This document shows positions 1-64,000 of a DNA stretch of 64,000 bases, piece by piece. The stretch covers positions 285 through 64,284 of the forward strand of contig CAUQVM010000001.1 of NCBI GenBank assembly GCA_963521575.1, written 5' to 3'. The DNA comes from an uncultured Rothia sp. (lineage in GTDB: Bacteria; Actinomycetota; Actinomycetes; Actinomycetales; Micrococcaceae). Every line of letters starts with the position of its first letter. Position 1 is the stretch's first letter. A program made the translations under genes and the position numbers. The notes beneath the pieces are model-generated. The model was not told the origin of the DNA, did no database searches, and was given only the letters and a program-made list of their open reading frames with translations.

Positions 1-1376
1 TGAAGCGTGAATCCCGCGAGGATTGGGAGCACATTATTGGGCGTATGCACCGTGTTCCTGAAGCTCTGGAGGGGCTAATTCTAAGCCTCGAAGCAGCCCG
101 CGCCGAGGGTAAGATTTCGCCCCGCTGCCAGGTGGACATCGTTATTGAGCAAACAGCCGCCTACTACGCCCCCGGCGGTTTCTTTGACGAACTGGCTGCC
201 GAGGTTACCGCAGCCGTTCCCGAGCTGGCCGAGGCCGCATCCACCGGTGCCGAACATGCCAAGAACGGTTACCGCCGTCTCAACGAGTACCTGGTCGAGG
301 TACTACAGCCGGCCGCTCCCTCCCACGATGCCGTGGGCCGTAAACTCTACAGCCTGCACTCTCGTTCCTTCCTGGGTAGCACCGTCGACCTGGACGAAAC
401 CTACGCCTGGGGTGTACGCGAACTGGAGGACATTATCGCCCGTCAGCGCGAGGTTGCAGAGGAGATTGAACCCGGTGCCAGCATCGAGCGCGCCAAGCAG
501 CTCCTTGATGAGGATCCGAAACGCCAGTTGCACGGCACCGAGGCACTCAAATCCTGGATGCAAGAGTTGGCTAATGGCGCCGTCGAAAACCTGGCCGGCA
601 CCCACTTTGATATTGACGGGCCGATGCGCCGTATCGAGTGCTGCATCGCCCCGACCCACGAAGGCGGCATCTACTACACCGGTCCCTCCCCCGACTTTAA
701 CCGCCCGGGCCGCATGTGGTGGTCCGTGCCCGAAGGCGAGGAGGAGTTCACAACCTGGCGTGAAACCTCCACCGTGTATCACGAGGGTGTGCCGGGGCAT
801 CATCTGCAGATTTCTATTGCTACGGCCCTGGCCGGCACCATGAACTCGTGGCGCACCAATATGCTGTGGGTGTCCGGCCACGGCGAGGGCTGGGCCCTGT
901 ATGCCGAACGGCTCATGGAGGAGCTGGGCTACCTGAAGGACCCGGGAGACCGCATGGGCATGCTAAACGCTCAGCGGATGCGTGCGGCTCGCGTGGTTTT
1001 CGACATTGGTGTGCACTGCGAGCTACCGGTACCCGCAGAATGGGCGGAACGCCTGGGCGTCGAGCCCGGCACCATCTGGTCCTCGGAGCTGGGTTATGAA
1101 TTCCTGAAGCAGAACCTGGATGAGTCCGAAGGGCAACTACGCTTTGAGTTCCTGCGCTACCTGGGCTGGCCGGGCCAGGCTCCCAGCTACAAGATTGGCG
1201 AGCGCCTGTGGATGCAGCTACGCGATCAGGCGCTGGAGCGCGGCGAGCAGATGCGCCATTTCCACACGCGTGCGCTCATGCTCGGGTCGGTGGGTTTGGA
1301 TACCCTGCGCCGTGCCCTCACTGATGAGATGATGCTTCCGATTGAGATTGAGGACGATGAGGAGGACGAGGATTAG
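1..1376 (+). CDS. DUF885 family protein (putative metallopeptidase), 5' end outside window
   Basis: Frame is open from base 3. Motifs YHEGVPGHHLQ, EGWALYAE and PGQAPSYKIG are typical of DUF885. Confidence 0.85.
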   Translation, partial: KRESREDWEHIIGRMHRVPEALEGLILSLEAARAEGKISPRCQVDIVIEQTAAYYAPGGFFDELAAEVTAAVPELAEAASTGAEHAKNGYRRLNEYLVEVLQPAAPSHDAVGRKLYSLHSRSFLGSTVDLDETYAWGVRELEDIIARQREVAEEIEPGASIERAKQLLDEDPKRQLHGTEALKSWMQELANGAVENLAGTHFDIDGPMRRIECCIAPTHEGGIYYTGPSPDFNRPGRMWWSVPEGEEEFTTWRETSTVYHEGVPGHHLQISIATALAGTMNSWRTNMLWVSGHGEGWALYAERLMEELGYLKDPGDRMGMLNAQRMRAARVVFDIGVHCELPVPAEWAERLGVEPGTIWSSELGYEFLKQNLDESEGQLRFEFLRYLGWPGQAPSYKIGERLWMQLRDQALERGEQMRHFHTRALMLGSVGLDTLRRALTDEMMLPIEIEDDEEDED

Positions 1377-1434
1377 CCGCTCGCGTCCCCTCACCCCCAT
1401 TCAATAACTAGGCATCATAATTACTGGTCAAGAG

Positions 1435-1478
1435 CGAAGGCCCCCGCCCCGGTACGGCAACCGGGGCGGGGGCCTTCG
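1435..1478. terminator. GC-rich hairpin between convergent genes, likely bidirectional terminator
   Basis: cgaaggcccccgccccgg ... ccggggcgggggccttcg perfect inverted repeat. Confidence 0.75.
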
Positions 1479-1550
1479 TATACATCTCTCGTGTCTCTCT
1501 CGCTCGGGACGCTATTACCGGTGGCCACCGGTACACGCAGAAAACAACTG

Positions 1551-2840
1551 CTAGAAGGTGGCGGTACCGGGATCGTAGGTTCCCGAGCCCAGCGCACCGG
1601 GAGCATTTAGGTCTATCAGGTGCGGGGTGAAACGGCACCAGTAGTCGGTGAGTGCGCCATTGGATTCGCGAATGCCCACGCCCACGCAACGCCCACCGAC
1701 GACCCACACACCCAAGATGGGGTGGCTCACCGGCTGGATAATGCCCTCGTAGCGCGGTGCGGGGATGTACTCCTGGTAGACAAACTCACTCTCGGGGGCG
1801 TTAGCGAAGAAATCGTCCTCCTCAGGTTTGACGAAGACATCGTAATCGGGGGCGTGTATCTCAACACCGTCACCCTCGCGCCCGAAAAGAGGCTTACGCA
1901 CCCAATTGCGCAGGCCACCGCGGTGCCCCACATAGGCAGGTACCAGGTTCGGGTGGCCGGGGTACTTATCCCAGAGAGCGGCCAGCAGTAGTTTATTGGA
2001 CAGGAACATCTTCCACGCCGGTTCAATCCAGCGTTGCGCCGCGCCATGGTAGGCGAAGAGTAGCTGATCGTACCCGGACTCGCTGTCGGTAGCCAAATCT
2101 TCCCAGGGGTAGAGCTTGAAGAGATTGTGGATGGGGCGCCCCGCCGCATCCTTCCAGCTCTTGCCCATCTCATCGAAGATGACCTCGTCAATGGGGATCA
2201 TAACGGTTTCGACCCCTGCCTGCTGGGCGGCGTAGGCGATGAGCCACAGGTTGTTATAGTCCTCGCGGTTCTCGTCAATCTCTTCGGGCACATGAGCCAG
2301 GTGTAACACGGGGTGCGCCCCCGCCGCGATCTCGGGGGCGAAGATTTGGCGCCAGCGATCCACGAAAGCATCGCCGATTTCGCCCCAGTGCGCGTAACCC
2401 TGCATTTCGAGACGCTGATCCTTGGCCCAGGTCTTCTGGCTAACTGCCGCATCCACGATGCCGGTGGGAGTGTCTGCGTTGTACTCGAGCAGTTTCAGGG
2501 GCGTGCCGGGTACACCCGAGTAGGTGAAATCAAAGCGCCCGTAGAAGTCGGGGTCACGCCGGTTCCAGGATTCGACGGCCAGGTTAAAGGCGCCCTGCGG
2601 CAGGCCCAGGGTTCCGAAGGCCCCGGAGGCAATGTACTCCACAGCGCTCAGACACATGCGATGCATTTCTTCAGCTTGGGCGCGTACGGCGTCCATTTCT
2701 TCGGGGCTAAAGACGTAGGCGGCGTACTCGTTCCAGTAGTGATCGGGGTCGTCGGGGCCGTCCACACTGTAGGTGAGGCCTTCATCGGTAATAATATTTA
2801 CCCAGTCGGGGCGTCCGAGGGGGAATTCTTCGCGGCGCAT
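1551..2840 (-). CDS. Glutathionylspermidine synthase-family ATP-grasp ligase (YgiC-like)
   Basis: YWNEYAAY, GRFDF, LLEYNADTPT, FKLYPWE, EPAWKMFLSNK, KPLFGREG, GIRE and RFTPH motifs; AGGAG upstream of ATG 2840. Confidence 0.9.
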   Translation of the reverse strand: MRREEFPLGRPDWVNIITDEGLTYSVDGPDDPDHYWNEYAAYVFSPEEMDAVRAQAEEMHRMCLSAVEYIASGAFGTLGLPQGAFNLAVESWNRRDPDFYGRFDFTYSGVPGTPLKLLEYNADTPTGIVDAAVSQKTWAKDQRLEMQGYAHWGEIGDAFVDRWRQIFAPEIAAGAHPVLHLAHVPEEIDENREDYNNLWLIAYAAQQAGVETVMIPIDEVIFDEMGKSWKDAAGRPIHNLFKLYPWEDLATDSESGYDQLLFAYHGAAQRWIEPAWKMFLSNKLLLAALWDKYPGHPNLVPAYVGHRGGLRNWVRKPLFGREGDGVEIHAPDYDVFVKPEEDDFFANAPESEFVYQEYIPAPRYEGIIQPVSHPILGVWVVGGRCVGVGIRESNGALTDYWCRFTPHLIDLNAPGALGSGTYDPGTATF

Positions 2841-2890
2841 AGGCCACAACTCCTTGCAGTCGGTGAGGGGGAGAACAGGAAGAGGTTGGG

Positions 2891-3766
2891 CTAGCCGCCG
2901 GAGGTGCCTCCGCCGGACTTGGAGCCACCACCGAAGCCGCCCTTGCTACCGGATTTGCTGGAGGAACCGGACTTGCCGGACGATCCGGAGCTATTCGATC
3001 CTTTGTAACCGGTGGATCCGGAGCCGGTGCCGCGACGGCCATTCGAGGCGGTTCCGGTGGTCTTATCGCGTACCGTGGAGGTCTTACCGCCGCTCTTACT
3101 CGAGGTCTCCTGACCCGAGGAGAACGTGGAGGACCTCTTGGCGGTGCGGTAGGAGTCCTCAAAGCCGCCGCCGGTTGAGACACCGCTGTAGACGGTACCG
3201 GTTGCCGGGCGGGTTGTGGATCCACCCGAGAGCTTCTCTCCCACGCGCGGAATAACGCTATTTGTCGTGCCCGAATTCTGGGCGATCTGACGACCCAGGT
3301 AGTACCAGAGGAAAGCGTTAGACACGCTATTGTGGTGCGTCGTGGTGGAAGAATGTGACGAGCCGGATCCGGAGGAACCCGAGCCCGAAGGATCCGTGCT
3401 GACCGAGGGAGCAGCCGTAGGCTCCTGCACTCCCGCTTTCTCACATTCAGAATCGTCCACACGTTCGCCGGTATTCGCATCCTGGCAGACGCGAGCATAC
3501 TCCTCACCCGTGGCGAGGAAGGCGTTCTCTTCCTGATGCAGAGAGTTGTAGGCGAAGATGCCACCGCCAATGAGGAGCACGCCGGCCCCCACCACAGCTA
3601 TCATCTTGGCCACGCCCGGGCGGGTGGCGCCCAGGTTCATGGCACCCTGAGTCGAGGACCGGGCAGCGCGGGTCGCAAAATTAGCAAAGGCATCGAGACG
3701 GCTATGGGGGCCGTTTGAACCATGAGTAGGGTGGGTTCCGCTCGGTGGATTGGGTGCAGAACTCAT
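2891..3766 (-). CDS. YgiB/DUF1190-like membrane protein with Gly/Ser-rich C-terminal tail
   Basis: AAGGAGAG RBS before ATG 3766; one TM helix; CQDANTGERVDDSEC; ends KGGFGGGSKSGGGTSGG; immediately upstream of the GSP-synthase-like gene. Confidence 0.7.
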   Translation of the reverse strand: MSSAPNPPSGTHPTHGSNGPHSRLDAFANFATRAARSSTQGAMNLGATRPGVAKMIAVVGAGVLLIGGGIFAYNSLHQEENAFLATGEEYARVCQDANTGERVDDSECEKAGVQEPTAAPSVSTDPSGSGSSGSGSSHSSTTTHHNSVSNAFLWYYLGRQIAQNSGTTNSVIPRVGEKLSGGSTTRPATGTVYSGVSTGGGFEDSYRTAKRSSTFSSGQETSSKSGGKTSTVRDKTTGTASNGRRGTGSGSTGYKGSNSSGSSGKSGSSSKSGSKGGFGGGSKSGGGTSGG

Positions 3767-4371
3767 ACATCTCTCCTTGAAAGAAGTCACGCGGCGATCG
3801 CATCGCCCGGCACCACGCGCCGGGTGTGAGAAGGCCGGGAAGGGGTGCGGAATGCCGTTTTGTGCCGGGGCATCTCGCAATTCGGTGTTGTTCCAGCATA
3901 TCAAGGCCGCGGCGGGGTCATACCCTCGTCTGGCTGGAGTCCGGCGAGGCTTCGCCGCTTGTTGAGGCATTGTTTGCCTGCTGTTTGCTTTCGGCCTGCT
4001 TCAAGCCCGAAAGATTCTGAACCTAGTACCCCAGTGGTTCAGATATGGCCGTTAATCCGATTGTGAGCTCAGCGTTCAGCACTGCCCGAATGGACAGAAA
4101 CCGACGGAGAAAAACAGCGCTGAGAGGGCTGTGCCGGGGGTGAGGATCCTACCTCATCTCAGCACCCATCCCGGCGCTTATCCCGGCATATGTCACAATT
4201 CGTCATGATCGATTTGTCTTTTCTCGAACACTGTTTATTGCCGTTATGATTTCTCACGGCGTGTTCCAACCCCTACGTGGCTGAGGGGGTCGGGACGCGC
4301 CATTTCTGCATCCGCATCCCAACATTCAATCCAAAGGTGCACCGAAGAGAAAAACTTCAGTCATTACCCTT

Positions 4372-4377
4372 TAAAAT
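4372..4377 (+). promoter_or_regulatory. Putative -10 box of leaderless maf transcript
   Basis: TAAAAT lies 7 nt before ATG 4385, with no obvious SD. Confidence 0.5.
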
Positions 4378-4384
4378 AGAAGCC

Positions 4385-5104
4385 ATGACTACTTCCACCC
4401 CCTCCCCCATCCCCCAGGAGCCAGCCCGGTTAGTGCTCGCCTCCGCCTCCACTGCGCGCCGCAAGCTATTGGAGGATTCTCGCATTGCCTTTGAAGTGCG
4501 CGTCTCCTCCGTGGACGAAGATGCCGCCCTAGCCGAGGCCAATAAGCGGTCCAAAGCGCAGGGCGGGGAGGGGCTGAGCCCCGCCGAAACCGCCACTCTG
4601 CTTGCGGAGCTCAAGGCCCGCGCGGTCGCCGAGGACCTGGCCGCCGAGGGTGTACACGATGCCCTGGTACTGGGATGCGATTCGGTCTTTGAATTTGAGG
4701 GAGTCGCCTACGGTAAACCGCACACCGCCGAGGCCGCACGCGAGCGCATCAGTGCCATGAGCGGACGACAGGGCACGCTCCACACCGGTCACACCCTCGT
4801 GGACCTGTGCGGCGAGGGCGGAAAGAATAGTGCCAAGCGGCCCATCCTTTCTGAACTGCGTAGTGCCGTCATGCACTTCGATACACTCACCTCTGACGAG
4901 ATTGAGGCATACATTGCCACGGGCGAGCCTCTGTGGGTGGCGGGCTCCTTCACTCTGGACGGTTACGGTTCGGCGTTCATTCGCGGTATTGAGGGTGAAT
5001 TCCACACGGTCGTGGGTCTATCGATTCACGCCCTGCGCGATTTGTTGCGCCGCCGCGGCGTAGCGGTGACGGATTTATGGCTACCTCCGGCGGAGGGGCA
5101 CTAG
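4385..5104 (+). CDS. maf: Maf family nucleoside triphosphate pyrophosphatase
   Basis: LVLASASTARR, LGCDSV, GKP and VVGLS motifs. Confidence 0.9.
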   Translation: MTTSTPSPIPQEPARLVLASASTARRKLLEDSRIAFEVRVSSVDEDAALAEANKRSKAQGGEGLSPAETATLLAELKARAVAEDLAAEGVHDALVLGCDSVFEFEGVAYGKPHTAEAARERISAMSGRQGTLHTGHTLVDLCGEGGKNSAKRPILSELRSAVMHFDTLTSDEIEAYIATGEPLWVAGSFTLDGYGSAFIRGIEGEFHTVVGLSIHALRDLLRRRGVAVTDLWLPPAEGH

Positions 5105-5261
5105 GCTTCAGAGCACCGCCATGAGCTGTTTTGGGAGTCTCCGCACCTCCCACACATTTTTGAACGCTGGCCGATATCATGGAACAGTATTGTGCGCGAT
5201 ACATTCGCCATTCTTGCTGATTCTCGATAAGCTTTCGGCAGCAGATAAAGGAGAACTTTAA

Positions 5262-7082
5262 GTGACTCAGAACCAGGCAGAAGCCGCTAAAAAGTACACG
5301 GCAGTCCCCGGCCGACACACCGGACCGGTGAGCAAGGTCCTCATTGCAAACCGTGGCGAGATTGCCGTCCGTGTGATTCGCGCGGCCCGAGATGAAGGGA
5401 TCCAGACCGTTGCCGTCTACGCCGATCCCGACCGTAATTCTCTGCACGTGAAGCTGGCCGATGAAGCATACGCCCTGGGTGGTTCCACCGCGGCACAGTC
5501 CTACCTGGTTATGGACAAGCTGATTGAGATTGCCCTCCGCTCCGGCGCCGATGCCGTACACCCCGGCTACGGTTTCCTCTCCGAAAACGCTCAATTCGCG
5601 CAGAAGTGCATCGATGCCGGTCTGACCTGGATTGGCCCCTCCCCCGAATCAATTGTTCAGCTGGGTGACAAGGTCGCGGCTCGCCATATCGCCCAGAAGG
5701 TGGGCGCTCCCCTGGTGCCCGGCACCAAGGATCCGGTCAAGTCTGCCGACGAGGTAGTGGCCTTTGCCGACGAGTACGGCCTACCGATTGCGGTCAAGGC
5801 GGCATTTGGCGGCGGTGGTCGCGGCATTAAGGTTGCCCGCGACCGCGAGAGCATCGTTGAGATGTACGAGTCCGCAGTGCGCGAGGCGACTGCAGCATTT
5901 GGCCGCGGTGAATGTTTCATCGAGCGATTCCTAGATTCTCCCCGCCACGTGGAGACCCAGTGCTTGGCCGATGCGTACGGCAACGTTGTGGTGGTCTCCA
6001 CCCGAGATTGTTCCCTGCAGCGCCGCAACCAGAAGCTCATCGAGGAGGCTCCCGCCCCTTACCTGAGCGATGAGCAGACTCAGCGCCTCTACGATGCTTC
6101 CCGCGCAATCTTGCGCGAAGCGGGCTATCAGGGTGCAGGTACCTGTGAATTCTTGGTCGGCACTGACGGCACCATCTCCTTCCTGGAGGTCAATACCCGA
6201 CTGCAGGTTGAGCATCCGGTTTCCGAGGAGATTTCGGGCCTGGATTTGGTGCGCGAGCAGTTCCGTATTGCCCGCGGTGAGAAGATTGAGGAGAAGGCCC
6301 CGGTCCTGCGCGGTCATTCCTTTGAGTTCCGCATTAACGGTGAAGATGCGGGCCGTTCCTTCATGCCTTCCCCCGGCACTATTGAGAAGCTGACTGTGCC
6401 CACCGGTCCCGGCGTGCGTTGGGATTCCGGCTTCGTCGCCGGTGATGTCATCGGCGGTAACTTTGACTCGATGCTCGCCAAACTGATTGTGACCGGGGCG
6501 GATCGCACCCAGGCACTGCAGCGTGCACGTCGCGCGCTGGCCGAGCTGTCCATTGAGGGTATGCCCACCGTAATTCCGTTCCACCGCGTGGTGCTGGATG
6601 ATCCGGCCTTCGCCCCCGCGGAAGGTGGCCGGTTCAAGGTGCATACTCGCTGGATTGAGACCGAGTTCAACAATACGATTCCCATGTACTCCGGTGCGCC
6701 CGGTTCCGTGGACTCCGATGATGAGGAACGCACCACCGTGGTGGTTGAGGTTAATGGTAAGCGTATGGAGGTCTCTCTGCCGGAGCTGGGTGGCGCCGCA
6801 AAGCCCGCCGCCAAGCCCAGCACCAAGAGCCGCAAGTCCCGTTCGGCGCGCGGTGCAGCTAAGGCCAGCGGAGACGAGCTAACCAGCCCCATGCAGGGCA
6901 CCATTGTGAAGGTTGCGGTTTCTGACGGCGATACCGTCGCCGAGGGCGATCTGGTGCTGGTATTGGAGGCTATGAAGATGGAGCAGCCCATTACCGCGCA
7001 CAAGGCCGGTAAGGTATCGGGTCTATCCGCCAAGCCGGGTGATACCGTCACCTCCGGCGCGGTGTTGGCCACCATTAAGTAG
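5262..7082 (+). CDS. Acetyl/propionyl-CoA carboxylase alpha subunit (biotin carboxylase + BCCP)
   Basis: [18 protein letters not shown] and [10 protein letters not shown] motifs; biotin motif EAMKM; GTG start after AAGGAG. Confidence 0.95.
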
Positions 7083-7138
7083 TCGCTTCCAAGCTGACCG
7101 CCGGGGAGTTGCTTCGCTTCCCTATACCCTGTTGTTAT

Positions 7139-7172
7139 GCATCCCCGTCGCGAGGTTCTCGTGGCGGGGATG
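7139..7172 (+). terminator. Hairpin downstream of the carboxylase gene
   Basis: gcatccccgtcgcgag-gtt-ctcgtggcgggatgc imperfect inverted repeat. Confidence 0.5.
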
Positions 7173-7426
7173 CGCGCTACCCGGTGTACCCTTGGGGCAA
7201 CCGAATACTGCGCAGTCCAGATAGTGACGGCTTCTACGTCTGTATTTCTGAACGGTTTATAATTGTGCACTAGAGGGAGCCTTTTCTCTTACATCCGACC
7301 GCAATATACTCTCGGCGGAGGGTTTCCCGGCACGCGCGCGCAGCCCACCCCGCAGCGCTCAGCCGCCGGCGCGAGGGTAGCCAGGCTCCGTTTGTACACT
7401 ACAGTCCATATTCGGGAGCATCTCTC

Positions 7427-8827
7427 ATGAGCACCACCGTCCCCGGCACTAAGGCACCCGCCATGTCGGTCGAGAACACGACTCCTCGTAGCCGTGTGAT
7501 TCTCGCATCGCTCATTGGTACCACCATTGAGTTCTACGATTTCTATATTTACGCCACCGCCGCAGTGGCAGTCTTTCCCCTACTGTTCTTCCCCGCGGAA
7601 GATTCCACCACCGAGTTGCTGGCCTCGTTCGCAACTTTTGGCGTAGCCTTCATTGCCCGCCCGCTCGGCTCCGTAATTTTCGGTCATTTCGGTGACAAAG
7701 TCGGCCGTAAGGCAACCCTGGTCGGCGCGCTGTTGACCATGGGCTTGGCCACCTTTGTTATCGGCTTGCTCCCCACCTACCACCAGATTGCCCTGTGGGC
7801 TCCGACCATGCTGACCATTATGCGCTTCTGCCAGGGTCTGGGCCTGGGTGGTGAGTGGTCCGGTGCAGCCCTGCTGGCCAGTGAATATGCCGAGGAGGGC
7901 AAGCGCGCCCGCGCCGCTATGTGGCCGCAGCTGGGCGCCCCCATCGGCTTCGTGCTGGCTAACGGCTTCATGCTACTGCTGACAAGCTTCATCACTTTCA
8001 ACTCCGCCACCGACGCAAAGAACCTCGATCACCCCTTCCTCATCTGGGGTTGGCGCATCCCGTTCCTGCTGTCCATTGTGATGGTGGCCGTGGGCCTGTA
8101 CGTACGTTTTAAGCTGGAGGAGACCCCGGTCTTCGCCAAGGCGGCCGCCAACAATGAAAAGGTCAAGACCCCGCTCGTTGAAGCCTTTAAGGTTGCCTGG
8201 TGGCCCATGATTCAGGGCACCTTCATTATGGTTGCCTGCTATGTGCTGTTCTACCTGATGACCGCGTGGGTTCTCTCCTACGGTATTGCCAAGGCGGATA
8301 AGGGCGGCTTGGCTATCCCCTATCACGAGTTCCTCGTCATCCAGCTCATTTCGATTATTGGCTTCGCCATCTTTATCCCGGTCTCGGGCTGGCTGGCCGA
8401 TAAATACGGTCGCCGTACCCAGCAGCTGTGGACTACCATTGCAATGGCCCTCTTTGGCCTGTGCTTTGCTTTCCTCATCTCCCCCGCCGCCGTTGGCACC
8501 GGTAAGAATGCAAACGTTATGGCCGTGACCGCCTTTATCTTTATCGGCATGTGCCTGATGGGCCTCTCCTTCGGTTCGATGTCTGCCTACCTGCCGGAGC
8601 TGTACCCCACCAACGTTCGTTACACCGCCAGCGGTATTGCCTACAATATGGCCTCCATTCTGGGTGCCGCGCTGACCCCCTTCGCCGCGGTCTGGCTGAA
8701 CGCAACCTTCGGTGTGGGCGCCGTGGGCGGCTACCTGGCCTTTGCCTCGACTCTGAGCGTTATCTTTATTCTGCTCACTCACGAAACCCGTGACGTGGAT
8801 ATGAACGCGGTTGGATCCTCGAAGTAA
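7427..8827 (+). CDS. MFS transporter, metabolite:H+ symporter (MHS) family
   Basis: GTTIEFYDF, GHFGDKVGRK and GLGLGGEW motifs; about 12 hydrophobic segments. Confidence 0.9.
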   Translation: MSTTVPGTKAPAMSVENTTPRSRVILASLIGTTIEFYDFYIYATAAVAVFPLLFFPAEDSTTELLASFATFGVAFIARPLGSVIFGHFGDKVGRKATLVGALLTMGLATFVIGLLPTYHQIALWAPTMLTIMRFCQGLGLGGEWSGAALLASEYAEEGKRARAAMWPQLGAPIGFVLANGFMLLLTSFITFNSATDAKNLDHPFLIWGWRIPFLLSIVMVAVGLYVRFKLEETPVFAKAAANNEKVKTPLVEAFKVAWWPMIQGTFIMVACYVLFYLMTAWVLSYGIAKADKGGLAIPYHEFLVIQLISIIGFAIFIPVSGWLADKYGRRTQQLWTTIAMALFGLCFAFLISPAAVGTGKNANVMAVTAFIFIGMCLMGLSFGSMSAYLPELYPTNVRYTASGIAYNMASILGAALTPFAAVWLNATFGVGAVGGYLAFASTLSVIFILLTHETRDVDMNAVGSSK

Positions 8828-8849
8828 CCCTTCGCAGGATTAACGCGTG

Positions 8850-8902
8850 CGGTGGGGCCGCCTCCTGTATCCTGAGGATTCGGGAGGCGACCCCACCGTT
8901 TT
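8850..8902 (+). terminator. Rho-independent terminator
   Basis: cggtggggccgcctcc ... gggaggcgaccccaccg followed by tttt. Confidence 0.7.
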
Positions 8903-9033
8903 GTGTCCGCACTGATTTTTAGAGCTGAGTAGCTTGTAGAGCTAGGTTGCTTTCAGATCGAGCAATTACAACGATCGCCTACATTGGCCGATGCATCCGC
9001 TACAAGCTACCGGGTCCAAAAGCTAATATACCG

Positions 9034-10455
9034 TTAGAGCAGGCCGCGGGTATGCAGTTTACGGGATGCCTCGGCAATCGAGCCGGAGAGCGAGGGGTAG
9101 ACCGTGAAGGTATCCGCCAGATCATCCACCGTGAGCTTCTTCTCCACCGCCAGAGCGATAGGATAAATCAGCTCGGAGGCGCGTTGACCCACAACCACAC
9201 CACCGATGACGGTACCCGAGTGGCGGCGCGCAAAAATCTTCACAAAGCCGTCGCGCATCGCCATCATCTTGGCGCGCGGATTGGTGCTCAGCTGAAGGGT
9301 CACCGCATCACCGCGGTAGGCTCCCTCTTGCAGGTCCTTCTCGCTAATACCCACGGTCGCAATCTCGGGCGAGGTGAAAATATTGGCCGCAACCCTGTCG
9401 GTACGCAGGGGGCGCACCGCATCGCCCAGAATGTGCGCCACCGCAATGCGACCCTGCATAGCAGCCACCGAAGCCAGCGGGTACACACCCGTGCAGTCGC
9501 CTGCGGCATAGATATTGTTTACACTCGTACGGGAGACACCGTCCACCGTAATGTGGCCGCTCGGAGCGTGCTCCACACCGGCTTCTTCCAGACCCAGATC
9601 TTCGGTATTGGGAATCGAACCAATAGCCACAAGACAGTGAGTACCGGAGACCTTACGACCGTCCGAGAGGGTCACGATGACGCCCTTCCCATCCTCGGTG
9701 CGCTCCACGGCGGAGGCACGGGAGCGAGGCATAACTCGCACACCGCGGCGTTCAAAGACATCTTCCAGCACGCGGGCGGCGTCTTCGTCCTCACCGGGCA
9801 GCACGCGCTCGCGCGAGGACACGAGCGTCACCTTCGAGCCCAGGCCATTGTAGGCCGAGGCAAACTCGGCACCGGTCACACCCGAACCAATAACAATGAG
9901 TTCCTCGGGTACCTCGCAAAGGTTGTACAGCTGAGTCCAGGTCAGGATGCGCTCGCCATCGGGCATACCGGTAGCCATCTCACGCGGATGCGTACCCACC
10001 GAGAGAATCACGAAGTCGGCGTGCAGGGGGTAGACGAGACCGGCTTCATCGGTCACCTGCACCGTGTGACGGTCCAGGAGCTTACCGGTGCCGTGAATAA
10101 TCTTCACGCCGGCCGATGCGAGGGCGCGCTTAATGTCAGCAGATTGCTGATGGGCCAGCTCGCGTACACGTCGGTTGACGCGATTCATATCTACCTGAAG
10201 CTGCGGGGCCTTGCCCTTGGTATTCTCGATGCCGAGGCTTCCGGCATCGGAGAAGCGGGTCATCATGTCCGCCGTGGCAATGAGCGTTTTGGAGGGCACA
10301 ACGTCGGTCAGAACAGCCGAGCCACCAATTGCGTTGCGCTCAATCAACGTCACGTCGGCCTGGGAGGATGCGGCAACCATAGCGGCCTCGTATCCGCCGG
10401 GGCCGCCACCAATAATTACAAAGCGTTGTGATGCATAATTCACCGTTGAAGTCAT
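9034..10455 (-). CDS. lpdA: NAD(P)H-quinone dehydrogenase (actinobacterial LpdA type)
   Basis: GGGPGG FAD motif; GGSAVLTDVVPSK lacking the redox CxxxxC; GSGVTGAE; TFTVYPSLSGS. Confidence 0.88.
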   Translation of the reverse strand: MTSTVNYASQRFVIIGGGPGGYEAAMVAASSQADVTLIERNAIGGSAVLTDVVPSKTLIATADMMTRFSDAGSLGIENTKGKAPQLQVDMNRVNRRVRELAHQQSADIKRALASAGVKIIHGTGKLLDRHTVQVTDEAGLVYPLHADFVILSVGTHPREMATGMPDGERILTWTQLYNLCEVPEELIVIGSGVTGAEFASAYNGLGSKVTLVSSRERVLPGEDEDAARVLEDVFERRGVRVMPRSRASAVERTEDGKGVIVTLSDGRKVSGTHCLVAIGSIPNTEDLGLEEAGVEHAPSGHITVDGVSRTSVNNIYAAGDCTGVYPLASVAAMQGRIAVAHILGDAVRPLRTDRVAANIFTSPEIATVGISEKDLQEGAYRGDAVTLQLSTNPRAKMMAMRDGFVKIFARRHSGTVIGGVVVGQRASELIYPIALAVEKKLTVDDLADTFTVYPSLSGSIAEASRKLHTRGLL

Positions 10456-10580
10456 ACTTTAATTGTGAGCTATGACGCGCTTGAAGGGCAAAAGCACTCG
10501 CCGTACAGAGAGGTCACAATACAACAATCTGCACGGCAAGTGCGTTTTTAGCCGAGCCAACTATGAGGCCGCGTACTCCC

Positions 10581-13500
10581 CTAATCCTCCAGAGCCTGAG
10601 GCTTCTCCGCGTAGATGGAGTTAATAAACTTCTCCGCCCACTCCAGGAGGGGACGATCCACCAGCTCCTTACCCCCGACCGGCATAGTCTTCGGGCGCGG
10701 AACCAGCGTCAGCCAGGTCTCCAGGCCCTTCGGTTGGGCGTGCGTGGAACCGGGATATACGCGCTTCAGGCGCATCTGACGCGACTCGGGTAGCGGCTGG
10801 GCACTCACCACGCGCAGCTTCGGACCCAGAATCATCATCTCTCGGATACCGGCGACGCGGGCATGCATGCGCAGGGCGGCCACGGAGAGCAAGTTCTCCA
10901 CGGCCTCCGGCAGTTCACCGTAGCGGTCCGTCAGTTCCTCGCGGGCCTCCGCAATCTTCTCTTCGGTATCGGCTGCCGCAATCTGGCGATAGGCCTGCAG
11001 GCGCAGGCGCTCAGAATCAATGTAGGAGTGCGGAATATGAGCGTTGACCGGCAGGTCAATCTTCGTCTCAACCTCGCGTTCTTCCTTCTCACCGCGGTAG
11101 TTGGCCACGGCCTCACCCACCAGGCGCAGGTATAGGTCAAAGCCCACGCCCGCAATGTGACCGGACTGCTCGCCGCCGAGCAGGTTGCCAGCACCGCGAA
11201 TCTCCAAGTCCTTCATGGCCAGCTGCAGGCCGGCACCGAGCTCATTGTGGGTTGCGACGGCCTTCAGGCGCTCGTGTGCCACCTCTCCGAGGGTCTTGTC
11301 CACCGGGTAGAGGAAGTAGGCGTAGGCGCGCTCACGGCCACGACCCACACGGCCGCGTAGCTGGTGCAGCTGGCTCAGGCCGTAGTTCTGGGCGTGGTCC
11401 ACAATGAGAGTGTTTGCATTCGAGATGTCCAGACCGGTCTCCACGATGGTCGTGCATACCAGCACGTCAAAACGGCGCTCCCAGAAGTCCACAATAATCT
11501 GCTCCAGGCGTGACTCGCTCATGCGCCCGTGCGCGGTGGCGATGCGCGCCTCCGGCACGAGTTTGCCAATCTCGGCAGCCACATTGTCAATGTCGGCCAC
11601 ACGGTTGTGGACAAAGAACACCTGACCCTCACGCATGAGTTCTCGGCGGATCGCTGCGGTGATTTGGCTGTCGGTGCGCGGGCCTACGAAGGTGAGCACG
11701 GGGTGGCGCTCCTCGGGGGCAGTGGCCAGGGTGGAGGTCTCGCGGATGCCGGTCAGCGACATTTCCAGGGTGCGCGGGATCGGGGTGGCGCTCATGGCCA
11801 GCACGTCCACATTGGTGCGCATCTGCTTGAGCTTCTCCTTGTGCTCCACGCCGAAACGCTGCTCCTCGTCGATAATGACCAAGCCCAGGTCCTTGAAGAC
11901 AATACTGTCGGAGAGAATGCGGTGCGTGCCAATCACCACGTCCACCGCGCCGGAGGCGATCTCCTCGGCAATCTGGCGGGTTTCTTTCGCCTTTTGGAAT
12001 CGTGAGAGCACACGAATCTTCACGGGGAAGCCCGAAAAGCGCTCGCTGAAGGTTTCGTAGTGTTGCTGGGCTAGCAGGGTTGTGGGTACGAGCACGGCGA
12101 CCTGCTTGCCGTCCTGCACTGCCTTAAATGCGGCTCGCACGGCAACCTCGGTTTTGCCGAAGCCCACATCGCCGGAGATGAGGCGGTCCATGGGGATTTC
12201 CTTCTCCATGTCTTCCTTCACCTCGTGGATGGCGGTGAGCTGGTCGGGGGTCTCATTGTAGGGGAAGGACTCCTCCAGTTCGCGCTGCCAGGGGGTGTCG
12301 GGTGCGAAGGCGTGGCCGCGCGAGGCCTGGCGCGCCGAGTAGAGTTTGACCAGGTCGGCAGCGATTTCCTTGACGGCTTTGCGGGCGCGGGACTTGGTCT
12401 TGGCCCAGTCGCTGCCGCCCATCTTGGACAGGCTCGGGTTCTCACCACCCACGTAATTAGAGATGAGGTCCAGCTGGTCCGAGGGCACAAAAAGTCGATC
12501 GGGAGCGCCGCCGCGTTTGGTGGGAGCGTACTCGATGACCAGGTATTCTTTCATGGGTTGCACGCCGTTGGCGGGGGTTGCACCGGCCACGGGGCGCGAG
12601 GTCATTTCGACAAAGCGGCCAATGCCGTGGCGCTCGTGCACCACGTAGTCGCCGGGGTTCAGCGCGAGCGGGTCAACGGCGTTGCGGCGGCGGCGCGTCT
12701 TGAATTTCTGTCCGGCGGCGCCTCGGGGCGCGTAAGTGCCACGGCGGCCAAGTAGCTCGGCTTCGGTGAAGACGGCAAGTTTGGCCTCTTCGAGCACGAA
12801 GCCGGAGGTGGCTGGTGCCTCACATACCTCAACGATGCCGTTTTCGAGTTCCCCGGCGGGGTCGGCGGCGAGGCTTGCACGGCGGGCTGCGGGCACGGAG
12901 GTGCCGTTCCCGTCCCCGGAATGGAAGAGATCAATAATGCGGTCGGTAGAGCCTCGCCCGTTGGTGAGAGCAAGGACGGTCCGCTGCCGGTGCACGAGCT
13001 CCCCCACGGCGTTGAGCATGCGGTCAACGGAGCCGTTGAAGGCCTCGGCTGGGCGAGCCCCGACGGTATAGGTGTCGATGCCTTCTTCAATAGCTTCGGC
13101 TACGGCATCGTTCTTGAGGGCTTCAATGGTTTCAAGGGCTCCTGCCGCGTCTGTCAGCAGGTTGTCATCGGTGGTGAGCTCAGTAATTTCCCACCAGCTT
13201 AGCTTTGCTTCCAGTGCCTCGGTGTGGGTGGTGTCAATGGTTCGGAAGGCACCGTCACTCAGACGTAGCTGTCCCAGATCAATGGGCGAAACGGCATCTG
13301 CTTCGGCAGCGGTATCCCAGGCCGCGGCGAGGAATTCTTCGTTGGTGGCCACGAGGTCTTCAGCGCGGGCGCGTACACGTTCTGGCTCCACGCTCAGAAC
13401 CATGGATCCTGCCGGTAGCTGTGCAATGAGAGTGGTCATCGAATCGACGAGTAGCGGGGTGAGCGATTCCATACCCTCCACGTAGATGCCGCCGGCAATT

Positions 13501-14348
13501 TTTTCGAGCATGGATGCGGCGGCCGGGTAGTCGTTTTTGAGGCGCGCGGCGCGGCTCATCACCTCGGGGGTAATGAGCAGTTCCCGGCAGGGTAGCAGGG
13601 TGAGCTCGGTGAGGTCTTCTCCCCCGTTGAGGGTGCGCTGATCGGCGACGGAGAAGCGGCGCATTTCGTCAAGTTCGTCGCCAAAGAATTCAAGGCGTAC
13701 GGGGGTGGTATCGGTGGGGGAAAAGACATCGATAATGCCACCGCGTACCGCGTATTCGCCGCGCTTAGCAACCAGGTCTACACGGGAGTAGGCGGCCTCG
13801 CTCAGGCCGCGTACAACATCTTTAAAGGAGTATTCTTTGCCGCGGATTAGCTGGACGGGCTGAAGTTTCTCGATTCCGGCGACGATAGGCTGAATGAGGG
13901 CGCGCACGGGCACTACAACAAGGCGGGGGCGTTCCTCGGTGGGCCCGGTCATGGCGCGCAGTACCTGCAGGCGGCGGCCGATAGTGTCGGATCGGGGTGA
14001 GAGGCGTTCGTGCGGCAAGGTCTCCCAGGCAGGAAAGAGCGCAATATCGCCGGCGTCTAGGTAGGAGCGTAGGGCGTGCGCAAGATCTTCGGCCTGCCGG
14101 TCAGTCGGTGCCACGACGAGGCTGATGGCTCCGGGGCTGCTCTCGCGCACGGCGGTTGAGATATCTGCGATGAGAGCTGGATGAGTTCCCGCGACGGCTC
14201 CAATAAGGGCGCGGGCGCTACGTTCTGCGCCTGCTGCCGCTGCGGCGGTGCGCACGGCGGACCAGCCGCTCTGCCGCCCGAGCAGGTGGAGGAGGGGGTG
14301 CAGGGGCGCCTCGGGCTGGGGCGTCTTGGTACGGCCGGTGATGCTCAA
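10581..14348 (-). CDS. mfd: Transcription-repair coupling factor
   Basis: GDVGFGKT, DEEQRFGV, SATPIPRT and QLRGRVGR motifs; CarD-like and TRCF domains. Confidence 0.97.
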   Translation of the reverse strand: MSITGRTKTPQPEAPLHPLLHLLGRQSGWSAVRTAAAAAGAERSARALIGAVAGTHPALIADISTAVRESSPGAISLVVAPTDRQAEDLAHALRSYLDAGDIALFPAWETLPHERLSPRSDTIGRRLQVLRAMTGPTEERPRLVVVPVRALIQPIVAGIEKLQPVQLIRGKEYSFKDVVRGLSEAAYSRVDLVAKRGEYAVRGGIIDVFSPTDTTPVRLEFFGDELDEMRRFSVADQRTLNGGEDLTELTLLPCRELLITPEVMSRAARLKNDYPAAASMLEKIAGGIYVEGMESLTPLLVDSMTTLIAQLPAGSMVLSVEPERVRARAEDLVATNEEFLAAAWDTAAEADAVSPIDLGQLRLSDGAFRTIDTTHTEALEAKLSWWEITELTTDDNLLTDAAGALETIEALKNDAVAEAIEEGIDTYTVGARPAEAFNGSVDRMLNAVGELVHRQRTVLALTNGRGSTDRIIDLFHSGDGNGTSVPAARRASLAADPAGELENGIVEVCEAPATSGFVLEEAKLAVFTEAELLGRRGTYAPRGAAGQKFKTRRRRNAVDPLALNPGDYVVHERHGIGRFVEMTSRPVAGATPANGVQPMKEYLVIEYAPTKRGGAPDRLFVPSDQLDLISNYVGGENPSLSKMGGSDWAKTKSRARKAVKEIAADLVKLYSARQASRGHAFAPDTPWQRELEESFPYNETPDQLTAIHEVKEDMEKEIPMDRLISGDVGFGKTEVAVRAAFKAVQDGKQVAVLVPTTLLAQQHYETFSERFSGFPVKIRVLSRFQKAKETRQIAEEIASGAVDVVIGTHRILSDSIVFKDLGLVIIDEEQRFGVEHKEKLKQMRTNVDVLAMSATPIPRTLEMSLTGIRETSTLATAPEERHPVLTFVGPRTDSQITAAIRRELMREGQVFFVHNRVADIDNVAAEIGKLVPEARIATAHGRMSESRLEQIIVDFWERRFDVLVCTTIVETGLDISNANTLIVDHAQNYGLSQLHQLRGRVGRGRERAYAYFLYPVDKTLGEVAHERLKAVATHNELGAGLQLAMKDLEIRGAGNLLGGEQSGHIAGVGFDLYLRLVGEAVANYRGEKEEREVETKIDLPVNAHIPHSYIDSERLRLQAYRQIAAADTEEKIAEAREELTDRYGELPEAVENLLSVAALRMHARVAGIREMMILGPKLRVVSAQPLPESRQMRLKRVYPGSTHAQPKGLETWLTLVPRPKTMPVGGKELVDRPLLEWAEKFINSIYAEKPQALED

Positions 14349-14889
14349 TGCTTCTCCTGGTTCTGCTGTCTTCGCGTAATTTAATGTCTTAGGGTCGCCG
14401 GTTAGAAATCTGCGGTGGCGCGCATATTTTCTGCGTTTGTCTCGGTCGAGGGTCTTTCCGAGGAGGAGTTATGGCCCGCTGTGAAGGTTCGGATAGCTTT
14501 CTCATTGTACGGCTGACATGCATTATTAGATGTTGTGGGCTACGGCTTTGGCTGGGCGGGCGAAACTTTCGGGTGTAATATACCGTAATTTTGGAGCCGG
14601 CACAGGGCACGGTTTCCCGGTTTCTTGCGGGGTTTTACCCCTATAATCTACTGGGACTTCCCTCAAACCTGCGGGTCTTGGGCGTCCTCAAATTCACAGC
14701 TTAATCCTGTAATCTAGCCAGTACACCAACTCTAGAGTCGATTCATCTGCTTTGTTCGCAGGATGAGCCTCATAATCTACCCCATATCCACCAAATTATG
14801 GGGTGGTTTTGGGAGCGACCAGCTGGTGTGCTTTATTTCACCATCTCTTTCGATGTTTCTTCCGGAAACGTCGCATCAGAAAGACACGT

Positions 14890-15192
14890 ATGACAACCAC
14901 ATATACATGGCGCCCTTTCACGCGCCCCAGCTCTCGGGTGGCAAAAAAGTGGGCTTCCTTTGCTCTTGCCCTGGGAACTGCCTTCACGGCGGCTCCCCTT
15001 CTTCCTGCAACCCCCGCCTCCGCAGCAACCGGAGCCCACGACGGCTCTAGTAGCGATAAGGCAGCGGCTTCCTGCTATGAGGTTAAGCAGGTTAACCCTT
15101 CCGCTCCTTCGGGTACCTACTGGCTGTACACTCCGCAGATGAGCGGGCCGGCGCAGTTCTACTGCGACCAGGAGACCGACGAAGGCGGCTAA
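14890..15192 (+). pseudogene. Truncated paralog: signal peptide plus fibrinogen-like YCDxxxxGGG(W) fragment
   Basis: Similar to the N-termini of the ORFs at 15693 and 19492; TAA falls exactly at the conserved Trp codon; the downstream sequence is not homologous. Confidence 0.75.
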
Positions 15193-15269
15193 GGTCTAGT
15201 TCCCACCTATTCTCAAGATTTTTGAGCTAGAGTTTAGTAGCTAATTGTTCGTTGGCTCAGCTCTTCCAC

Positions 15270-15318
15270 CTACCACCCCCTCGGCTTCTGCTTCGGCAGG
15301 AGCCGAGGCGGGTGGTGG
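15270..15318. terminator. Strong hairpin with UUCG loop
   Basis: cctcggcttctgc-ttcg-gcaggagccgagg extended by accacc/ggtggt. Confidence 0.55.
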
Positions 15319-15692
15319 CACATCTTTTCGGGGATAGCATCCCCGCTAGTTTTGGTTCTTTCGGCGTTCGGTGAGGGCGCGGGAGGAATCATACTGCATC
15401 GTTTCGCACATTCTTCAGATGACCCGGAGCGGTGCAGATTGTTGCGTTCTGGCTCTACCGGATTGGCGGTCTTCGGCAGTATGATGCAGTAGAGCTTAGG
15501 GACGTATTCATTCGATTTCTGATAATTACACTCACTGATTCCGACGGTAGACACGCTGTTAGCACGGATTGATCGGCAACCGCCCGGCGGATTGAGGTGC
15601 CACGAGGTACCTCAGTCGCCGCAGGATGACTGCGGTGCCGGCACTCTGCGTGCGTCGGCCTACTGATGGTTGAGGTCTCTGAGAGGAGACAA

Positions 15693-18167
15693 ATGATTTT
15701 TCTTCCGTTTAAGGGTTGGGGACGTGCGCGTTCCCTGTCCCCCGCTGGGGCGCAGCCGGTTCACTCCGGCGTTACCTCCCGACCGCCACGTCGCACGTGG
15801 GGCGTTGCGGCGGCTTCGGCCGCAATAATGGTCTTGGCTTCCCTGGGGCCGATGGCTCCGGGCGCGCAGGCGGCCGATGCCAACTACTATGACGGATCTT
15901 CCAGCGAGCGCGCTGCGGCAAGCTGCTGGGAGGTCAAACAGAACAATGCGAATGCCGCAAGTGGCGCATACTGGCTGTACACCCCGCAGATGAGTGCTCC
16001 GGCACAGTTCTACTGCGATCAGGAGACTGAAGGCGGCGGCTGGGTTATGATTGGCCGCGGCCGTGAGAGCTGGACCGAGAACTATTACGGTCGTGGCAAT
16101 CCCGACCAGCTGCATCAGAATCCGACCGGTTTTGATGCGGTGCAGTTGCCGGGCACCACGGTCAGCGCACTACTGAACGGCACCCGCCCGCAGGATCTTC
16201 CTGACGGTGTGCGTTTCCATCGCGCGCTGAACGTTGAGGGCACCAGCTGGCAGGATCTTACCGCCAAGCGTGCAAGGAGCACCGAGTGGTCGTGGACCCT
16301 GCGTCCGACGATGTACTGGTCAGATATTTCGGTATCAAATGACCAGCGCTACAACCGCTATAACTACGGTGATCGTAATGCAGTGGCCGGTAATATCTTC
16401 ACCCATGATTCGGATGATTTCCGTTCCATAAGGTTTGTGGAGAAGGTATCTCAGGGCTATAAGCTGGGCTTTACCTACGGCCAGAATGCCCGAGTGACCA
16501 ACTGGTTCCAGAACTACCGGATGCATAACACATCCTCCTTCATCTATCGCCCGGCGAACGACAACTCCACTCCCCTGGTGTTTACCCAGATGTTCCTGCG
16601 CCCGAAGGTAACCCAGGCCGATTTGGAGGCCAAGGGTCTGCACGACTACGGCCAGCAGGGTGCGGAAGCCAGCAACCGCCGCGCGCTACCCAATAGCTAC
16701 TCCGATAAGTGGAAGTGGCGCACGAGTGCTCAGAGCGGTACCGGCAAGCGCGGCGAGATGAACACCCAGGTTGAGGCCATTACCGAGGTGGGTGGCGCGG
16801 TATTTACCGGCGGCGACTTCGCGTATGTTGAGTCTGCCGGCGGCGAGCGCGTCGACCAGGCGTTCCTGGCCGGCTACGATGCGCAAACGGGCGAGCTACG
16901 CCGTTCCTTCAGCCCGAAGATTAATGGCCAGGTAAAGTCAGTAGAAGCGCTGCCGAACGGTCTGTTGGCCGTGGGCGGTTCCTTTACCAAGGTCAACGAT
17001 GAGAACTACGACGGTTTTGTGCTACTGGATCCGCAGACCGGCCAGGTGGCAAAGCAGTGGGATATCCGTGTCCAGAGCCGCGTTGCTTCTCTTCCGGTTC
17101 AGATCAAGACCCTGCACGTGCGCGACGGCTACCTGTACATTGGTGGTTCGTTTACGCACCTGAAGGGTAATACCTCCGCAACCTACGCATACTCCAGGAA
17201 TCTGGCCCGCGTTAAGTTGAGCAATGGTGAGGTGGACTGGAGTTGGCGCCCGATTATCAACGGCACGGTTAACGGTGTGAACGCTTCCGAGGGTAACTCG
17301 CACGTATACGTGGCTGGTTACTTTACCCAGCTGAATAGTGGTCAGGCATTCCGTATTGCCGATATCACCGATTCCCGCCAGAGTGGCGGTAACTGGAACC
17401 ACGAGCCTTCCTACGTTCCTCGGGGCGCCCTCCTGCAGGATCTGAAGAACGAAAAGCTCATGTGGGGCTTCCAGTTTGACGTTCAGGACGCCGGCTCGTC
17501 GGTGTGGCTGGGCGGTACCGAGCACATGATTAGCCGCTACGATAAGTCAAACATGAACCGCACCTACAGCGCGATTACCCGAGAGGGTGGCGATTTCCAG
17601 GATCTGCATCTGAATGGCAACACGATTTACGGTGCCTGCCATTGCGGTGACTTTGTCTATCAGGGTGGCAATACGGTGGAGAGTGCCTGGACGAATGCTA
17701 CGGATGCCCAGACGATTCGCCTGGTAGCGGCATTTGATAAGGACAGCGGTCAGGTTCTGCCCGAGTGGGCGCCGATTATGAGCGGTGCCTACGGCTACGG
17801 CGTGTGGGAGTCCTTCGTGGATTCGACCGGCACCCTGTGGGTGGGCGGCGATATTACGAAGTCCCTGGGTGCTAACGGTGTGCAGTCGACGGTGGGCTTT
17901 GCCCGTTTCTCTGCCCGCGATGTGAATCCTCCTGCTACTCCCTCGAACCTGAACGTTTCAACGGAGGGCTCGAAGGACAAGCTGAGCTGGTCGGCAATCT
18001 CGGAGAGTCGCGTAACCTACCAGGTGCTGCGTAATGACCGCCCGATTGCCACGGTAAGCGGCACGAGTTACGAAGTAGATCACACCGACGGCGCACGCTA
18101 CTACGTGCGTGCAGTGGATCCTTCGGGCAACTACTCGGCGAGTACTGCGGCCGTGCAGGCAGCATAA
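15693..18167 (+). CDS. Secreted fibrinogen-like YCDxxxxGGGW-domain protein with probable beta-propeller and C-terminal FN3-like domain
   Basis: GAGAGGAG RBS before ATG 15693; signal peptide ending AQA; FYCDQETEGGGW; repeated xGGxF blades; YYVRAVDPSGN. Confidence 0.8.
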   Translation: MIFLPFKGWGRARSLSPAGAQPVHSGVTSRPPRRTWGVAAASAAIMVLASLGPMAPGAQAADANYYDGSSSERAAASCWEVKQNNANAASGAYWLYTPQMSAPAQFYCDQETEGGGWVMIGRGRESWTENYYGRGNPDQLHQNPTGFDAVQLPGTTVSALLNGTRPQDLPDGVRFHRALNVEGTSWQDLTAKRARSTEWSWTLRPTMYWSDISVSNDQRYNRYNYGDRNAVAGNIFTHDSDDFRSIRFVEKVSQGYKLGFTYGQNARVTNWFQNYRMHNTSSFIYRPANDNSTPLVFTQMFLRPKVTQADLEAKGLHDYGQQGAEASNRRALPNSYSDKWKWRTSAQSGTGKRGEMNTQVEAITEVGGAVFTGGDFAYVESAGGERVDQAFLAGYDAQTGELRRSFSPKINGQVKSVEALPNGLLAVGGSFTKVNDENYDGFVLLDPQTGQVAKQWDIRVQSRVASLPVQIKTLHVRDGYLYIGGSFTHLKGNTSATYAYSRNLARVKLSNGEVDWSWRPIINGTVNGVNASEGNSHVYVAGYFTQLNSGQAFRIADITDSRQSGGNWNHEPSYVPRGALLQDLKNEKLMWGFQFDVQDAGSSVWLGGTEHMISRYDKSNMNRTYSAITREGGDFQDLHLNGNTIYGACHCGDFVYQGGNTVESAWTNATDAQTIRLVAAFDKDSGQVLPEWAPIMSGAYGYGVWESFVDSTGTLWVGGDITKSLGANGVQSTVGFARFSARDVNPPATPSNLNVSTEGSKDKLSWSAISESRVTYQVLRNDRPIATVSGTSYEVDHTDGARYYVRAVDPSGNYSASTAAVQAA

Positions 18168-18229
18168 CCCCTCATTAGGGCCACTTTTAGCGATGCAATA
18201 AGCATGCTTAAAGTGATATTCATCTCAGT

Positions 18230-18266
18230 GCCCCGGGCTAGCTTTTTGGCTAGCTCGGGGCTTTTT
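18230..18266 (+). terminator. Rho-independent terminator
   Basis: gccccgggctagc ... gctagctcggggc followed by ttttt. Confidence 0.75.
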
Positions 18267-18518
18267 CTATCCAATGAATAGATTTTCTGTCGATACATGA
18301 AGGTTTCCTCAACTGAAGGTAGATATATTCTTCATAATTTATTCCCGGTGAAGCATTATTTGAGTTTTATTCTCAAATATTGTGAGGTTGTAATATTTAG
18401 GACATCTAAGGAATCTCCCAGGTTCGCGTGTTAACCTTTAGAAGCCTTGCGCCTGCGCGGGGTATTTATTATCTTCCGGAATACAGTCATTCTCACTCCA
18501 ACCACAAAGAGGCTTTAC

Positions 18519-19379
18519 ATGACTTTTCTCTCCCCCACCGAATCATCCCGAGCACGCTACGCTGGCGTTCTAAGCATCCTAGCTGCGTTCTCTCTAGTCC
18601 TGAGCGCCTGCGCCTCCCAGAATTCCGAGGCGCAGAACAGCTCCTCGCAGGGCGCATCCACATCTTCCTCCGCAGTTGCCGGGTCTTCCGCATCCGCATC
18701 CTCCGAGCAGGACGCTTCGGCTTCCTCCAGCGATTCCTCCACCCCCGGCCAGGAGTCCTCGGATCCCTCCGCCGAAGCCCGCGAGGATGCCAACTCCTCC
18801 GACAAGAAGAAGCCGGATGAGATTTACACCGGCGCCGAAGACATGTCGAAGGCCTCCAACGTGGCAACCGATGCCGAAGAGGTTAAGAAGACCACCGAGC
18901 TGGTCAATTCCTACGAGTCGATTCTAAACCACGTCAAGCCCGCCCCCTCGGATGCACCCGCCCCCAAGCAGACCTCCGAGCCGAGCAATGACGAAGAAGC
19001 TCAGAAGCAGAATGCCGAGCAGGCTCGCGCAGTGCTGGATGAAGAGACGATTCACTCCATCGAAAAGATTGCTGTCGACTCTGCCGCCGCAGAATTTGCA
19101 GTTCAGGCATCCGAGTACGCCCTGGCCGGCTGGCACTACGAAGGCACTTCCACTGTGGTAGGCACCCCGCGCATGGCCGAGACCCAGTACAAGGGCCAGT
19201 CCGCTCGCCTGCTGGAAGTCTGCATGGACTCTTCCTCGGTAAAGATTTCCGACGAGGATAACCAGCCCGTCAAGGACGATAGCTCCCCCAAGCGTTCACT
19301 GAATATCTACACCCTGGTTCAGGTTGATGGACAGTGGAAGATTGCAAGTCACGATTTTCCGAACAATCCTGACTGCTAA
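18519..19379 (+). CDS. Lipoprotein of unknown function with Ser-rich linker
   Basis: Lipobox LSAC; Ser/Asp-rich linker; C-terminal domain with VCMDSS ... DGQWKI ... C. Confidence 0.75.
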   Translation: MTFLSPTESSRARYAGVLSILAAFSLVLSACASQNSEAQNSSSQGASTSSSAVAGSSASASSEQDASASSSDSSTPGQESSDPSAEAREDANSSDKKKPDEIYTGAEDMSKASNVATDAEEVKKTTELVNSYESILNHVKPAPSDAPAPKQTSEPSNDEEAQKQNAEQARAVLDEETIHSIEKIAVDSAAAEFAVQASEYALAGWHYEGTSTVVGTPRMAETQYKGQSARLLEVCMDSSSVKISDEDNQPVKDDSSPKRSLNIYTLVQVDGQWKIASHDFPNNPDC

Positions 19380-19388
19380 GGTGCCCTG

Positions 19389-19427
19389 AATAGCGGTTTG
19401 AGCTGTGTACCGCTCAAACCGCTATTT
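19389..19427. terminator. Terminator hairpin
   Basis: aatagcggtttgagc ... gctcaaaccgctatt perfect inverted repeat. Confidence 0.75.
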
Positions 19428-19491
19428 ACATTTCCGATCGCATTAATGTTGATGCGTTTAACCCTACATTTTGGCATTCATTGGAGATAGT

Positions 19492-22400
19492 ATGAAAGCC
19501 CTCCCCTGCATAACGAGCTCCAGCTTTTCTCGTTCTGCTATTACTCGCTCAACCCTATGTTTGAGTCTTGCCACAGCTTTGGCACTTCCCGTCGCATTCC
19601 CCTCAATGGCGCCGACCACCACCATTGAGCAGACGGCAGAGCAAAAGGACTCTTCCTTCTACGACGGCACCACCTCCGAGCGCGCAGCGGCTAGTTGCTG
19701 GGACGCTAAGCAGATTAACCCTGGGGCAAAGAGTGGCACCTACTGGCTGTACACCCCCTCAATGAGCCAGCCCACCCAGTTCTACTGCGATCAGGAGACC
19801 GACGGCGGTGGCTGGGTCAAGATTGCAGAAGGCCGCGACGGCTGGACCGAGAACTACAACGGCCAGGGTGACGTATCTCAGCTCTACAGCAGTTCCGCCC
19901 CCGGGTCTTCCGGCCTGACTCTAAATAACGATCAGGCCCGCCCCTTCTCATCCCTGCCCGCAGCATCGGCACCCATCCAGCTTTCGGGTACCACCATTTC
20001 GCAACTGCTCAACGGTATTCGCCCAGACCAGTTGCCCGATGGTTACCGTTTCCGTCGTGCACTCAACACCTCGGGCACCAAGTGGCAGGAAGCCACCGTG
20101 GATCGCCGCCAGACCTCGGAATGGACCTGGGCCCTGCGCGCTAACGCCATCTGGTCGAACGCCATGGTCCAGAACCCTGAGGAATTCTCCAGGTACAACG
20201 AAGAGGGTCGTAAGCACTGGCACAACGGCACGTGGGAAGACCACATGCTGGGCGGCGGCAATAATGGCTTCAAGACCATGCGCTTTGAGGAGCTGTCTCA
20301 GCAGAACTACAGCATCGGCTTCCGCTACGGTGCGAACTCGCCCATCGCCCAGGGCGGCTCTAGCCCCTCGATGAACGACTCAAAGAACTCCTACATCTAC
20401 AGCACTGATGGAGCCGGCGAGAGGGCCTTCGGCTACACCCAGATGTTCCTGCGCCCCAAGCTGACCCAGGCCGATCTGGGCCTGAGCAAGATTGCGGACG
20501 GCGGCACCGCTGCAAGCGCACGCCGTGTACTTCCCAATAGCCGTTCTGCTACCTGGCGTTGGCGTACCAGCTCGAATACCTTCAGCGGTAAGACCAACGA
20601 GATGAATACCTACGTTGAGGCTATTACCGAGGTCAAGCACGACGATAACTCCTCCACGGTGTTCATCGGTGGTGACTTCGACCACCTTGAGTCCTCCTCC
20701 GGCGAAGTGGTGAAGCAGCACAATATTGCTGGCTTTGATCCGAAGACCGGCGAACTACGTCGTGACTTCCACCTCACCGTGGACGGCCAGGTGAAGACCG
20801 TCGAGGCCCTGCCGAATAACCGTCTGGCTGTTGGCGGCTACTTCGGTAAGGTCAACGGCCAGGAGTACCCCGGTTTTGTGGTGGTTGACGCCAGTACCGG
20901 CGAGGTGGCCCCCGAATGGCGGGATGTAAAGATTGAGGATCGCATCAACACCGAAGTTCTGGTTGTGAAGACCATTCACCGTCAGGGCAACTATGTCTAT
21001 ATTGGCGGTACCTTCACTCACGTGAAGGAAGGCTCTAAGTCCGGCGAGGCGTACTCGCGTAATATCGCCCGCTTCGATCTGGGCACCCCCGCTAACGGTG
21101 TACCGGGTACCGTGACCATTGACCGCAACTGGCGTCAGGTCTTCAACGGTACCGTGAACGGTATTAGCGCCTCGGCGGACAACTCGCACGTGTACGCTGT
21201 CGGCTACTTCACCTGGCTGAACAAAGCTCTGGCCTACCGCGTGGCCGATATTTCCCAGAACCTGCAGCAGGGTAGCCCCTGGTCCTACCAGTTCTCCGAG
21301 GTTCCTGGCGGCGCAAACATCTCCGACCTGATTAACGAGAATAAGATCTGGGGTTTCCAATTTGACGTTCAGGATGCCGGTTCCGGCGTCTGGGTGGGCG
21401 GCACCGAGCACCTGATCTCGCGCTACGACAAGAACACCCTGCAGCCGACCTACCGCGCAATTACCCGCGATGGCGGCGACTTCCAGGATCTGCACCTTGA
21501 CGCAAAGAATAAGAACCTCTACGGCGCATGCCACTGCGGTGACTTTGTCTACCAGGACTCGCGCTACAAGCCTTCGCCGCTGAGCCAGTCTTCGGTGATT
21601 CACTCGGTGAAGCTGGTGGCCGCCTTCGATCAGGATAGCGGCCGGATACTCCCCGAGTTCGCCCCCTCCGTTAAGGGTAACAACGGCTTCGGCATCTGGG
21701 AGTCCTTCGTGGATTCAACCGGTACTCTGTGGGTGGGTGGCGATATTCACCGTACCCTGGGCGCCAACGGCGTTCAGGAGACCGTCGGCTTTGCTCGCTT
21801 CGAGCAGCGCGATACGACTCCGCCGCCGACCCCGCAGAACCTGCGCGTTTCCGTCAAGGGAAACAAGGACTCCCTGACCTGGGATTCGGTCCGTGATGAG
21901 AGCTCCGTAAGCTACCAGATCCTGCGTAATGACCGTGTCATTGCCAACGCCACGGGTACCTCCTACGAGGTGGATCACAGCGATGGTGCACGCTACTTTG
22001 TGCGCGCGGTGGATGCTTCGGATAACTACTCAGCCTCGACCAGTGTTCAGGTAGCCTCGGAGACCCCGGTCCCGTCGCCGTCCAGCACCGCCCCCAGCGA
22101 GTCCCCCACCCCTGAATCTTCTAAGGATTCCAAGCAGGTTGTCCTGCCCTACGGTTCCCAGTGGAAGTACCTTGTCGCCGATAAGGCACCGAACCGCCCC
22201 AACGCGTGGAAGTACGACTTCCGTTTTACCCTGGAGAATATTACCCACGAAAACTGGCATGAGGGCCGTACTCCCATCGGTCTCGGATCCAGCACGTTCA
22301 ACACGGTAGTTGAGGTTCCCAGCCTGCGTGCACGCAATAATATTTACGCGTACACCACGGTTGATCTCACCTCCGAGCAGGCCGGTCGCGACCTGGTGCT

Positions 22401-22689
22401 GACAACCTACGCGGATGATGCCATTGCAGTGGGTGTCAACGGGAAGGAAGTTGGCCGCTCTAACTTCGATACTCGTGGCTCCATTTGGAATAGCACGAAT
22501 GCCTCGAGCGCTGTCTCCTTCGAGAAGGCGCAGCAGACTCCGGTGACCTTCACGGTTCCGGCTTCTCAGCTGAAGGCCGGCACGAACCTGATTGCCGTTG
22601 AGGTGCACAGTGCTAATCCTGCCCGCCGCGGCGTCAAGGTAGGAGTCAGCTTCGATCTGCAGGCCACGCTTAAGCCGGCAGGCGAGTAG
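19492..22689 (+). CDS. Secreted fibrinogen-like YCDxxxxGGGW-domain protein with propeller, FN3-like and C-terminal galactose-binding-like domains
   Basis: GGAG RBS; FYCDQETDGGGW; colinear with the 15693 paralog; extra Pro/Ser linker and domain with ADDAIAVGVNGKEV ... GTNLIAVEVH. Confidence 0.8.
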   Translation: MKALPCITSSSFSRSAITRSTLCLSLATALALPVAFPSMAPTTTIEQTAEQKDSSFYDGTTSERAAASCWDAKQINPGAKSGTYWLYTPSMSQPTQFYCDQETDGGGWVKIAEGRDGWTENYNGQGDVSQLYSSSAPGSSGLTLNNDQARPFSSLPAASAPIQLSGTTISQLLNGIRPDQLPDGYRFRRALNTSGTKWQEATVDRRQTSEWTWALRANAIWSNAMVQNPEEFSRYNEEGRKHWHNGTWEDHMLGGGNNGFKTMRFEELSQQNYSIGFRYGANSPIAQGGSSPSMNDSKNSYIYSTDGAGERAFGYTQMFLRPKLTQADLGLSKIADGGTAASARRVLPNSRSATWRWRTSSNTFSGKTNEMNTYVEAITEVKHDDNSSTVFIGGDFDHLESSSGEVVKQHNIAGFDPKTGELRRDFHLTVDGQVKTVEALPNNRLAVGGYFGKVNGQEYPGFVVVDASTGEVAPEWRDVKIEDRINTEVLVVKTIHRQGNYVYIGGTFTHVKEGSKSGEAYSRNIARFDLGTPANGVPGTVTIDRNWRQVFNGTVNGISASADNSHVYAVGYFTWLNKALAYRVADISQNLQQGSPWSYQFSEVPGGANISDLINENKIWGFQFDVQDAGSGVWVGGTEHLISRYDKNTLQPTYRAITRDGGDFQDLHLDAKNKNLYGACHCGDFVYQDSRYKPSPLSQSSVIHSVKLVAAFDQDSGRILPEFAPSVKGNNGFGIWESFVDSTGTLWVGGDIHRTLGANGVQETVGFARFEQRDTTPPPTPQNLRVSVKGNKDSLTWDSVRDESSVSYQILRNDRVIANATGTSYEVDHSDGARYFVRAVDASDNYSASTSVQVASETPVPSPSSTAPSESPTPESSKDSKQVVLPYGSQWKYLVADKAPNRPNAWKYDFRFTLENITHENWHEGRTPIGLGSSTFNTVVEVPSLRARNNIYAYTTVDLTSEQAGRDLVLTTYADDAIAVGVNGKEVGRSNFDTRGSIWNSTNASSAVSFEKAQQTPVTFTVPASQLKAGTNLIAVEVHSANPARRGVKVGVSFDLQATLKPAGE

Positions 22690-22807
22690 GCTAGTTGCCG
22701 CGCACTTGTAGGAACTTCTTCCGGCTGGCATCTGAGCCTCTGGGAGGCCTCATCCAGTCACAGAGCCGGTTACTTTCCTCACCGCGCTGATTCTTATACA
22801 CGGCTCT

Positions 22808-22857
22808 TGTACGGGGTTTGATTTTCTGAAAAGCATCAGAACATCAAACCCCGTACA
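22808..22857. terminator. Long hairpin downstream of the 1.07-kaa protein gene
   Basis: tgtacggggtttgat-ttctga ... tcagaa-atcaaaccccgtaca. Confidence 0.6.
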
Positions 22858-23320
22858 CCTGTTTAATCCACTTTTATATTTCCGCAATTGCTCCTCGTTT
22901 TCCTTATCTTTAGAGAACGAAAGAGTCATCAAAGCAAGGCTTTGCCCTGGTATTACACGGCGCATCGTATGATCAGTCCGGGTTCTTTTAACGGACTAAT
23001 ATCTATAATTCTCCGTGTCTCACATTTGCTCTAGAAGCAATCCAAACCCCCGGGTTGAGCAAACTTGAGCGACCGCAAAAATCCCTTCAGAGTCAAGAAA
23101 ATACATTAAAAAGCATAGTCAGAGGGGTATTACCGTTATAATTGACTCTGGACACATCCCCCCTGTCCCGCTTTATCTCCTCGTAAAATATCTATATAGT
23201 GGTGTAGGAGAAAGGAATTAACCACCTTTTCTCAGCGAGACTTCCGGACTATCTCGCCGCCATCCCGAAAGGGAGTATTACACTCTCCTTCACTCCTCTC
23301 ACCGACTCAAAGGAATGTGC

Positions 23321-24109
23321 ATGTCCACCCCTGAGGCACCTCACAACCCCACCTCTGCGCCCGCATCGGGATTCGCCGCTACCTTCTCTCAGACGCTACG
23401 CTCACTGGAAGCTGCGCAGAAGCCCGGCATTGGTGTACCAGCCTACACTCGCTGGGTTAACCGACGCGTCGCCCGATACTTCGCTGCGGTGGCCGTAGCC
23501 CTGGGTATCACCCCCAACGGTGTTACTGCAATCTCAGCAATGTGTTCGGCCGCAGGCTTGGTTGTTCTGATTACTTGCCCGCCCACCATTGGCGTGGGCA
23601 TCTGCGTGGCTCTCCTCTTCGCCCTCGGCTACGGTCTGGACTCGGCCGACGGCCAGGTAGCCCGCGTAACCGGTGCATCCTCCCCGGCCGGCGAATGGCT
23701 CGATCACGTGGTCGACTCCATTCGAGTACCCTCCGTACACATGGCGACCCTACTCTCCTTCCTCCTCTACCCGGCTCACTACTCCTTCGACGGTTCCAAC
23801 ACCTTCAATAGCTGGCTCATTGCCCTACCCATGATTTTCACCGCACTGACCGCAGGCCACTTCATGAGCCAGATTCTGGCCGAACAGCTACGCAATAACC
23901 GCAAGACTGCGGCACCCTCTACCGGCGGCCCCCTGCGCTCTTTCATTAACCTGCACATGGATGCCGGCACCCTCTGCTGGATTTACATCTTCGTGGGCTT
24001 TGGCCCGTTCTTTGTTATCGTGTACGCGCTATTGCTACTCGCTAACGCCGCTACGGTACTGCTATCCATGCGCCGCAAGTACGTCACCCTCGCAACCCCC
24101 GCCGAGTAA
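23321..24109 (+). CDS. CDP-alcohol phosphatidyltransferase-family protein
   Basis: ITPN and DSADGQVAR ... GEWLDHVVD signature. Confidence 0.9.
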   Translation: MSTPEAPHNPTSAPASGFAATFSQTLRSLEAAQKPGIGVPAYTRWVNRRVARYFAAVAVALGITPNGVTAISAMCSAAGLVVLITCPPTIGVGICVALLFALGYGLDSADGQVARVTGASSPAGEWLDHVVDSIRVPSVHMATLLSFLLYPAHYSFDGSNTFNSWLIALPMIFTALTAGHFMSQILAEQLRNNRKTAAPSTGGPLRSFINLHMDAGTLCWIYIFVGFGPFFVIVYALLLLANAATVLLSMRRKYVTLATPAE

Positions 24110-24121
24110 GGAGAAAGACCA

Positions 24122-25072
24122 ATGATGCACTTTACTTCTCGTACCCCCGCTGTCTCCGCCGTCATCGCAACCAACGGTAAGCGTCCCGAGCTACTACGCG
24201 TGGCCGTACGCTCCATTCTGGATCAGAGCTATCGCGGCTTCGTGGAGGTTGTTGTCGTCTTTGACCGCGTAGAACCCGACCCCCTCGAGGATATCGAAAT
24301 CGGTAAAAACCGCGCGCTGAAGATTATTTCTAATACCCGATCCGGTGGCCTGGCCGGCAGCCGTAATAGCGGTATCCTCGCCTCAACCGGTACCATGATT
24401 GGCTTCTGCGATGACGACGACTACTGGATGCCCTCCAAGCTCACCCAGCAGGTCGCACTCTGGCGCGAAAACCCCAAGGCTGCAGCCATCTCCTCGGGTA
24501 TTACCGTGCGCTCGGGCGGGCAAGACATTGTGCGCCTGGCCCCCGAACGTGCCACCTTCGCAGATTTCCTGCGTTCGCGCATTACCGAGATTCACCCCTC
24601 CGCAATGCTCTATTCCCGCGAAGACCTCATCGGTACCGACGGCGAGCCCGCCCGCATTGGCCTGGTAGATGAAGATCTACCCGCAGCCTATGGCGAGGAC
24701 TACGACCTACTCCTGCGTGCCACCCGCCACGGTGATGTGCTGAGCGTTCCCGAGCCGCTCGTTCTAGTACTCTGGGATCGTCCTTCCTTCTTCTCCGGCA
24801 AGTGGCAGTCCATGGTGGACGGTCTCACCTATATTCTGCGTAAGTTCCCCGAGTTTGAGCAGGATCCCAAGGGTCTGGCCCGCATTGCCGGCCAGGTGGC
24901 CTACGCCTACGCCTCCCTGGGCGAGGGCAAGCAGGCCCGCGCCTACGCGCGTTCCGCCCTGCGCCGCGACCCCAAACAGCTACGCGCCTGGGCCGCTTAC
25001 GTGGTCTCCACCGGCGTCATTAAGCCCTCTACCCTCCTTGACCTCGTTCAGAAAACCGGCCGAGGTCTCTAA
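24122..25072 (+). CDS. Glycosyltransferase family 2
   Basis: GLAGSRNSG, FCDDDD and GEDYDL motifs. Confidence 0.9.
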   Translation: MMHFTSRTPAVSAVIATNGKRPELLRVAVRSILDQSYRGFVEVVVVFDRVEPDPLEDIEIGKNRALKIISNTRSGGLAGSRNSGILASTGTMIGFCDDDDYWMPSKLTQQVALWRENPKAAAISSGITVRSGGQDIVRLAPERATFADFLRSRITEIHPSAMLYSREDLIGTDGEPARIGLVDEDLPAAYGEDYDLLLRATRHGDVLSVPEPLVLVLWDRPSFFSGKWQSMVDGLTYILRKFPEFEQDPKGLARIAGQVAYAYASLGEGKQARAYARSALRRDPKQLRAWAAYVVSTGVIKPSTLLDLVQKTGRGL

Positions 25073-25090
25073 ACCGGATAACACACAGAC

Positions 25091-26446
25091 ATGGTAACCT
25101 CATCTGTTCTTTCCCCCTCGGGCTCGCGAGCCCTCCCGCTGCGGGATTCCACCTCCACGGATTCCGAACCCCCCAGCGCTATTTTGCGTGCCCGCACCCG
25201 AATAGCGTCGTTACCCGTATCGCAGAAGAAGCTCCCGGCCTGGCCGTTGCTGGGTCTGCTCTACGGCTTTCCGGCGCTATGGGCGCTGGGTATCCTACAG
25301 ATTGCACCCGTCATGCTGGCCGCAATCATGCTTTTTTACCTCATCATCCGAGGTAATGTGCGCATGCCCAGCTCGCTGTGGGCCTGGTTCGCATTTACCG
25401 TATGGGTCATTGTTGCAGTCCTAGGACTGACCCGCTCCACCGATATTATTGGCTGGGGTCTGCGCTTTGTGAACATTCTCAGTGCTGGTATTTATGCGCT
25501 GTACTACTACAATGCGCGTTCCTCGATTAGCCTCAACCGGCTACTGGGCGGTCTGGCGACGCTGTGGGCCACTGTCATCCTGCTCGGTTATGGCGGTGTG
25601 TTCTTCCCCGATTTCCGTCTGCGCACCCCCATGAGCTTCATTATGCCCCCCGGGTTTATGCAGAACCCGCTTGTGCGTGACTACATGTTCCCGCCCCTAG
25701 CTGAGGTGCAGCATCCCTGGGGTGCTCCGGAGCCGTATATTCGTCCCTCCGCCCCTTTCCCCTACGCCAATAGTTGGGGTCTGGCATACACCCTACTCAC
25801 CCCGGTGATGCTCGCCTGCCTGCTACGCCTGCGTTCGTGGTGGGTACGTGGCCTCCTACTGATAGGTATGGCCCTTTCCGTGGTGCCTGCGGTTGCTACC
25901 AGTAACCGCGGTATGTTCATCGGCCTGGGTATTAGCGCCGCCTACGTGCTGCTACGTCAGTTCCTGGCCGCTAATTGGCGCGCCGTCGGTATCGGCATAG
26001 CCGCAATTACGGCCGTTGTTGTGGCTCTCTTTGCTTCCGGTACGGTAGATAATATTCTGGGTCGTCAGGATTACTCCGATTCGACCGGCGGCCGCGCGGC
26101 ACTGTACCAGGCCACCTGGAAGGCGACCCTGGAATCCCCGATTATTGGTTACGGCACCCCCCGTATGGAGCTGAGCGTTGGTGTGTCTATGGGTACCCAG
26201 GGTTACCTGTGGACCCTCATGTTCTGCTTCGGCCTAGTGGGCTTGGCCCTGTTCCTGATCTACATACTGTGTACGGTGTACACCGGAACTCGGGTTAAGA
26301 CCGCCGCCGGATACTGGTTGCACAGTGTGCCGGTAGCCTGCTGCGTTGTGTTTATCTTCTACAGTTTTGACATTGCGCAGCTGAGCATTCTCATGCTCTC
26401 ATCCATGGCTTGTATTCGGTCGATTCAAGATGGTGAGGGGTTATGA
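25091..26446 (+). CDS. Wzy polymerase / O-antigen-ligase-like membrane protein
   Basis: About 11 TM segments; RPSAPFPYAN, SNRG and SPIIGYG motifs; locus context. Confidence 0.75.
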   Translation: MVTSSVLSPSGSRALPLRDSTSTDSEPPSAILRARTRIASLPVSQKKLPAWPLLGLLYGFPALWALGILQIAPVMLAAIMLFYLIIRGNVRMPSSLWAWFAFTVWVIVAVLGLTRSTDIIGWGLRFVNILSAGIYALYYYNARSSISLNRLLGGLATLWATVILLGYGGVFFPDFRLRTPMSFIMPPGFMQNPLVRDYMFPPLAEVQHPWGAPEPYIRPSAPFPYANSWGLAYTLLTPVMLACLLRLRSWWVRGLLLIGMALSVVPAVATSNRGMFIGLGISAAYVLLRQFLAANWRAVGIGIAAITAVVVALFASGTVDNILGRQDYSDSTGGRAALYQATWKATLESPIIGYGTPRMELSVGVSMGTQGYLWTLMFCFGLVGLALFLIYILCTVYTGTRVKTAAGYWLHSVPVACCVVFIFYSFDIAQLSILMLSSMACIRSIQDGEGL

Positions 26447-28407
26447 GCCAAGATTCGCTGAATACCCCCGACCCAGCCGAGGGCGTGCGCCCCGGAGGCG
26501 GCCACCCCAGCCGCCGCGCACGCCTACGTGCTGAAGCTGAGGCCGCGGAAGCGGAGGCCGCGCGGACAACGCCCCCCGCCGAGTCTGTCGAGCTAATCGA
26601 TGAGATTGCGCCCACGGTCGACGATATCCGTTCGGGACGTTTTCCTGCGACCATGGCTCTATCGGTGGTCCCGCCCGCGGAAGGTTTCGCCGCTGCATTG
26701 CGACGGAAATCCTCCACCACGGCCACCAAGCCCTCTACCAGCACGACGAACACAAGTGTGGGCGCGCATCTAGACACTACCTCGGTGCCGAAGCTTACTG
26801 CCCAGCAGATTTCTGCGCACGCTCGATCTAAGAAATCCGCTACTTCCGCGAAATCTAGCGATAGCGGTACCGCCCAGGCTACCAATACGAGCTCTGCTAA
26901 GGATTCCAGCAAGGGCAAGCAACCCAGCTTGGCGAAGAGCGGTTCCCTGGCTTCCCTGTGCGTGATGTACGGTGCAGGTATCGCCTTTGTGACCACGATG
27001 GTGGTATCCAACGGTATCGGCGCGGAGGGCTCGGGTGAATTCTTCCGCCTCATGGCGCTCTTTGCTATTGCCGTTTCGCTGGTGACCTTCGGGGCGGATA
27101 CCGGCCTGGTGCGCACCATGTCCGCGCAACGGGCGTTGGGCCGCTATGGTTTGCTCCCCCAGCTGATTCGCTACGGCCTTGTGCCGTCGCTGGTGACTTC
27201 AGTCATTCTGGTGATTGCCGTGGATATCTACTCGGCTGCAGTGCCAATGGCTCCCGAGTATCAGTCAGCAATGCGCGTTAGCTCAGCGTTCGTGCTGGTT
27301 GCCGCGCTCATGACGGTATTTTTCGGCTCTCTGCGCGGCTTGCACCGCGTGGTGACGTTCACAGTCCTGCAGAACGTGCTACTGCCAACGTTGCGCTTTG
27401 CCGCGGTAGCACTGGTGGTGCTTTTTGCCGGGCAGCTCATGCAGCTGGTGTACGCGTGGACTGTGCCTGTGGCAGTGACCGCGATTGTGGCACTCTGGTT
27501 GTTGGAGCGAGCATTCCCCGCTGAAGAGCACGTGGAGGTTCTCCCCACCGAGGATTCTCCAGGAGAGACCTTCCGTTCCTTCTGGAGCTTCAGCTCGGCT
27601 CGTGGCGTGGCTACCGTGGTTGAGACCATTCTGGAATGGATCGATGTACTGGTGGTGACCTCATTCTTGGGTGCGGCTGCCGGCGGTGTTTACGGTGCGG
27701 TGAATCGTTGTGTCCGAGTGGGTACGATGATTGAGCACACCGGTCGTGTGGTGACCGGCCCGTCAATTAGTGCGGCGCTGGCAACCCGGCAACTGAATCG
27801 AGCGAGGGATATTTTCCTTTCGACGACCCGTGTCTTGACCGCGCTATCTTGGCCCTTCTACCTATCTTTGGCGTTCTTCGGTCCGGTACTCTTGGGATTC
27901 TTCGGCAAGGGTTTTGAATCTGGTGCCGGAATCCTTTGGGTTATTTGCCCCGCAGCGATGCTTTCAATGAGTGCCGGCGGTGTGCAGTCGGTCCTACTTA
28001 TGAGCGGTAAGAGCCGCTGGCAGCTGCTGAACAAGCTTTCTTCGCTGGTGGTTGCAGTCGTATTGAACTTCACTCTAGTTCCGCTATGGGGCCTGTACGG
28101 TGCCGTGACGGCTTGGGCTTCTTCTCTGCTCATTGACACGGCCTTGGCCAGCTACCAGGTACTCCGCTTGGTGGGTATTCGCGCTTCCTGGCGTGAAATG
28201 GCTCCTTCGCTGGCTCTGGGTACCGCAGTTCCGACGCTGTGCGCTCTGCTGTCTCTGGCTTTGTTGGGTCAGAGCGTGCTGGGTGTCATCGTGTACGTGC
28301 TGATTCTGGTACCCCTGTACGGAGTGGTGCTGTTCCGTTTCCGTAAGGCCTTGGGCATTGAGCGTTTCCTCTCCGCCCGTAAGGCGAAGGCTTCCGCCTC
28401 TTCTTAG
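26443..28407 (+). CDS. Wzx-type flippase with long low-complexity N-terminal extension
   Basis: FGADTGLVR, DVLVV ... GVYG and LNFTLVPLWGLYGAVTA motifs; 4-bp overlap with the upstream gene. Confidence 0.82.
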   Translation: MSQDSLNTPDPAEGVRPGGGHPSRRARLRAEAEAAEAEAARTTPPAESVELIDEIAPTVDDIRSGRFPATMALSVVPPAEGFAAALRRKSSTTATKPSTSTTNTSVGAHLDTTSVPKLTAQQISAHARSKKSATSAKSSDSGTAQATNTSSAKDSSKGKQPSLAKSGSLASLCVMYGAGIAFVTTMVVSNGIGAEGSGEFFRLMALFAIAVSLVTFGADTGLVRTMSAQRALGRYGLLPQLIRYGLVPSLVTSVILVIAVDIYSAAVPMAPEYQSAMRVSSAFVLVAALMTVFFGSLRGLHRVVTFTVLQNVLLPTLRFAAVALVVLFAGQLMQLVYAWTVPVAVTAIVALWLLERAFPAEEHVEVLPTEDSPGETFRSFWSFSSARGVATVVETILEWIDVLVVTSFLGAAAGGVYGAVNRCVRVGTMIEHTGRVVTGPSISAALATRQLNRARDIFLSTTRVLTALSWPFYLSLAFFGPVLLGFFGKGFESGAGILWVICPAAMLSMSAGGVQSVLLMSGKSRWQLLNKLSSLVVAVVLNFTLVPLWGLYGAVTAWASSLLIDTALASYQVLRLVGIRASWREMAPSLALGTAVPTLCALLSLALLGQSVLGVIVYVLILVPLYGVVLFRFRKALGIERFLSARKAKASASS

Positions 28408-28455
28408 TTTTTCTCCGATATTTAGTGTCCGTTTCTTTTCTTCTAGGATGTCCTC

Positions 28456-29688
28456 ATGGATAAAACCTCTCACAGTTCTTCGGTAACCCTGGGTAGCCAG
28501 GTACACCGCATTTTTCGACACCATCTACTGATTCTGGTGTCGGTGGCTATCTTCGCCCTGGTTGGTGCCGTGTACGGTTATATGACTATGGGTAACTACA
28601 GTGCGAAGGCCTCGGTAGTGGTCTACCCTATGATTGTTGATCCGGCCGGTACCGGTAGCGCGAACTCGACAAAGGTTGATATCGCGACCGAGTCGCGCGT
28701 TGCGTCCTCTCATGAGGTGGCGGAGACCGCCGCAAAGGCGCTCATCGCCAATGGTGACACCCTTTCCGAGGCTCAGCTGATTAGCCGCCTCACGGGTGCG
28801 GTAAAGGTGACCGGTACTTCCCAGACCTCGGTTCTGGACATTGAGGTAACCCGTCCCAACCCCGATGAAGCTGCCCGATACGCTAACGCAATAGCGAGCG
28901 CATACCTGCAGGCTCGCGCTAATGCGCTCAAGAGCAACGTGAATGCTGCAACCGAGAAGATTGACGAGCAGATTACCGCTGTTGAGGGTGACACGAACCG
29001 TGCGGCCTTCCTTGCCGGTCTGCATGATCGCCGTGCCCAGATTCAGCTGACCTCGCTCATCGGTGGTCGTGTTATTAGCCAGGCGCAGATTCCTTCCTCC
29101 CCGAAGTCTCTGGGTCCGATTAAGCTGGGTCTAGTGGGCGCTGTTGTTGGCCTGCTGGTTGGTGCTGTAGTGGCCTATGCTCGCGACCGTTTGATGGGCA
29201 ACGTCGGCTACGCTGACCGTCTGCAGGATGCTGGTATCCCGGTGCACGAACTGGGTTCCACTTCTGAGGCAAATGATGCCTTCATGCTGCTGCGCACCGT
29301 TGGTGCTCCCGATGGCGATCTGAAGAGCGCCGGCGCTTCGGGCGTGGTAGTTCTGCCGGGTACTGATGAGGGTGTGAAGCATCTGCACCAGATGCTGCAG
29401 CGTGTGCTGCCGAGTGAGTACGCTCAGTTTACCGACTACGCGTCGGTGCGTGATGAGCTGACCCGCCACACTCCTGAGTCGCTGGTGGCTAAGAGTGATG
29501 TTCCCCTGGTCATTAGCCTAAGTAGCTCCACTCCCCTGTCGACTCAGCTGCGCTTTGTTCAGGCTTCCGGCGTGGCACTGGTTCCGGTCAACGCAACGAC
29601 TTCGCTGTCTTCGGTTCGTGAACTCTTCGAACAGCTCCAGGAGCTGGACGGTGTCACTTCCCTGGCAGTCTTTATCGACCACGAGTAG
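28456..29688 (+). CDS. Wzz/CpsC-like polysaccharide co-polymerase with degenerate C-terminal domain
   Basis: Two TM helices; Y-x-A-x-A start of the extracellular loop; AARYANAIA; Pro motif PSSPK; G-rich TM2. Confidence 0.75.
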   Translation: MDKTSHSSSVTLGSQVHRIFRHHLLILVSVAIFALVGAVYGYMTMGNYSAKASVVVYPMIVDPAGTGSANSTKVDIATESRVASSHEVAETAAKALIANGDTLSEAQLISRLTGAVKVTGTSQTSVLDIEVTRPNPDEAARYANAIASAYLQARANALKSNVNAATEKIDEQITAVEGDTNRAAFLAGLHDRRAQIQLTSLIGGRVISQAQIPSSPKSLGPIKLGLVGAVVGLLVGAVVAYARDRLMGNVGYADRLQDAGIPVHELGSTSEANDAFMLLRTVGAPDGDLKSAGASGVVVLPGTDEGVKHLHQMLQRVLPSEYAQFTDYASVRDELTRHTPESLVAKSDVPLVISLSSSTPLSTQLRFVQASGVALVPVNATTSLSSVRELFEQLQELDGVTSLAVFIDHE

Positions 29689-29852
29689 AGGCTAATACGG
29701 TTCGGGTGTGGCCCTATCCGTTCCGGTATTTTCGTCTTTTGGTGTTCCCGGGGTTTGGGGATTGAGCCGCCGCGCGGTATGTCGCGCGGCGCCTCCCCGT
29801 CCTGTGGTACTAAGTTTTATATTTTCTTTGATTGGGGCTTTAGGAGATACCG

Positions 29853-30332
29853 ATGTCTGACTCAACCTCTTCCCAGACGCGGCAGAAGCTTCTGCTGGTC
29901 TCCAGTAGCGGTGGCCATTTGAAGCATCTGACGGCGACCGCTGCAGCCTGGAAGGACTACGACCGCGTGTGGGTCAGCTTTAAGCAACCCGATGTGGAGT
30001 CCTCACTGGCAGATGAGAAGACCTACTGGGCGTACTACCCTACGACGCGCAATGTTAAGAACGCTATTCGTAATCTTTTCCTGGCGTTTCAGATTTTTCC
30101 AAAGGAACGCCCCGATGCGGTGGTCTCGGCCGGTGCCGGCGTTGCGGTTCCGTTCTTTGTGGCTGCCAAGCTCTTCGGCGCGAAAACGCTGTACATCGAG
30201 TGTTTTGACCGTCCAACTCTGCCGACAATGACAGGCAAAATGCTGTACACTTTTGCCGATCGCATCATTGTCCAGAGCGAGGAACAGCATGAGAATTTCC
30301 CGGATTCTCGTGTGATTCATCCTATTTTCTAG
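29853..30332 (+). CDS. Alg14/PssD/CpsF-like glycosyltransferase acceptor subunit
   Basis: SSSGGHL, ERPDAVVSAGAGVAVP and YIE ... PTMTGK motifs. Confidence 0.9.
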   Translation: MSDSTSSQTRQKLLLVSSSGGHLKHLTATAAAWKDYDRVWVSFKQPDVESSLADEKTYWAYYPTTRNVKNAIRNLFLAFQIFPKERPDAVVSAGAGVAVPFFVAAKLFGAKTLYIECFDRPTLPTMTGKMLYTFADRIIVQSEEQHENFPDSRVIHPIF

Positions 30333-30344
30333 AAGTGATGTAAT

Positions 30345-30396
30345 TATCCCGAGGATAATGTCCCCTCATGTGTTGGGGGGCGTTATCCTCGGGGTA
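30345..30396. terminator. Hairpin between the Alg14- and Alg13-like genes
   Basis: cccgaggataatgtcccct ... ggggggcgttatcctcggg. Confidence 0.55.
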
Positions 30397-30613
30397 TAGT
30401 ATTTATTAACATACAGATACGCATTTGTCGTGCGCTCCACTGTGGACTCACTATCCATGCGAACTAACCACTCGCCAGAGAAGCGTATTGCGGGGACTAA
30501 CCACCATTTTCTCCGGCACGACGACGCCTCATCTTTTCATGATGCCCTCCGGATTATTATTGCATCGAAATGAATGTGGTTACTACCGATAAATACATAG
30601 AGAGGAATAGGCA

Positions 30614-31324
30614 ATGTCTATTCAAAACTTCCCCCAGGCCAGTATCGATACTTCCAAGTTTGATCTGCCCGTATTTACTCCTGCCGTCGCGCCCGTTCGT
30701 ATTCCGACTAAGACCTACGATCTGGTGGTGTCGCTCGGCACTGACGTTCATACTTTTGATCGTCTTCTGCGTTGGGTTGAGGCCTACCTTGAGGCTCACC
30801 CGCAGGTCACCTGCCTTGTGCAGCACGGTCATACCGCCCCCATTAAGCACGCTGAGAACCTGAAGCTTCTGCCCGCGGAGGAGCTACTGGACTACTACGC
30901 AAACACGCGTGTAGTGCTGGTTCAGGGCGGCCCCGGCTCTATTCAGGATGCGCGCCGCACCGGTGCCCTGCCCCTGGCCGTCCCCCGTCGTGCAGAGTTC
31001 AATGAGGTTGTCGATAACCACCAGGTTCCCTTCACCGCCCTGATGGAGAAGCGTGGCCACGCCATTGTTGTAGAAAACCGTGAAGACCTCTTTGATAAAC
31101 TCGATTTGGCCCTCTCCAACCCCTCCCTGTTCCGTACTGCTGAGCCGTATGTCTCCACCCCGGAGATTTCTGCCGCTCAGTTGAGCGAGGAACTTCACGA
31201 CCTGCTGGCGGGTAAGACCCGCCGCAAGGACTCCTTCTGGGGCCGCCTGAAGCAGGCCGCCCGCGCGCACCGTGCGGGCAAGGCGGAAATGGACCGTATT
31301 AACGCAATGACTCCCAGCGCCTAA
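30614..31324 (+). CDS. Alg13/PssE/CpsG-like GT28 C-terminal catalytic subunit
   Basis: VSLGTDVHTFDRL, QGGPGSI and VPRR ... EVVDNHQ motifs. Confidence 0.9.
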   Translation: MSIQNFPQASIDTSKFDLPVFTPAVAPVRIPTKTYDLVVSLGTDVHTFDRLLRWVEAYLEAHPQVTCLVQHGHTAPIKHAENLKLLPAEELLDYYANTRVVLVQGGPGSIQDARRTGALPLAVPRRAEFNEVVDNHQVPFTALMEKRGHAIVVENREDLFDKLDLALSNPSLFRTAEPYVSTPEISAAQLSEELHDLLAGKTRRKDSFWGRLKQAARAHRAGKAEMDRINAMTPSA

Positions 31325-31567
31325 TACGGCCTAGGCGCGTTATACCGCGCCCTCACAGCTTGTTCGAGGCATCAAGCGTCCGAACATTAACCGGTATGCG
31401 GGTCCGGGTGAGGGTTTTAGCCCGTGAATTCTTAGGATTATTCTCTCGATTTCACGGCATATTCCCAGCCGGATTCGTATCGTACGGCTAGGTTGCGAAC
31501 CCCCGTGCACCGTATCCTTAGTAAGGATGATGCGCGGGGTTTATCGCGTACTACGAAAGGAAAAAAT

Positions 31568-32065
31568 ATGGCAGTTCAGGAATCCACCGTTATTAACGCA
31601 AACGTAGAGCAGGTCATCGAGGCCTTCTCCAGCGAAGACTTCGCTCGCTTTGTTTGCTCCGAGGTTGGTGTTGAGTTCGGTAGCTTCTCGGTCTCCGGCG
31701 ATACCGCCGCAGCCTTCACCGCTACCACCGAGCGCACCATTCCGGCCGAGCGCGTTCCGGATATCGCTCGCAAGTTCGTCGGTAACGGCGTCTCCATGAC
31801 TCAGGTGGATAACGTAAGCGCACCGGCAGCCGATGGTTCCCGCACCATTAACACCGAGGTGAAGGTCAACGGCGTTCCCGTATCCGCTCAGGCAACCCAG
31901 CAGCTGACCCCTGAGGGCGATCAGACCCGTCTGGACGTCAACGGTGAGGTTAGCTGCTCGATTCCGCTGGTGGGCAAGAAGATTGCCGCTACCGCTGAGC
32001 CTCAGGTTGGCCGCGTGCTGAAGGTTCTGGGCACCTCCGCTGAGAAGTGGCTGGCACAGCGCTAA
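31568..32065 (+). CDS. DUF2505 family (START/SRPBCC-like) protein
   Basis: GAAAGG RBS; size ~165 aa; VSCSIPLVGKKI motif. Confidence 0.75.
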   Translation: MAVQESTVINANVEQVIEAFSSEDFARFVCSEVGVEFGSFSVSGDTAAAFTATTERTIPAERVPDIARKFVGNGVSMTQVDNVSAPAADGSRTINTEVKVNGVPVSAQATQQLTPEGDQTRLDVNGEVSCSIPLVGKKIAATAEPQVGRVLKVLGTSAEKWLAQR

Positions 32066-32123
32066 TCTCTCCTGTGCTCTCACCCGGGTCGCGGTGCTGA
32101 GTTACCTCACCCGTAGAGTACCG

Positions 32124-32161
32124 AAAAATCCCCGTCATCTGCAGAGGATGGCGGGGATTTT
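32124..32161. terminator. Bidirectional terminator
   Basis: aaaaatccccgtcatc ... gatggcggggatttt between convergent genes. Confidence 0.8.
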
Positions 32162-32216
32162 CCGTCTCTAGAGCACCTCAGCCGGGGCACCCTGGACGCC
32201 GTATTGACGGCGTACG

Positions 32217-32717
32217 CTATTTAGAGGCGACAATCGCCTCGGAGTATTCACGATCGCCCAGCAGGCCAGCGAAGCGGCGCATCTCGACACGCAGGTCATG
32301 CTCGGCTTCCAGCAGGTCAACGACCTTACGTAGCTTGGTGCTGGAGGTATGCTCGGTGTAGGGGAAGTAATGCACCTTCACACCCACCTCGACGAAACGT
32401 GCTTCAAGGGCGTTGCCTTTATCAGTACCCTGCCAGTCGTCACCCTTGAAGAAGACGTTGAACGGCTTCTGCTTCCAGGTCTCGAGCTTATCGGGGGTGG
32501 TTTCAATGTGTACTTCATCCACGTAGTCAATGTGGCTAACGATGGCAGCACGTTCTTCGATGGGGATGACGGGGCGGCGGCCCTTGGTCACTTCGAGGAC
32601 GTCGTCGTGCACGACGCCTGCAATAAGGTAGTCACAGTTTTCCTTGGCCTTGCGGAGAATCTCCAGGTGGCCGTAGTGGAACAGATCGTAAGCGCCTGCG
32701 GCGTAGCCAATAATCAT
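32217..32717 (-). CDS. TagD-like (glycerol-3-phosphate) cytidylyltransferase
   Basis: GAYDLFHYGH (HxGH), KGDDW and HTSSTKL motifs; start at MIIGY. Confidence 0.88.
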   Translation of the reverse strand: MIIGYAAGAYDLFHYGHLEILRKAKENCDYLIAGVVHDDVLEVTKGRRPVIPIEERAAIVSHIDYVDEVHIETTPDKLETWKQKPFNVFFKGDDWQGTDKGNALEARFVEVGVKVHYFPYTEHTSSTKLRKVVDLLEAEHDLRVEMRRFAGLLGDREYSEAIVASK

Positions 32718-33045
32718 GGGGAAGGGTCCTCGTGGTTGGTAGCGGCGATGGTTAAAAGGGCACGCATGCGTGCGGGCTAGTGGAGGAACATGTCTATTGT
32801 CGTGGGCCGGGTTATTGCGGGTAGAACCCGAGGCGGATGCGGAGCACATTGTTCTGCGCTCATGCTCCGTCTCATATTTCTACTCCACATTTCTGCTCTG
32901 CATTCCTGCACTATATTTCTGCAGTCCGATTTCTGCCCTTCGAACGAATGGTCCGAAAAAGAGTTCCTCGCGGGTGCTGATTAGGCGCCCCTAGCCCTTT
33001 TATTTTAGCAGTCACTCTTTTTCTCGGGACGGGTAATTCTAGAAA

Positions 33046-33079
33046 ATTGAGGCGGATACTACAGAGTATCCGCCTCAAT
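33046..33079. terminator. Perfect hairpin downstream of sufU
   Basis: attgaggcggatact-acag-agtatccgcctcaat. Confidence 0.55.
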
Positions 33080-33309
33080 ATGCAAGATTTAGGCTATTTT
33101 TGAATTTAGTTCAAGAAATACTGAGAGGTTCTTTATTGCCATCTGGTGCAAAAGGTTAGGTTACCGCAGAATTACTATTCGATTTTTTCGTCCAATATTT
33201 TCTCAATATTCCTTATAAAAGTCTCCTCCGCCCGGCACCTACTGCCTGTGTTTCCATCACTGTGGAGAAATCCACCGGTGACGAACCGTGAGGAGCCGAA
33301 AGACAAGCC

Positions 33310-33780
33310 CTAGCCCTGAGCTGCTACCTCCTTCGCGGCTTCTTCAACAGCCACCCAGGACAGCATCGCGCACTTCACTCGCGCCACGAACTTCGACACA
33401 CCCGCGAAGGCCGCCATATCGCCGTATTCCTCTTCATCCAGGGCCACCTGGCCGCGGGAGCGCAACATCTCGCGGAACGCATCCACATAGCTCTGTAGCT
33501 CGGAGAGGGTCATACCCGGAGCCATATCGGAAAGCACCGAAGCCGCCGCCATGGAGATTGAGCAACCGTCACCCTCCCAGGAGACCGACTCGATGGTCTT
33601 TTCCCCGTCCTTCAGATCATCCGAAAGCACCACGCGCAGGTTAATTTCGTCACCGCAGGTGGGGTTGTACTGGTGGTTATCGGCACTCGCATGGCCGGAG
33701 GGAACCTCTACGAGGTGCTCGCCAATGCGCTCCTTAGAATGCTCCAGAATAATATCCTGGTAGAGAGATTCAAGAGACAT
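33310..33780 (-). CDS. sufU: SUF system NifU-family Fe-S/sulfur-transfer protein
   Basis: LYQDIILEH, NPTCGD, GCSIS and RVKCA motifs. Confidence 0.93.
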   Translation of the reverse strand: MSLESLYQDIILEHSKERIGEHLVEVPSGHASADNHQYNPTCGDEINLRVVLSDDLKDGEKTIESVSWEGDGCSISMAAASVLSDMAPGMTLSELQSYVDAFREMLRSRGQVALDEEEYGDMAAFAGVSKFVARVKCAMLSWVAVEEAAKEVAAQG

Positions 33781-33897
33781 ATTAGTCTTCTTCCGTGTGT
33801 TGAGGTATCTGTTAAGTCAGGGATGGCGCAGACGCGGAAAACACGCCGGCCGGGCACGTCTAAACTCTGCGTACCCGGCTCGGCGCATCATCAGATA

Positions 33898-35196
33898 TTA
33901 GAGGCCAAAGTAGGGACGAACCTCGGCGAGAGCCTTCAGGAAGGTATCCACGTCCTCAGTCGTGTTGTAAATATAGGTGGAAGCTCGGGTCGAGGCGGTC
34001 ACACCGGCGCAGCGGTGCAGCGGCTGGGCGCAGTGGTGACCCACGCGCACGGCAATACCCTGGGTATCGAGCAACTGGCCGACATCGTGCGGGTGCACGC
34101 CGTCGATAGCGAGAGCAACCAGGCCGGCGCGCTTGGAGGGGTCGGCGGGACCGAGAAGGCGCACACCCTCAATCTTCTGAACGCCTTCAACCAGGCGAGC
34201 GCCCAGCTTATGCTCCCAGGCCGCCGCATTTTCCATACCCAGGTGCTGCAGGTAACGCACGGCGGCGGCGAAGGCGATTGCCTGCGAGACACGCTGGGTA
34301 CCGGCCTCAAACTTGATGGGCGCGGGCATGTATTTAGTGTCCTGCAGACCCACGCGAGTAATCATGGACCCGCCGGTCAGGAAGGGCGGCAGAGCCTCGA
34401 GCAGTTCGGCACGACCATAAAGTGCGCCAATGCCGGTGGGCGCCAGCATCTTGTGGCCGGAGAACGCGGCGAAGTCGACGTCCAGGGCGTGGAAGTCTAC
34501 GGGCATATGCGGTACGGACTGGCAGGCATCCAAAACCACCAGCGCACCGTGTGCACGAGCCAGGCTCACCAGACGCGGCACATCAGTAATAGCGCCAGTC
34601 ACGTTCGAAACATGGGTGAAGGCCAGGATGCGGGTTTTCTCGTTGATGATTCCCTCGGCCGCCTCGTAGTCGAGCTGACCGTCCTCGGTGGAGGGGATGT
34701 GGCGTAGGGTCGCGCCGGTGCGCTGGGCGAGAATCTGCCAGGGAATGAGGTTCGCGTGGTGCTCAATCTCGGTGGTAACAATTTCATCACCGGGCTTCAG
34801 CGCGAAGCGCTTCGCGGCCTCGCCGCCGATACCCTGGGAGGCGTTACCGATCGAGTAGGCAACCAGGTTCAGCGCCTCGGTAGCGTTGGAGGTCCACACG
34901 AGCTCTTCGTCGGTAGCGCCCACGAAATTAGCGACGGTGATGCGAGCATCCTCGAACAGGTCGGTTGCTTCAACCGCGAGGGTATGCGCGCCGCGGTGTA
35001 CAGCGGAGTTGGCGTGCAGGTAGAAGTCGCGTTCTGCATCGAGAACCTGCAGGGGTTTCTGGCTCGTAGCCCCGGAATCCAGGTAGACCAGGGGGTGCCC
35101 GTTAACCTCGGTGTTGAGGATCGGGAAGTCCTGGCGGAGCTGACGCACAACGTCGTCGCTCAGGGGGATATTGGCGGGGGTGGAGTATTCAGCCAC
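33898..35196 (-). CDS. sufS: SufS cysteine desulfurase
   Basis: YLDSGATSQKP, EHHAN, SGHKM and RVGHHCAQP motifs. Confidence 0.95.
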   Translation of the reverse strand: MAEYSTPANIPLSDDVVRQLRQDFPILNTEVNGHPLVYLDSGATSQKPLQVLDAERDFYLHANSAVHRGAHTLAVEATDLFEDARITVANFVGATDEELVWTSNATEALNLVAYSIGNASQGIGGEAAKRFALKPGDEIVTTEIEHHANLIPWQILAQRTGATLRHIPSTEDGQLDYEAAEGIINEKTRILAFTHVSNVTGAITDVPRLVSLARAHGALVVLDACQSVPHMPVDFHALDVDFAAFSGHKMLAPTGIGALYGRAELLEALPPFLTGGSMITRVGLQDTKYMPAPIKFEAGTQRVSQAIAFAAAVRYLQHLGMENAAAWEHKLGARLVEGVQKIEGVRLLGPADPSKRAGLVALAIDGVHPHDVGQLLDTQGIAVRVGHHCAQPLHRCAGVTASTRASTYIYNTTEDVDTFLKALAEVRPYFGL

Positions 35197-35217
35197 GGGT
35201 ACCTTCTTCTCTCGCTC

Positions 35218-35259
35218 ATACGCTCCACGGGGCGGGTATTTTCCCGTCGTGGAGCGTAT
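35218..35259. terminator. Hairpin between pth and sufS
   Basis: atacgctccacggggcggg ... cccgtcgtggagcgtat. Confidence 0.5.
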
Positions 35260-35349
35260 AACGTCATTCTTTTCTAGCTTATTCCCTCGCGAGGCTCTTG
35301 CATAGTTAGGTAGAGCCTAGTTCGCGGGGTGCACAGCGACGAGGATCAG

Positions 35350-35937
35350 CTAGGAGGCGGCGCCGTGGTAGCGTTGCTGGGTTGCCAGCAGGCCCTCCTT
35401 AATGAGCATAACGGTCGCATCCGATGCATTCGAGATGAGGAAGGGTAGGGCTTTTGCCTCGGTGCTGCTAAAGGGCTTAAGCACGAAGTCGGCGGTGTCC
35501 ATACGTCCGGGCGGGCGACCAATGCCGGTACGCACACGATAATAGTCTTTAGTGCCCAGCGCCTTGGTGATATCGCGCAGGCCGTTGTGGCCGCCCTCTC
35601 CCCCGCCGATCTTGAGCTTGATGGTGTCGAAGGGGATATCGAGTTCATCGTGCACAACGATGATATGGTCGGGGTCGATACCGTAGAACTTTGCGATGGC
35701 GCTGACCGGACCACCCGAGGTATTCATATAGCCGAGGGATTTCATAAGAATCACCTTGGGACCGCCAAAGCCTAGCCGCCCCTCCACAACGACCGCGGAA
35801 GCCTTGGAGTGCTTCTTAAAACTTCCTCCGACCTCGGAGGCGAGCTCGTCCAGAACCATCTGGCCGATATTATGGCGGGTCTTTGCGTAATTGGGGCCGG
35901 GGTTACCCAGGCCCACAATCAGCCAGGTATCGGACAT
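35350..35937 (-). CDS. pth: Peptidyl-tRNA hydrolase
   Basis: GLGNPG, TRHNIG, YMNTSG, HDELD and GGHNGL motifs. Confidence 0.97.
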   Translation of the reverse strand: MSDTWLIVGLGNPGPNYAKTRHNIGQMVLDELASEVGGSFKKHSKASAVVVEGRLGFGGPKVILMKSLGYMNTSGGPVSAIAKFYGIDPDHIIVVHDELDIPFDTIKLKIGGGEGGHNGLRDITKALGTKDYYRVRTGIGRPPGRMDTADFVLKPFSSTEAKALPFLISNASDATVMLIKEGLLATQQRYHGAAS

Positions 35938-36013
35938 CTGCGTGCATCCTTTCTCGGGGTGAACTTAAAGCTGGGGGTATAAAAATCTACGGCGTACAAA
36001 ATCTGGGGTATAC

Positions 36014-36051
36014 GAACGGCCCGCACCCCGTAATTAGGATGCGGGCCGTTC
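36014..36051 (-). terminator. Hairpin downstream of rplY
   Basis: gaacggcccgca ... tgcgggccgttc. Confidence 0.6.
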
Positions 36052-36094
36052 CCAGCCCGGCTTAAGCCGGTCTAAAAGCGTTGAATTCCGCTAC

Positions 36095-36379
36095 TTACGC
36101 AACGAACACCAGGTCGATGTGCTGCAGTTCGGGGCGGATGGGGTGGCGCTGGATGTCCTGAACGCGAGCCTTAATGGTCTCACCCTCAACCTCGATTACC
36201 AGCACGGCGTCTGCGTTGCGCACTGCCAGGGTGGTCTCGTGACCGGGCAGGGTCAGGTGCTTGGGCTCTGCGCCGTTGCCGTAAACAACAGCGGGGATCT
36301 TGCCTGCAACGCGTGCGCGACGTGCGTAGCCCTTACCGAAGTCAACGCGGGGCTCTGCAACAATCTTGAATTCAGCCAT
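36095..36379 (-). CDS. rplY: 50S ribosomal protein bL25, short single-domain form (94 aa)
   Basis: GKGYARRAR ... IPAVVYG ... QRHP ... HIDL; GGAG RBS; adjacent to pth. Confidence 0.92.
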   Translation of the reverse strand: MAEFKIVAEPRVDFGKGYARRARVAGKIPAVVYGNGAEPKHLTLPGHETTLAVRNADAVLVIEVEGETIKARVQDIQRHPIRPELQHIDLVFVA

Positions 36380-36440
36380 GGGATTCTCCATTTCTGTAGT
36401 TGTACTTGACGCGCCAAGAGAAACGGCGCGGATGAAGATT

Positions 36441-36500
36441 CCGTACGCCACCTCGTCGATAACGGTTACCGCGCATGCGGCAACCCTCGCCTTGGCCAAG
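36441..36500 (-). promoter_or_regulatory. Candidate structured 5' leader of rplY
   Basis: Minus strand gcca-aggcgag-ggttgccgc-atgc-gcggtaacc-gttatcgacgagg-tggc, directly downstream of a TACAAT -10 box (36512-36507). Confidence 0.45.
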
Positions 36501-36507
36501 ACAATAT

Positions 36508-36551
36508 TGTACAGGTTCCCGGCTTTTCTTCAAGAGCCGGGAACCTGTACA
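36508..36551. terminator. Inverted repeat downstream of rmlCD, overlapping the putative rplY promoter
   Basis: tgtacaggttcccggct ... agccgggaacctgtaca. Confidence 0.55.
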
Positions 36552-36607
36552 TGATATTTTTCACGCCATAGCGCCGAAATCAGCAGTGTGGAATCATATT
36601 CGGCGAG

Positions 36608-38031
36608 TTAGGAGGATGCCTGTTCTAGATAGGCGGCCAGTGCCTCGCGGTGATCACGCGGGGTAAAGCCCGTAGCAATCAGCTTAGACAGGTTCATTGC
36701 TGAATTCGTCGGGCGGTGAGCAAACAGCTCCGCATTCGCGAAGTATGCCTCAGTAGTGGTGTCGCTAACACGAGCCGGGTCGTGACCGGTACCCTCGTAG
36801 ACGGCACGCGCAAACTGAGCCCAGTTAATAACTTCACCGGTATTCGACACATTGTACGTACCGTACTCGGCACCCGTAAAGAGCAGGTGTAGGGCCGCTG
36901 CCGCCAGGTCCTGGGTGAAGGTCGGGCGACCCCACTGGTCGGCAACCACCGACGGATCAATGCCGCGCTCAGCCAGGGATGCCATGGTGCCCACAAAGTT
37001 CTTACCTGCGCCAACCACCCAGCTAGTACGCAGGGTGTAGTGCTTACGCCACGCGGAGGCGGCCACCTCACCGGCTGCCTTGGAGGCACCGTAAACGCTC
37101 AACGGGGCCTGCGGATAGTCCTCCGGATATTCCTCACCCAGGGGCAGGGAACCATCAAAGACGTAGTCGGTGGAGACGTGAACCAGCGGGAGATTCGCTT
37201 CCTCGCAGATGGAGGCGAGTGCGCTCACACCCAGGGCGTTAGCAGCCCAGGCATCACGGCGACCTTCGGGGGTCTCGGCCTGATCCACGGCGGTATACGC
37301 CGCAGCGTTAATGACTGCGCGGAAGGAACGCCAGCGGAAGGCATCACGCCACTGTTCGGGTTGCCCCAGGTCCAGACGGTCGCGGTCGACGGCTAGGAAC
37401 GGCACATTGCGTTCGGTCAGCTGGCGCACGAGCTCAGTACCAAGCTGGCCGCCAGCTCCCACAATGAGGATTGGGTCGGCTTCGAGGCGCTTAATCTCGT
37501 TCAGTCGCGGATGGTTACGATCCTTTTCGGACAGCTCGGCCTTCGCCAGGTCGATGGGCCAATCGATGGCGACGGTCTCATCGGCAAGGTTGAGGAAACT
37601 GTACCCGGATACGGCCTCGGCAGACCAGTGGTCATTGACCAGGTAGGTGTAGGCGGTGTTTTCCTCCAGAGTCTGGAAGGAGTTACCCACACCGCGCGGC
37701 ACGAAGATAGCGGTATCGGGACCCAGCTCCACGGTGACAACCTTGCCAAAAGACTCGCCGGCACGCAGGTCGACCCACGCACCAAAAATGCGGCCGGTCG
37801 CAACCGATACGTACTTATCCCAGGGCTCGGCGTGGATACCGCGGGTGGTGCCTACCGAAGCGTTGAAGGAGATATTGTTCTGCACCGGGTTGAAGTCAGG
37901 CAGACCGGCGGCAACCATCTTCTCACGCTGCCAGTTTTCCTTGAACCAACCGCGGTTGTCGCCGTGAACCGGCAGGTCAATAATGAGCAGGCCGGGAATC
38001 TCGGTTTCGGTAACCTTTAGATCCTTGGTCA

Positions 38032-38032
<1 letters not shown>
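36608..38032 (-). CDS. Fused dTDP-4-dehydrorhamnose 3,5-epimerase / reductase (RmlC-RmlD)
   Basis: N-terminal HGDNRGWFKE, RGIHAEPWDK; C-terminal GAGGQLG, AAYTAVD, STDYVFDG, YGASK. Confidence 0.93.
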
Positions 38033-39096
<1,064 letters not shown>

Positions 39097-39104
39097 AAGA
39101 AGTT

Positions 39105-39965
39105 ATGAAGGGAATTATTCTTGCCGGCGGCACCGGAAGCCGTTTGCACCCTATCACTCAGGGTATTAGCAAGCAGCTCACTCCGGTCTATGACAAGCCG
39201 ATGATTTACTACCCGCTCTCCACTCTGATGCTTGCGGGTATTCGCGATATTCTGATTATTACCACCCCCGCTGAGCAGGAGCAGTTTAAGCGTCTGCTCG
39301 GTGATGGCTCCCGTTTTGGTATTAATCTCGAATATAAAGTGCAGCCTTCTCCGGACGGTCTAGCACAGGCATTTATTCTGGGCGCCGATTTTATCGGTAA
39401 TGACCCCGTAGCTCTTGTTCTGGGAGATAATATTTTCTACGGCCCCGGCCTGGGTACCCAGTTGGCTACCTACGAGCAGAAGGACGGCGCGACCGTTTTT
39501 GCGTACCAGGTAGCCGACCCCCGCGCCTACGGCGTGGTAGAGTTCGACGAGAACTTCAATGCCCTGTCGATTGAGGAGAAACCCGAGACCCCCAAGAGCG
39601 ATTACGCTATTCCGGGCCTGTACTTCTATGACTCCAAGGTGGTCGAGTACGCACGCCAGATTAAGCCTTCCCCCCGCGGTGAGTTGGAAATTACGGATCT
39701 TAACCGTGTCTACCTGGAACAGGGTAAACTGAAGGTTGAGGTTCTGCCGCGCGGCACTGCATGGCTCGATACTGGCACCTTTGATTCACTCGCTGACGCT
39801 ACGAACTTCATCCGCACCGTACAGAACCGTCAGGGTCTGTCAGTTGGCTGCCCCGAAGAAATCGCGTGGCGTCACGGTTGGCTCTCCGATGAGCAGCTCC
39901 GCGATATCGCTACCCCCCTCGTTAAGAGCGGGTACGGTAGCTATCTGCTCGGCCTGCTCCGTTAA
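39105..39965 (+). CDS. rmlA: Glucose-1-phosphate thymidylyltransferase
   Basis: [22 protein letters not shown] and WLDTGT motifs. Confidence 0.97.
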
Positions 39966-40073
39966 GGCTTCAATCACCCGGGGATATAACTAATTATCCC
40001 TTCATCGCCTGCATCAATACTCCACGGTGCGGGCACGCACTAACTCAAACTTTTCTGGAGTTTTCTCACTACT

Positions 40074-41567
40074 ATGACCATTTTGGAATTTTTCCGCACC
40101 ACGAGAGCTAACCTCTGGTTGCTGATTATTGGTGTCATTATTGGCGCCGCGGTGGGTTTCGGCTATGCCTCCATGCAGCCGAAGGTGTATGCCGCATCAT
40201 CCTCAGGCTACGTGACCGTGGGTGAGTCCGGAACGGTGGATGTGCTCTCCGGCTCCTCCGCTGCCAAGGAACGCGCTCGTTCTTACGCCGCTATTGTCTC
40301 CTCGGAGGCCGTGGCACAGAAGATTAAGCAGAACGCTGTATCCTCCGAGAACAGCCGCAGTGCCGAAGTGGCGAAGCTAAGCACCGGCCAGATTCGCGGT
40401 AGCCTCACCGCGGTTGCCGGTGAGAATGCCGCGCTGATTACCGTCAGTGCCAAGGCCTCCGACCCGAAGGTCGCCCAGTACCTTGCCAACGGTGCCTTGC
40501 AGGCCACCGCTGACTACATTAAGGAAATTGAGCAGAACCCGGGCAATGCTCAAGCTCTGGTCAATGGCGAGAACACCGAGGCCTCCCCCACCGGCGGCAA
40601 CGTCGTTCGTGTGATTCCGCTGAACAACGCTAGCGTCAACCCGCCCATGGTGGCACCGAACTACCAGCAGAACACCCTTATCGGCGCCGGTGCCGGCCTA
40701 ATTCTGGTCTACGCAGCCATCTTCCTGCGCCGTGCGCTTGACCAGCGCATCCGCACCCGTGATGACGCCACCAAGGCAACCGGTGCAAATATTCTGGGCG
40801 TCCTGCCCGTCAGTGACGATCTGAGCGAAGAGAACATCGTGAAGGGTGACACTGACGACCATATCGCCCAGGAATCCATCCGTCAGCTACGCACTAACCT
40901 ACGCTTCGTAAACGTTGATACTCCCCCGCGTTCGTTCATCGTCACCTCCGCGGTGCCCGGTGAAGGTAAGTCAACCGTTTCGCTTTCGCTGGCTCGTTCC
41001 CTGGCCGATGCGGGTTCACCCGTCATCCTGATTGACGCTGACCTCCGCCGCCCGACCGTGGCAAAGAAGCTGAAGCTTGACGCCAAGGTTGGTCTGACCC
41101 AGGTCCTGGCTGGTCAGGTGGAAATCGCAAACGCCGTGCACCAGCTGGGCGATTCGAACCTCTTCGTCCTGACCGCAGGCCGTATCCCCCCGAACCCCTC
41201 CGAACTTCTGGGCTCGGACAAGATGCGCCAGCTCATCCAGGAGCTCTCCGAAGAGTTCACCGTGGTCGTCGACGTTCCGCCGCTGCTACCCGTGACCGAT
41301 GCTTCACTGCTCTCCCACTCGGTGGACGGCGTTATCCTGGTCGGTTCGATCGGTCGTAGCCACCGCGAGCAGATGACCGAGGCCTCCAATATTCTGAAGA
41401 AGGTTAATGCGAACCTCTTCGGCCTGGTCCTGAACCGTGCACCTCGTAAGGGTCTGGGTAACTCCTACTACGGCTTCGGTTATGCAAGCTCCTACGTGGG
41501 ATACGCAACCTACTACGGTTATGGCAAGGAAGGCAATAAGCGGAAGTCGAAGTCAGCTAAGAAGTAG
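40074..41567 (+). CDS. Polysaccharide co-polymerase / BY-kinase (Wzc-like tyrosine autokinase)
   Basis: Wzz N-domain; Walker A PGEGKST; IDADLRRP; VDVPP; C-terminal Tyr cluster. Confidence 0.93.
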   Translation: MTILEFFRTTRANLWLLIIGVIIGAAVGFGYASMQPKVYAASSSGYVTVGESGTVDVLSGSSAAKERARSYAAIVSSEAVAQKIKQNAVSSENSRSAEVAKLSTGQIRGSLTAVAGENAALITVSAKASDPKVAQYLANGALQATADYIKEIEQNPGNAQALVNGENTEASPTGGNVVRVIPLNNASVNPPMVAPNYQQNTLIGAGAGLILVYAAIFLRRALDQRIRTRDDATKATGANILGVLPVSDDLSEENIVKGDTDDHIAQESIRQLRTNLRFVNVDTPPRSFIVTSAVPGEGKSTVSLSLARSLADAGSPVILIDADLRRPTVAKKLKLDAKVGLTQVLAGQVEIANAVHQLGDSNLFVLTAGRIPPNPSELLGSDKMRQLIQELSEEFTVVVDVPPLLPVTDASLLSHSVDGVILVGSIGRSHREQMTEASNILKKVNANLFGLVLNRAPRKGLGNSYYGFGYASSYVGYATYYGYGKEGNKRKSKSAKK

Positions 41568-41613
41568 CATCGCGCTACTCCTCCCGGGAAAAGTCTCCCC
41601 GGGGGGCAACCAA

Positions 41614-41653
41614 ATAGGGTGGGATGGGCAGTTTAGATGCCCCTCCCACCCTA
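41614..41653. terminator. Hairpin between wzc and the nucleotidyltransferase gene
   Basis: atagggtgggatgggca ... tgcccctcccaccctat. Confidence 0.5.
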
Positions 41654-41689
41654 TACTTATGTTGTACATCTGTGCACCGAAAGGCTATT

Positions 41690-42547
41690 GTGACCACTCA
41701 CTCAACCAATACCTCGGAGCTGCAAACCACTCCTCTAGCAGCCCGCATTCGGCTTGCGCACGCCTACTTCCAACGCATAGCTGATCTGCACTCCATCGAT
41801 ATTCTGCACATCAAAGGCTACGCGTTCTCCCAGGAAATCTACCGTAAAGGCAGGTACAGCTCCGATGCTGACCTGCTCGTCCGCCCCTCGCAGGTTGACC
41901 GCTTTGTGAAGATTCTTCTGGCCGACGGTTGGCGGATCCAAGCACACTTTGAAACCGGCTCTGTTTTTGAGCACGCCATGACTCTCTACCATGCGTCCTG
42001 GGGCTTGACCGATATTCACCGTTTCTTTCCCGGCCTCGGCCGCCACGGCGAGTACGAGAAGGCCTTTAACCGCATCTGGGCGGCCCGAAAGACCCGACTT
42101 ATCGCCCACCGCCCCTGCACCGTACCCTCGGACTTAGACGCGCGCCTCATCGTGGTTCTGCACCGTGCACGCGCTGCATCTCGCTATAGCGCCGATATTA
42201 ACTACCTGGTCAACCGTATGTCCTATGCCGACTGGCAGCGTCTCAAGGCACGCGCAGATGAGCTCGACTCCGTACTGGCCTATAGTGCGGCCATGGGCGG
42301 GCTCGACCAGCATCGGGGCGATCGCGACTATCTGCTATGGCTCTCCGTCTCGCAAAATGTTCCCCACTACGTGCAGTGGCTGGGTCGTCTACGCTCGGCC
42401 GCCACTCTCTGCGATAAGCTACGCGTCCTCAAAACCATCTTCTTCGTCAACAAGGACCACCTGGCCATGGAACTCGGACGCACCCCCACCCGCGCCGAAG
42501 TACTCGCCAAGTTCTTTGCGCGTTTTGGAATTGAGGTGAAGAAGTGA
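41690..42547 (+). CDS. Nucleotidyltransferase-family protein (NTP_transf_5-like)
   Basis: HIKGYAF ... RYSSDADLLV ... DIHR motif pattern; GTG start inferred. Confidence 0.75.
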   Translation: MTTHSTNTSELQTTPLAARIRLAHAYFQRIADLHSIDILHIKGYAFSQEIYRKGRYSSDADLLVRPSQVDRFVKILLADGWRIQAHFETGSVFEHAMTLYHASWGLTDIHRFFPGLGRHGEYEKAFNRIWAARKTRLIAHRPCTVPSDLDARLIVVLHRARAASRYSADINYLVNRMSYADWQRLKARADELDSVLAYSAAMGGLDQHRGDRDYLLWLSVSQNVPHYVQWLGRLRSAATLCDKLRVLKTIFFVNKDHLAMELGRTPTRAEVLAKFFARFGIEVKK

Positions 42548-42852
42548 ACACACCCAATACCGCAACTCAGCCCGTGTACGGTATTCCTGAAGACATCGCG
42601 TATGTCCACTCAGAAGAATTTGCCAAGTACTCCCCCACCGCCAGCTACATTGCGAACCTGGCCACCGGCGAGCATTCAATTCTGCAGGGGTCAGCATCCA
42701 TTATCTGGGGAATCTTCGAAGACCCCATGAGCCTCGAGGAGGCCATTGCGGTGGTTAGCGACATCTACGAGCAACCGGTGGAGGTTATTGCGCCACAAAT
42801 TCGCGAATTTATCCCCGATCTGCTGGCTAAGGGGCTGCTGGAAACTCTCTAG
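42544..42852 (+). CDS. PqqD/RRE-family small protein
   Basis: 102 aa; LATGEHSILQGSASIIW ... IYE ... FIPDLLAKGLL matches the PqqD pattern; GTGA overlap with the upstream gene. Confidence 0.75.
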   Translation: MNTPNTATQPVYGIPEDIAYVHSEEFAKYSPTASYIANLATGEHSILQGSASIIWGIFEDPMSLEEAIAVVSDIYEQPVEVIAPQIREFIPDLLAKGLLETL

Positions 42853-42870
42853 AAATACCGGTATCACACT

Positions 42871-42925
42871 TGAAGAGGCGGGGCGGTAGAAACAGCGCTG
42901 TTTTTCCCCCCCCCCGCCTCTTTCA
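42871..42925. terminator. Bidirectional terminator between convergent genes
   Basis: tgaagaggcggggcgg ... ccccccccgcctctttca. Confidence 0.65.
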
Positions 42926-42950
42926 TATAGGGAATCCCCTCCGGGCCGTT

Positions 42951-44198
42951 CTACTCAGCCGGCAGAGCCTGCGCATAAGACTTCAAACGGGTAATAAAAC
43001 GCCCCTCCGAAAAACTATCCACGTGCTCGCGAATATAATCAGCGTCCCAGGCCTTCGGGTCGAAGGCCTCAATCGCGCGCTCTAGTTGCTCAACTGTCGG
43101 CTGATCAATAAAGACACCCGTCTTGCCCTCCTGAATCGTATCCAAGAAGCCACCCGCACGGTAGGCGATGACAGCCTTGCCACTGGCCCCAGCTTCCAGC
43201 GGGGTAATGCCAAAGTCCTCATAGGAAATCGCCAGCAATGCCAGGCAGTGGCGGTACGCGTAGCGCAACTGCGCGTCCGAAATGCCCGAGGCAATACGAA
43301 TTGTATCCCCGGATATCTGCTGCAGGTGCTCCTTCTCCGGTCCGTGACCGATCACCAGCAACTTCTTGCCCAGGCGGTTGCACGCCTCAACAGCCTTATC
43401 CACGTTCTTATACGGCAACAGACGTGAAACAATCAGGAAGTAGTCATCCCCGCCCATGAAATCCTCTAGGCCCGGAATTGGCTCGGTCGAAGCCTCGAAA
43501 TCCACCGAATGAGGCGGGAAAAAGATTGGCACTTCCTTCTTGCCGTATACGTTCTCAATACGTTTCTTAATGACGCTCGCATTCGCCACGTACACGGCCG
43601 AGCGGTGAGCGGCCCAGCGATCCCAAAATATTAACACCGGACGAAGTGTCTTCAACATGAGCGGCACGGGGCCGGTGCTCTTCTCCCCCAGGTACTGATC
43701 GCTCAGGTACAGCCAACGGGCTGGGGAATGGCAGTAAATAAACTTACGACCCGCGTAGTTGAAACCGTGCGCCCAACCGGTGGTCGACACAATGGCCCGC
43801 TCGGCCGGAACCTTTAGAAAGGAAGCCGCCAGCGGAAGAATTGGCAGAGACACCCGATGGTTGCGGCGCAGATAACCAATCTTATTGAGCGGGCTCGTAA
43901 TGATCTTCGCGTCTTTGAACTCGGGGAACGTTCCCTCTGGGTCATATAGCGTCGTGTAAATGGGCGCCTCCGGGAAAGCACGGTGCATCGCCAGAACCAC
44001 ACGCTCAGCACCACCGCGCTGAGTTAGGTAGTCGTGGGCAATCGCAATTGGCTCCGTTGCCTCAGGCTTAACCAACGGCACGTAGCGGCGCACCAGGTGC
44101 TCAAGCTTCTTGATGCTCTTCGGAATATCCGCCATCACCGCTTCAGGGTTCTTCGGCCCGGTAAAGGGGACGGAGGTAAAGAGCTGAGTGAGCGACAT
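42951..44198 (-). CDS. Glycosyltransferase family 4 (mannosyltransferase-like)
   Basis: HDYLTQRGGAERV, YCHSPARW and EDFGITPLEA motifs. Confidence 0.9.
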   Translation of the reverse strand: MSLTQLFTSVPFTGPKNPEAVMADIPKSIKKLEHLVRRYVPLVKPEATEPIAIAHDYLTQRGGAERVVLAMHRAFPEAPIYTTLYDPEGTFPEFKDAKIITSPLNKIGYLRRNHRVSLPILPLAASFLKVPAERAIVSTTGWAHGFNYAGRKFIYCHSPARWLYLSDQYLGEKSTGPVPLMLKTLRPVLIFWDRWAAHRSAVYVANASVIKKRIENVYGKKEVPIFFPPHSVDFEASTEPIPGLEDFMGGDDYFLIVSRLLPYKNVDKAVEACNRLGKKLLVIGHGPEKEHLQQISGDTIRIASGISDAQLRYAYRHCLALLAISYEDFGITPLEAGASGKAVIAYRAGGFLDTIQEGKTGVFIDQPTVEQLERAIEAFDPKAWDADYIREHVDSFSEGRFITRLKSYAQALPAE

Positions 44199-44209
44199 AT
44201 CTTTTCCTC

Positions 44210-45157
44210 CTAGAAGTTCTTCTGAGCGCGCTCAGGGTAACGGATACCGGCGTAGGATGCTGCTTCAACCTGCAGAGCAACAATTTTCTCGGCCACCTTG
44301 ACCGGGAGCTTGAGCAGAACTTTATCGCTCAAATCCCCCAGGATCTTAATGGTCTTTTCAGTCGTAAATCGAGCCAGGGTCTTCACCGCCAGACCCCAGG
44401 GGCCGGACGGGTTTGGCGCCGGATGGGCTGCCTCGCCGTGCTTACGCACAAAAATCGTGCGGGCTGAGCCCGAGTGCAGGGCGCGCAGGGCGCGTACCGC
44501 AGTGGTGGTAGCCTCGGCGTAGTGTTTGACCTCGACCTCATCGGAAATAATAATGCGACCGCCGGCATCGTGTACCATCTTGCCCATGTCAACGTCTTCC
44601 CAGCCATACAGACGGTAGGCGGGGTCGTATCCGCCGGTACGTTCGTAGAATTCAGTGGAAATCGAGGAGTTACCATTCCAATACAGCCAGCGGCCAGCCT
44701 CGGGCGCGCTCAGGGCCCCCTGCTTAAAGCGGGCATCGCGGAAGTTACCGTATACACGCGAATACGGGGTATCCGGGTAGACGTTCTTCAAAGTGCCAAC
44801 TACCCCGTCGTAGTCACGGTGCAGTCGAATCTGGGCCTCCACGTAGTCGGCCTTAGGTTGCAGGTCGTCATCGCACCGAATCAGAATGTCGGCATTTGCT
44901 GCACGATGTCCGGCGTTCAGCGCGCTGACGCGCCCGCGATTCTCATCGAAAACAATTTTGCTCAGGTTCAGCGTACCTTCGGCAATATAGCGATCGAGCA
45001 CAGCCTCACTATTATCAATGTCACCGTCGAGTACCACAATCACCTGAAAGTCTTTCTCCGTCTGGTTCTTCAGCGCATCCAGGGGATAGTGCAAAATCTC
45101 CGCGCCACCGCGAGAGGGAATAATAACCGCTGCCTTGTAGCGGTGAGTCGTCGTCAT
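44210..45157 (-). CDS. Glycosyltransferase family 2
   Basis: VIIPS, CDDDL and YGWEDVD motifs. Confidence 0.88.
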   Translation of the reverse strand: MTTTHRYKAAVIIPSRGGAEILHYPLDALKNQTEKDFQVIVVLDGDIDNSEAVLDRYIAEGTLNLSKIVFDENRGRVSALNAGHRAANADILIRCDDDLQPKADYVEAQIRLHRDYDGVVGTLKNVYPDTPYSRVYGNFRDARFKQGALSAPEAGRWLYWNGNSSISTEFYERTGGYDPAYRLYGWEDVDMGKMVHDAGGRIIISDEVEVKHYAEATTTAVRALRALHSGSARTIFVRKHGEAAHPAPNPSGPWGLAVKTLARFTTEKTIKILGDLSDKVLLKLPVKVAEKIVALQVEAASYAGIRYPERAQKNF

Positions 45158-45227
45158 AATCTTCCTTAGAGTATGTGTGAGGTGATATCTAAGAGGGTGT
45201 GGGTACTACGTACACGCGTGAAGACAG

Positions 45228-46268
45228 CTAGCGCATCATGCGGTCGAGTATCTCCCCAACGCGAACCTTGCCCGCCTCGGGTGAGTAGTTTTCTTGCCAG
45301 CGCCAGAACAAATAGGAGGTTCGCTCGGCAAGCGCTTCCGTGTCCTCGCGTAGCTCAACCCCCAGGGCTTTAATAGCCTGGGCTAGAGCTTGCGGCTGGT
45401 CGGCAGGGACAACGTACGGATAGGATGTACCGCCCACCACCTCCGCGAGAGCACCGGCATCGCTCACGATAACGGGCACGCGGGCACTCATTGCCTCCGC
45501 CACCACAAGCCCAAAAGACTCGGGGGCGATGGAGGGCACAACCAGCATGTCAATATCGCCCAGGAGGCACTCCGGGGTAGTCCATCCCAAGCGGGTGCTG
45601 AAGGGAGCCACACTGGCCATGGCGTCCTCTACCTCGGCGCGTTCTTCCTCGGATGCGAATACCGGCTCCCCGCCAATGACCAGGTCATAGCCGACTTCCT
45701 GGGCGTTTAGACTACTCATGGCCTGACAGAGGGTTCCAATACCCTTCGAGGGAGTCAGCCGGCCCAGGTACCCGACACGCAGGCGGCGATCCCCCACGCG
45801 ATGGTCCAGTGCGGTGGATATGCCGCTCACCCAGTTCGCGAAGAGCTCACTACCGGGGCAAGCACGCGCCACGTAGCGGCTGGGCACCAGCGTCACGGAA
45901 GCCTTACGGCGGGCGAGGGGAACCAGTTTTGCGTTCACACCGGCAGGTAGCTGGTGCAGGTGCACAATACGGTTCTTGCGGCCTCCGGTTGCGGCCGAGG
46001 GAACCAGTCCGTTACACCAGAGCAATACGTCCCTGTGGCGGGCATTCCAGGCACGCAGGGCCAGGATGTACTGTGCCCTGTTCTTAGCGGGTAGTACGAC
46101 GCGGGCGAAGCCCTCATCGGCGGCGGCTTCCACCAGTTGCTTCGGCTCGGAGGGCCCCACGATAGTGACCTTGTAGCCGAGGCTACGAGCGGCACGGGCA
46201 ATATTCAAGAGCATGACCTCGCCACCGCCAATGTCACCGTTATTAGTCGCGATGTACAGTTCTTTCAT
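45228..46268 (-). CDS. Glycosyltransferase family 4
   Basis: GGGE, GRLTPSKG and PESFGLVVAEAM motifs. Confidence 0.88.
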   Translation of the reverse strand: MKELYIATNNGDIGGGEVMLLNIARAARSLGYKVTIVGPSEPKQLVEAAADEGFARVVLPAKNRAQYILALRAWNARHRDVLLWCNGLVPSAATGGRKNRIVHLHQLPAGVNAKLVPLARRKASVTLVPSRYVARACPGSELFANWVSGISTALDHRVGDRRLRVGYLGRLTPSKGIGTLCQAMSSLNAQEVGYDLVIGGEPVFASEEERAEVEDAMASVAPFSTRLGWTTPECLLGDIDMLVVPSIAPESFGLVVAEAMSARVPVIVSDAGALAEVVGGTSYPYVVPADQPQALAQAIKALGVELREDTEALAERTSYLFWRWQENYSPEAGKVRVGEILDRMMR

Positions 46269-46270
46269 AG

Positions 46271-47692
46271 TTAGAACTTTCTTGCCTGCTGGCGGATAGA
46301 AGCGATGTCGAAGGACTTAACGGCGCGAAGGTCATTGCTCGCAGTCGGGGGTGCGGGATGCGGGGTTTCCGCAAGGTTAGAGGCCTGCGCTGTGGGCACG
46401 ATTTCGGTAGCTTCGGGTGATTCATCGGTATTTTGCTTCTGGTCTGCGGCTTCCGGGGTGGCTTCACTATGACCCGAGTCGGAGGCATCCAGTTTCTCGT
46501 CGGGGTTCAGGTACAGCAGAGCCAGGCCAATCACAACGGCCCAGGGCACGGTCAGAATCACTTCACCCAGACGCTGCGAGGCAATCAGAATAATCACCAT
46601 CCCCGCCTCCGCAATCACAATGCGGTGGGTACGGGCCTGCTTCCAGAAGAAGGTTGTGATAATTGTTAGACCCACGATGACAACCATGTACGCCCAACCG
46701 GCTTCCTGCACAAGGGTCATGTAGGAGTTGTGGAAGTAGAAGTAACGATTCTGCAGGGGAACCTGGGCGGTACCCAGGCCACCGCCGTACCACGGCACCG
46801 CATCAATCATGCGGTACATTTCTTCGTCAATACGCTGACGTAGCAGGTCACTACCAAGTCGGTTGGCAAAGGTACCCGCACGGGCGAAGTTGTCCTCCAG
46901 ATAGTTCACACCCAGGTAGAACAGGTACGCCAAAACAGCTTTACCGAAGAGGTTCAGACGGTACGAGAAGTACAGCCACAGGATGGCGAAGGCATAGGCC
47001 GCTAGCGAGGTGCGGGAACCGGTCAGCCACAGCATGCCCGAAGTCACGACGATTGCGGCAATACGGTGACTCTTCTTACGCGCCATGGCCACGAAGAGGA
47101 AGCCAAAGAGTGCGTAGTACAGGCCAGACTGGTTCTTATCGTTGAGCCAACCGGTCAACGTACCGCCGTAGTTATCCGGGGCGACACGCGCGTAGAAGCC
47201 GATAAAGTTGAACAGCAGACCGAAGGCCACACCGAAGAGCAGGGAGCGAATATCAATCTTCTTCTGCGCAATCTGCAAAGCCAGCAACACCACGACCGCC
47301 ATACGCACCGCACGGCGGACAGCGTACTCGACTGGGAAGCTGTTGAAGGCCAAGGTCTCAAATAGAGCCCACCCAATGGCCAGTAGCAGTACCGTAAATA
47401 AGAGACCATTATTGGGGTGATCAACCTTCGCGGGCTTGGTCAGGTTGTAGAGCACCAGAACCATTACCACGACCGTTCCCACGGGCATGGCAAAGAAACC
47501 GGTCGTAATACCGATGAAGATGAGGCCGAATCCAGCCCAGAAATCGAGCATTGACAGCTTGGAGACGCTACCCGCCAGGTATTTCGCCTCATCCTTTGCG
47601 GCCCGGCCAAAGCGGGTCGTGTCTACCTGCGCGGTACCGTCAGGTTTCGAAGGAGCGGCCCCCGATGCGCTCTGGTGGTGTGCTACAGTCAT
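46271..47692 (-). CDS. Wzy polymerase / O-antigen-ligase-family membrane protein
   Basis: Multiple TM segments; DKN, TGSRT, GGGLG and HNSY motifs. Confidence 0.8.
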   Translation of the reverse strand: MTVAHHQSASGAAPSKPDGTAQVDTTRFGRAAKDEAKYLAGSVSKLSMLDFWAGFGLIFIGITTGFFAMPVGTVVVMVLVLYNLTKPAKVDHPNNGLLFTVLLLAIGWALFETLAFNSFPVEYAVRRAVRMAVVVLLALQIAQKKIDIRSLLFGVAFGLLFNFIGFYARVAPDNYGGTLTGWLNDKNQSGLYYALFGFLFVAMARKKSHRIAAIVVTSGMLWLTGSRTSLAAYAFAILWLYFSYRLNLFGKAVLAYLFYLGVNYLEDNFARAGTFANRLGSDLLRQRIDEEMYRMIDAVPWYGGGLGTAQVPLQNRYFYFHNSYMTLVQEAGWAYMVVIVGLTIITTFFWKQARTHRIVIAEAGMVIILIASQRLGEVILTVPWAVVIGLALLYLNPDEKLDASDSGHSEATPEAADQKQNTDESPEATEIVPTAQASNLAETPHPAPPTASNDLRAVKSFDIASIRQQARKF

Positions 47693-48804
47693 TTCCTCTC
47701 CAAAAGTCGAGCGTAAATCTCGACGGTCTGAGCAGCCATCTGTTCGTTAGAAATCCAGGTGAAGGACTCGCTCGTGCTGTTTGTCAGTTGCCGGCGCATT
47801 ACTTGAAGGACCTCATCGGTCAGCTGGGCATTTGAACGATCCACCAGCTCGTCGGCTGAAAGAATCTCCGGGTTACCGCCTACGGCGGTGGCTACGGTCT
47901 TCAATCCAGCAGCTTTGGCATCCAGCAGGGTGTAGGAGCAGTTCTCCCACACCGAAAGCTGAACGATCATATCGTTACGCCTCATTGCCTCCACAGGGTT
48001 GACGAACCCGCTAAAGGTTACGCGATCTCCAAGGTTGAGACGCTTTGCTTGGGCTTGGAGTTCAGAAGCCAAATCGCCCGAACCGGCAATTTCCAGGTGC
48101 GCTTGCGGATACTCATGGCGGAGCTGAGCAAAGGCATCCAGGAGCACGTCGACACCCTTCTCCGGTGAAAGTCGGGAAAGCGATAGAACGCGCGGACTAC
48201 CTTTGGCAGGGACACGTTGCGCGGCAACGGCAGCCGCCACTTCAGGAATATCCACGCCGTTGTACACAAGTTCCACGTTGCGGGCGCCCCACTTGGCGCG
48301 CATCTGCTCGGCGGTCGAGCGGGATACCGCAATCGCCTGATCGGTACCCCATAGGCGCATACGGTGTACGGTCTCCATGAGCTTTGAGCGCCAGGAAGTA
48401 CCGTGATAGACCGCATCGTTACCGGCGATGCCATGCTCAGTGGTTACCAGACGCGGCACCCACAGGGCACGCTGCACCAGATGACGGGCACGCAGGGTAT
48501 TTACCACTGCGGCAGCCACAACGTCCGCGTAGGCCAGATGGCTGTGCACAATTTCCGGGCGCAATTGTTCGACGGCCCTGGTGAGGGAAGCAAAGGAGGT
48601 TTTGAACCCATAGTCGGGGCCGAAATCGGCCCTGATCACGCTCACGCCCATCTCTTTGAGACGATTCGTGAGTTTACCTTCGGGCGCGAGAACCACCAGG
48701 TTAAAACCGGGTAGCTCAGCACGCGCCATATCAACAACGTGCCGAGCTACTCCACCAAAATCGGGGACCGGAACGACCCACAGGGCGGTTGGTGTAAAGG
48801 TCAT
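47689..48804 (-). CDS. Glycosyltransferase family 4
   Basis: GGVARH, SRLSPEKG and WENCSYTLLDA (variant EX7E) motifs. Confidence 0.88.
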   Translation of the reverse strand: MTFTPTALWVVPVPDFGGVARHVVDMARAELPGFNLVVLAPEGKLTNRLKEMGVSVIRADFGPDYGFKTSFASLTRAVEQLRPEIVHSHLAYADVVAAAVVNTLRARHLVQRALWVPRLVTTEHGIAGNDAVYHGTSWRSKLMETVHRMRLWGTDQAIAVSRSTAEQMRAKWGARNVELVYNGVDIPEVAAAVAAQRVPAKGSPRVLSLSRLSPEKGVDVLLDAFAQLRHEYPQAHLEIAGSGDLASELQAQAKRLNLGDRVTFSGFVNPVEAMRRNDMIVQLSVWENCSYTLLDAKAAGLKTVATAVGGNPEILSADELVDRSNAQLTDEVLQVMRRQLTNSTSESFTWISNEQMAAQTVEIYARLLERK

Positions 48805-49886
48805 GCCTTAGTCAACTTTCGAGTGAGGAAAGAACGGAAGGATGCTGAAACCTTCGTTTCAATAGAAATATGCACCAGGTAGGCGAAGCATACCACCAAA
48901 ACCAGCGCGATAACGCGCGAACCCCAGGGGCCCGCGACCGGGTAGAACAGGTCCACCAGCATATAGCCAACCATGGCGTGGCCCAGGTACAGCGGGTATG
49001 AAATACGCCCCAGGAAATTCAGCGGTCCGCGAGCCAGCACCGGGACATTCTTAACGTACACCACGACGAAGAACATGAGGCTAATCAACGCCACTCCAAC
49101 ACCGTGAGCTAGATCGTGCATCAAAGCCGCGTTGAGCGAGGCCAGAATCGCGAAGTACGGAATATGCCAGGTGAACTTACGATCGTGGCTGTACAGGAAG
49201 AACATCATGCCCAGGCTGAAGAGCGAAGAATGCTCCGCCACCGCCGCCCAAACGATCATCTTCGGCGCTCCGTTCAGGGAGGCTTCCGGGTGGAAGAGTA
49301 AGCACAGGGCTGTACCGATGACCGACCAGACCAGCAGGATCATCGTCAGCTCGGTTCTATAGATTTTTCCCCGCCGGATGATTAGATACAACGCCACCAT
49401 AACGTAGAACTGAAGTTCCACGGCCAGGGTCCAGTACACCTGATCCACATTATCTACCCGCAGGAAGTGCTGCAACATCGTGGTGTTGACCAGCGTCTGC
49501 ACGACCGGAATGTGCCGGCCAGGGTTACCGTACAGGAAGTACACCAGAGCTGAAACACCCAGCGCAAACCAGTACGTCGGGTAGATACGGGAAAACCGCG
49601 AAACAGCGAACTTCAGTGCAGACCCGCTCTTAATAGCACTCAACAGAATTACGAATCCAGAGATGATGAAGAAGAGCTGAATACCCAGCTCACCCAGCGG
49701 AATGTCGTAGGGTGAAGGAGCGGTTCGCGGGTAGTTCTGAGTCGCAGGCACTCCCAGGTGATAAATCACCACGGTAAAAGCAGCCAGACCGCGGAACCCG
49801 TCCAGCTCCCGGAAACGACCGGGAGTGATGAAGTCCTGATCAAGGATCTCACCCTCCCGAGCCTTTACGGTCTGAGACTTGGCCAT
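48801..49886 (-). CDS. Acyltransferase-3 (OafA-like O-acyltransferase)
   Basis: ELDGFRGLA, FFIISGF, RFSRIYP, WTLAVE and GRISYPLYL motifs. Confidence 0.9.
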   Translation of the reverse strand: MAKSQTVKAREGEILDQDFITPGRFRELDGFRGLAAFTVVIYHLGVPATQNYPRTAPSPYDIPLGELGIQLFFIISGFVILLSAIKSGSALKFAVSRFSRIYPTYWFALGVSALVYFLYGNPGRHIPVVQTLVNTTMLQHFLRVDNVDQVYWTLAVELQFYVMVALYLIIRRGKIYRTELTMILLVWSVIGTALCLLFHPEASLNGAPKMIVWAAVAEHSSLFSLGMMFFLYSHDRKFTWHIPYFAILASLNAALMHDLAHGVGVALISLMFFVVVYVKNVPVLARGPLNFLGRISYPLYLGHAMVGYMLVDLFYPVAGPWGSRVIALVLVVCFAYLVHISIETKVSASFRSFLTRKLTKA

Positions 49887-49897
49887 GGGTACCGTTC

Positions 49898-52141
49898 CTA
49901 CAGCCACTTTTCGAGGCGGTCCAGTGCCGTGAAGAAGCCCTCGCCATTGTTAATGTGGCCCTGCCAAATCTCAGGGATGAAGGAAGCCTTCGGAGCCAGT
50001 TCACGCAACTGCTTACCCAGCGCGGCCCAGTCCACGTCACCTTCGCCAACCTGTACACCCTCACCATCGACACCGGTGCCATCCACCAGGTGCAGGTGAA
50101 TCGACAGCGGTGCCAGTTGCTCAACAGCCTCCGACAGCGGAATGTTCAGGAAGTTGCAGGCGAGCATAGTGTGCGAGATATCCAGGCACAGCGCAGTGTC
50201 AAAGGCACGCGAGAATTCCGCGGTGTCCTTCGGGTCCAGGAATAGGTTGTGGTACTGCTGACCACCCATCAGCCAGGGATACGGAGGCAGAGTCTGGGCG
50301 GCCAGGCGCACGCCGGAGGCATCCAGGTGCTTCAGTGCCTCACCGATACGCTCGTACTTCTCAGCACGTGCGGACGCGGGGATATGCTTGTCCTTGGTGA
50401 AGCCACCCATGGTCACAACCATGACCGGATCCTCATCCACGGTGAAGTAGCGGGTCAGATCACGAGTAATGTCAATGGTGCGTTGCACCTCGGCGATGGA
50501 GCGCTCCCAAACCTCGGGGTCCTTGGAAGCCAAATCCACCAGGAAGTCACCGGCAAACAGGTCGGGCAAGTGTGTGGTGAAACCCATGTCTAGCTTGGAG
50601 TCGAAGACATCATCAATGTTGATTTCCAGGTCCTTGTAGGAGAAGTGGAACTCCAGGAAATCGGGCTTGGCCTCTTCAATCAGCGGCTTGTAGTCGTGGT
50701 AGCGAACCGGTAGACCCCAGGGGCGGTCAAACTTAAAGTCGCGGCGGGTGACCAGGTCATCCTTCAGGTCACCCTCGAAGAAGAATGAGCCTTCTTCAAC
50801 ATCGCGCTGTATGGTGCGGCCCACCAGCTGGTGCAGGTGGTTCGGCTGCAGGCCGCGCCCGGGGGACTTCACAGCCACGTCAGCCTCAGTCACGACCTCG
50901 CCCTTAGCAATGTGGCGGGTTGCCACGAGGGACTTTGCCAGGTTCACGCGGTTCATGAGCTCACCGGTGGACACCTCGCGGGGCGCAGCTGAGCCAATGG
51001 CGGACTCGACCTCGCGAATCTGCTGAACCATGGCCTTGAATTCCTCGGGTAGCAGCGAGACGGTGTGGTCATTACCCTCGAGAGTCTTATCGGTGGTGAA
51101 GTGCTTCTCGATAATCTTTGCACCGCGAGCCACAGCGGCGATCGGCACGTGGTAGCCGCGTTCATGACCCGAGTAGCCCACCAGGCACTGGCCAATCTCT
51201 GCCAGGCGATCCATGTAGGCCAGGTTCACGTCCTTAAAGGGTGCGGGGTAAGCCGACTGGCACTGCAGCAGGGAGTAGGATGCGCCGGCATTGCGTAGCA
51301 GAGCCACGGATTCACGGATTTCCTCCTCACGGCTCATACCGGTGGAAACCAGCATGGGCAGGCCGCGGGATGCAACATCGCGCAGTAGCTCGTGGTTGGT
51401 CAGGTCAGCGGAAGCAATCTTCATACCCTGAATACCGTAGTCAACCAGCGCCTGGACCGAGGGTGCGTCCCAGGGGGTGCACATAATGTCCATGTCGTGC
51501 TGCTTAACGTGATCGAAGACCTCGTACATCTGGTCCACGGTCAGGGAGAAGCGAGACAGCAGATCCAGGGTGTACTGCACGCCCAGGTCCTCACCAGCGG
51601 TAGCGGCGCCACGCTGGCGGTAGAGGGCATCCATATCGCGTAACTGGAACTTCACGGCATCGGCGCCGGACTCAACAGCCAGGTCCACAAGCTCCTTCGC
51701 AAAGTCCACACTACCCTGATGGTTGTTACCGATCTCGGCAATGATAAAGGCATGTGAATCCTCGCTAATGGTGTGCTTGCCAATGCGCAGAACGTCCTGT
51801 TCATCCATAGCCAGCGCCACGAGGTGGCCGCGCTCATCGGTCAGCGGCACGTGGTTAATGCCCTTGGCAAAGTAGCCGCGCAAAGTCTCGGGGTCAGCAT
51901 CGGCCGGCGCGGTCTGCGGAGTGGTGTTGGCGGCATCCAGCGCGCTGGTCTCCAGGGAGGCAGTCGGGTTAGCGATCAGCCAGCGGCGGAAGTCGCCGTC
52001 TGAGAGGGATCCGCGCAAAATACCGGACTCGTTGACCAGGAAGATAATGCGCTGACCGTTCGCGGAAATTTTCTGTAGCGCGGTAAGAATCGGGTCTTCG
52101 GCAAAGACCACATAGGGTGCAATATTGCGTTCGATAATCAC
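49898..52141 (-). CDS. neuB: Four-domain nonulosonic acid synthase: CBS pair, NeuB, SAF/AFP-like and AP-endonuclease-2/xylose-isomerase-like TIM barrel
   Basis: LSDGDFRR (CBS); IAEIGNNHQG, KFQ, KIAS, GYSGHE, IEKHFT (NeuB); KSPGRGL (SAF); LDISH, HLHLVD, VGEGDVDW, PEIW (TIM). Confidence 0.88.
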   Translation of the reverse strand: MIIERNIAPYVVFAEDPILTALQKISANGQRIIFLVNESGILRGSLSDGDFRRWLIANPTASLETSALDAANTTPQTAPADADPETLRGYFAKGINHVPLTDERGHLVALAMDEQDVLRIGKHTISEDSHAFIIAEIGNNHQGSVDFAKELVDLAVESGADAVKFQLRDMDALYRQRGAATAGEDLGVQYTLDLLSRFSLTVDQMYEVFDHVKQHDMDIMCTPWDAPSVQALVDYGIQGMKIASADLTNHELLRDVASRGLPMLVSTGMSREEEIRESVALLRNAGASYSLLQCQSAYPAPFKDVNLAYMDRLAEIGQCLVGYSGHERGYHVPIAAVARGAKIIEKHFTTDKTLEGNDHTVSLLPEEFKAMVQQIREVESAIGSAAPREVSTGELMNRVNLAKSLVATRHIAKGEVVTEADVAVKSPGRGLQPNHLHQLVGRTIQRDVEEGSFFFEGDLKDDLVTRRDFKFDRPWGLPVRYHDYKPLIEEAKPDFLEFHFSYKDLEINIDDVFDSKLDMGFTTHLPDLFAGDFLVDLASKDPEVWERSIAEVQRTIDITRDLTRYFTVDEDPVMVVTMGGFTKDKHIPASARAEKYERIGEALKHLDASGVRLAAQTLPPYPWLMGGQQYHNLFLDPKDTAEFSRAFDTALCLDISHTMLACNFLNIPLSEAVEQLAPLSIHLHLVDGTGVDGEGVQVGEGDVDWAALGKQLRELAPKASFIPEIWQGHINNGEGFFTALDRLEKWL

Positions 52142-52231
52142 GGGTTATGACCTTTTCGTTTGAGTGTTTAAGTCGAAAGCCTGAGTGCCGGTCAAGGCGG
52201 GCGGTAGCGAGAGCGCTACCGAAGGTGAAGG

Positions 52232-52960
52232 TTAGTTGCCTTCCTCCAGAATCTGAGTGAGCTGGTGTTCAGCCACGGAGAAGTCAATCGGCGCATCAAT
52301 ATCAACGCTCTCAACTTCATCGAGCATGAACAAGTCGATGGTACCGCCGGGGTATCCAGCCAAGCGGTTGTGGTGATCCATGTACACATGGGTCTTCGTA
52401 ATGTACATGGAACCGTTCTCACGGTAGCGGAAGGTCTCCTTCGTCAGTTCCTGACGACGCGGTCGGGCCATCACCTCGAAGGCTGCGGTAGGCTCGCCAT
52501 TGGCGTGCCAAGTCCAGATAAACGGACCAATCGGAATGACGCCAACCATTGAATCCTTGCCATTCTCGGCAAATTGGTGAATTGCGCGGGCTAGGGTTCC
52601 GGGCAGTCGCACCGGGCTGGTGGCCTGCAGGAGCATGACGGCCTCGGGTGCCCAGCCGTTTTCAGTGTAGAACTCAATGGCGTGCTCAATCACCGGCTCG
52701 GTGGCGGTGGTGTCCTCGGCCAGGTAAGCCGGACGCATGAAGGGCACCTCGGCACCGTATTCGCGAGCGATATCTGCCAGTTCAGCATCATCGGTGGAGA
52801 CGACGACGCGCACCTCGTGCTCGCCAGCGACCTCTTCCTTGGCCGCTAGGGCCTGCTCAATAGTCCAGGCCACGAGCGGTTTACGCGCGATGGGTCGCAG
52901 GTTCTTACGCGGAATGCCCTTCGAGCCGCCGCGCACGGGAATAACGCAGAGAATACGCAT
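52232..52960 (-). CDS. neuA: Acylneuraminate cytidylyltransferase (CMP-NulO synthetase)
   Basis: IPVRGGSKGIPRKN, LQATSP, RRQ, ENGSMY and DID motifs. Confidence 0.92.
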   Translation of the reverse strand: MRILCVIPVRGGSKGIPRKNLRPIARKPLVAWTIEQALAAKEEVAGEHEVRVVVSTDDAELADIAREYGAEVPFMRPAYLAEDTTATEPVIEHAIEFYTENGWAPEAVMLLQATSPVRLPGTLARAIHQFAENGKDSMVGVIPIGPFIWTWHANGEPTAAFEVMARPRRQELTKETFRYRENGSMYITKTHVYMDHHNRLAGYPGGTIDLFMLDEVESVDIDAPIDFSVAEHQLTQILEEGN

Positions 52961-54060
52961 TATGCCTCCAAAGTTTCGATAATAAGTTCAGCGATGCGGC
53001 GTGCCGGCTCCACGCTCGGCTGTGCCGGTGCCGGTGTGGGTTCATTTCCCCATCGGTTCATGCCGTAGCGGCCCCAAAACTCCACCAACCAAGCCGGTGG
53101 TGCCGGGTGGTATACCCACGCCGGGATACCGCGGATGGCAGCCTCCAACACACCGGTAGAGAAAATGGATACGACCGGGTTCGGCACCTCGTTCAGAGGG
53201 GTCCCGGAACGGTCAATACGAATGCCTTCCTTCTCCCACAGTTTATGGGTCAGGACAGATACCTTATCCTTCTCGCTCGGGTGCGGGCGGTAGACACCGC
53301 CATACTTCTTCAGGAAGGAATGGGAGGCATATGCGAAGGATGCGCGCGGCAACTCGGCGCCGTGCATCTGACCCAGGAAGACGGGCTCCAGATTGCTATC
53401 TTCCTGTGCCCGGGTGCCCGCTGCTTTCTGAGCAGCTAGGTAGAGTAGCTGTGAGCCCACCGCATGAGTGGTTACATCTCGGCGACCCGAGGCCCAGAAA
53501 TCGGCGTCAGCCTCGCTAAAGGCCAGCAACGTCGAGCCGACAGGTAGCGGCGGTGCCTGAGGTACGAGCAGGCCGTGCTGCACCACCCAGTACTGGGCGC
53601 CGATGGCACGGGAGTACTCGTAGGCGGCCGCACCGCGGGCCAGGTAGTGTCCCAAAGAGAGGACCACCCGAACGCCGGGAAGTAGTTCCGGTAGCTGGTC
53701 GGCGGTTACCTCGCGTTCGGTCCAGGCTTCTCGGGGGTAACGTTCGGTGGCGTACTGTCCGTTCAGGTACTCGGAGGCGTCTTCGGGAACCCACAGGGCT
53801 ACCCCCACATTTTCCAGGTACTTGAGTGGTTCCAGTATGGAGTTCCGGCTGGTCGGTGAGAATGAGTCGAGCACAATCAGTACGCGGGGTAGCGCGCCAC
53901 GGGTATACAGCACTCCACTGACGGGTGCCTCCTGCTCCCCCGCCTGGCCGCGCAGACGACCGAGGAGACCGCGCGCCTCTGTTTTGGCCCAGCGCAGGGT
54001 GTTCTGGCGCTTCTGCCAGGCTGCCCAAGCATCAATGTCGAGGGGATAGATTAGGCCCAT
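52960..54060 (-). CDS. Uncharacterised protein, candidate GT-B nonulosonate transferase
   Basis: Overlaps neuA and the cgeB-like gene; VVQHG, YRPHP and SIFSTG motifs. Confidence 0.5.
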   Translation of the reverse strand: MGLIYPLDIDAWAAWQKRQNTLRWAKTEARGLLGRLRGQAGEQEAPVSGVLYTRGALPRVLIVLDSFSPTSRNSILEPLKYLENVGVALWVPEDASEYLNGQYATERYPREAWTEREVTADQLPELLPGVRVVLSLGHYLARGAAAYEYSRAIGAQYWVVQHGLLVPQAPPLPVGSTLLAFSEADADFWASGRRDVTTHAVGSQLLYLAAQKAAGTRAQEDSNLEPVFLGQMHGAELPRASFAYASHSFLKKYGGVYRPHPSEKDKVSVLTHKLWEKEGIRIDRSGTPLNEVPNPVVSIFSTGVLEAAIRGIPAWVYHPAPPAWLVEFWGRYGMNRWGNEPTPAPAQPSVEPARRIAELIIETLEA

Positions 54061-55049
54061 AGCTGCTCCAAAATCTTTACACGCTGGTCAAAAGTGTGCT
54101 CTGCCAGGGTGCGCTTCTGCCCGGCTTCGCGAATACCTCGCGCCCACTTCGGGTCGCGGAAAATACGGGTGCAGATATCGATGAGCTCGTCGATGCTCTC
54201 GTACACCAGGACCTCTTCGCCCGGAATGTAGTAGCGATCCACATCGGGGCGGTCAATTACCTGCAGGGCGCCGACACCGGGGGCCTCAAAGGTGCGCATG
54301 GTGAAGCCATCCTGGTTATTGTGGATATTCAAGGTTGCCGGAGAAGACGCCATAATACCGTAGGCTTCAGAGCGGTCAATATCGCGGCCCGCGGGCACCC
54401 CGGAATCCTTAAACTGCTTGGTGCGCAGGATATCGTAGGGATGGCGAGACCAGGCACGGCCATAGGCACGCACCGGTAGGCCGGCGGCAACAAGAGCCTG
54501 CAGGGTTTCTTCGCGATTGGGGTACTTGGCGCCCACAAAGTTAATGGAATCTTCGCGCACAGGAATAATCGGGCAGTGGGTGTCGTAGGCATTGGGCATG
54601 TCCAACACCTCGAAGCCCTGCTCCCGCAGATGCTGCGCATCCAGCGGACTATAGCTGGCTAGCGAACCCAGATGATGCAGGTCCTCCTCGGTGTAGCTCA
54701 TACGGCGCATTTCATCGTAGAGCCACGTGCCGTAACGTACCCCGGAACTCTCCAGCAGATCCCACCACTCACGGCTGAGCATATCACCCTTGATAACCAA
54801 CACAATATCGGGTCGGAATTCCTGAAACGCCTCGATAGCTTTACGGGTGGCCTGCGCAGCGAAGCCCTCGGGACGGTACTTCTCGGGTAGCTCGTGGGCA
54901 AGCTTATTGAGGATACGTTCAGACAGGGTGCCGGGAGCATCGTAAATGTGCGTGTGCACATCGTAGCCGTGCACTTCCAGGGAAGCTTGGATGGCCTTCC
55001 AATACCCGTGAAATGCCGGTGATAGCAACAAGAGTTTAGGCTGAGTCAT
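54051..55049 (-). CDS. CgeB-family glycosyltransferase
   Basis: FVGAKYPNRE, TLNIH, TMRTFEA and EHTFDQR motifs; start at MTQPK. Confidence 0.82.
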   Translation of the reverse strand: MTQPKLLLLSPAFHGYWKAIQASLEVHGYDVHTHIYDAPGTLSERILNKLAHELPEKYRPEGFAAQATRKAIEAFQEFRPDIVLVIKGDMLSREWWDLLESSGVRYGTWLYDEMRRMSYTEEDLHHLGSLASYSPLDAQHLREQGFEVLDMPNAYDTHCPIIPVREDSINFVGAKYPNREETLQALVAAGLPVRAYGRAWSRHPYDILRTKQFKDSGVPAGRDIDRSEAYGIMASSPATLNIHNNQDGFTMRTFEAPGVGALQVIDRPDVDRYYIPGEEVLVYESIDELIDICTRIFRDPKWARGIREAGQKRTLAEHTFDQRVKILEQLWA

Positions 55050-55309
55050 ATGAGGTATGATTCCTATCGGCGTTTGCGTAGGAACCCGCAGGGCAGAGCC
55101 GTGCGGTGCCATGTGTTTGGAGTGAGTGAAGAGAGTGAAGTTCTACCTGCAACTGAAGGCAAAAAACATCTATTGAAATTCTACAACGAAAGCAGAAGAC
55201 GACACATGCTAATGCGGTGTGTCGCCTCCTACGTTCTGCAGCTTCCCCCATCAGCCGCTACCCGGGCTCAATGGGGAGGAGCGCACCCGCGCGAAACGGG
55301 ATGAGCCAC

Positions 55310-56230
55310 CTAGTTTTCGCGGCGTTCGGCCTTGGCAATACGATCCAGCTCAGTGGCCAGGAAACCGCGGGCATCCACGTCCTTATTCCACGTAGCACGC
55401 AGGGAGTTGATAACAAAGTTCGCGTAGCTGGTAGCGCGCAGCTCCACGGCCAGCTTCTTCTCCCAGCCCCACTTATTGGCATAGATAAAGCGGGCAGTGG
55501 TCAACCACTGCACGCGACGCTCCGAGGGTGAGGATCCACCACCCTCGTGGGTTACGGTGACCGAGGGAATCAGGTAACGAGCCACGCCAGCCTTGGAAAG
55601 GCGGTACTGAAAGTCCACCTCTTCGCTATTCATATAGAAGCGTTCATCCATGCCACCGAGGCGGTTGAAGATCGCGCGGGGTACCACCATGCAGGCACCC
55701 ATGACCCAGTCGACCTTCACATCCGAGGTGCCGGTGCAGGCCTGCACGTCATGGCCCACACCGCGGTGCCACCACGCGGTCGGCTTAAAACGTGCCAGCG
55801 GAGTGAACCATTCCCAAGCTACGTGCGCGGCGGTGGGAAATTTGCGGGCCACCCACTGTTGCTGGCCATCATGACCGATAACCTGGGGGCTTGCCAGAAC
55901 CTCACCGTGTGCCTCGACGGCGGCGAGCATGCGGGATACGAAGGTATCGTCCAGTTCCAGGTCGCTATTGAGGATAAAAACCAACTCGCCGGTTGCAGCA
56001 GCGACACCGGAGTTGACGGCTTTACCGAAGCCGCCATTCTCGGCGCGGCGCACCACGGTGACGCCTTCAACTTCCGGAAAGGGTACGGGCGAGACATCAT
56101 CGGAAACAATGATTTCGATGTCTTCGGGATTAATATTCTGTTGTGCACGCAGGGTCTCGATAATGGCGAGTACCGGTTCCGGCTCGCCGTAAAACGGAAT
56201 CACCGCAGAAACGCGGGGAGAGAAGGTCAT
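55310..56230 (-). CDS. Glycosyltransferase family 2, WbbL-like rhamnosyltransferase
   Basis: NGGFGKAVN, LNSD, VDWVMGAC and DERFYMNSEEVD motifs. Confidence 0.85.
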   Translation of the reverse strand: MTFSPRVSAVIPFYGEPEPVLAIIETLRAQQNINPEDIEIIVSDDVSPVPFPEVEGVTVVRRAENGGFGKAVNSGVAAATGELVFILNSDLELDDTFVSRMLAAVEAHGEVLASPQVIGHDGQQQWVARKFPTAAHVAWEWFTPLARFKPTAWWHRGVGHDVQACTGTSDVKVDWVMGACMVVPRAIFNRLGGMDERFYMNSEEVDFQYRLSKAGVARYLIPSVTVTHEGGGSSPSERRVQWLTTARFIYANKWGWEKKLAVELRATSYANFVINSLRATWNKDVDARGFLATELDRIAKAERREN

Positions 56231-56395
56231 GTATTACAATCTTTCTTGAGTGAGAGGGAAGATAATCCCGCTTCTAACGGGGCGTTATCGTCTCTAGGAT
56301 TATACAACTTCACCGCTTTTGTAGCTGTCCGTGCAACAGGCAAATACTCACCCACTATCGACTCACATTTCTTACCGTCCAAAGGGGATGTTCCC

Positions 56396-57358
56396 ATGGC
56401 TTCTGAGACCCCAGCCGTCACCGAATCGGAAAGGGTAGCCGAATATACCGTTCAGCATTCCGCTTTTAAACGCGCTATTAAGGCAACCTACGACTCTATC
56501 CGCCATAAGTACCTGGCAGAATATATTAACCTTCTGCGTCGGGGCGAGAAAATTATTCTTCTATCCTCTCCGATTTCCCGAGGTGGTAACTGGCTGTACC
56601 TATGGGCACGGGCCGCCACCCTGCGCCATCGGGGTACCGACAAGGCTTCACTACTCTACAGCCCCGGCATGGAGGCCTGGATCGAGGAGTTCCCGAAGCT
56701 TGCCTCTCTTACCGCACCGGCCTCGGAATACCGTTTCTTAACCCGCCGCAGCGGCTATTTCCCCGCGGACGTAAAAACGGACATTACCGAAGAAGATTTG
56801 CACTATTTTATTCGAGAGTATCTGCTCACATCGGATACGTTTTCTCACCGCCTCCAGAAAGTAAAGAATGTCCTGGATGAGAATTCACTCGTGATTAATA
56901 TTCGTCGCGGCGACTATTATTCAGTACCCCAGATTAATAAAGTTTTTGGTATTGACACGGTGGCCTACGTCGAGGAAGCGGTAAAGAAGCTCCAGGAAAC
57001 TGTCACGCCCTCAAAGATTATCTTTGTGTCAGACGATCTACAGTGGTGTGAGGAAAACCTCTCACACCTTGATACACTCGCCCCCTGTATTTTTAAAAAG
57101 CAGGGTGAAGGCATGTTTGATGACCTGGCTGTTGTCGCCAGTGCCCCCTACCTCATCGTGACGAATACGACCTTCGGTTATTGGGGGGCCTACATCGGTG
57201 AGCTAGTGAACCAGAAGCTGGTTCTCTCCCCCGATATTCACCAGGTAATCTCTACCGAGGCGCGTCTTTACCAGGAGCGCCCACAGATGCACCGCGCCCG
57301 TTGGGTCGCTGTTCACCATCCCGAAGGCAAGAACTGGATTACGGGTGAGGCGCAATGA
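56396..57358 (+). CDS. GT11-family (alpha-1,2-fucosyltransferase-like) glycosyltransferase
   Basis: GGNWL, NIRRGDY, FVSDD and NTTFGYWGA motifs; AAGGGG RBS before ATG 56396. Confidence 0.8.
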   Translation: MASETPAVTESERVAEYTVQHSAFKRAIKATYDSIRHKYLAEYINLLRRGEKIILLSSPISRGGNWLYLWARAATLRHRGTDKASLLYSPGMEAWIEEFPKLASLTAPASEYRFLTRRSGYFPADVKTDITEEDLHYFIREYLLTSDTFSHRLQKVKNVLDENSLVINIRRGDYYSVPQINKVFGIDTVAYVEEAVKKLQETVTPSKIIFVSDDLQWCEENLSHLDTLAPCIFKKQGEGMFDDLAVVASAPYLIVTNTTFGYWGAYIGELVNQKLVLSPDIHQVISTEARLYQERPQMHRARWVAVHHPEGKNWITGEAQ

Positions 57359-58326
57359 TTAACACCCTCAAATCTATCAAGCATCAGATCTTCCTACAGA
57401 AGGTAAACCGGGAAAAGAAACGCGCCGCCCTGGCACACCGTGAGAGCCGCGAGTTTAAGCAACGCTACGCCTCGCTTGAAGAGACATTTACCCGCACCGA
57501 ATTGCCCACCGGCCCCTTTATCTGGGGCATTGCCATGGTAAAGAATGAAGCGGATATTATTGAGCGAACCATCCGTCACCTCTTCGACCAGGGGGTGGAA
57601 CGCATCCTTGTAGCCGACAATGGATCCACCGATGGAACCTATGAGCTACTGCTCACACTGAGCGAAACTCTGCCGGTGTACGTCATCCAGGACCGTGAAG
57701 TGGCCTACTACCAATCGGAGAAGATGACCTGGTTGGCAGATCGCGTCACCGAAGCGGGTGCTGAATGGATTATTCCCTTTGACGCTGACGAATTCTGGTA
57801 CGGTATTTCTGCACCCCTAGCCGAGGTTCTGCGTTCGCAAAAGGGTCGGACCGTCGAGCTGACGAAACTGTACAATATCTTCCCCAGCGTTGATGGAACC
57901 TACTTCAATATTGACCCGAAGCCCTACTGGGATCTGAAGGTTTGCTTCACCGCGTGGGAGGGGTCCGTTATTACGATGGGCAACCACGAAGTGATAACGC
58001 CCGGCGTGCAGAAACTCGACGAAGTCGTTATTATCCACTACCCCTGGCGCTCCATTGAGCAGTTTACCCGCAAAATGCGTCAGGGCGCTAAGGCTCTAGA
58101 GGCTACCGACCTGCCCGAGCATATGGGATACCACTGGCGCAAGAATGCATATATAACTACCGAAACGGCTGCGCCCCTCTGGGAGATGCTACTGGAGGGT
58201 AAGGCTCAGGACTATCCCATCGCTTGGCAAACCCAGGGAGAGCTCAAGCCAATTGGCTCGCGTGTTCCCCGCCAATTCGGTGAGGTGGCAGATTTGCTGG
58301 AGAAGAAGACAAGTACGGGACTTTAG
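57355..58326 (+). CDS. Glycosyltransferase family 2 (Glyco_tranf_2_4-like)
   Basis: MVKNEADII, ADNGSTDGT and WIIPFDADEFW motifs; ATGA overlap with the GT11 gene. Confidence 0.85.
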   Translation: MINTLKSIKHQIFLQKVNREKKRAALAHRESREFKQRYASLEETFTRTELPTGPFIWGIAMVKNEADIIERTIRHLFDQGVERILVADNGSTDGTYELLLTLSETLPVYVIQDREVAYYQSEKMTWLADRVTEAGAEWIIPFDADEFWYGISAPLAEVLRSQKGRTVELTKLYNIFPSVDGTYFNIDPKPYWDLKVCFTAWEGSVITMGNHEVITPGVQKLDEVVIIHYPWRSIEQFTRKMRQGAKALEATDLPEHMGYHWRKNAYITTETAAPLWEMLLEGKAQDYPIAWQTQGELKPIGSRVPRQFGEVADLLEKKTSTGL

Positions 58327-58418
58327 CCAAGCCTCGGCCTGCCTCGTCCTCGCAATCCATAAAGATACACATTCGGATATCAGGGCGGATACCCGGCTGG
58401 CGGTTCGATGGCCCTAAT

Positions 58419-60236
58419 CTAGTCGGGTAGCTGTCCCAGCTTAACCAGGTTGGCAAACTCGGCGTTCATCTGCTGAACCTCGCTGAAGGTACCCTGGCTG
58501 GCAATTGAACCCTTCGAGAGGAAGACCAGCTGGTCCACGTTACGCACTGTGGAGAGGCGGTGAGCCACAATAATGACCGTAATATCCTTGGAGATACGCT
58601 CAATGGTCTTCGTAATCTTGTGCTCAGTCTCGTTATCCAGCGCGCTGGTAGCCTCGTCAAGGATGAGCACGCTCGGGTTCCGGTACAGAGCGCGGGCAAT
58701 GCCCAGACGCTGCTTCTGACCACCCGAGAGGCGAGTTGCGTTGTAACCAATCATGGTGTGCAGGCCGTTCTCAAGGGAGTCAACGACCTCGGTCAACGCC
58801 GCCACCTCGAGGCAGTACTTAACGCGTTCCACATCAATTTCCTCGGGCTTGAGACCAAAGGCCACCGCCTCAAGTACGGTGGAATCGGCAATAAAAACAT
58901 CCTGGGGCACGTAGCCCATGCGCTGATGCCAGGAGCGCAGATCCTTCAGAATCGGTTCGCCGTTCTGCAGAATCTGCCCGTGAGTCGGGGCAAAGAGACC
59001 CAGAATCAGGTCGATTAGGGTGGTCTTACCCGAACCCGAACCACCCACAAAAGCAATTGAGGAACCCATCGGGATATCCAAAGTGATGTTGTTAAGCACG
59101 GGCTTATCGCCGTCGGGGTACTGGAAGCTCAGATTATCGACCTGAATATTGACCGGCTCAATCGTCGGGTTAATGTACTCGTAGTTCTCCGGAACAACGG
59201 GCTTTTCAGGAAGCTTGAACATGCGCTCTTCGGGGGTAAGATGCTCCAGCTCTTCCAGAAGCTTCTCACTGGAGTGTTCACCGGCTCGGATGCTACCGAG
59301 AGAGGCCACCATGCGGGTGTAGTTCGGCAGAATTCGAATGCAGGCACCGGCAAAAAGAACCAGGTAGCCGGTGCTATCCGCGCCCTGGGTTGCGCTCATA
59401 AAAGCCAGCAGGGCCGCGATACCGATAATGAAGATAATCTCCAGCGTGTACTTGGGAAACTCCGCGAGGAAGGAGCTGCGCATCGAAGCGTTCACCGAGT
59501 CCAGACGCTTCTCCTGGTAGCGGTAGGTGTAGCGGTCGGTTACGCCGTACATGCGAATCTCGCGGAAACCCACCACAGCCTCAATGGCGGCGTCCAGAGC
59601 GCCCTTCGTGGCATTCAGAACAATGACACCCTGCTCACGGTTCTTACGCTTGAGAATGTTCTGCAGGATAAAGGATGCCACTCCGAAGTAGCTGAAGGCC
59701 AGTAGCGCGGGAACCGGCATAATAACCAGCAACATCACCATTAGCACAATAATTGACAGCAGGTCACCAATAAAGCCCAGCACGCCGTTCACAAAGGTAC
59801 CGTATGCCTGGCCAACCACATCGTTTACCGAGTTCAGGACGGGGGCGGTACCGCGCTTACGATGATCCAGGTAGGATTCACGCATGTATCGGTTTAGCAG
59901 GGTAACGGATACCGCGCTCTGCTGGGTAGCGATAAAGCCCAGGCTCCAGCGGCGGATAATGAGCGAAAAAACACCCTTGAAAACAAACGCCGCGACAAGG
60001 GCCACACCAAAAATTAGGATGAGGGTGGGGGTGTCCGGATCGCCAAAGAAGTTAGAAACCTTCAGGATAAAGCCTTCACGCGGAGTGCCCATAACGAGGT
60101 TTACCAGGGGAAGCACCAGGGCTACACCGAGCATCTCGAATAGGGATACGGCGAAGAGCCCAAGGACGTTTAGGATAAGAAGCCTAAATTTTTTACCCGG
60201 GAAGAAGATCCGGATCTTAGAGTACACACTCTTCAC
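58419..60236 (-). CDS. ABC exporter (TMD + NBD), PglK/MsbA-like
   Basis: N-terminal TM domain; GGSGSGKT, LSGGQKQR, ILDEATSALD and AHRLST motifs. Confidence 0.88.
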   Translation of the reverse strand: MKSVYSKIRIFFPGKKFRLLILNVLGLFAVSLFEMLGVALVLPLVNLVMGTPREGFILKVSNFFGDPDTPTLILIFGVALVAAFVFKGVFSLIIRRWSLGFIATQQSAVSVTLLNRYMRESYLDHRKRGTAPVLNSVNDVVGQAYGTFVNGVLGFIGDLLSIIVLMVMLLVIMPVPALLAFSYFGVASFILQNILKRKNREQGVIVLNATKGALDAAIEAVVGFREIRMYGVTDRYTYRYQEKRLDSVNASMRSSFLAEFPKYTLEIIFIIGIAALLAFMSATQGADSTGYLVLFAGACIRILPNYTRMVASLGSIRAGEHSSEKLLEELEHLTPEERMFKLPEKPVVPENYEYINPTIEPVNIQVDNLSFQYPDGDKPVLNNITLDIPMGSSIAFVGGSGSGKTTLIDLILGLFAPTHGQILQNGEPILKDLRSWHQRMGYVPQDVFIADSTVLEAVAFGLKPEEIDVERVKYCLEVAALTEVVDSLENGLHTMIGYNATRLSGGQKQRLGIARALYRNPSVLILDEATSALDNETEHKITKTIERISKDITVIIVAHRLSTVRNVDQLVFLSKGSIASQGTFSEVQQMNAEFANLVKLGQLPD

Positions 60237-60244
60237 AATAAAAC

Positions 60245-61354
60245 CTATACCTTCTGTGAGTACTTCTTCACAATAAAACGATGGGCCGGACGCTCAATCA
60301 GGTAGTGAGCGAGAAGCACGCAAAGGGTTGCAATAACCAGCGAAATCATCATGTACAGCAAGCCGCTCATCCCGCCCCGGGCAGAAGCCGCTGCCGGGAT
60401 AGCATGCACATATACCAGGACCAGTTCGTGCACCAGATAGAACGCGTAGCTTGCTTCGCCTCCAATAATGGCGACCTTCCAGAAAATATTCTTTGCGCGA
60501 GGTTCAGAGGAACGCTGGATATCCCACAGGCCCAATACCAGAATGAGTAGCGCCCACACGGGAGCCAGCAAGAGGCCGTGAGCGGTCTGTAGCAGGTAAA
60601 ACTTTGAGCTCACATACATCGCACCGAACGCCAGAACTATTGCCGCCAGGCAGTGGTAGCCTCGCACAGCGGGAGCCCCATAACCATCCCGAACCTTCAA
60701 TGCAAACAATCCCAGGGCCAGACCCAGCGCAAATTCTCCGGAACGCAGTAGTGGGTTAGCGTAGGCTACGACATCCCAGAAGTTCGACTGCGCAGCAATC
60801 AGGTAGGAAATGGTTGCCATCAGCATAAACCAGGATCCCAAAACAGCCGCTTTCACGCGGTAGCGTAGGCCGTCCAGACGGTTTAACACCAACGGAGTCA
60901 TAAGGTAGAAAAAGGCTTCACACGACAGAGACCAGCTCACCGCGTTATTCGAGAAGATAACCTCCCACGAGGGCACCCATGCCTGCAATAGGAGAAGGTT
61001 TAGCGTGCCGTTTAACGCGTTCAGCGGACCCGCAGCATTTGATATTCCGAAAGCGAGGAAGCCGATAAGCGCAATGCAGTAGAAGAAGAAATGTAGGGGA
61101 TAAACCCTGGCAAATCGTTGAATATAAAAATTCTTCGAACCGGCGTTGCGGTTATATGACCAAGCCAAAACAAACCCGGAAAGAATAAAGAAAAGCGAAA
61201 CGCCCACATATCCAAGGCGCGCCCCAGGAATCCAATGAGCCCAGTGCGTTCCGTGAACCACGTGGTACCCGAAGACGAGCAGTGCGGCGGGGCCACGTAC
61301 TGCGGTGAGTGAGTCGAGCATAATCCGGGGGGCGAGGCGGGCAGGTACCGCCAT
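60245..61354 (-). CDS. Acyltransferase-3 family protein
   Basis: DSLTAVRG, FFILSGF, RFARVYP, WSLSCE and SYAFYLVH motifs. Confidence 0.9.
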   Translation of the reverse strand: MAVPARLAPRIMLDSLTAVRGPAALLVFGYHVVHGTHWAHWIPGARLGYVGVSLFFILSGFVLAWSYNRNAGSKNFYIQRFARVYPLHFFFYCIALIGFLAFGISNAAGPLNALNGTLNLLLLQAWVPSWEVIFSNNAVSWSLSCEAFFYLMTPLVLNRLDGLRYRVKAAVLGSWFMLMATISYLIAAQSNFWDVVAYANPLLRSGEFALGLALGLFALKVRDGYGAPAVRGYHCLAAIVLAFGAMYVSSKFYLLQTAHGLLLAPVWALLILVLGLWDIQRSSEPRAKNIFWKVAIIGGEASYAFYLVHELVLVYVHAIPAAASARGGMSGLLYMMISLVIATLCVLLAHYLIERPAHRFIVKKYSQKV

Positions 61355-62328
61355 CACGCATCCTCCGAGGGAATGGAGCCGTCTTCGTTCCAGGTATCCC
61401 AGTGTAGGAACTTACCGCGCACCATGGGACCTTCCGCCGTGAACTTAATGCGCTCATCCGGACGGCCGTGCGAAATGTTATCCCAGACTTCGGCAATTTC
61501 TGCATCGCTAAGCTTGCTACCCGCCTCCCAGTGGGGGGCGAAGTAGCTCAGATCCTCGCCGGTACGGCGAGAGGTTTCGGTACCCACACGTACCTTACGG
61601 GCAATCTGGGCAATTCCACGGTACTGCAAGTGCACAATCTCAAGATTTTGCACAATATCGCCGAGGCGGTGCACATCATGGTTACCGGGTACCACCACTG
61701 CAAAGGGATGGGCCCGGAAGGCACACTTACCGGGGAAGGGGTAGGAAGTGTCCATGACCAACTCGGTGTTCACAATATCCTTGGGAGAGTCCACCGTGGG
61801 GACTGTGTGGTGAAAACCCGCGTAGTTAATACTTATATTCTGAGGCTGCGCCCGCAAGAAATCGGCAAGATGCTGATTTGGGGCATACCAGAACTCATCA
61901 CCGTCAAAAGGAATAATCCATGAGGCACCGCTACGCCATGCCAGGTGCGAAAGATAGGTAATCTTTTCAGACTGAATGTGGCGATCACAATTATCTTCAG
62001 CAAAGATAAGGCGTGAATCTTCTGCAGCTCGCTGGCGTAAATATTCGCGGGTTCCATCAGTCGAAAGATTATCAGCAACGATAATACGGTCAATTCCCTG
62101 AGCAAAAAGATGATCAAGTACGTACGGTAGAATATCGAGCTCATTCTTAACGACAGAAACAGCCCACACTTCCCGTCGAGGACCCTTGAAATGAGGTGCA
62201 GGAAGATTATGGACTTTCATTTTACGAATGGCTTCAAGTTGATCACGCCAGAGCTTAGGGGTGTTACGTCGTTTGAAAGAGTAACTGAGCTGTCCCAATT
62301 CTGTACGAATCTGCGAGAGAAGGTTCAT
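61354..62328 (-). CDS. Glycosyltransferase family 2 (Glyco_tranf_2_4-like), paralog of 57355
   Basis: VKNELDI, ADNLSTDGT, QSEK and WIIPFDGDEFW motifs; GAAAGG RBS. Confidence 0.85.
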   Translation of the reverse strand: MNLLSQIRTELGQLSYSFKRRNTPKLWRDQLEAIRKMKVHNLPAPHFKGPRREVWAVSVVKNELDILPYVLDHLFAQGIDRIIVADNLSTDGTREYLRQRAAEDSRLIFAEDNCDRHIQSEKITYLSHLAWRSGASWIIPFDGDEFWYAPNQHLADFLRAQPQNISINYAGFHHTVPTVDSPKDIVNTELVMDTSYPFPGKCAFRAHPFAVVVPGNHDVHRLGDIVQNLEIVHLQYRGIAQIARKVRVGTETSRRTGEDLSYFAPHWEAGSKLSDAEIAEVWDNISHGRPDERIKFTAEGPMVRGKFLHWDTWNEDGSIPSEDA

Positions 62329-62649
62329 GATGCCTTTCTCGACCCGCTACAAAAAGCGTAGACGGGCCCATAGATTTGAGGAGTGATGAGCAGATGCTAG
62401 GCATAATTCTAACACGCAGGCTTTCATGAATATCGGAGATCTTTCTGTACTTTAGGTCATCTTTAGCGCCGGAATTTTTCCCCTTTCGATGCATCCCCCA
62501 ACCTACCTGAGGGGCGTTCGCCACACCTTGGGGTACCTAACCTTAGTCGAGGCAAGCAACTCGGTATGATAGATACTATTCATTCAACTTCACCCGACAC
62601 TTCCGGTTTTCGTGTTCACCGTTGGGTACGTCAAGAGAAAAGGCTTTTG

Positions 62650-63876
62650 ATGGGCATCTTTAACATTAAATCCTTCAAGGATAAATACACCCCCGCCGAG
62701 GAGAGCACCGACTCCGCCGGCTCTACCGCTACGTCTCCCGTGACATCTATCGCAGACGGCGTACGCGCGCTCATTAAGAAAAACCCCGATCTGGCAGACA
62801 AGAACCGCTACGGGGTGCGCCAGCGTGCCGTTATCCCCGCCGGTTCGAATCGCGAGACCGTCAGTAACCAGCATGTACAGAGGCCCGTGGAGAGGGCGGA
62901 GCAGGAAAGCGATGCTACCGCATCGGATACTTCCGAGAGCCTCACCCCGAAGACGCCCACTCCCGAACCTCCCGCACCGGAGCCTCTCGCAGCAGTTCCC
63001 GCCCGAGCAGAGAACTTCTCCCCGGATGGCACCGTCACCATTGACGCACAGCCGCTAACCCTCACCGAGACCGAGGCAACGGCCGATGATATCCTTCCCC
63101 TCGATGAAGAAATCTTCCCCATTGAGGAAGAAATCGAGGAAGAAGGTGTCCAGCATGTGGAGCACCACGCCCCGACCGTAGACAAAGATGTTCTCGCCGA
63201 GGAGACCACCTTGGAGCCCCGGCGCGCAACGCCCCAGGCCCGGACGGCACCCTCAACTCACCGCCAGGAGAAAACCTCCGAGCACACACCGCTTTTCAAG
63301 CTCTCCCCCGGTACCTTCACCCGCAGTGGCGTGCACAATGTCGACGGTCCCTTCCAAGCCCTCTTTGTGTGCACCGGTAATATTGCCCGCAGTGCCTCCG
63401 GTGAGGTCATTTCCAAGAAACTAGCTGAAGAGTACGGCCTTGCAGACACCTGGACCTTCGCCAGCGCCGGAACCGGAGCTCTCGTCGGCCAGGGCGTGTA
63501 CAAGCCCATCGCTACCGAGCTCATTAAGCGCGGCTACAACCCCGAAGGCTTTGTATCCCGTCAGCTAACTGAAGAAATGGTTAACCGGGCCACCATTATC
63601 CTGGTCGCTGAGAAAACTCATGCCGACTGGATTGTACGCGAGTGGCCCCAGCACCACGTCAAGATTAAGCTCCTTAAGCAGGCTGTGCGCATCCGTCTGG
63701 AAGCACGCCGCGCAGAACCACTCTCCTACCTACACTCCTACGGTGGAAGCCCCCTCGATACTGACAAGCTCGAGGACCCCTACCGCCGCGGTCCGGCTGC
63801 CGCCAAGGTGGCCGTAGACGAGGTGGAGGAGTCGCTGCGCATTATCCTCCCCTGGCTGGCGCGAGCCCACCGCTAA
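62650..63876 (+). CDS. Low-molecular-weight protein-tyrosine phosphatase (Wzb-like) with long disordered N-terminus
   Basis: FVCTGNIARS (CX5R), SAGT and DPY motifs in the C-terminal ~175 aa; start ATG uncertain. Confidence 0.8.
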   Translation: MGIFNIKSFKDKYTPAEESTDSAGSTATSPVTSIADGVRALIKKNPDLADKNRYGVRQRAVIPAGSNRETVSNQHVQRPVERAEQESDATASDTSESLTPKTPTPEPPAPEPLAAVPARAENFSPDGTVTIDAQPLTLTETEATADDILPLDEEIFPIEEEIEEEGVQHVEHHAPTVDKDVLAEETTLEPRRATPQARTAPSTHRQEKTSEHTPLFKLSPGTFTRSGVHNVDGPFQALFVCTGNIARSASGEVISKKLAEEYGLADTWTFASAGTGALVGQGVYKPIATELIKRGYNPEGFVSRQLTEEMVNRATIILVAEKTHADWIVREWPQHHVKIKLLKQAVRIRLEARRAEPLSYLHSYGGSPLDTDKLEDPYRRGPAAAKVAVDEVEESLRIILPWLARAHR

Positions 63877-63935
63877 CATTACGTACACTGCCTGCAGGTT
63901 ACGCAGATCTAGTCTGCCCATAACCCCAACGCAGA

Positions 63936-63972
63936 AAGTCCCCCAACATCATGTGATGTCGGGGACCTTTTT
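63936..63972 (+). terminator. Rho-independent terminator
   Basis: gtcccccaacatc ... gatgtcggggac followed by ctttttt. Confidence 0.7.
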
Positions 63973-64000
63973 ATGATTCTATCGCGTTGCGGCAGTGAGA

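Follow-up and report, generated by a model that had tools for sequence, protein, structure and literature searches.

The nucleotidyltransferase (NTase) and the stand-alone RRE encoded side by side in this window, by which we mean the whole stretch of 64,000 nucleotides of Rothia DNA analyzed here, are probably two parts, one the enzyme and the other the adaptor, of a dispersed system that modifies Tat-secreted proteins. The reading that accommodates the sequences best, and which we consider likely, is that the RRE would bind the export signal, a kinase would phosphorylate a serine, and the NTase would cap the phosphate before Tat export. What is new here is the dispersed, near-core form of such a set in Rothia, the co-occurrence of its parts at the genome level, their co-loss and the fixed register of the serine; an orphan RRE and an NTase without a characterized role gain named candidate substrates and one residue to examine.

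The NTase-RRE pair and its glycan locus

The NTase gene (positions 41690 to 42547, forward strand, 285 aa) has a GTG start with a GAAAGG site ahead of it, and its product scores 59 bits on PF14907, for which the cut-off is 31.2. The RRE of the PqqD family (42544 to 42852, forward strand, 102 aa) is joined to it by a GTGA overlap that spans the NTase stop, and scores 30 bits on PF05402 against a cut-off of 23.4. An earlier note, made from the letters of the window, had described an NTP_transf_5-like enzyme with KG and SDADLLV motifs and a PqqD-like protein, coupled behind a Wzc kinase, and had proposed these two profile searches; both matches lie above their cut-offs, both motifs are present, and the gene upstream encodes a Wzz-Wzc polysaccharide co-polymerase/tyrosine autokinase with a C-terminal Tyr cluster (40074 to 41567, forward strand; TIGR01007, 164 bits), so that the description was borne out. 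The spacer between this gene and the NTase measures 122 bases and contains two strong predicted hairpins (41580 to 41654, forward strand), the whole spacer folding at -56 kcal/mol, a value without shuffle control.

Membership of the NTase in PF14907 is seen in the score, in a DxD metal-binding motif with a third Asp (D59, D61 and D108, invariant in 36 rows) and in the NTase fold. The conserved motif set comprises S57-x-D59-x-D61, D108 and H110, and K42-G43, D59-x-D61, D108 and H110 are kept in all 36 aligned NTase rows. The structural model (pLDDT 92.5) matches the nucleotidyltransferases MenT1, LnuA and ANT(2''). The NTase is under purifying selection, since its codons differ from those of one relative by 118 synonymous and 36 non-synonymous changes. 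For the RRE, a profile comparison with solved structures placed lasso B1 proteins (TbiB1, E 8e-13; TfuB1, E 2e-7) ahead of true PqqD.

The named homologues of the pair are Rothia proteins, and the genome of origin, an assembly 76.5% complete, holds one PqqD gene and one PF14907 gene. The NTase is present in 34 of the 36 other genomes of the genus, wzc lies upstream of it in 30/30 genus loci read (the window's own included), and the RRE lies downstream in 29 of these by tblastn and in the remaining one by profile. Because of this prevalence and of the conserved wzc-NTase-RRE order, the pair is a near-core feature of the genus and not an accident of one strain. A natural NTase-linker-RRE fusion of 419 aa was also seen (P0022, from one contig); a second apparent fusion, P0012, was rejected, as it looks like an internal deletion.

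Among 301 genomes from the order, 99 gave a PF14907 match, and loci extending ~10 kb to each side of the NTase were taken for 20/36 strong and 40/78 weaker matches, after which genes were called and clustered. Two main types emerged on separate branches of a quick tree, namely type A (19 loci) and type B (32 loci), which is the window's type, and in this quick tree the type B NTases are set apart from the lasso-locus NTases of the same order with an SH-aLRT of 100. In type A, a lasso cyclase was found in 11 loci and a B2 peptidase in 9; in type B, neither was found in any of the 32. Near the NTase, the type B loci carry an RRE (28), an HprK-like kinase (22), a low-molecular-weight phosphatase domain (21) and Wzc (19), and 30 of them have at least one glycan gene within ~10 kb; these positives, and the 16 loci with leader genes given below, are partly circular because the profiles were built from the same loci. 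A third PF14907 type (L057, L064-L069) is short (~200 aa) and comes without RRE, kinase or glycan context.

The genome of origin, at 76.5% completeness, yielded no PF13471 B2 peptidase and no lasso cyclase, B2 or lasso precursor with profiles from related loci, and its three radical SAM genes all lie on contigs other than the window's. With no cyclase or B2 in the 32 type B loci either, the pair does not belong to a lasso cluster. The neighborhood census proposed in the earlier note therefore upholds its idea of a lasso-less, RRE-guided module tied to glycan loci; the targets it had named, the Wzc tail or the polymer, fared worse, as discussed below.

The adjoining glycan locus includes a Wzy/O-antigen-ligase-like protein (PF04932; 46271 to 47692, reverse strand). 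The window also encodes a Wzb-like low-molecular-weight tyrosine phosphatase, the usual Wzc partner (62566 to 63876, forward strand). The Wzy-like gene is missing from both system-less genomes of the genus, and was not found in two system-bearing genomes either; it and the priming transferase were rejected as strict companions of the system, their distribution not tracking it strictly. A second glycan locus (23315-32849) holds a CDP-alcohol phosphotransferase, a flippase, a Wzz-like protein, an Alg14/GT28-like pair and a cytidylyltransferase. A CBS-NeuB-SAF-TIM-barrel fusion with a CMP-sugar synthetase (49898-52960) points to a predicted nonulosonic acid in the polymer, and a GT11 gene lies at 56396-57358. 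Two large secreted paralogues (15666-18167 and 19471-22689) have a weak resemblance to fibrinogen-C at the N-terminus and some similarity to beta-propellers, none of these matches reaching its Pfam cut-off.

A kinase and proteins with twin-arginine-type leaders on other contigs

The earlier note found no RiPP genes, which holds within the window and fails for the genome as a whole (G000), where other contigs encode an HprK-like kinase that bears an RRE, along with four proteins that carry the leader. The kinase (G000:C77:728-2041) was found with a profile from related loci (E 1e-62), TIGR04352 having failed to recover it in this genome, and it retains the His, Walker A and DE motifs. Its model has the PEPCK/HprK fold according to the fold search; the kinase profile, compared by sequence with solved structures, gave P-loop matches only. 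The C-terminus of the kinase is an RRE (hhalign 96.5%), which in some other genera forms a separate small gene. In two closed Rothia genomes the kinase and the NTase are 135-136 kb apart, and for this reason the pair looks like an orphan when one window is read by itself; the kinase was not found in two incomplete genomes of the genus.

In genus g15 (L038, L043, L052 and L060) the kinase carries an N-terminal extension that, by eye, resembles a low-molecular-weight phosphatase domain in degenerate form, and behind the kinase stand as many as six leader genes in tandem. A MauE-thioredoxin-like fusion (G000:C79:234-1340; L092) is encoded ~1-12 kb from the kinase in most genomes of the genus, and a gene of this kind lies near the NTase in 8/32 type B loci. 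The two system-less genomes of the genus, G014 and G018, have a short MauE-domain match only, the full-length gene being confined within the genus to genomes that bear the system. The fusion is a candidate for the enzyme that forms disulfides between the paired cysteines of leader proteins.

Profiles from related loci detected the four leader proteins on contigs C2, C12, C21 and C86 (for example, G000:C21:8610-9461). One of the genes (G000:C12:3990-5224; L096) changes frame after ~225 codons, by pseudogenization or assembly error. The leaders follow the consensus RR-x7-WxxP-x8-P-x2-A-x-S, with a hydrophobic stretch between WxxP and P-x-x-A, an invariant RR and a nearly invariant A29. Judged by these features, the leader is a twin-arginine-type signal with a predicted AxA site that contains a [Y/W]xxP motif, twin-arginine export being assigned from the motif alone. 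WxxP is missing from the other twin-arginine-like signals of the genome of origin. TatC was detected in 4/4 complete relatives and was not found in the genome of origin (76.5% complete). Co-folding of the RRE with one leader gave a score of 0.28, the mark being 0.32, a value taken neither for nor against binding.

The position 17 residues after the tryptophan (W+17) is a serine in 34/34 distinct leaders of the genus; counted from the cleavage site predicted at AxA for signal peptidase, it is residue +2. As these were best hits, every leader match in three near-complete genomes was rechecked; the 27 matches comprised 24 intact leaders, one with a stop, one truncated and one unrelated, and the serine is present in 24/24 of the intact ones. 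A pattern blind to W+17 recovered the serine in 41/44 hits in the loci and in 4/6 in the genome of origin.

The bodies of the leader proteins are variable, mostly of 150-500 aa, and often have a cysteine pair. A Pfam family could be assigned to only 1/23 mature leader proteins, the exception (L152:1588-3108) having a Peptidase_M26_C domain (E 3e-38), and the Atlas names are automatic only (glycine-rich protein and Tat-signal protein are examples). The last residues of many leader proteins from Rothia are DGIW, DGIY, DGIF or NGIW (L099, L102, L103, L113, L114, L122, L126 and L127), possibly a second sorting or assembly signal.

Co-occurrence, co-loss and the probable target

Across the 301 genomes, the type B NTase profile matched 50 at E 1e-8, of which 45 with a full-length protein (E 1e-39 or better) were counted and 5 weak ones dropped, and the kinase profile matched 65, of which 47 were counted at E 1e-60 or better and 18 dropped, both cut-offs being placed where the output showed a gap. 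A total of 50/301 genomes yielded leaders, a number that may include misses because only 25 candidates were scored per genome. All 45 genomes with a full-length type B NTase have both leaders and kinase, and 251 of the 256 without it have no leader. Against this pattern we count the five leader genomes (5/50) without a full-length NTase, one of which has fragments of NTase and kinase. The match extends to the NTase genomes outside the leader-training set (leaders in 32/32) and holds inside patchy genera, where all three parts occur together in 3/9, 3/11 and 1/5 genomes. As related genomes are not independent, the counts are given without p-value. Leader genes lie within ~10 kb of the NTase in 16/32 type B loci, all outside the genus; within the genus, leaders occur in the same 34/36 genomes that carry the NTase, with 3-11 leaders each.

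The two remaining genomes, G014 and G018, are 100% complete and lack the NTase, RRE, kinase, leaders, wzc and Wzy-like gene, retaining TatC and the priming transferase; they may represent a single loss event. Wzc was found in 44/45 NTase genomes (E 1e-35), with a Wzc-like gene in the locus of the 45th, and yet also in 127/256 genomes without the NTase, so that Wzc can do without the system, whereas the system itself seems to depend on a locus of Wzc type. Since the NTase is linked to wzc in Rothia and nearly all NTase genomes have wzc, co-loss alone cannot tell whether the target is a protein or a glycan.

The leader proteins are, in our judgment, likely substrates. The earlier note had good grounds to suspect the phospho-glycosylation of a protein. 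The distribution of the NTase is matched almost perfectly by that of a family of proteins with WxxP Tat leaders and of a kinase of the serine type. According to the preferred reading, the window RRE and the kinase-fused RRE would bind WxxP inside the twin-arginine signal of the 3-11 secreted proteins per genome, and the HprK-like kinase would phosphorylate Ser(W+17), by analogy with LppK and PsmK. By analogy with PsmN, the NTase might then cap the phosphate with a sugar, directly or via a nucleotidylated intermediate. The protein would be exported by Tat and, because the signal is cut after export, the modification would be left at the new N-terminus, through which the protein may become joined to the Wzy/Wzc polysaccharide. 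The NTase step is the weakest, because the role of PsmN (sugar transfer or substrate making) is ambiguous and deletion of lppN had no effect in a foreign host; for the sugar capping the balance is even. The attachment of the Wzy/Wzc polymer to the modified N-terminus is doubtful. In the literature we found no experiments on any member of the type B NTase subfamily, which is counted against this reading.

A different division of labor is improbable, in which the kinase and RRE phosphorylate the leaders and the NTase, in the manner of LicD/FKRP, transfers a phospho-substituent onto the polymer or its lipid-linked unit. It would account for the glycan genes in 30/32 type B loci, for the cytidylyltransferase and CDP-alcohol phosphotransferase in the window and for the lack of effect of LppN on its peptide, and FKRP does appear among the fold matches of the NTase; this match is weak, however (E 0.013), ranking below MenT1, LnuA and ANT(2''), the NTase is joined to the RRE by overlap or by fusion, and kinase and leaders accompany it in 45/45 genomes despite widely differing sets of glycan genes.

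The location of WxxP inside the signal peptide, the poor cleavage of unphosphorylated LPP precursor and the MauE-thioredoxin-like gene near the kinase in the genus, full-length only in system-bearing genomes, would also suit an RRE that acts as a signal-peptide chaperone, pacing the Tat export of disulfide-bearing proteins, with phosphorylation as a reversible checkpoint and nothing stable added. We find such a checkpoint quite improbable, as it leaves unexplained both the constant presence of a motif-intact NTase and the linkage to glycan loci, and the fixed serine remains on the mature protein.

The action of the pair on Wzc or the polymer, suggested by the earlier note, is unlikely, and the specific proposal of an RRE that guides the NTase to the tyrosine tail of Wzc, or to some other component of the polysaccharide machinery, is barely credible: the gene order in 30/30 genus loci, the near-universal Wzc of NTase genomes and the joint loss of wzc and the pair in G014 and G018 speak for it, but Wzc occurs in 127/256 NTase-less genomes and is absent within ~10 kb in 13/32 type B loci, and the leaders, far better predictors of the NTase, are left unexplained.

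Comparison with known systems

The earlier note had named a cognate RiPP cluster elsewhere in the genome as a case that would speak against its idea, and this case applies in part, as cognate partners are present, as kinase and leaders, without forming a classical RiPP cluster. Similar parts are found in the clusters for linear polyphosphorylated peptides (LPP) in Bacillota, with the genes LppA/K/B/S/D/N, described in 2026 (PMC13381572). As far as the available text of that report goes, those clusters also combine a discrete RRE, a kinase of HprK-like type and an NTP transferase without characterized role, have no cyclase and lie in a capsular polysaccharide neighborhood. Their discrete RREs bind a [Y/W]xxP leader motif, and LppK phosphorylates Ser3, 18 residues after the motif Tyr (PMC13381572), a conserved serine that in both systems stands just past a cut of the signal-peptidase type, predicted in Rothia, its distance from the aromatic residue being 18 in LPP and 17 in Rothia. 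Unphosphorylated LPP precursor was poorly cleaved, and deletion of lppN changed nothing in the heterologous system (PMC13381572).

The whole LPP part set of discrete RRE, kinase and NTP transferase is present in the Rothia genome, but not in one cluster. The LPP consensus, YxxPxVLxHQxIxFETxxS (PMC13381572), is not matched by the Rothia leaders, which are twin-arginine signals, and the Rothia substrates are mostly proteins of 150-500 aa, 3-11 per genome and scattered, in actinobacterial hosts. LPP clusters have a dedicated SipW-like peptidase and an MsbA-like exporter (PMC13381572). Among the recurring neighbor gene clusters of the NTase loci, read without a SipW profile, there was no SipW-like peptidase, and an ABC transporter was present in only 6 of 40 weaker-scoring loci. 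The terms twin-arginine, Tat and Rothia do not occur in the main text of the LPP report.

In pseudomycoidin (PsmK/PsmN) and paeninodin (PadeK), an HprK-type kinase acts on a serine and is followed by a DxD nucleotidyltransferase with an ANT(2'')-like fold (PMC6993621), a likeness shared by the window NTase, whose model also matches ANT(2'') and LnuA. PsmN is needed for the hexose on phosphoserine and requires its DxD motif, and its authors, in the part of the article available, could not tell sugar transfer from substrate making (PMC6993621). Unlike these sets, the Rothia system has no cyclase, B2 or lasso precursor, its NTase stands on a separate branch of the quick tree, and its serine lies close to the N-terminal end of a large protein rather than at the C-terminus of a peptide.

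The HPr-rel-A cassette (TIGR04352 HprK_rel_A and TIGR04353 PqqD_rel_X) likewise unites a kinase and a PqqD-family protein, has an adjacent NTase, and has no function assigned. By sequence, the Rothia set is not a member, because its kinase scores 26 bits on TIGR04352 against a cut-off of 200 and the window RRE gave no match to TIGR04353 when E values up to 1 were admitted.

A genomics paper on Rothia mentions 'RRE-containing' clusters and, in the portion available, assigns them no substrate (PMC9676035), and no description of a Tat-leader RRE/kinase/NTase system was found in the literature searched, whose scope excluded supplements and most subscription papers. If the preferred reading is true, an export signal has taken up RiPP leader recognition and brings it to bear on folded proteins, the leader could be used as a transferable tag in site-specific modification, and a common mouth bacterium would have a further route of surface-protein decoration. 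A still broader view, speculative and on balance unlikely, is that of a general protein-glycosylation pathway made from RiPP parts, with the Tat signal as address, a Ser-phosphate-sugar primer and the Wzy/Wzc polymer joined to it, the Rothia surface being a glycoprotein mesh. Rothia is a culturable commensal genus, common in the mouth, in which the system is near-core (34/36 genomes) and natural losses exist, and the role of the PF14907 enzymes of paeninodin and LPP clusters would become directly testable. The Rothia set resembles the LPP and paeninodin-type sets of kinase, NTase and RRE and is a member of neither, because it combines the absence of cyclase and B2 with another leader consensus, Tat-type export, and large, scattered substrates.
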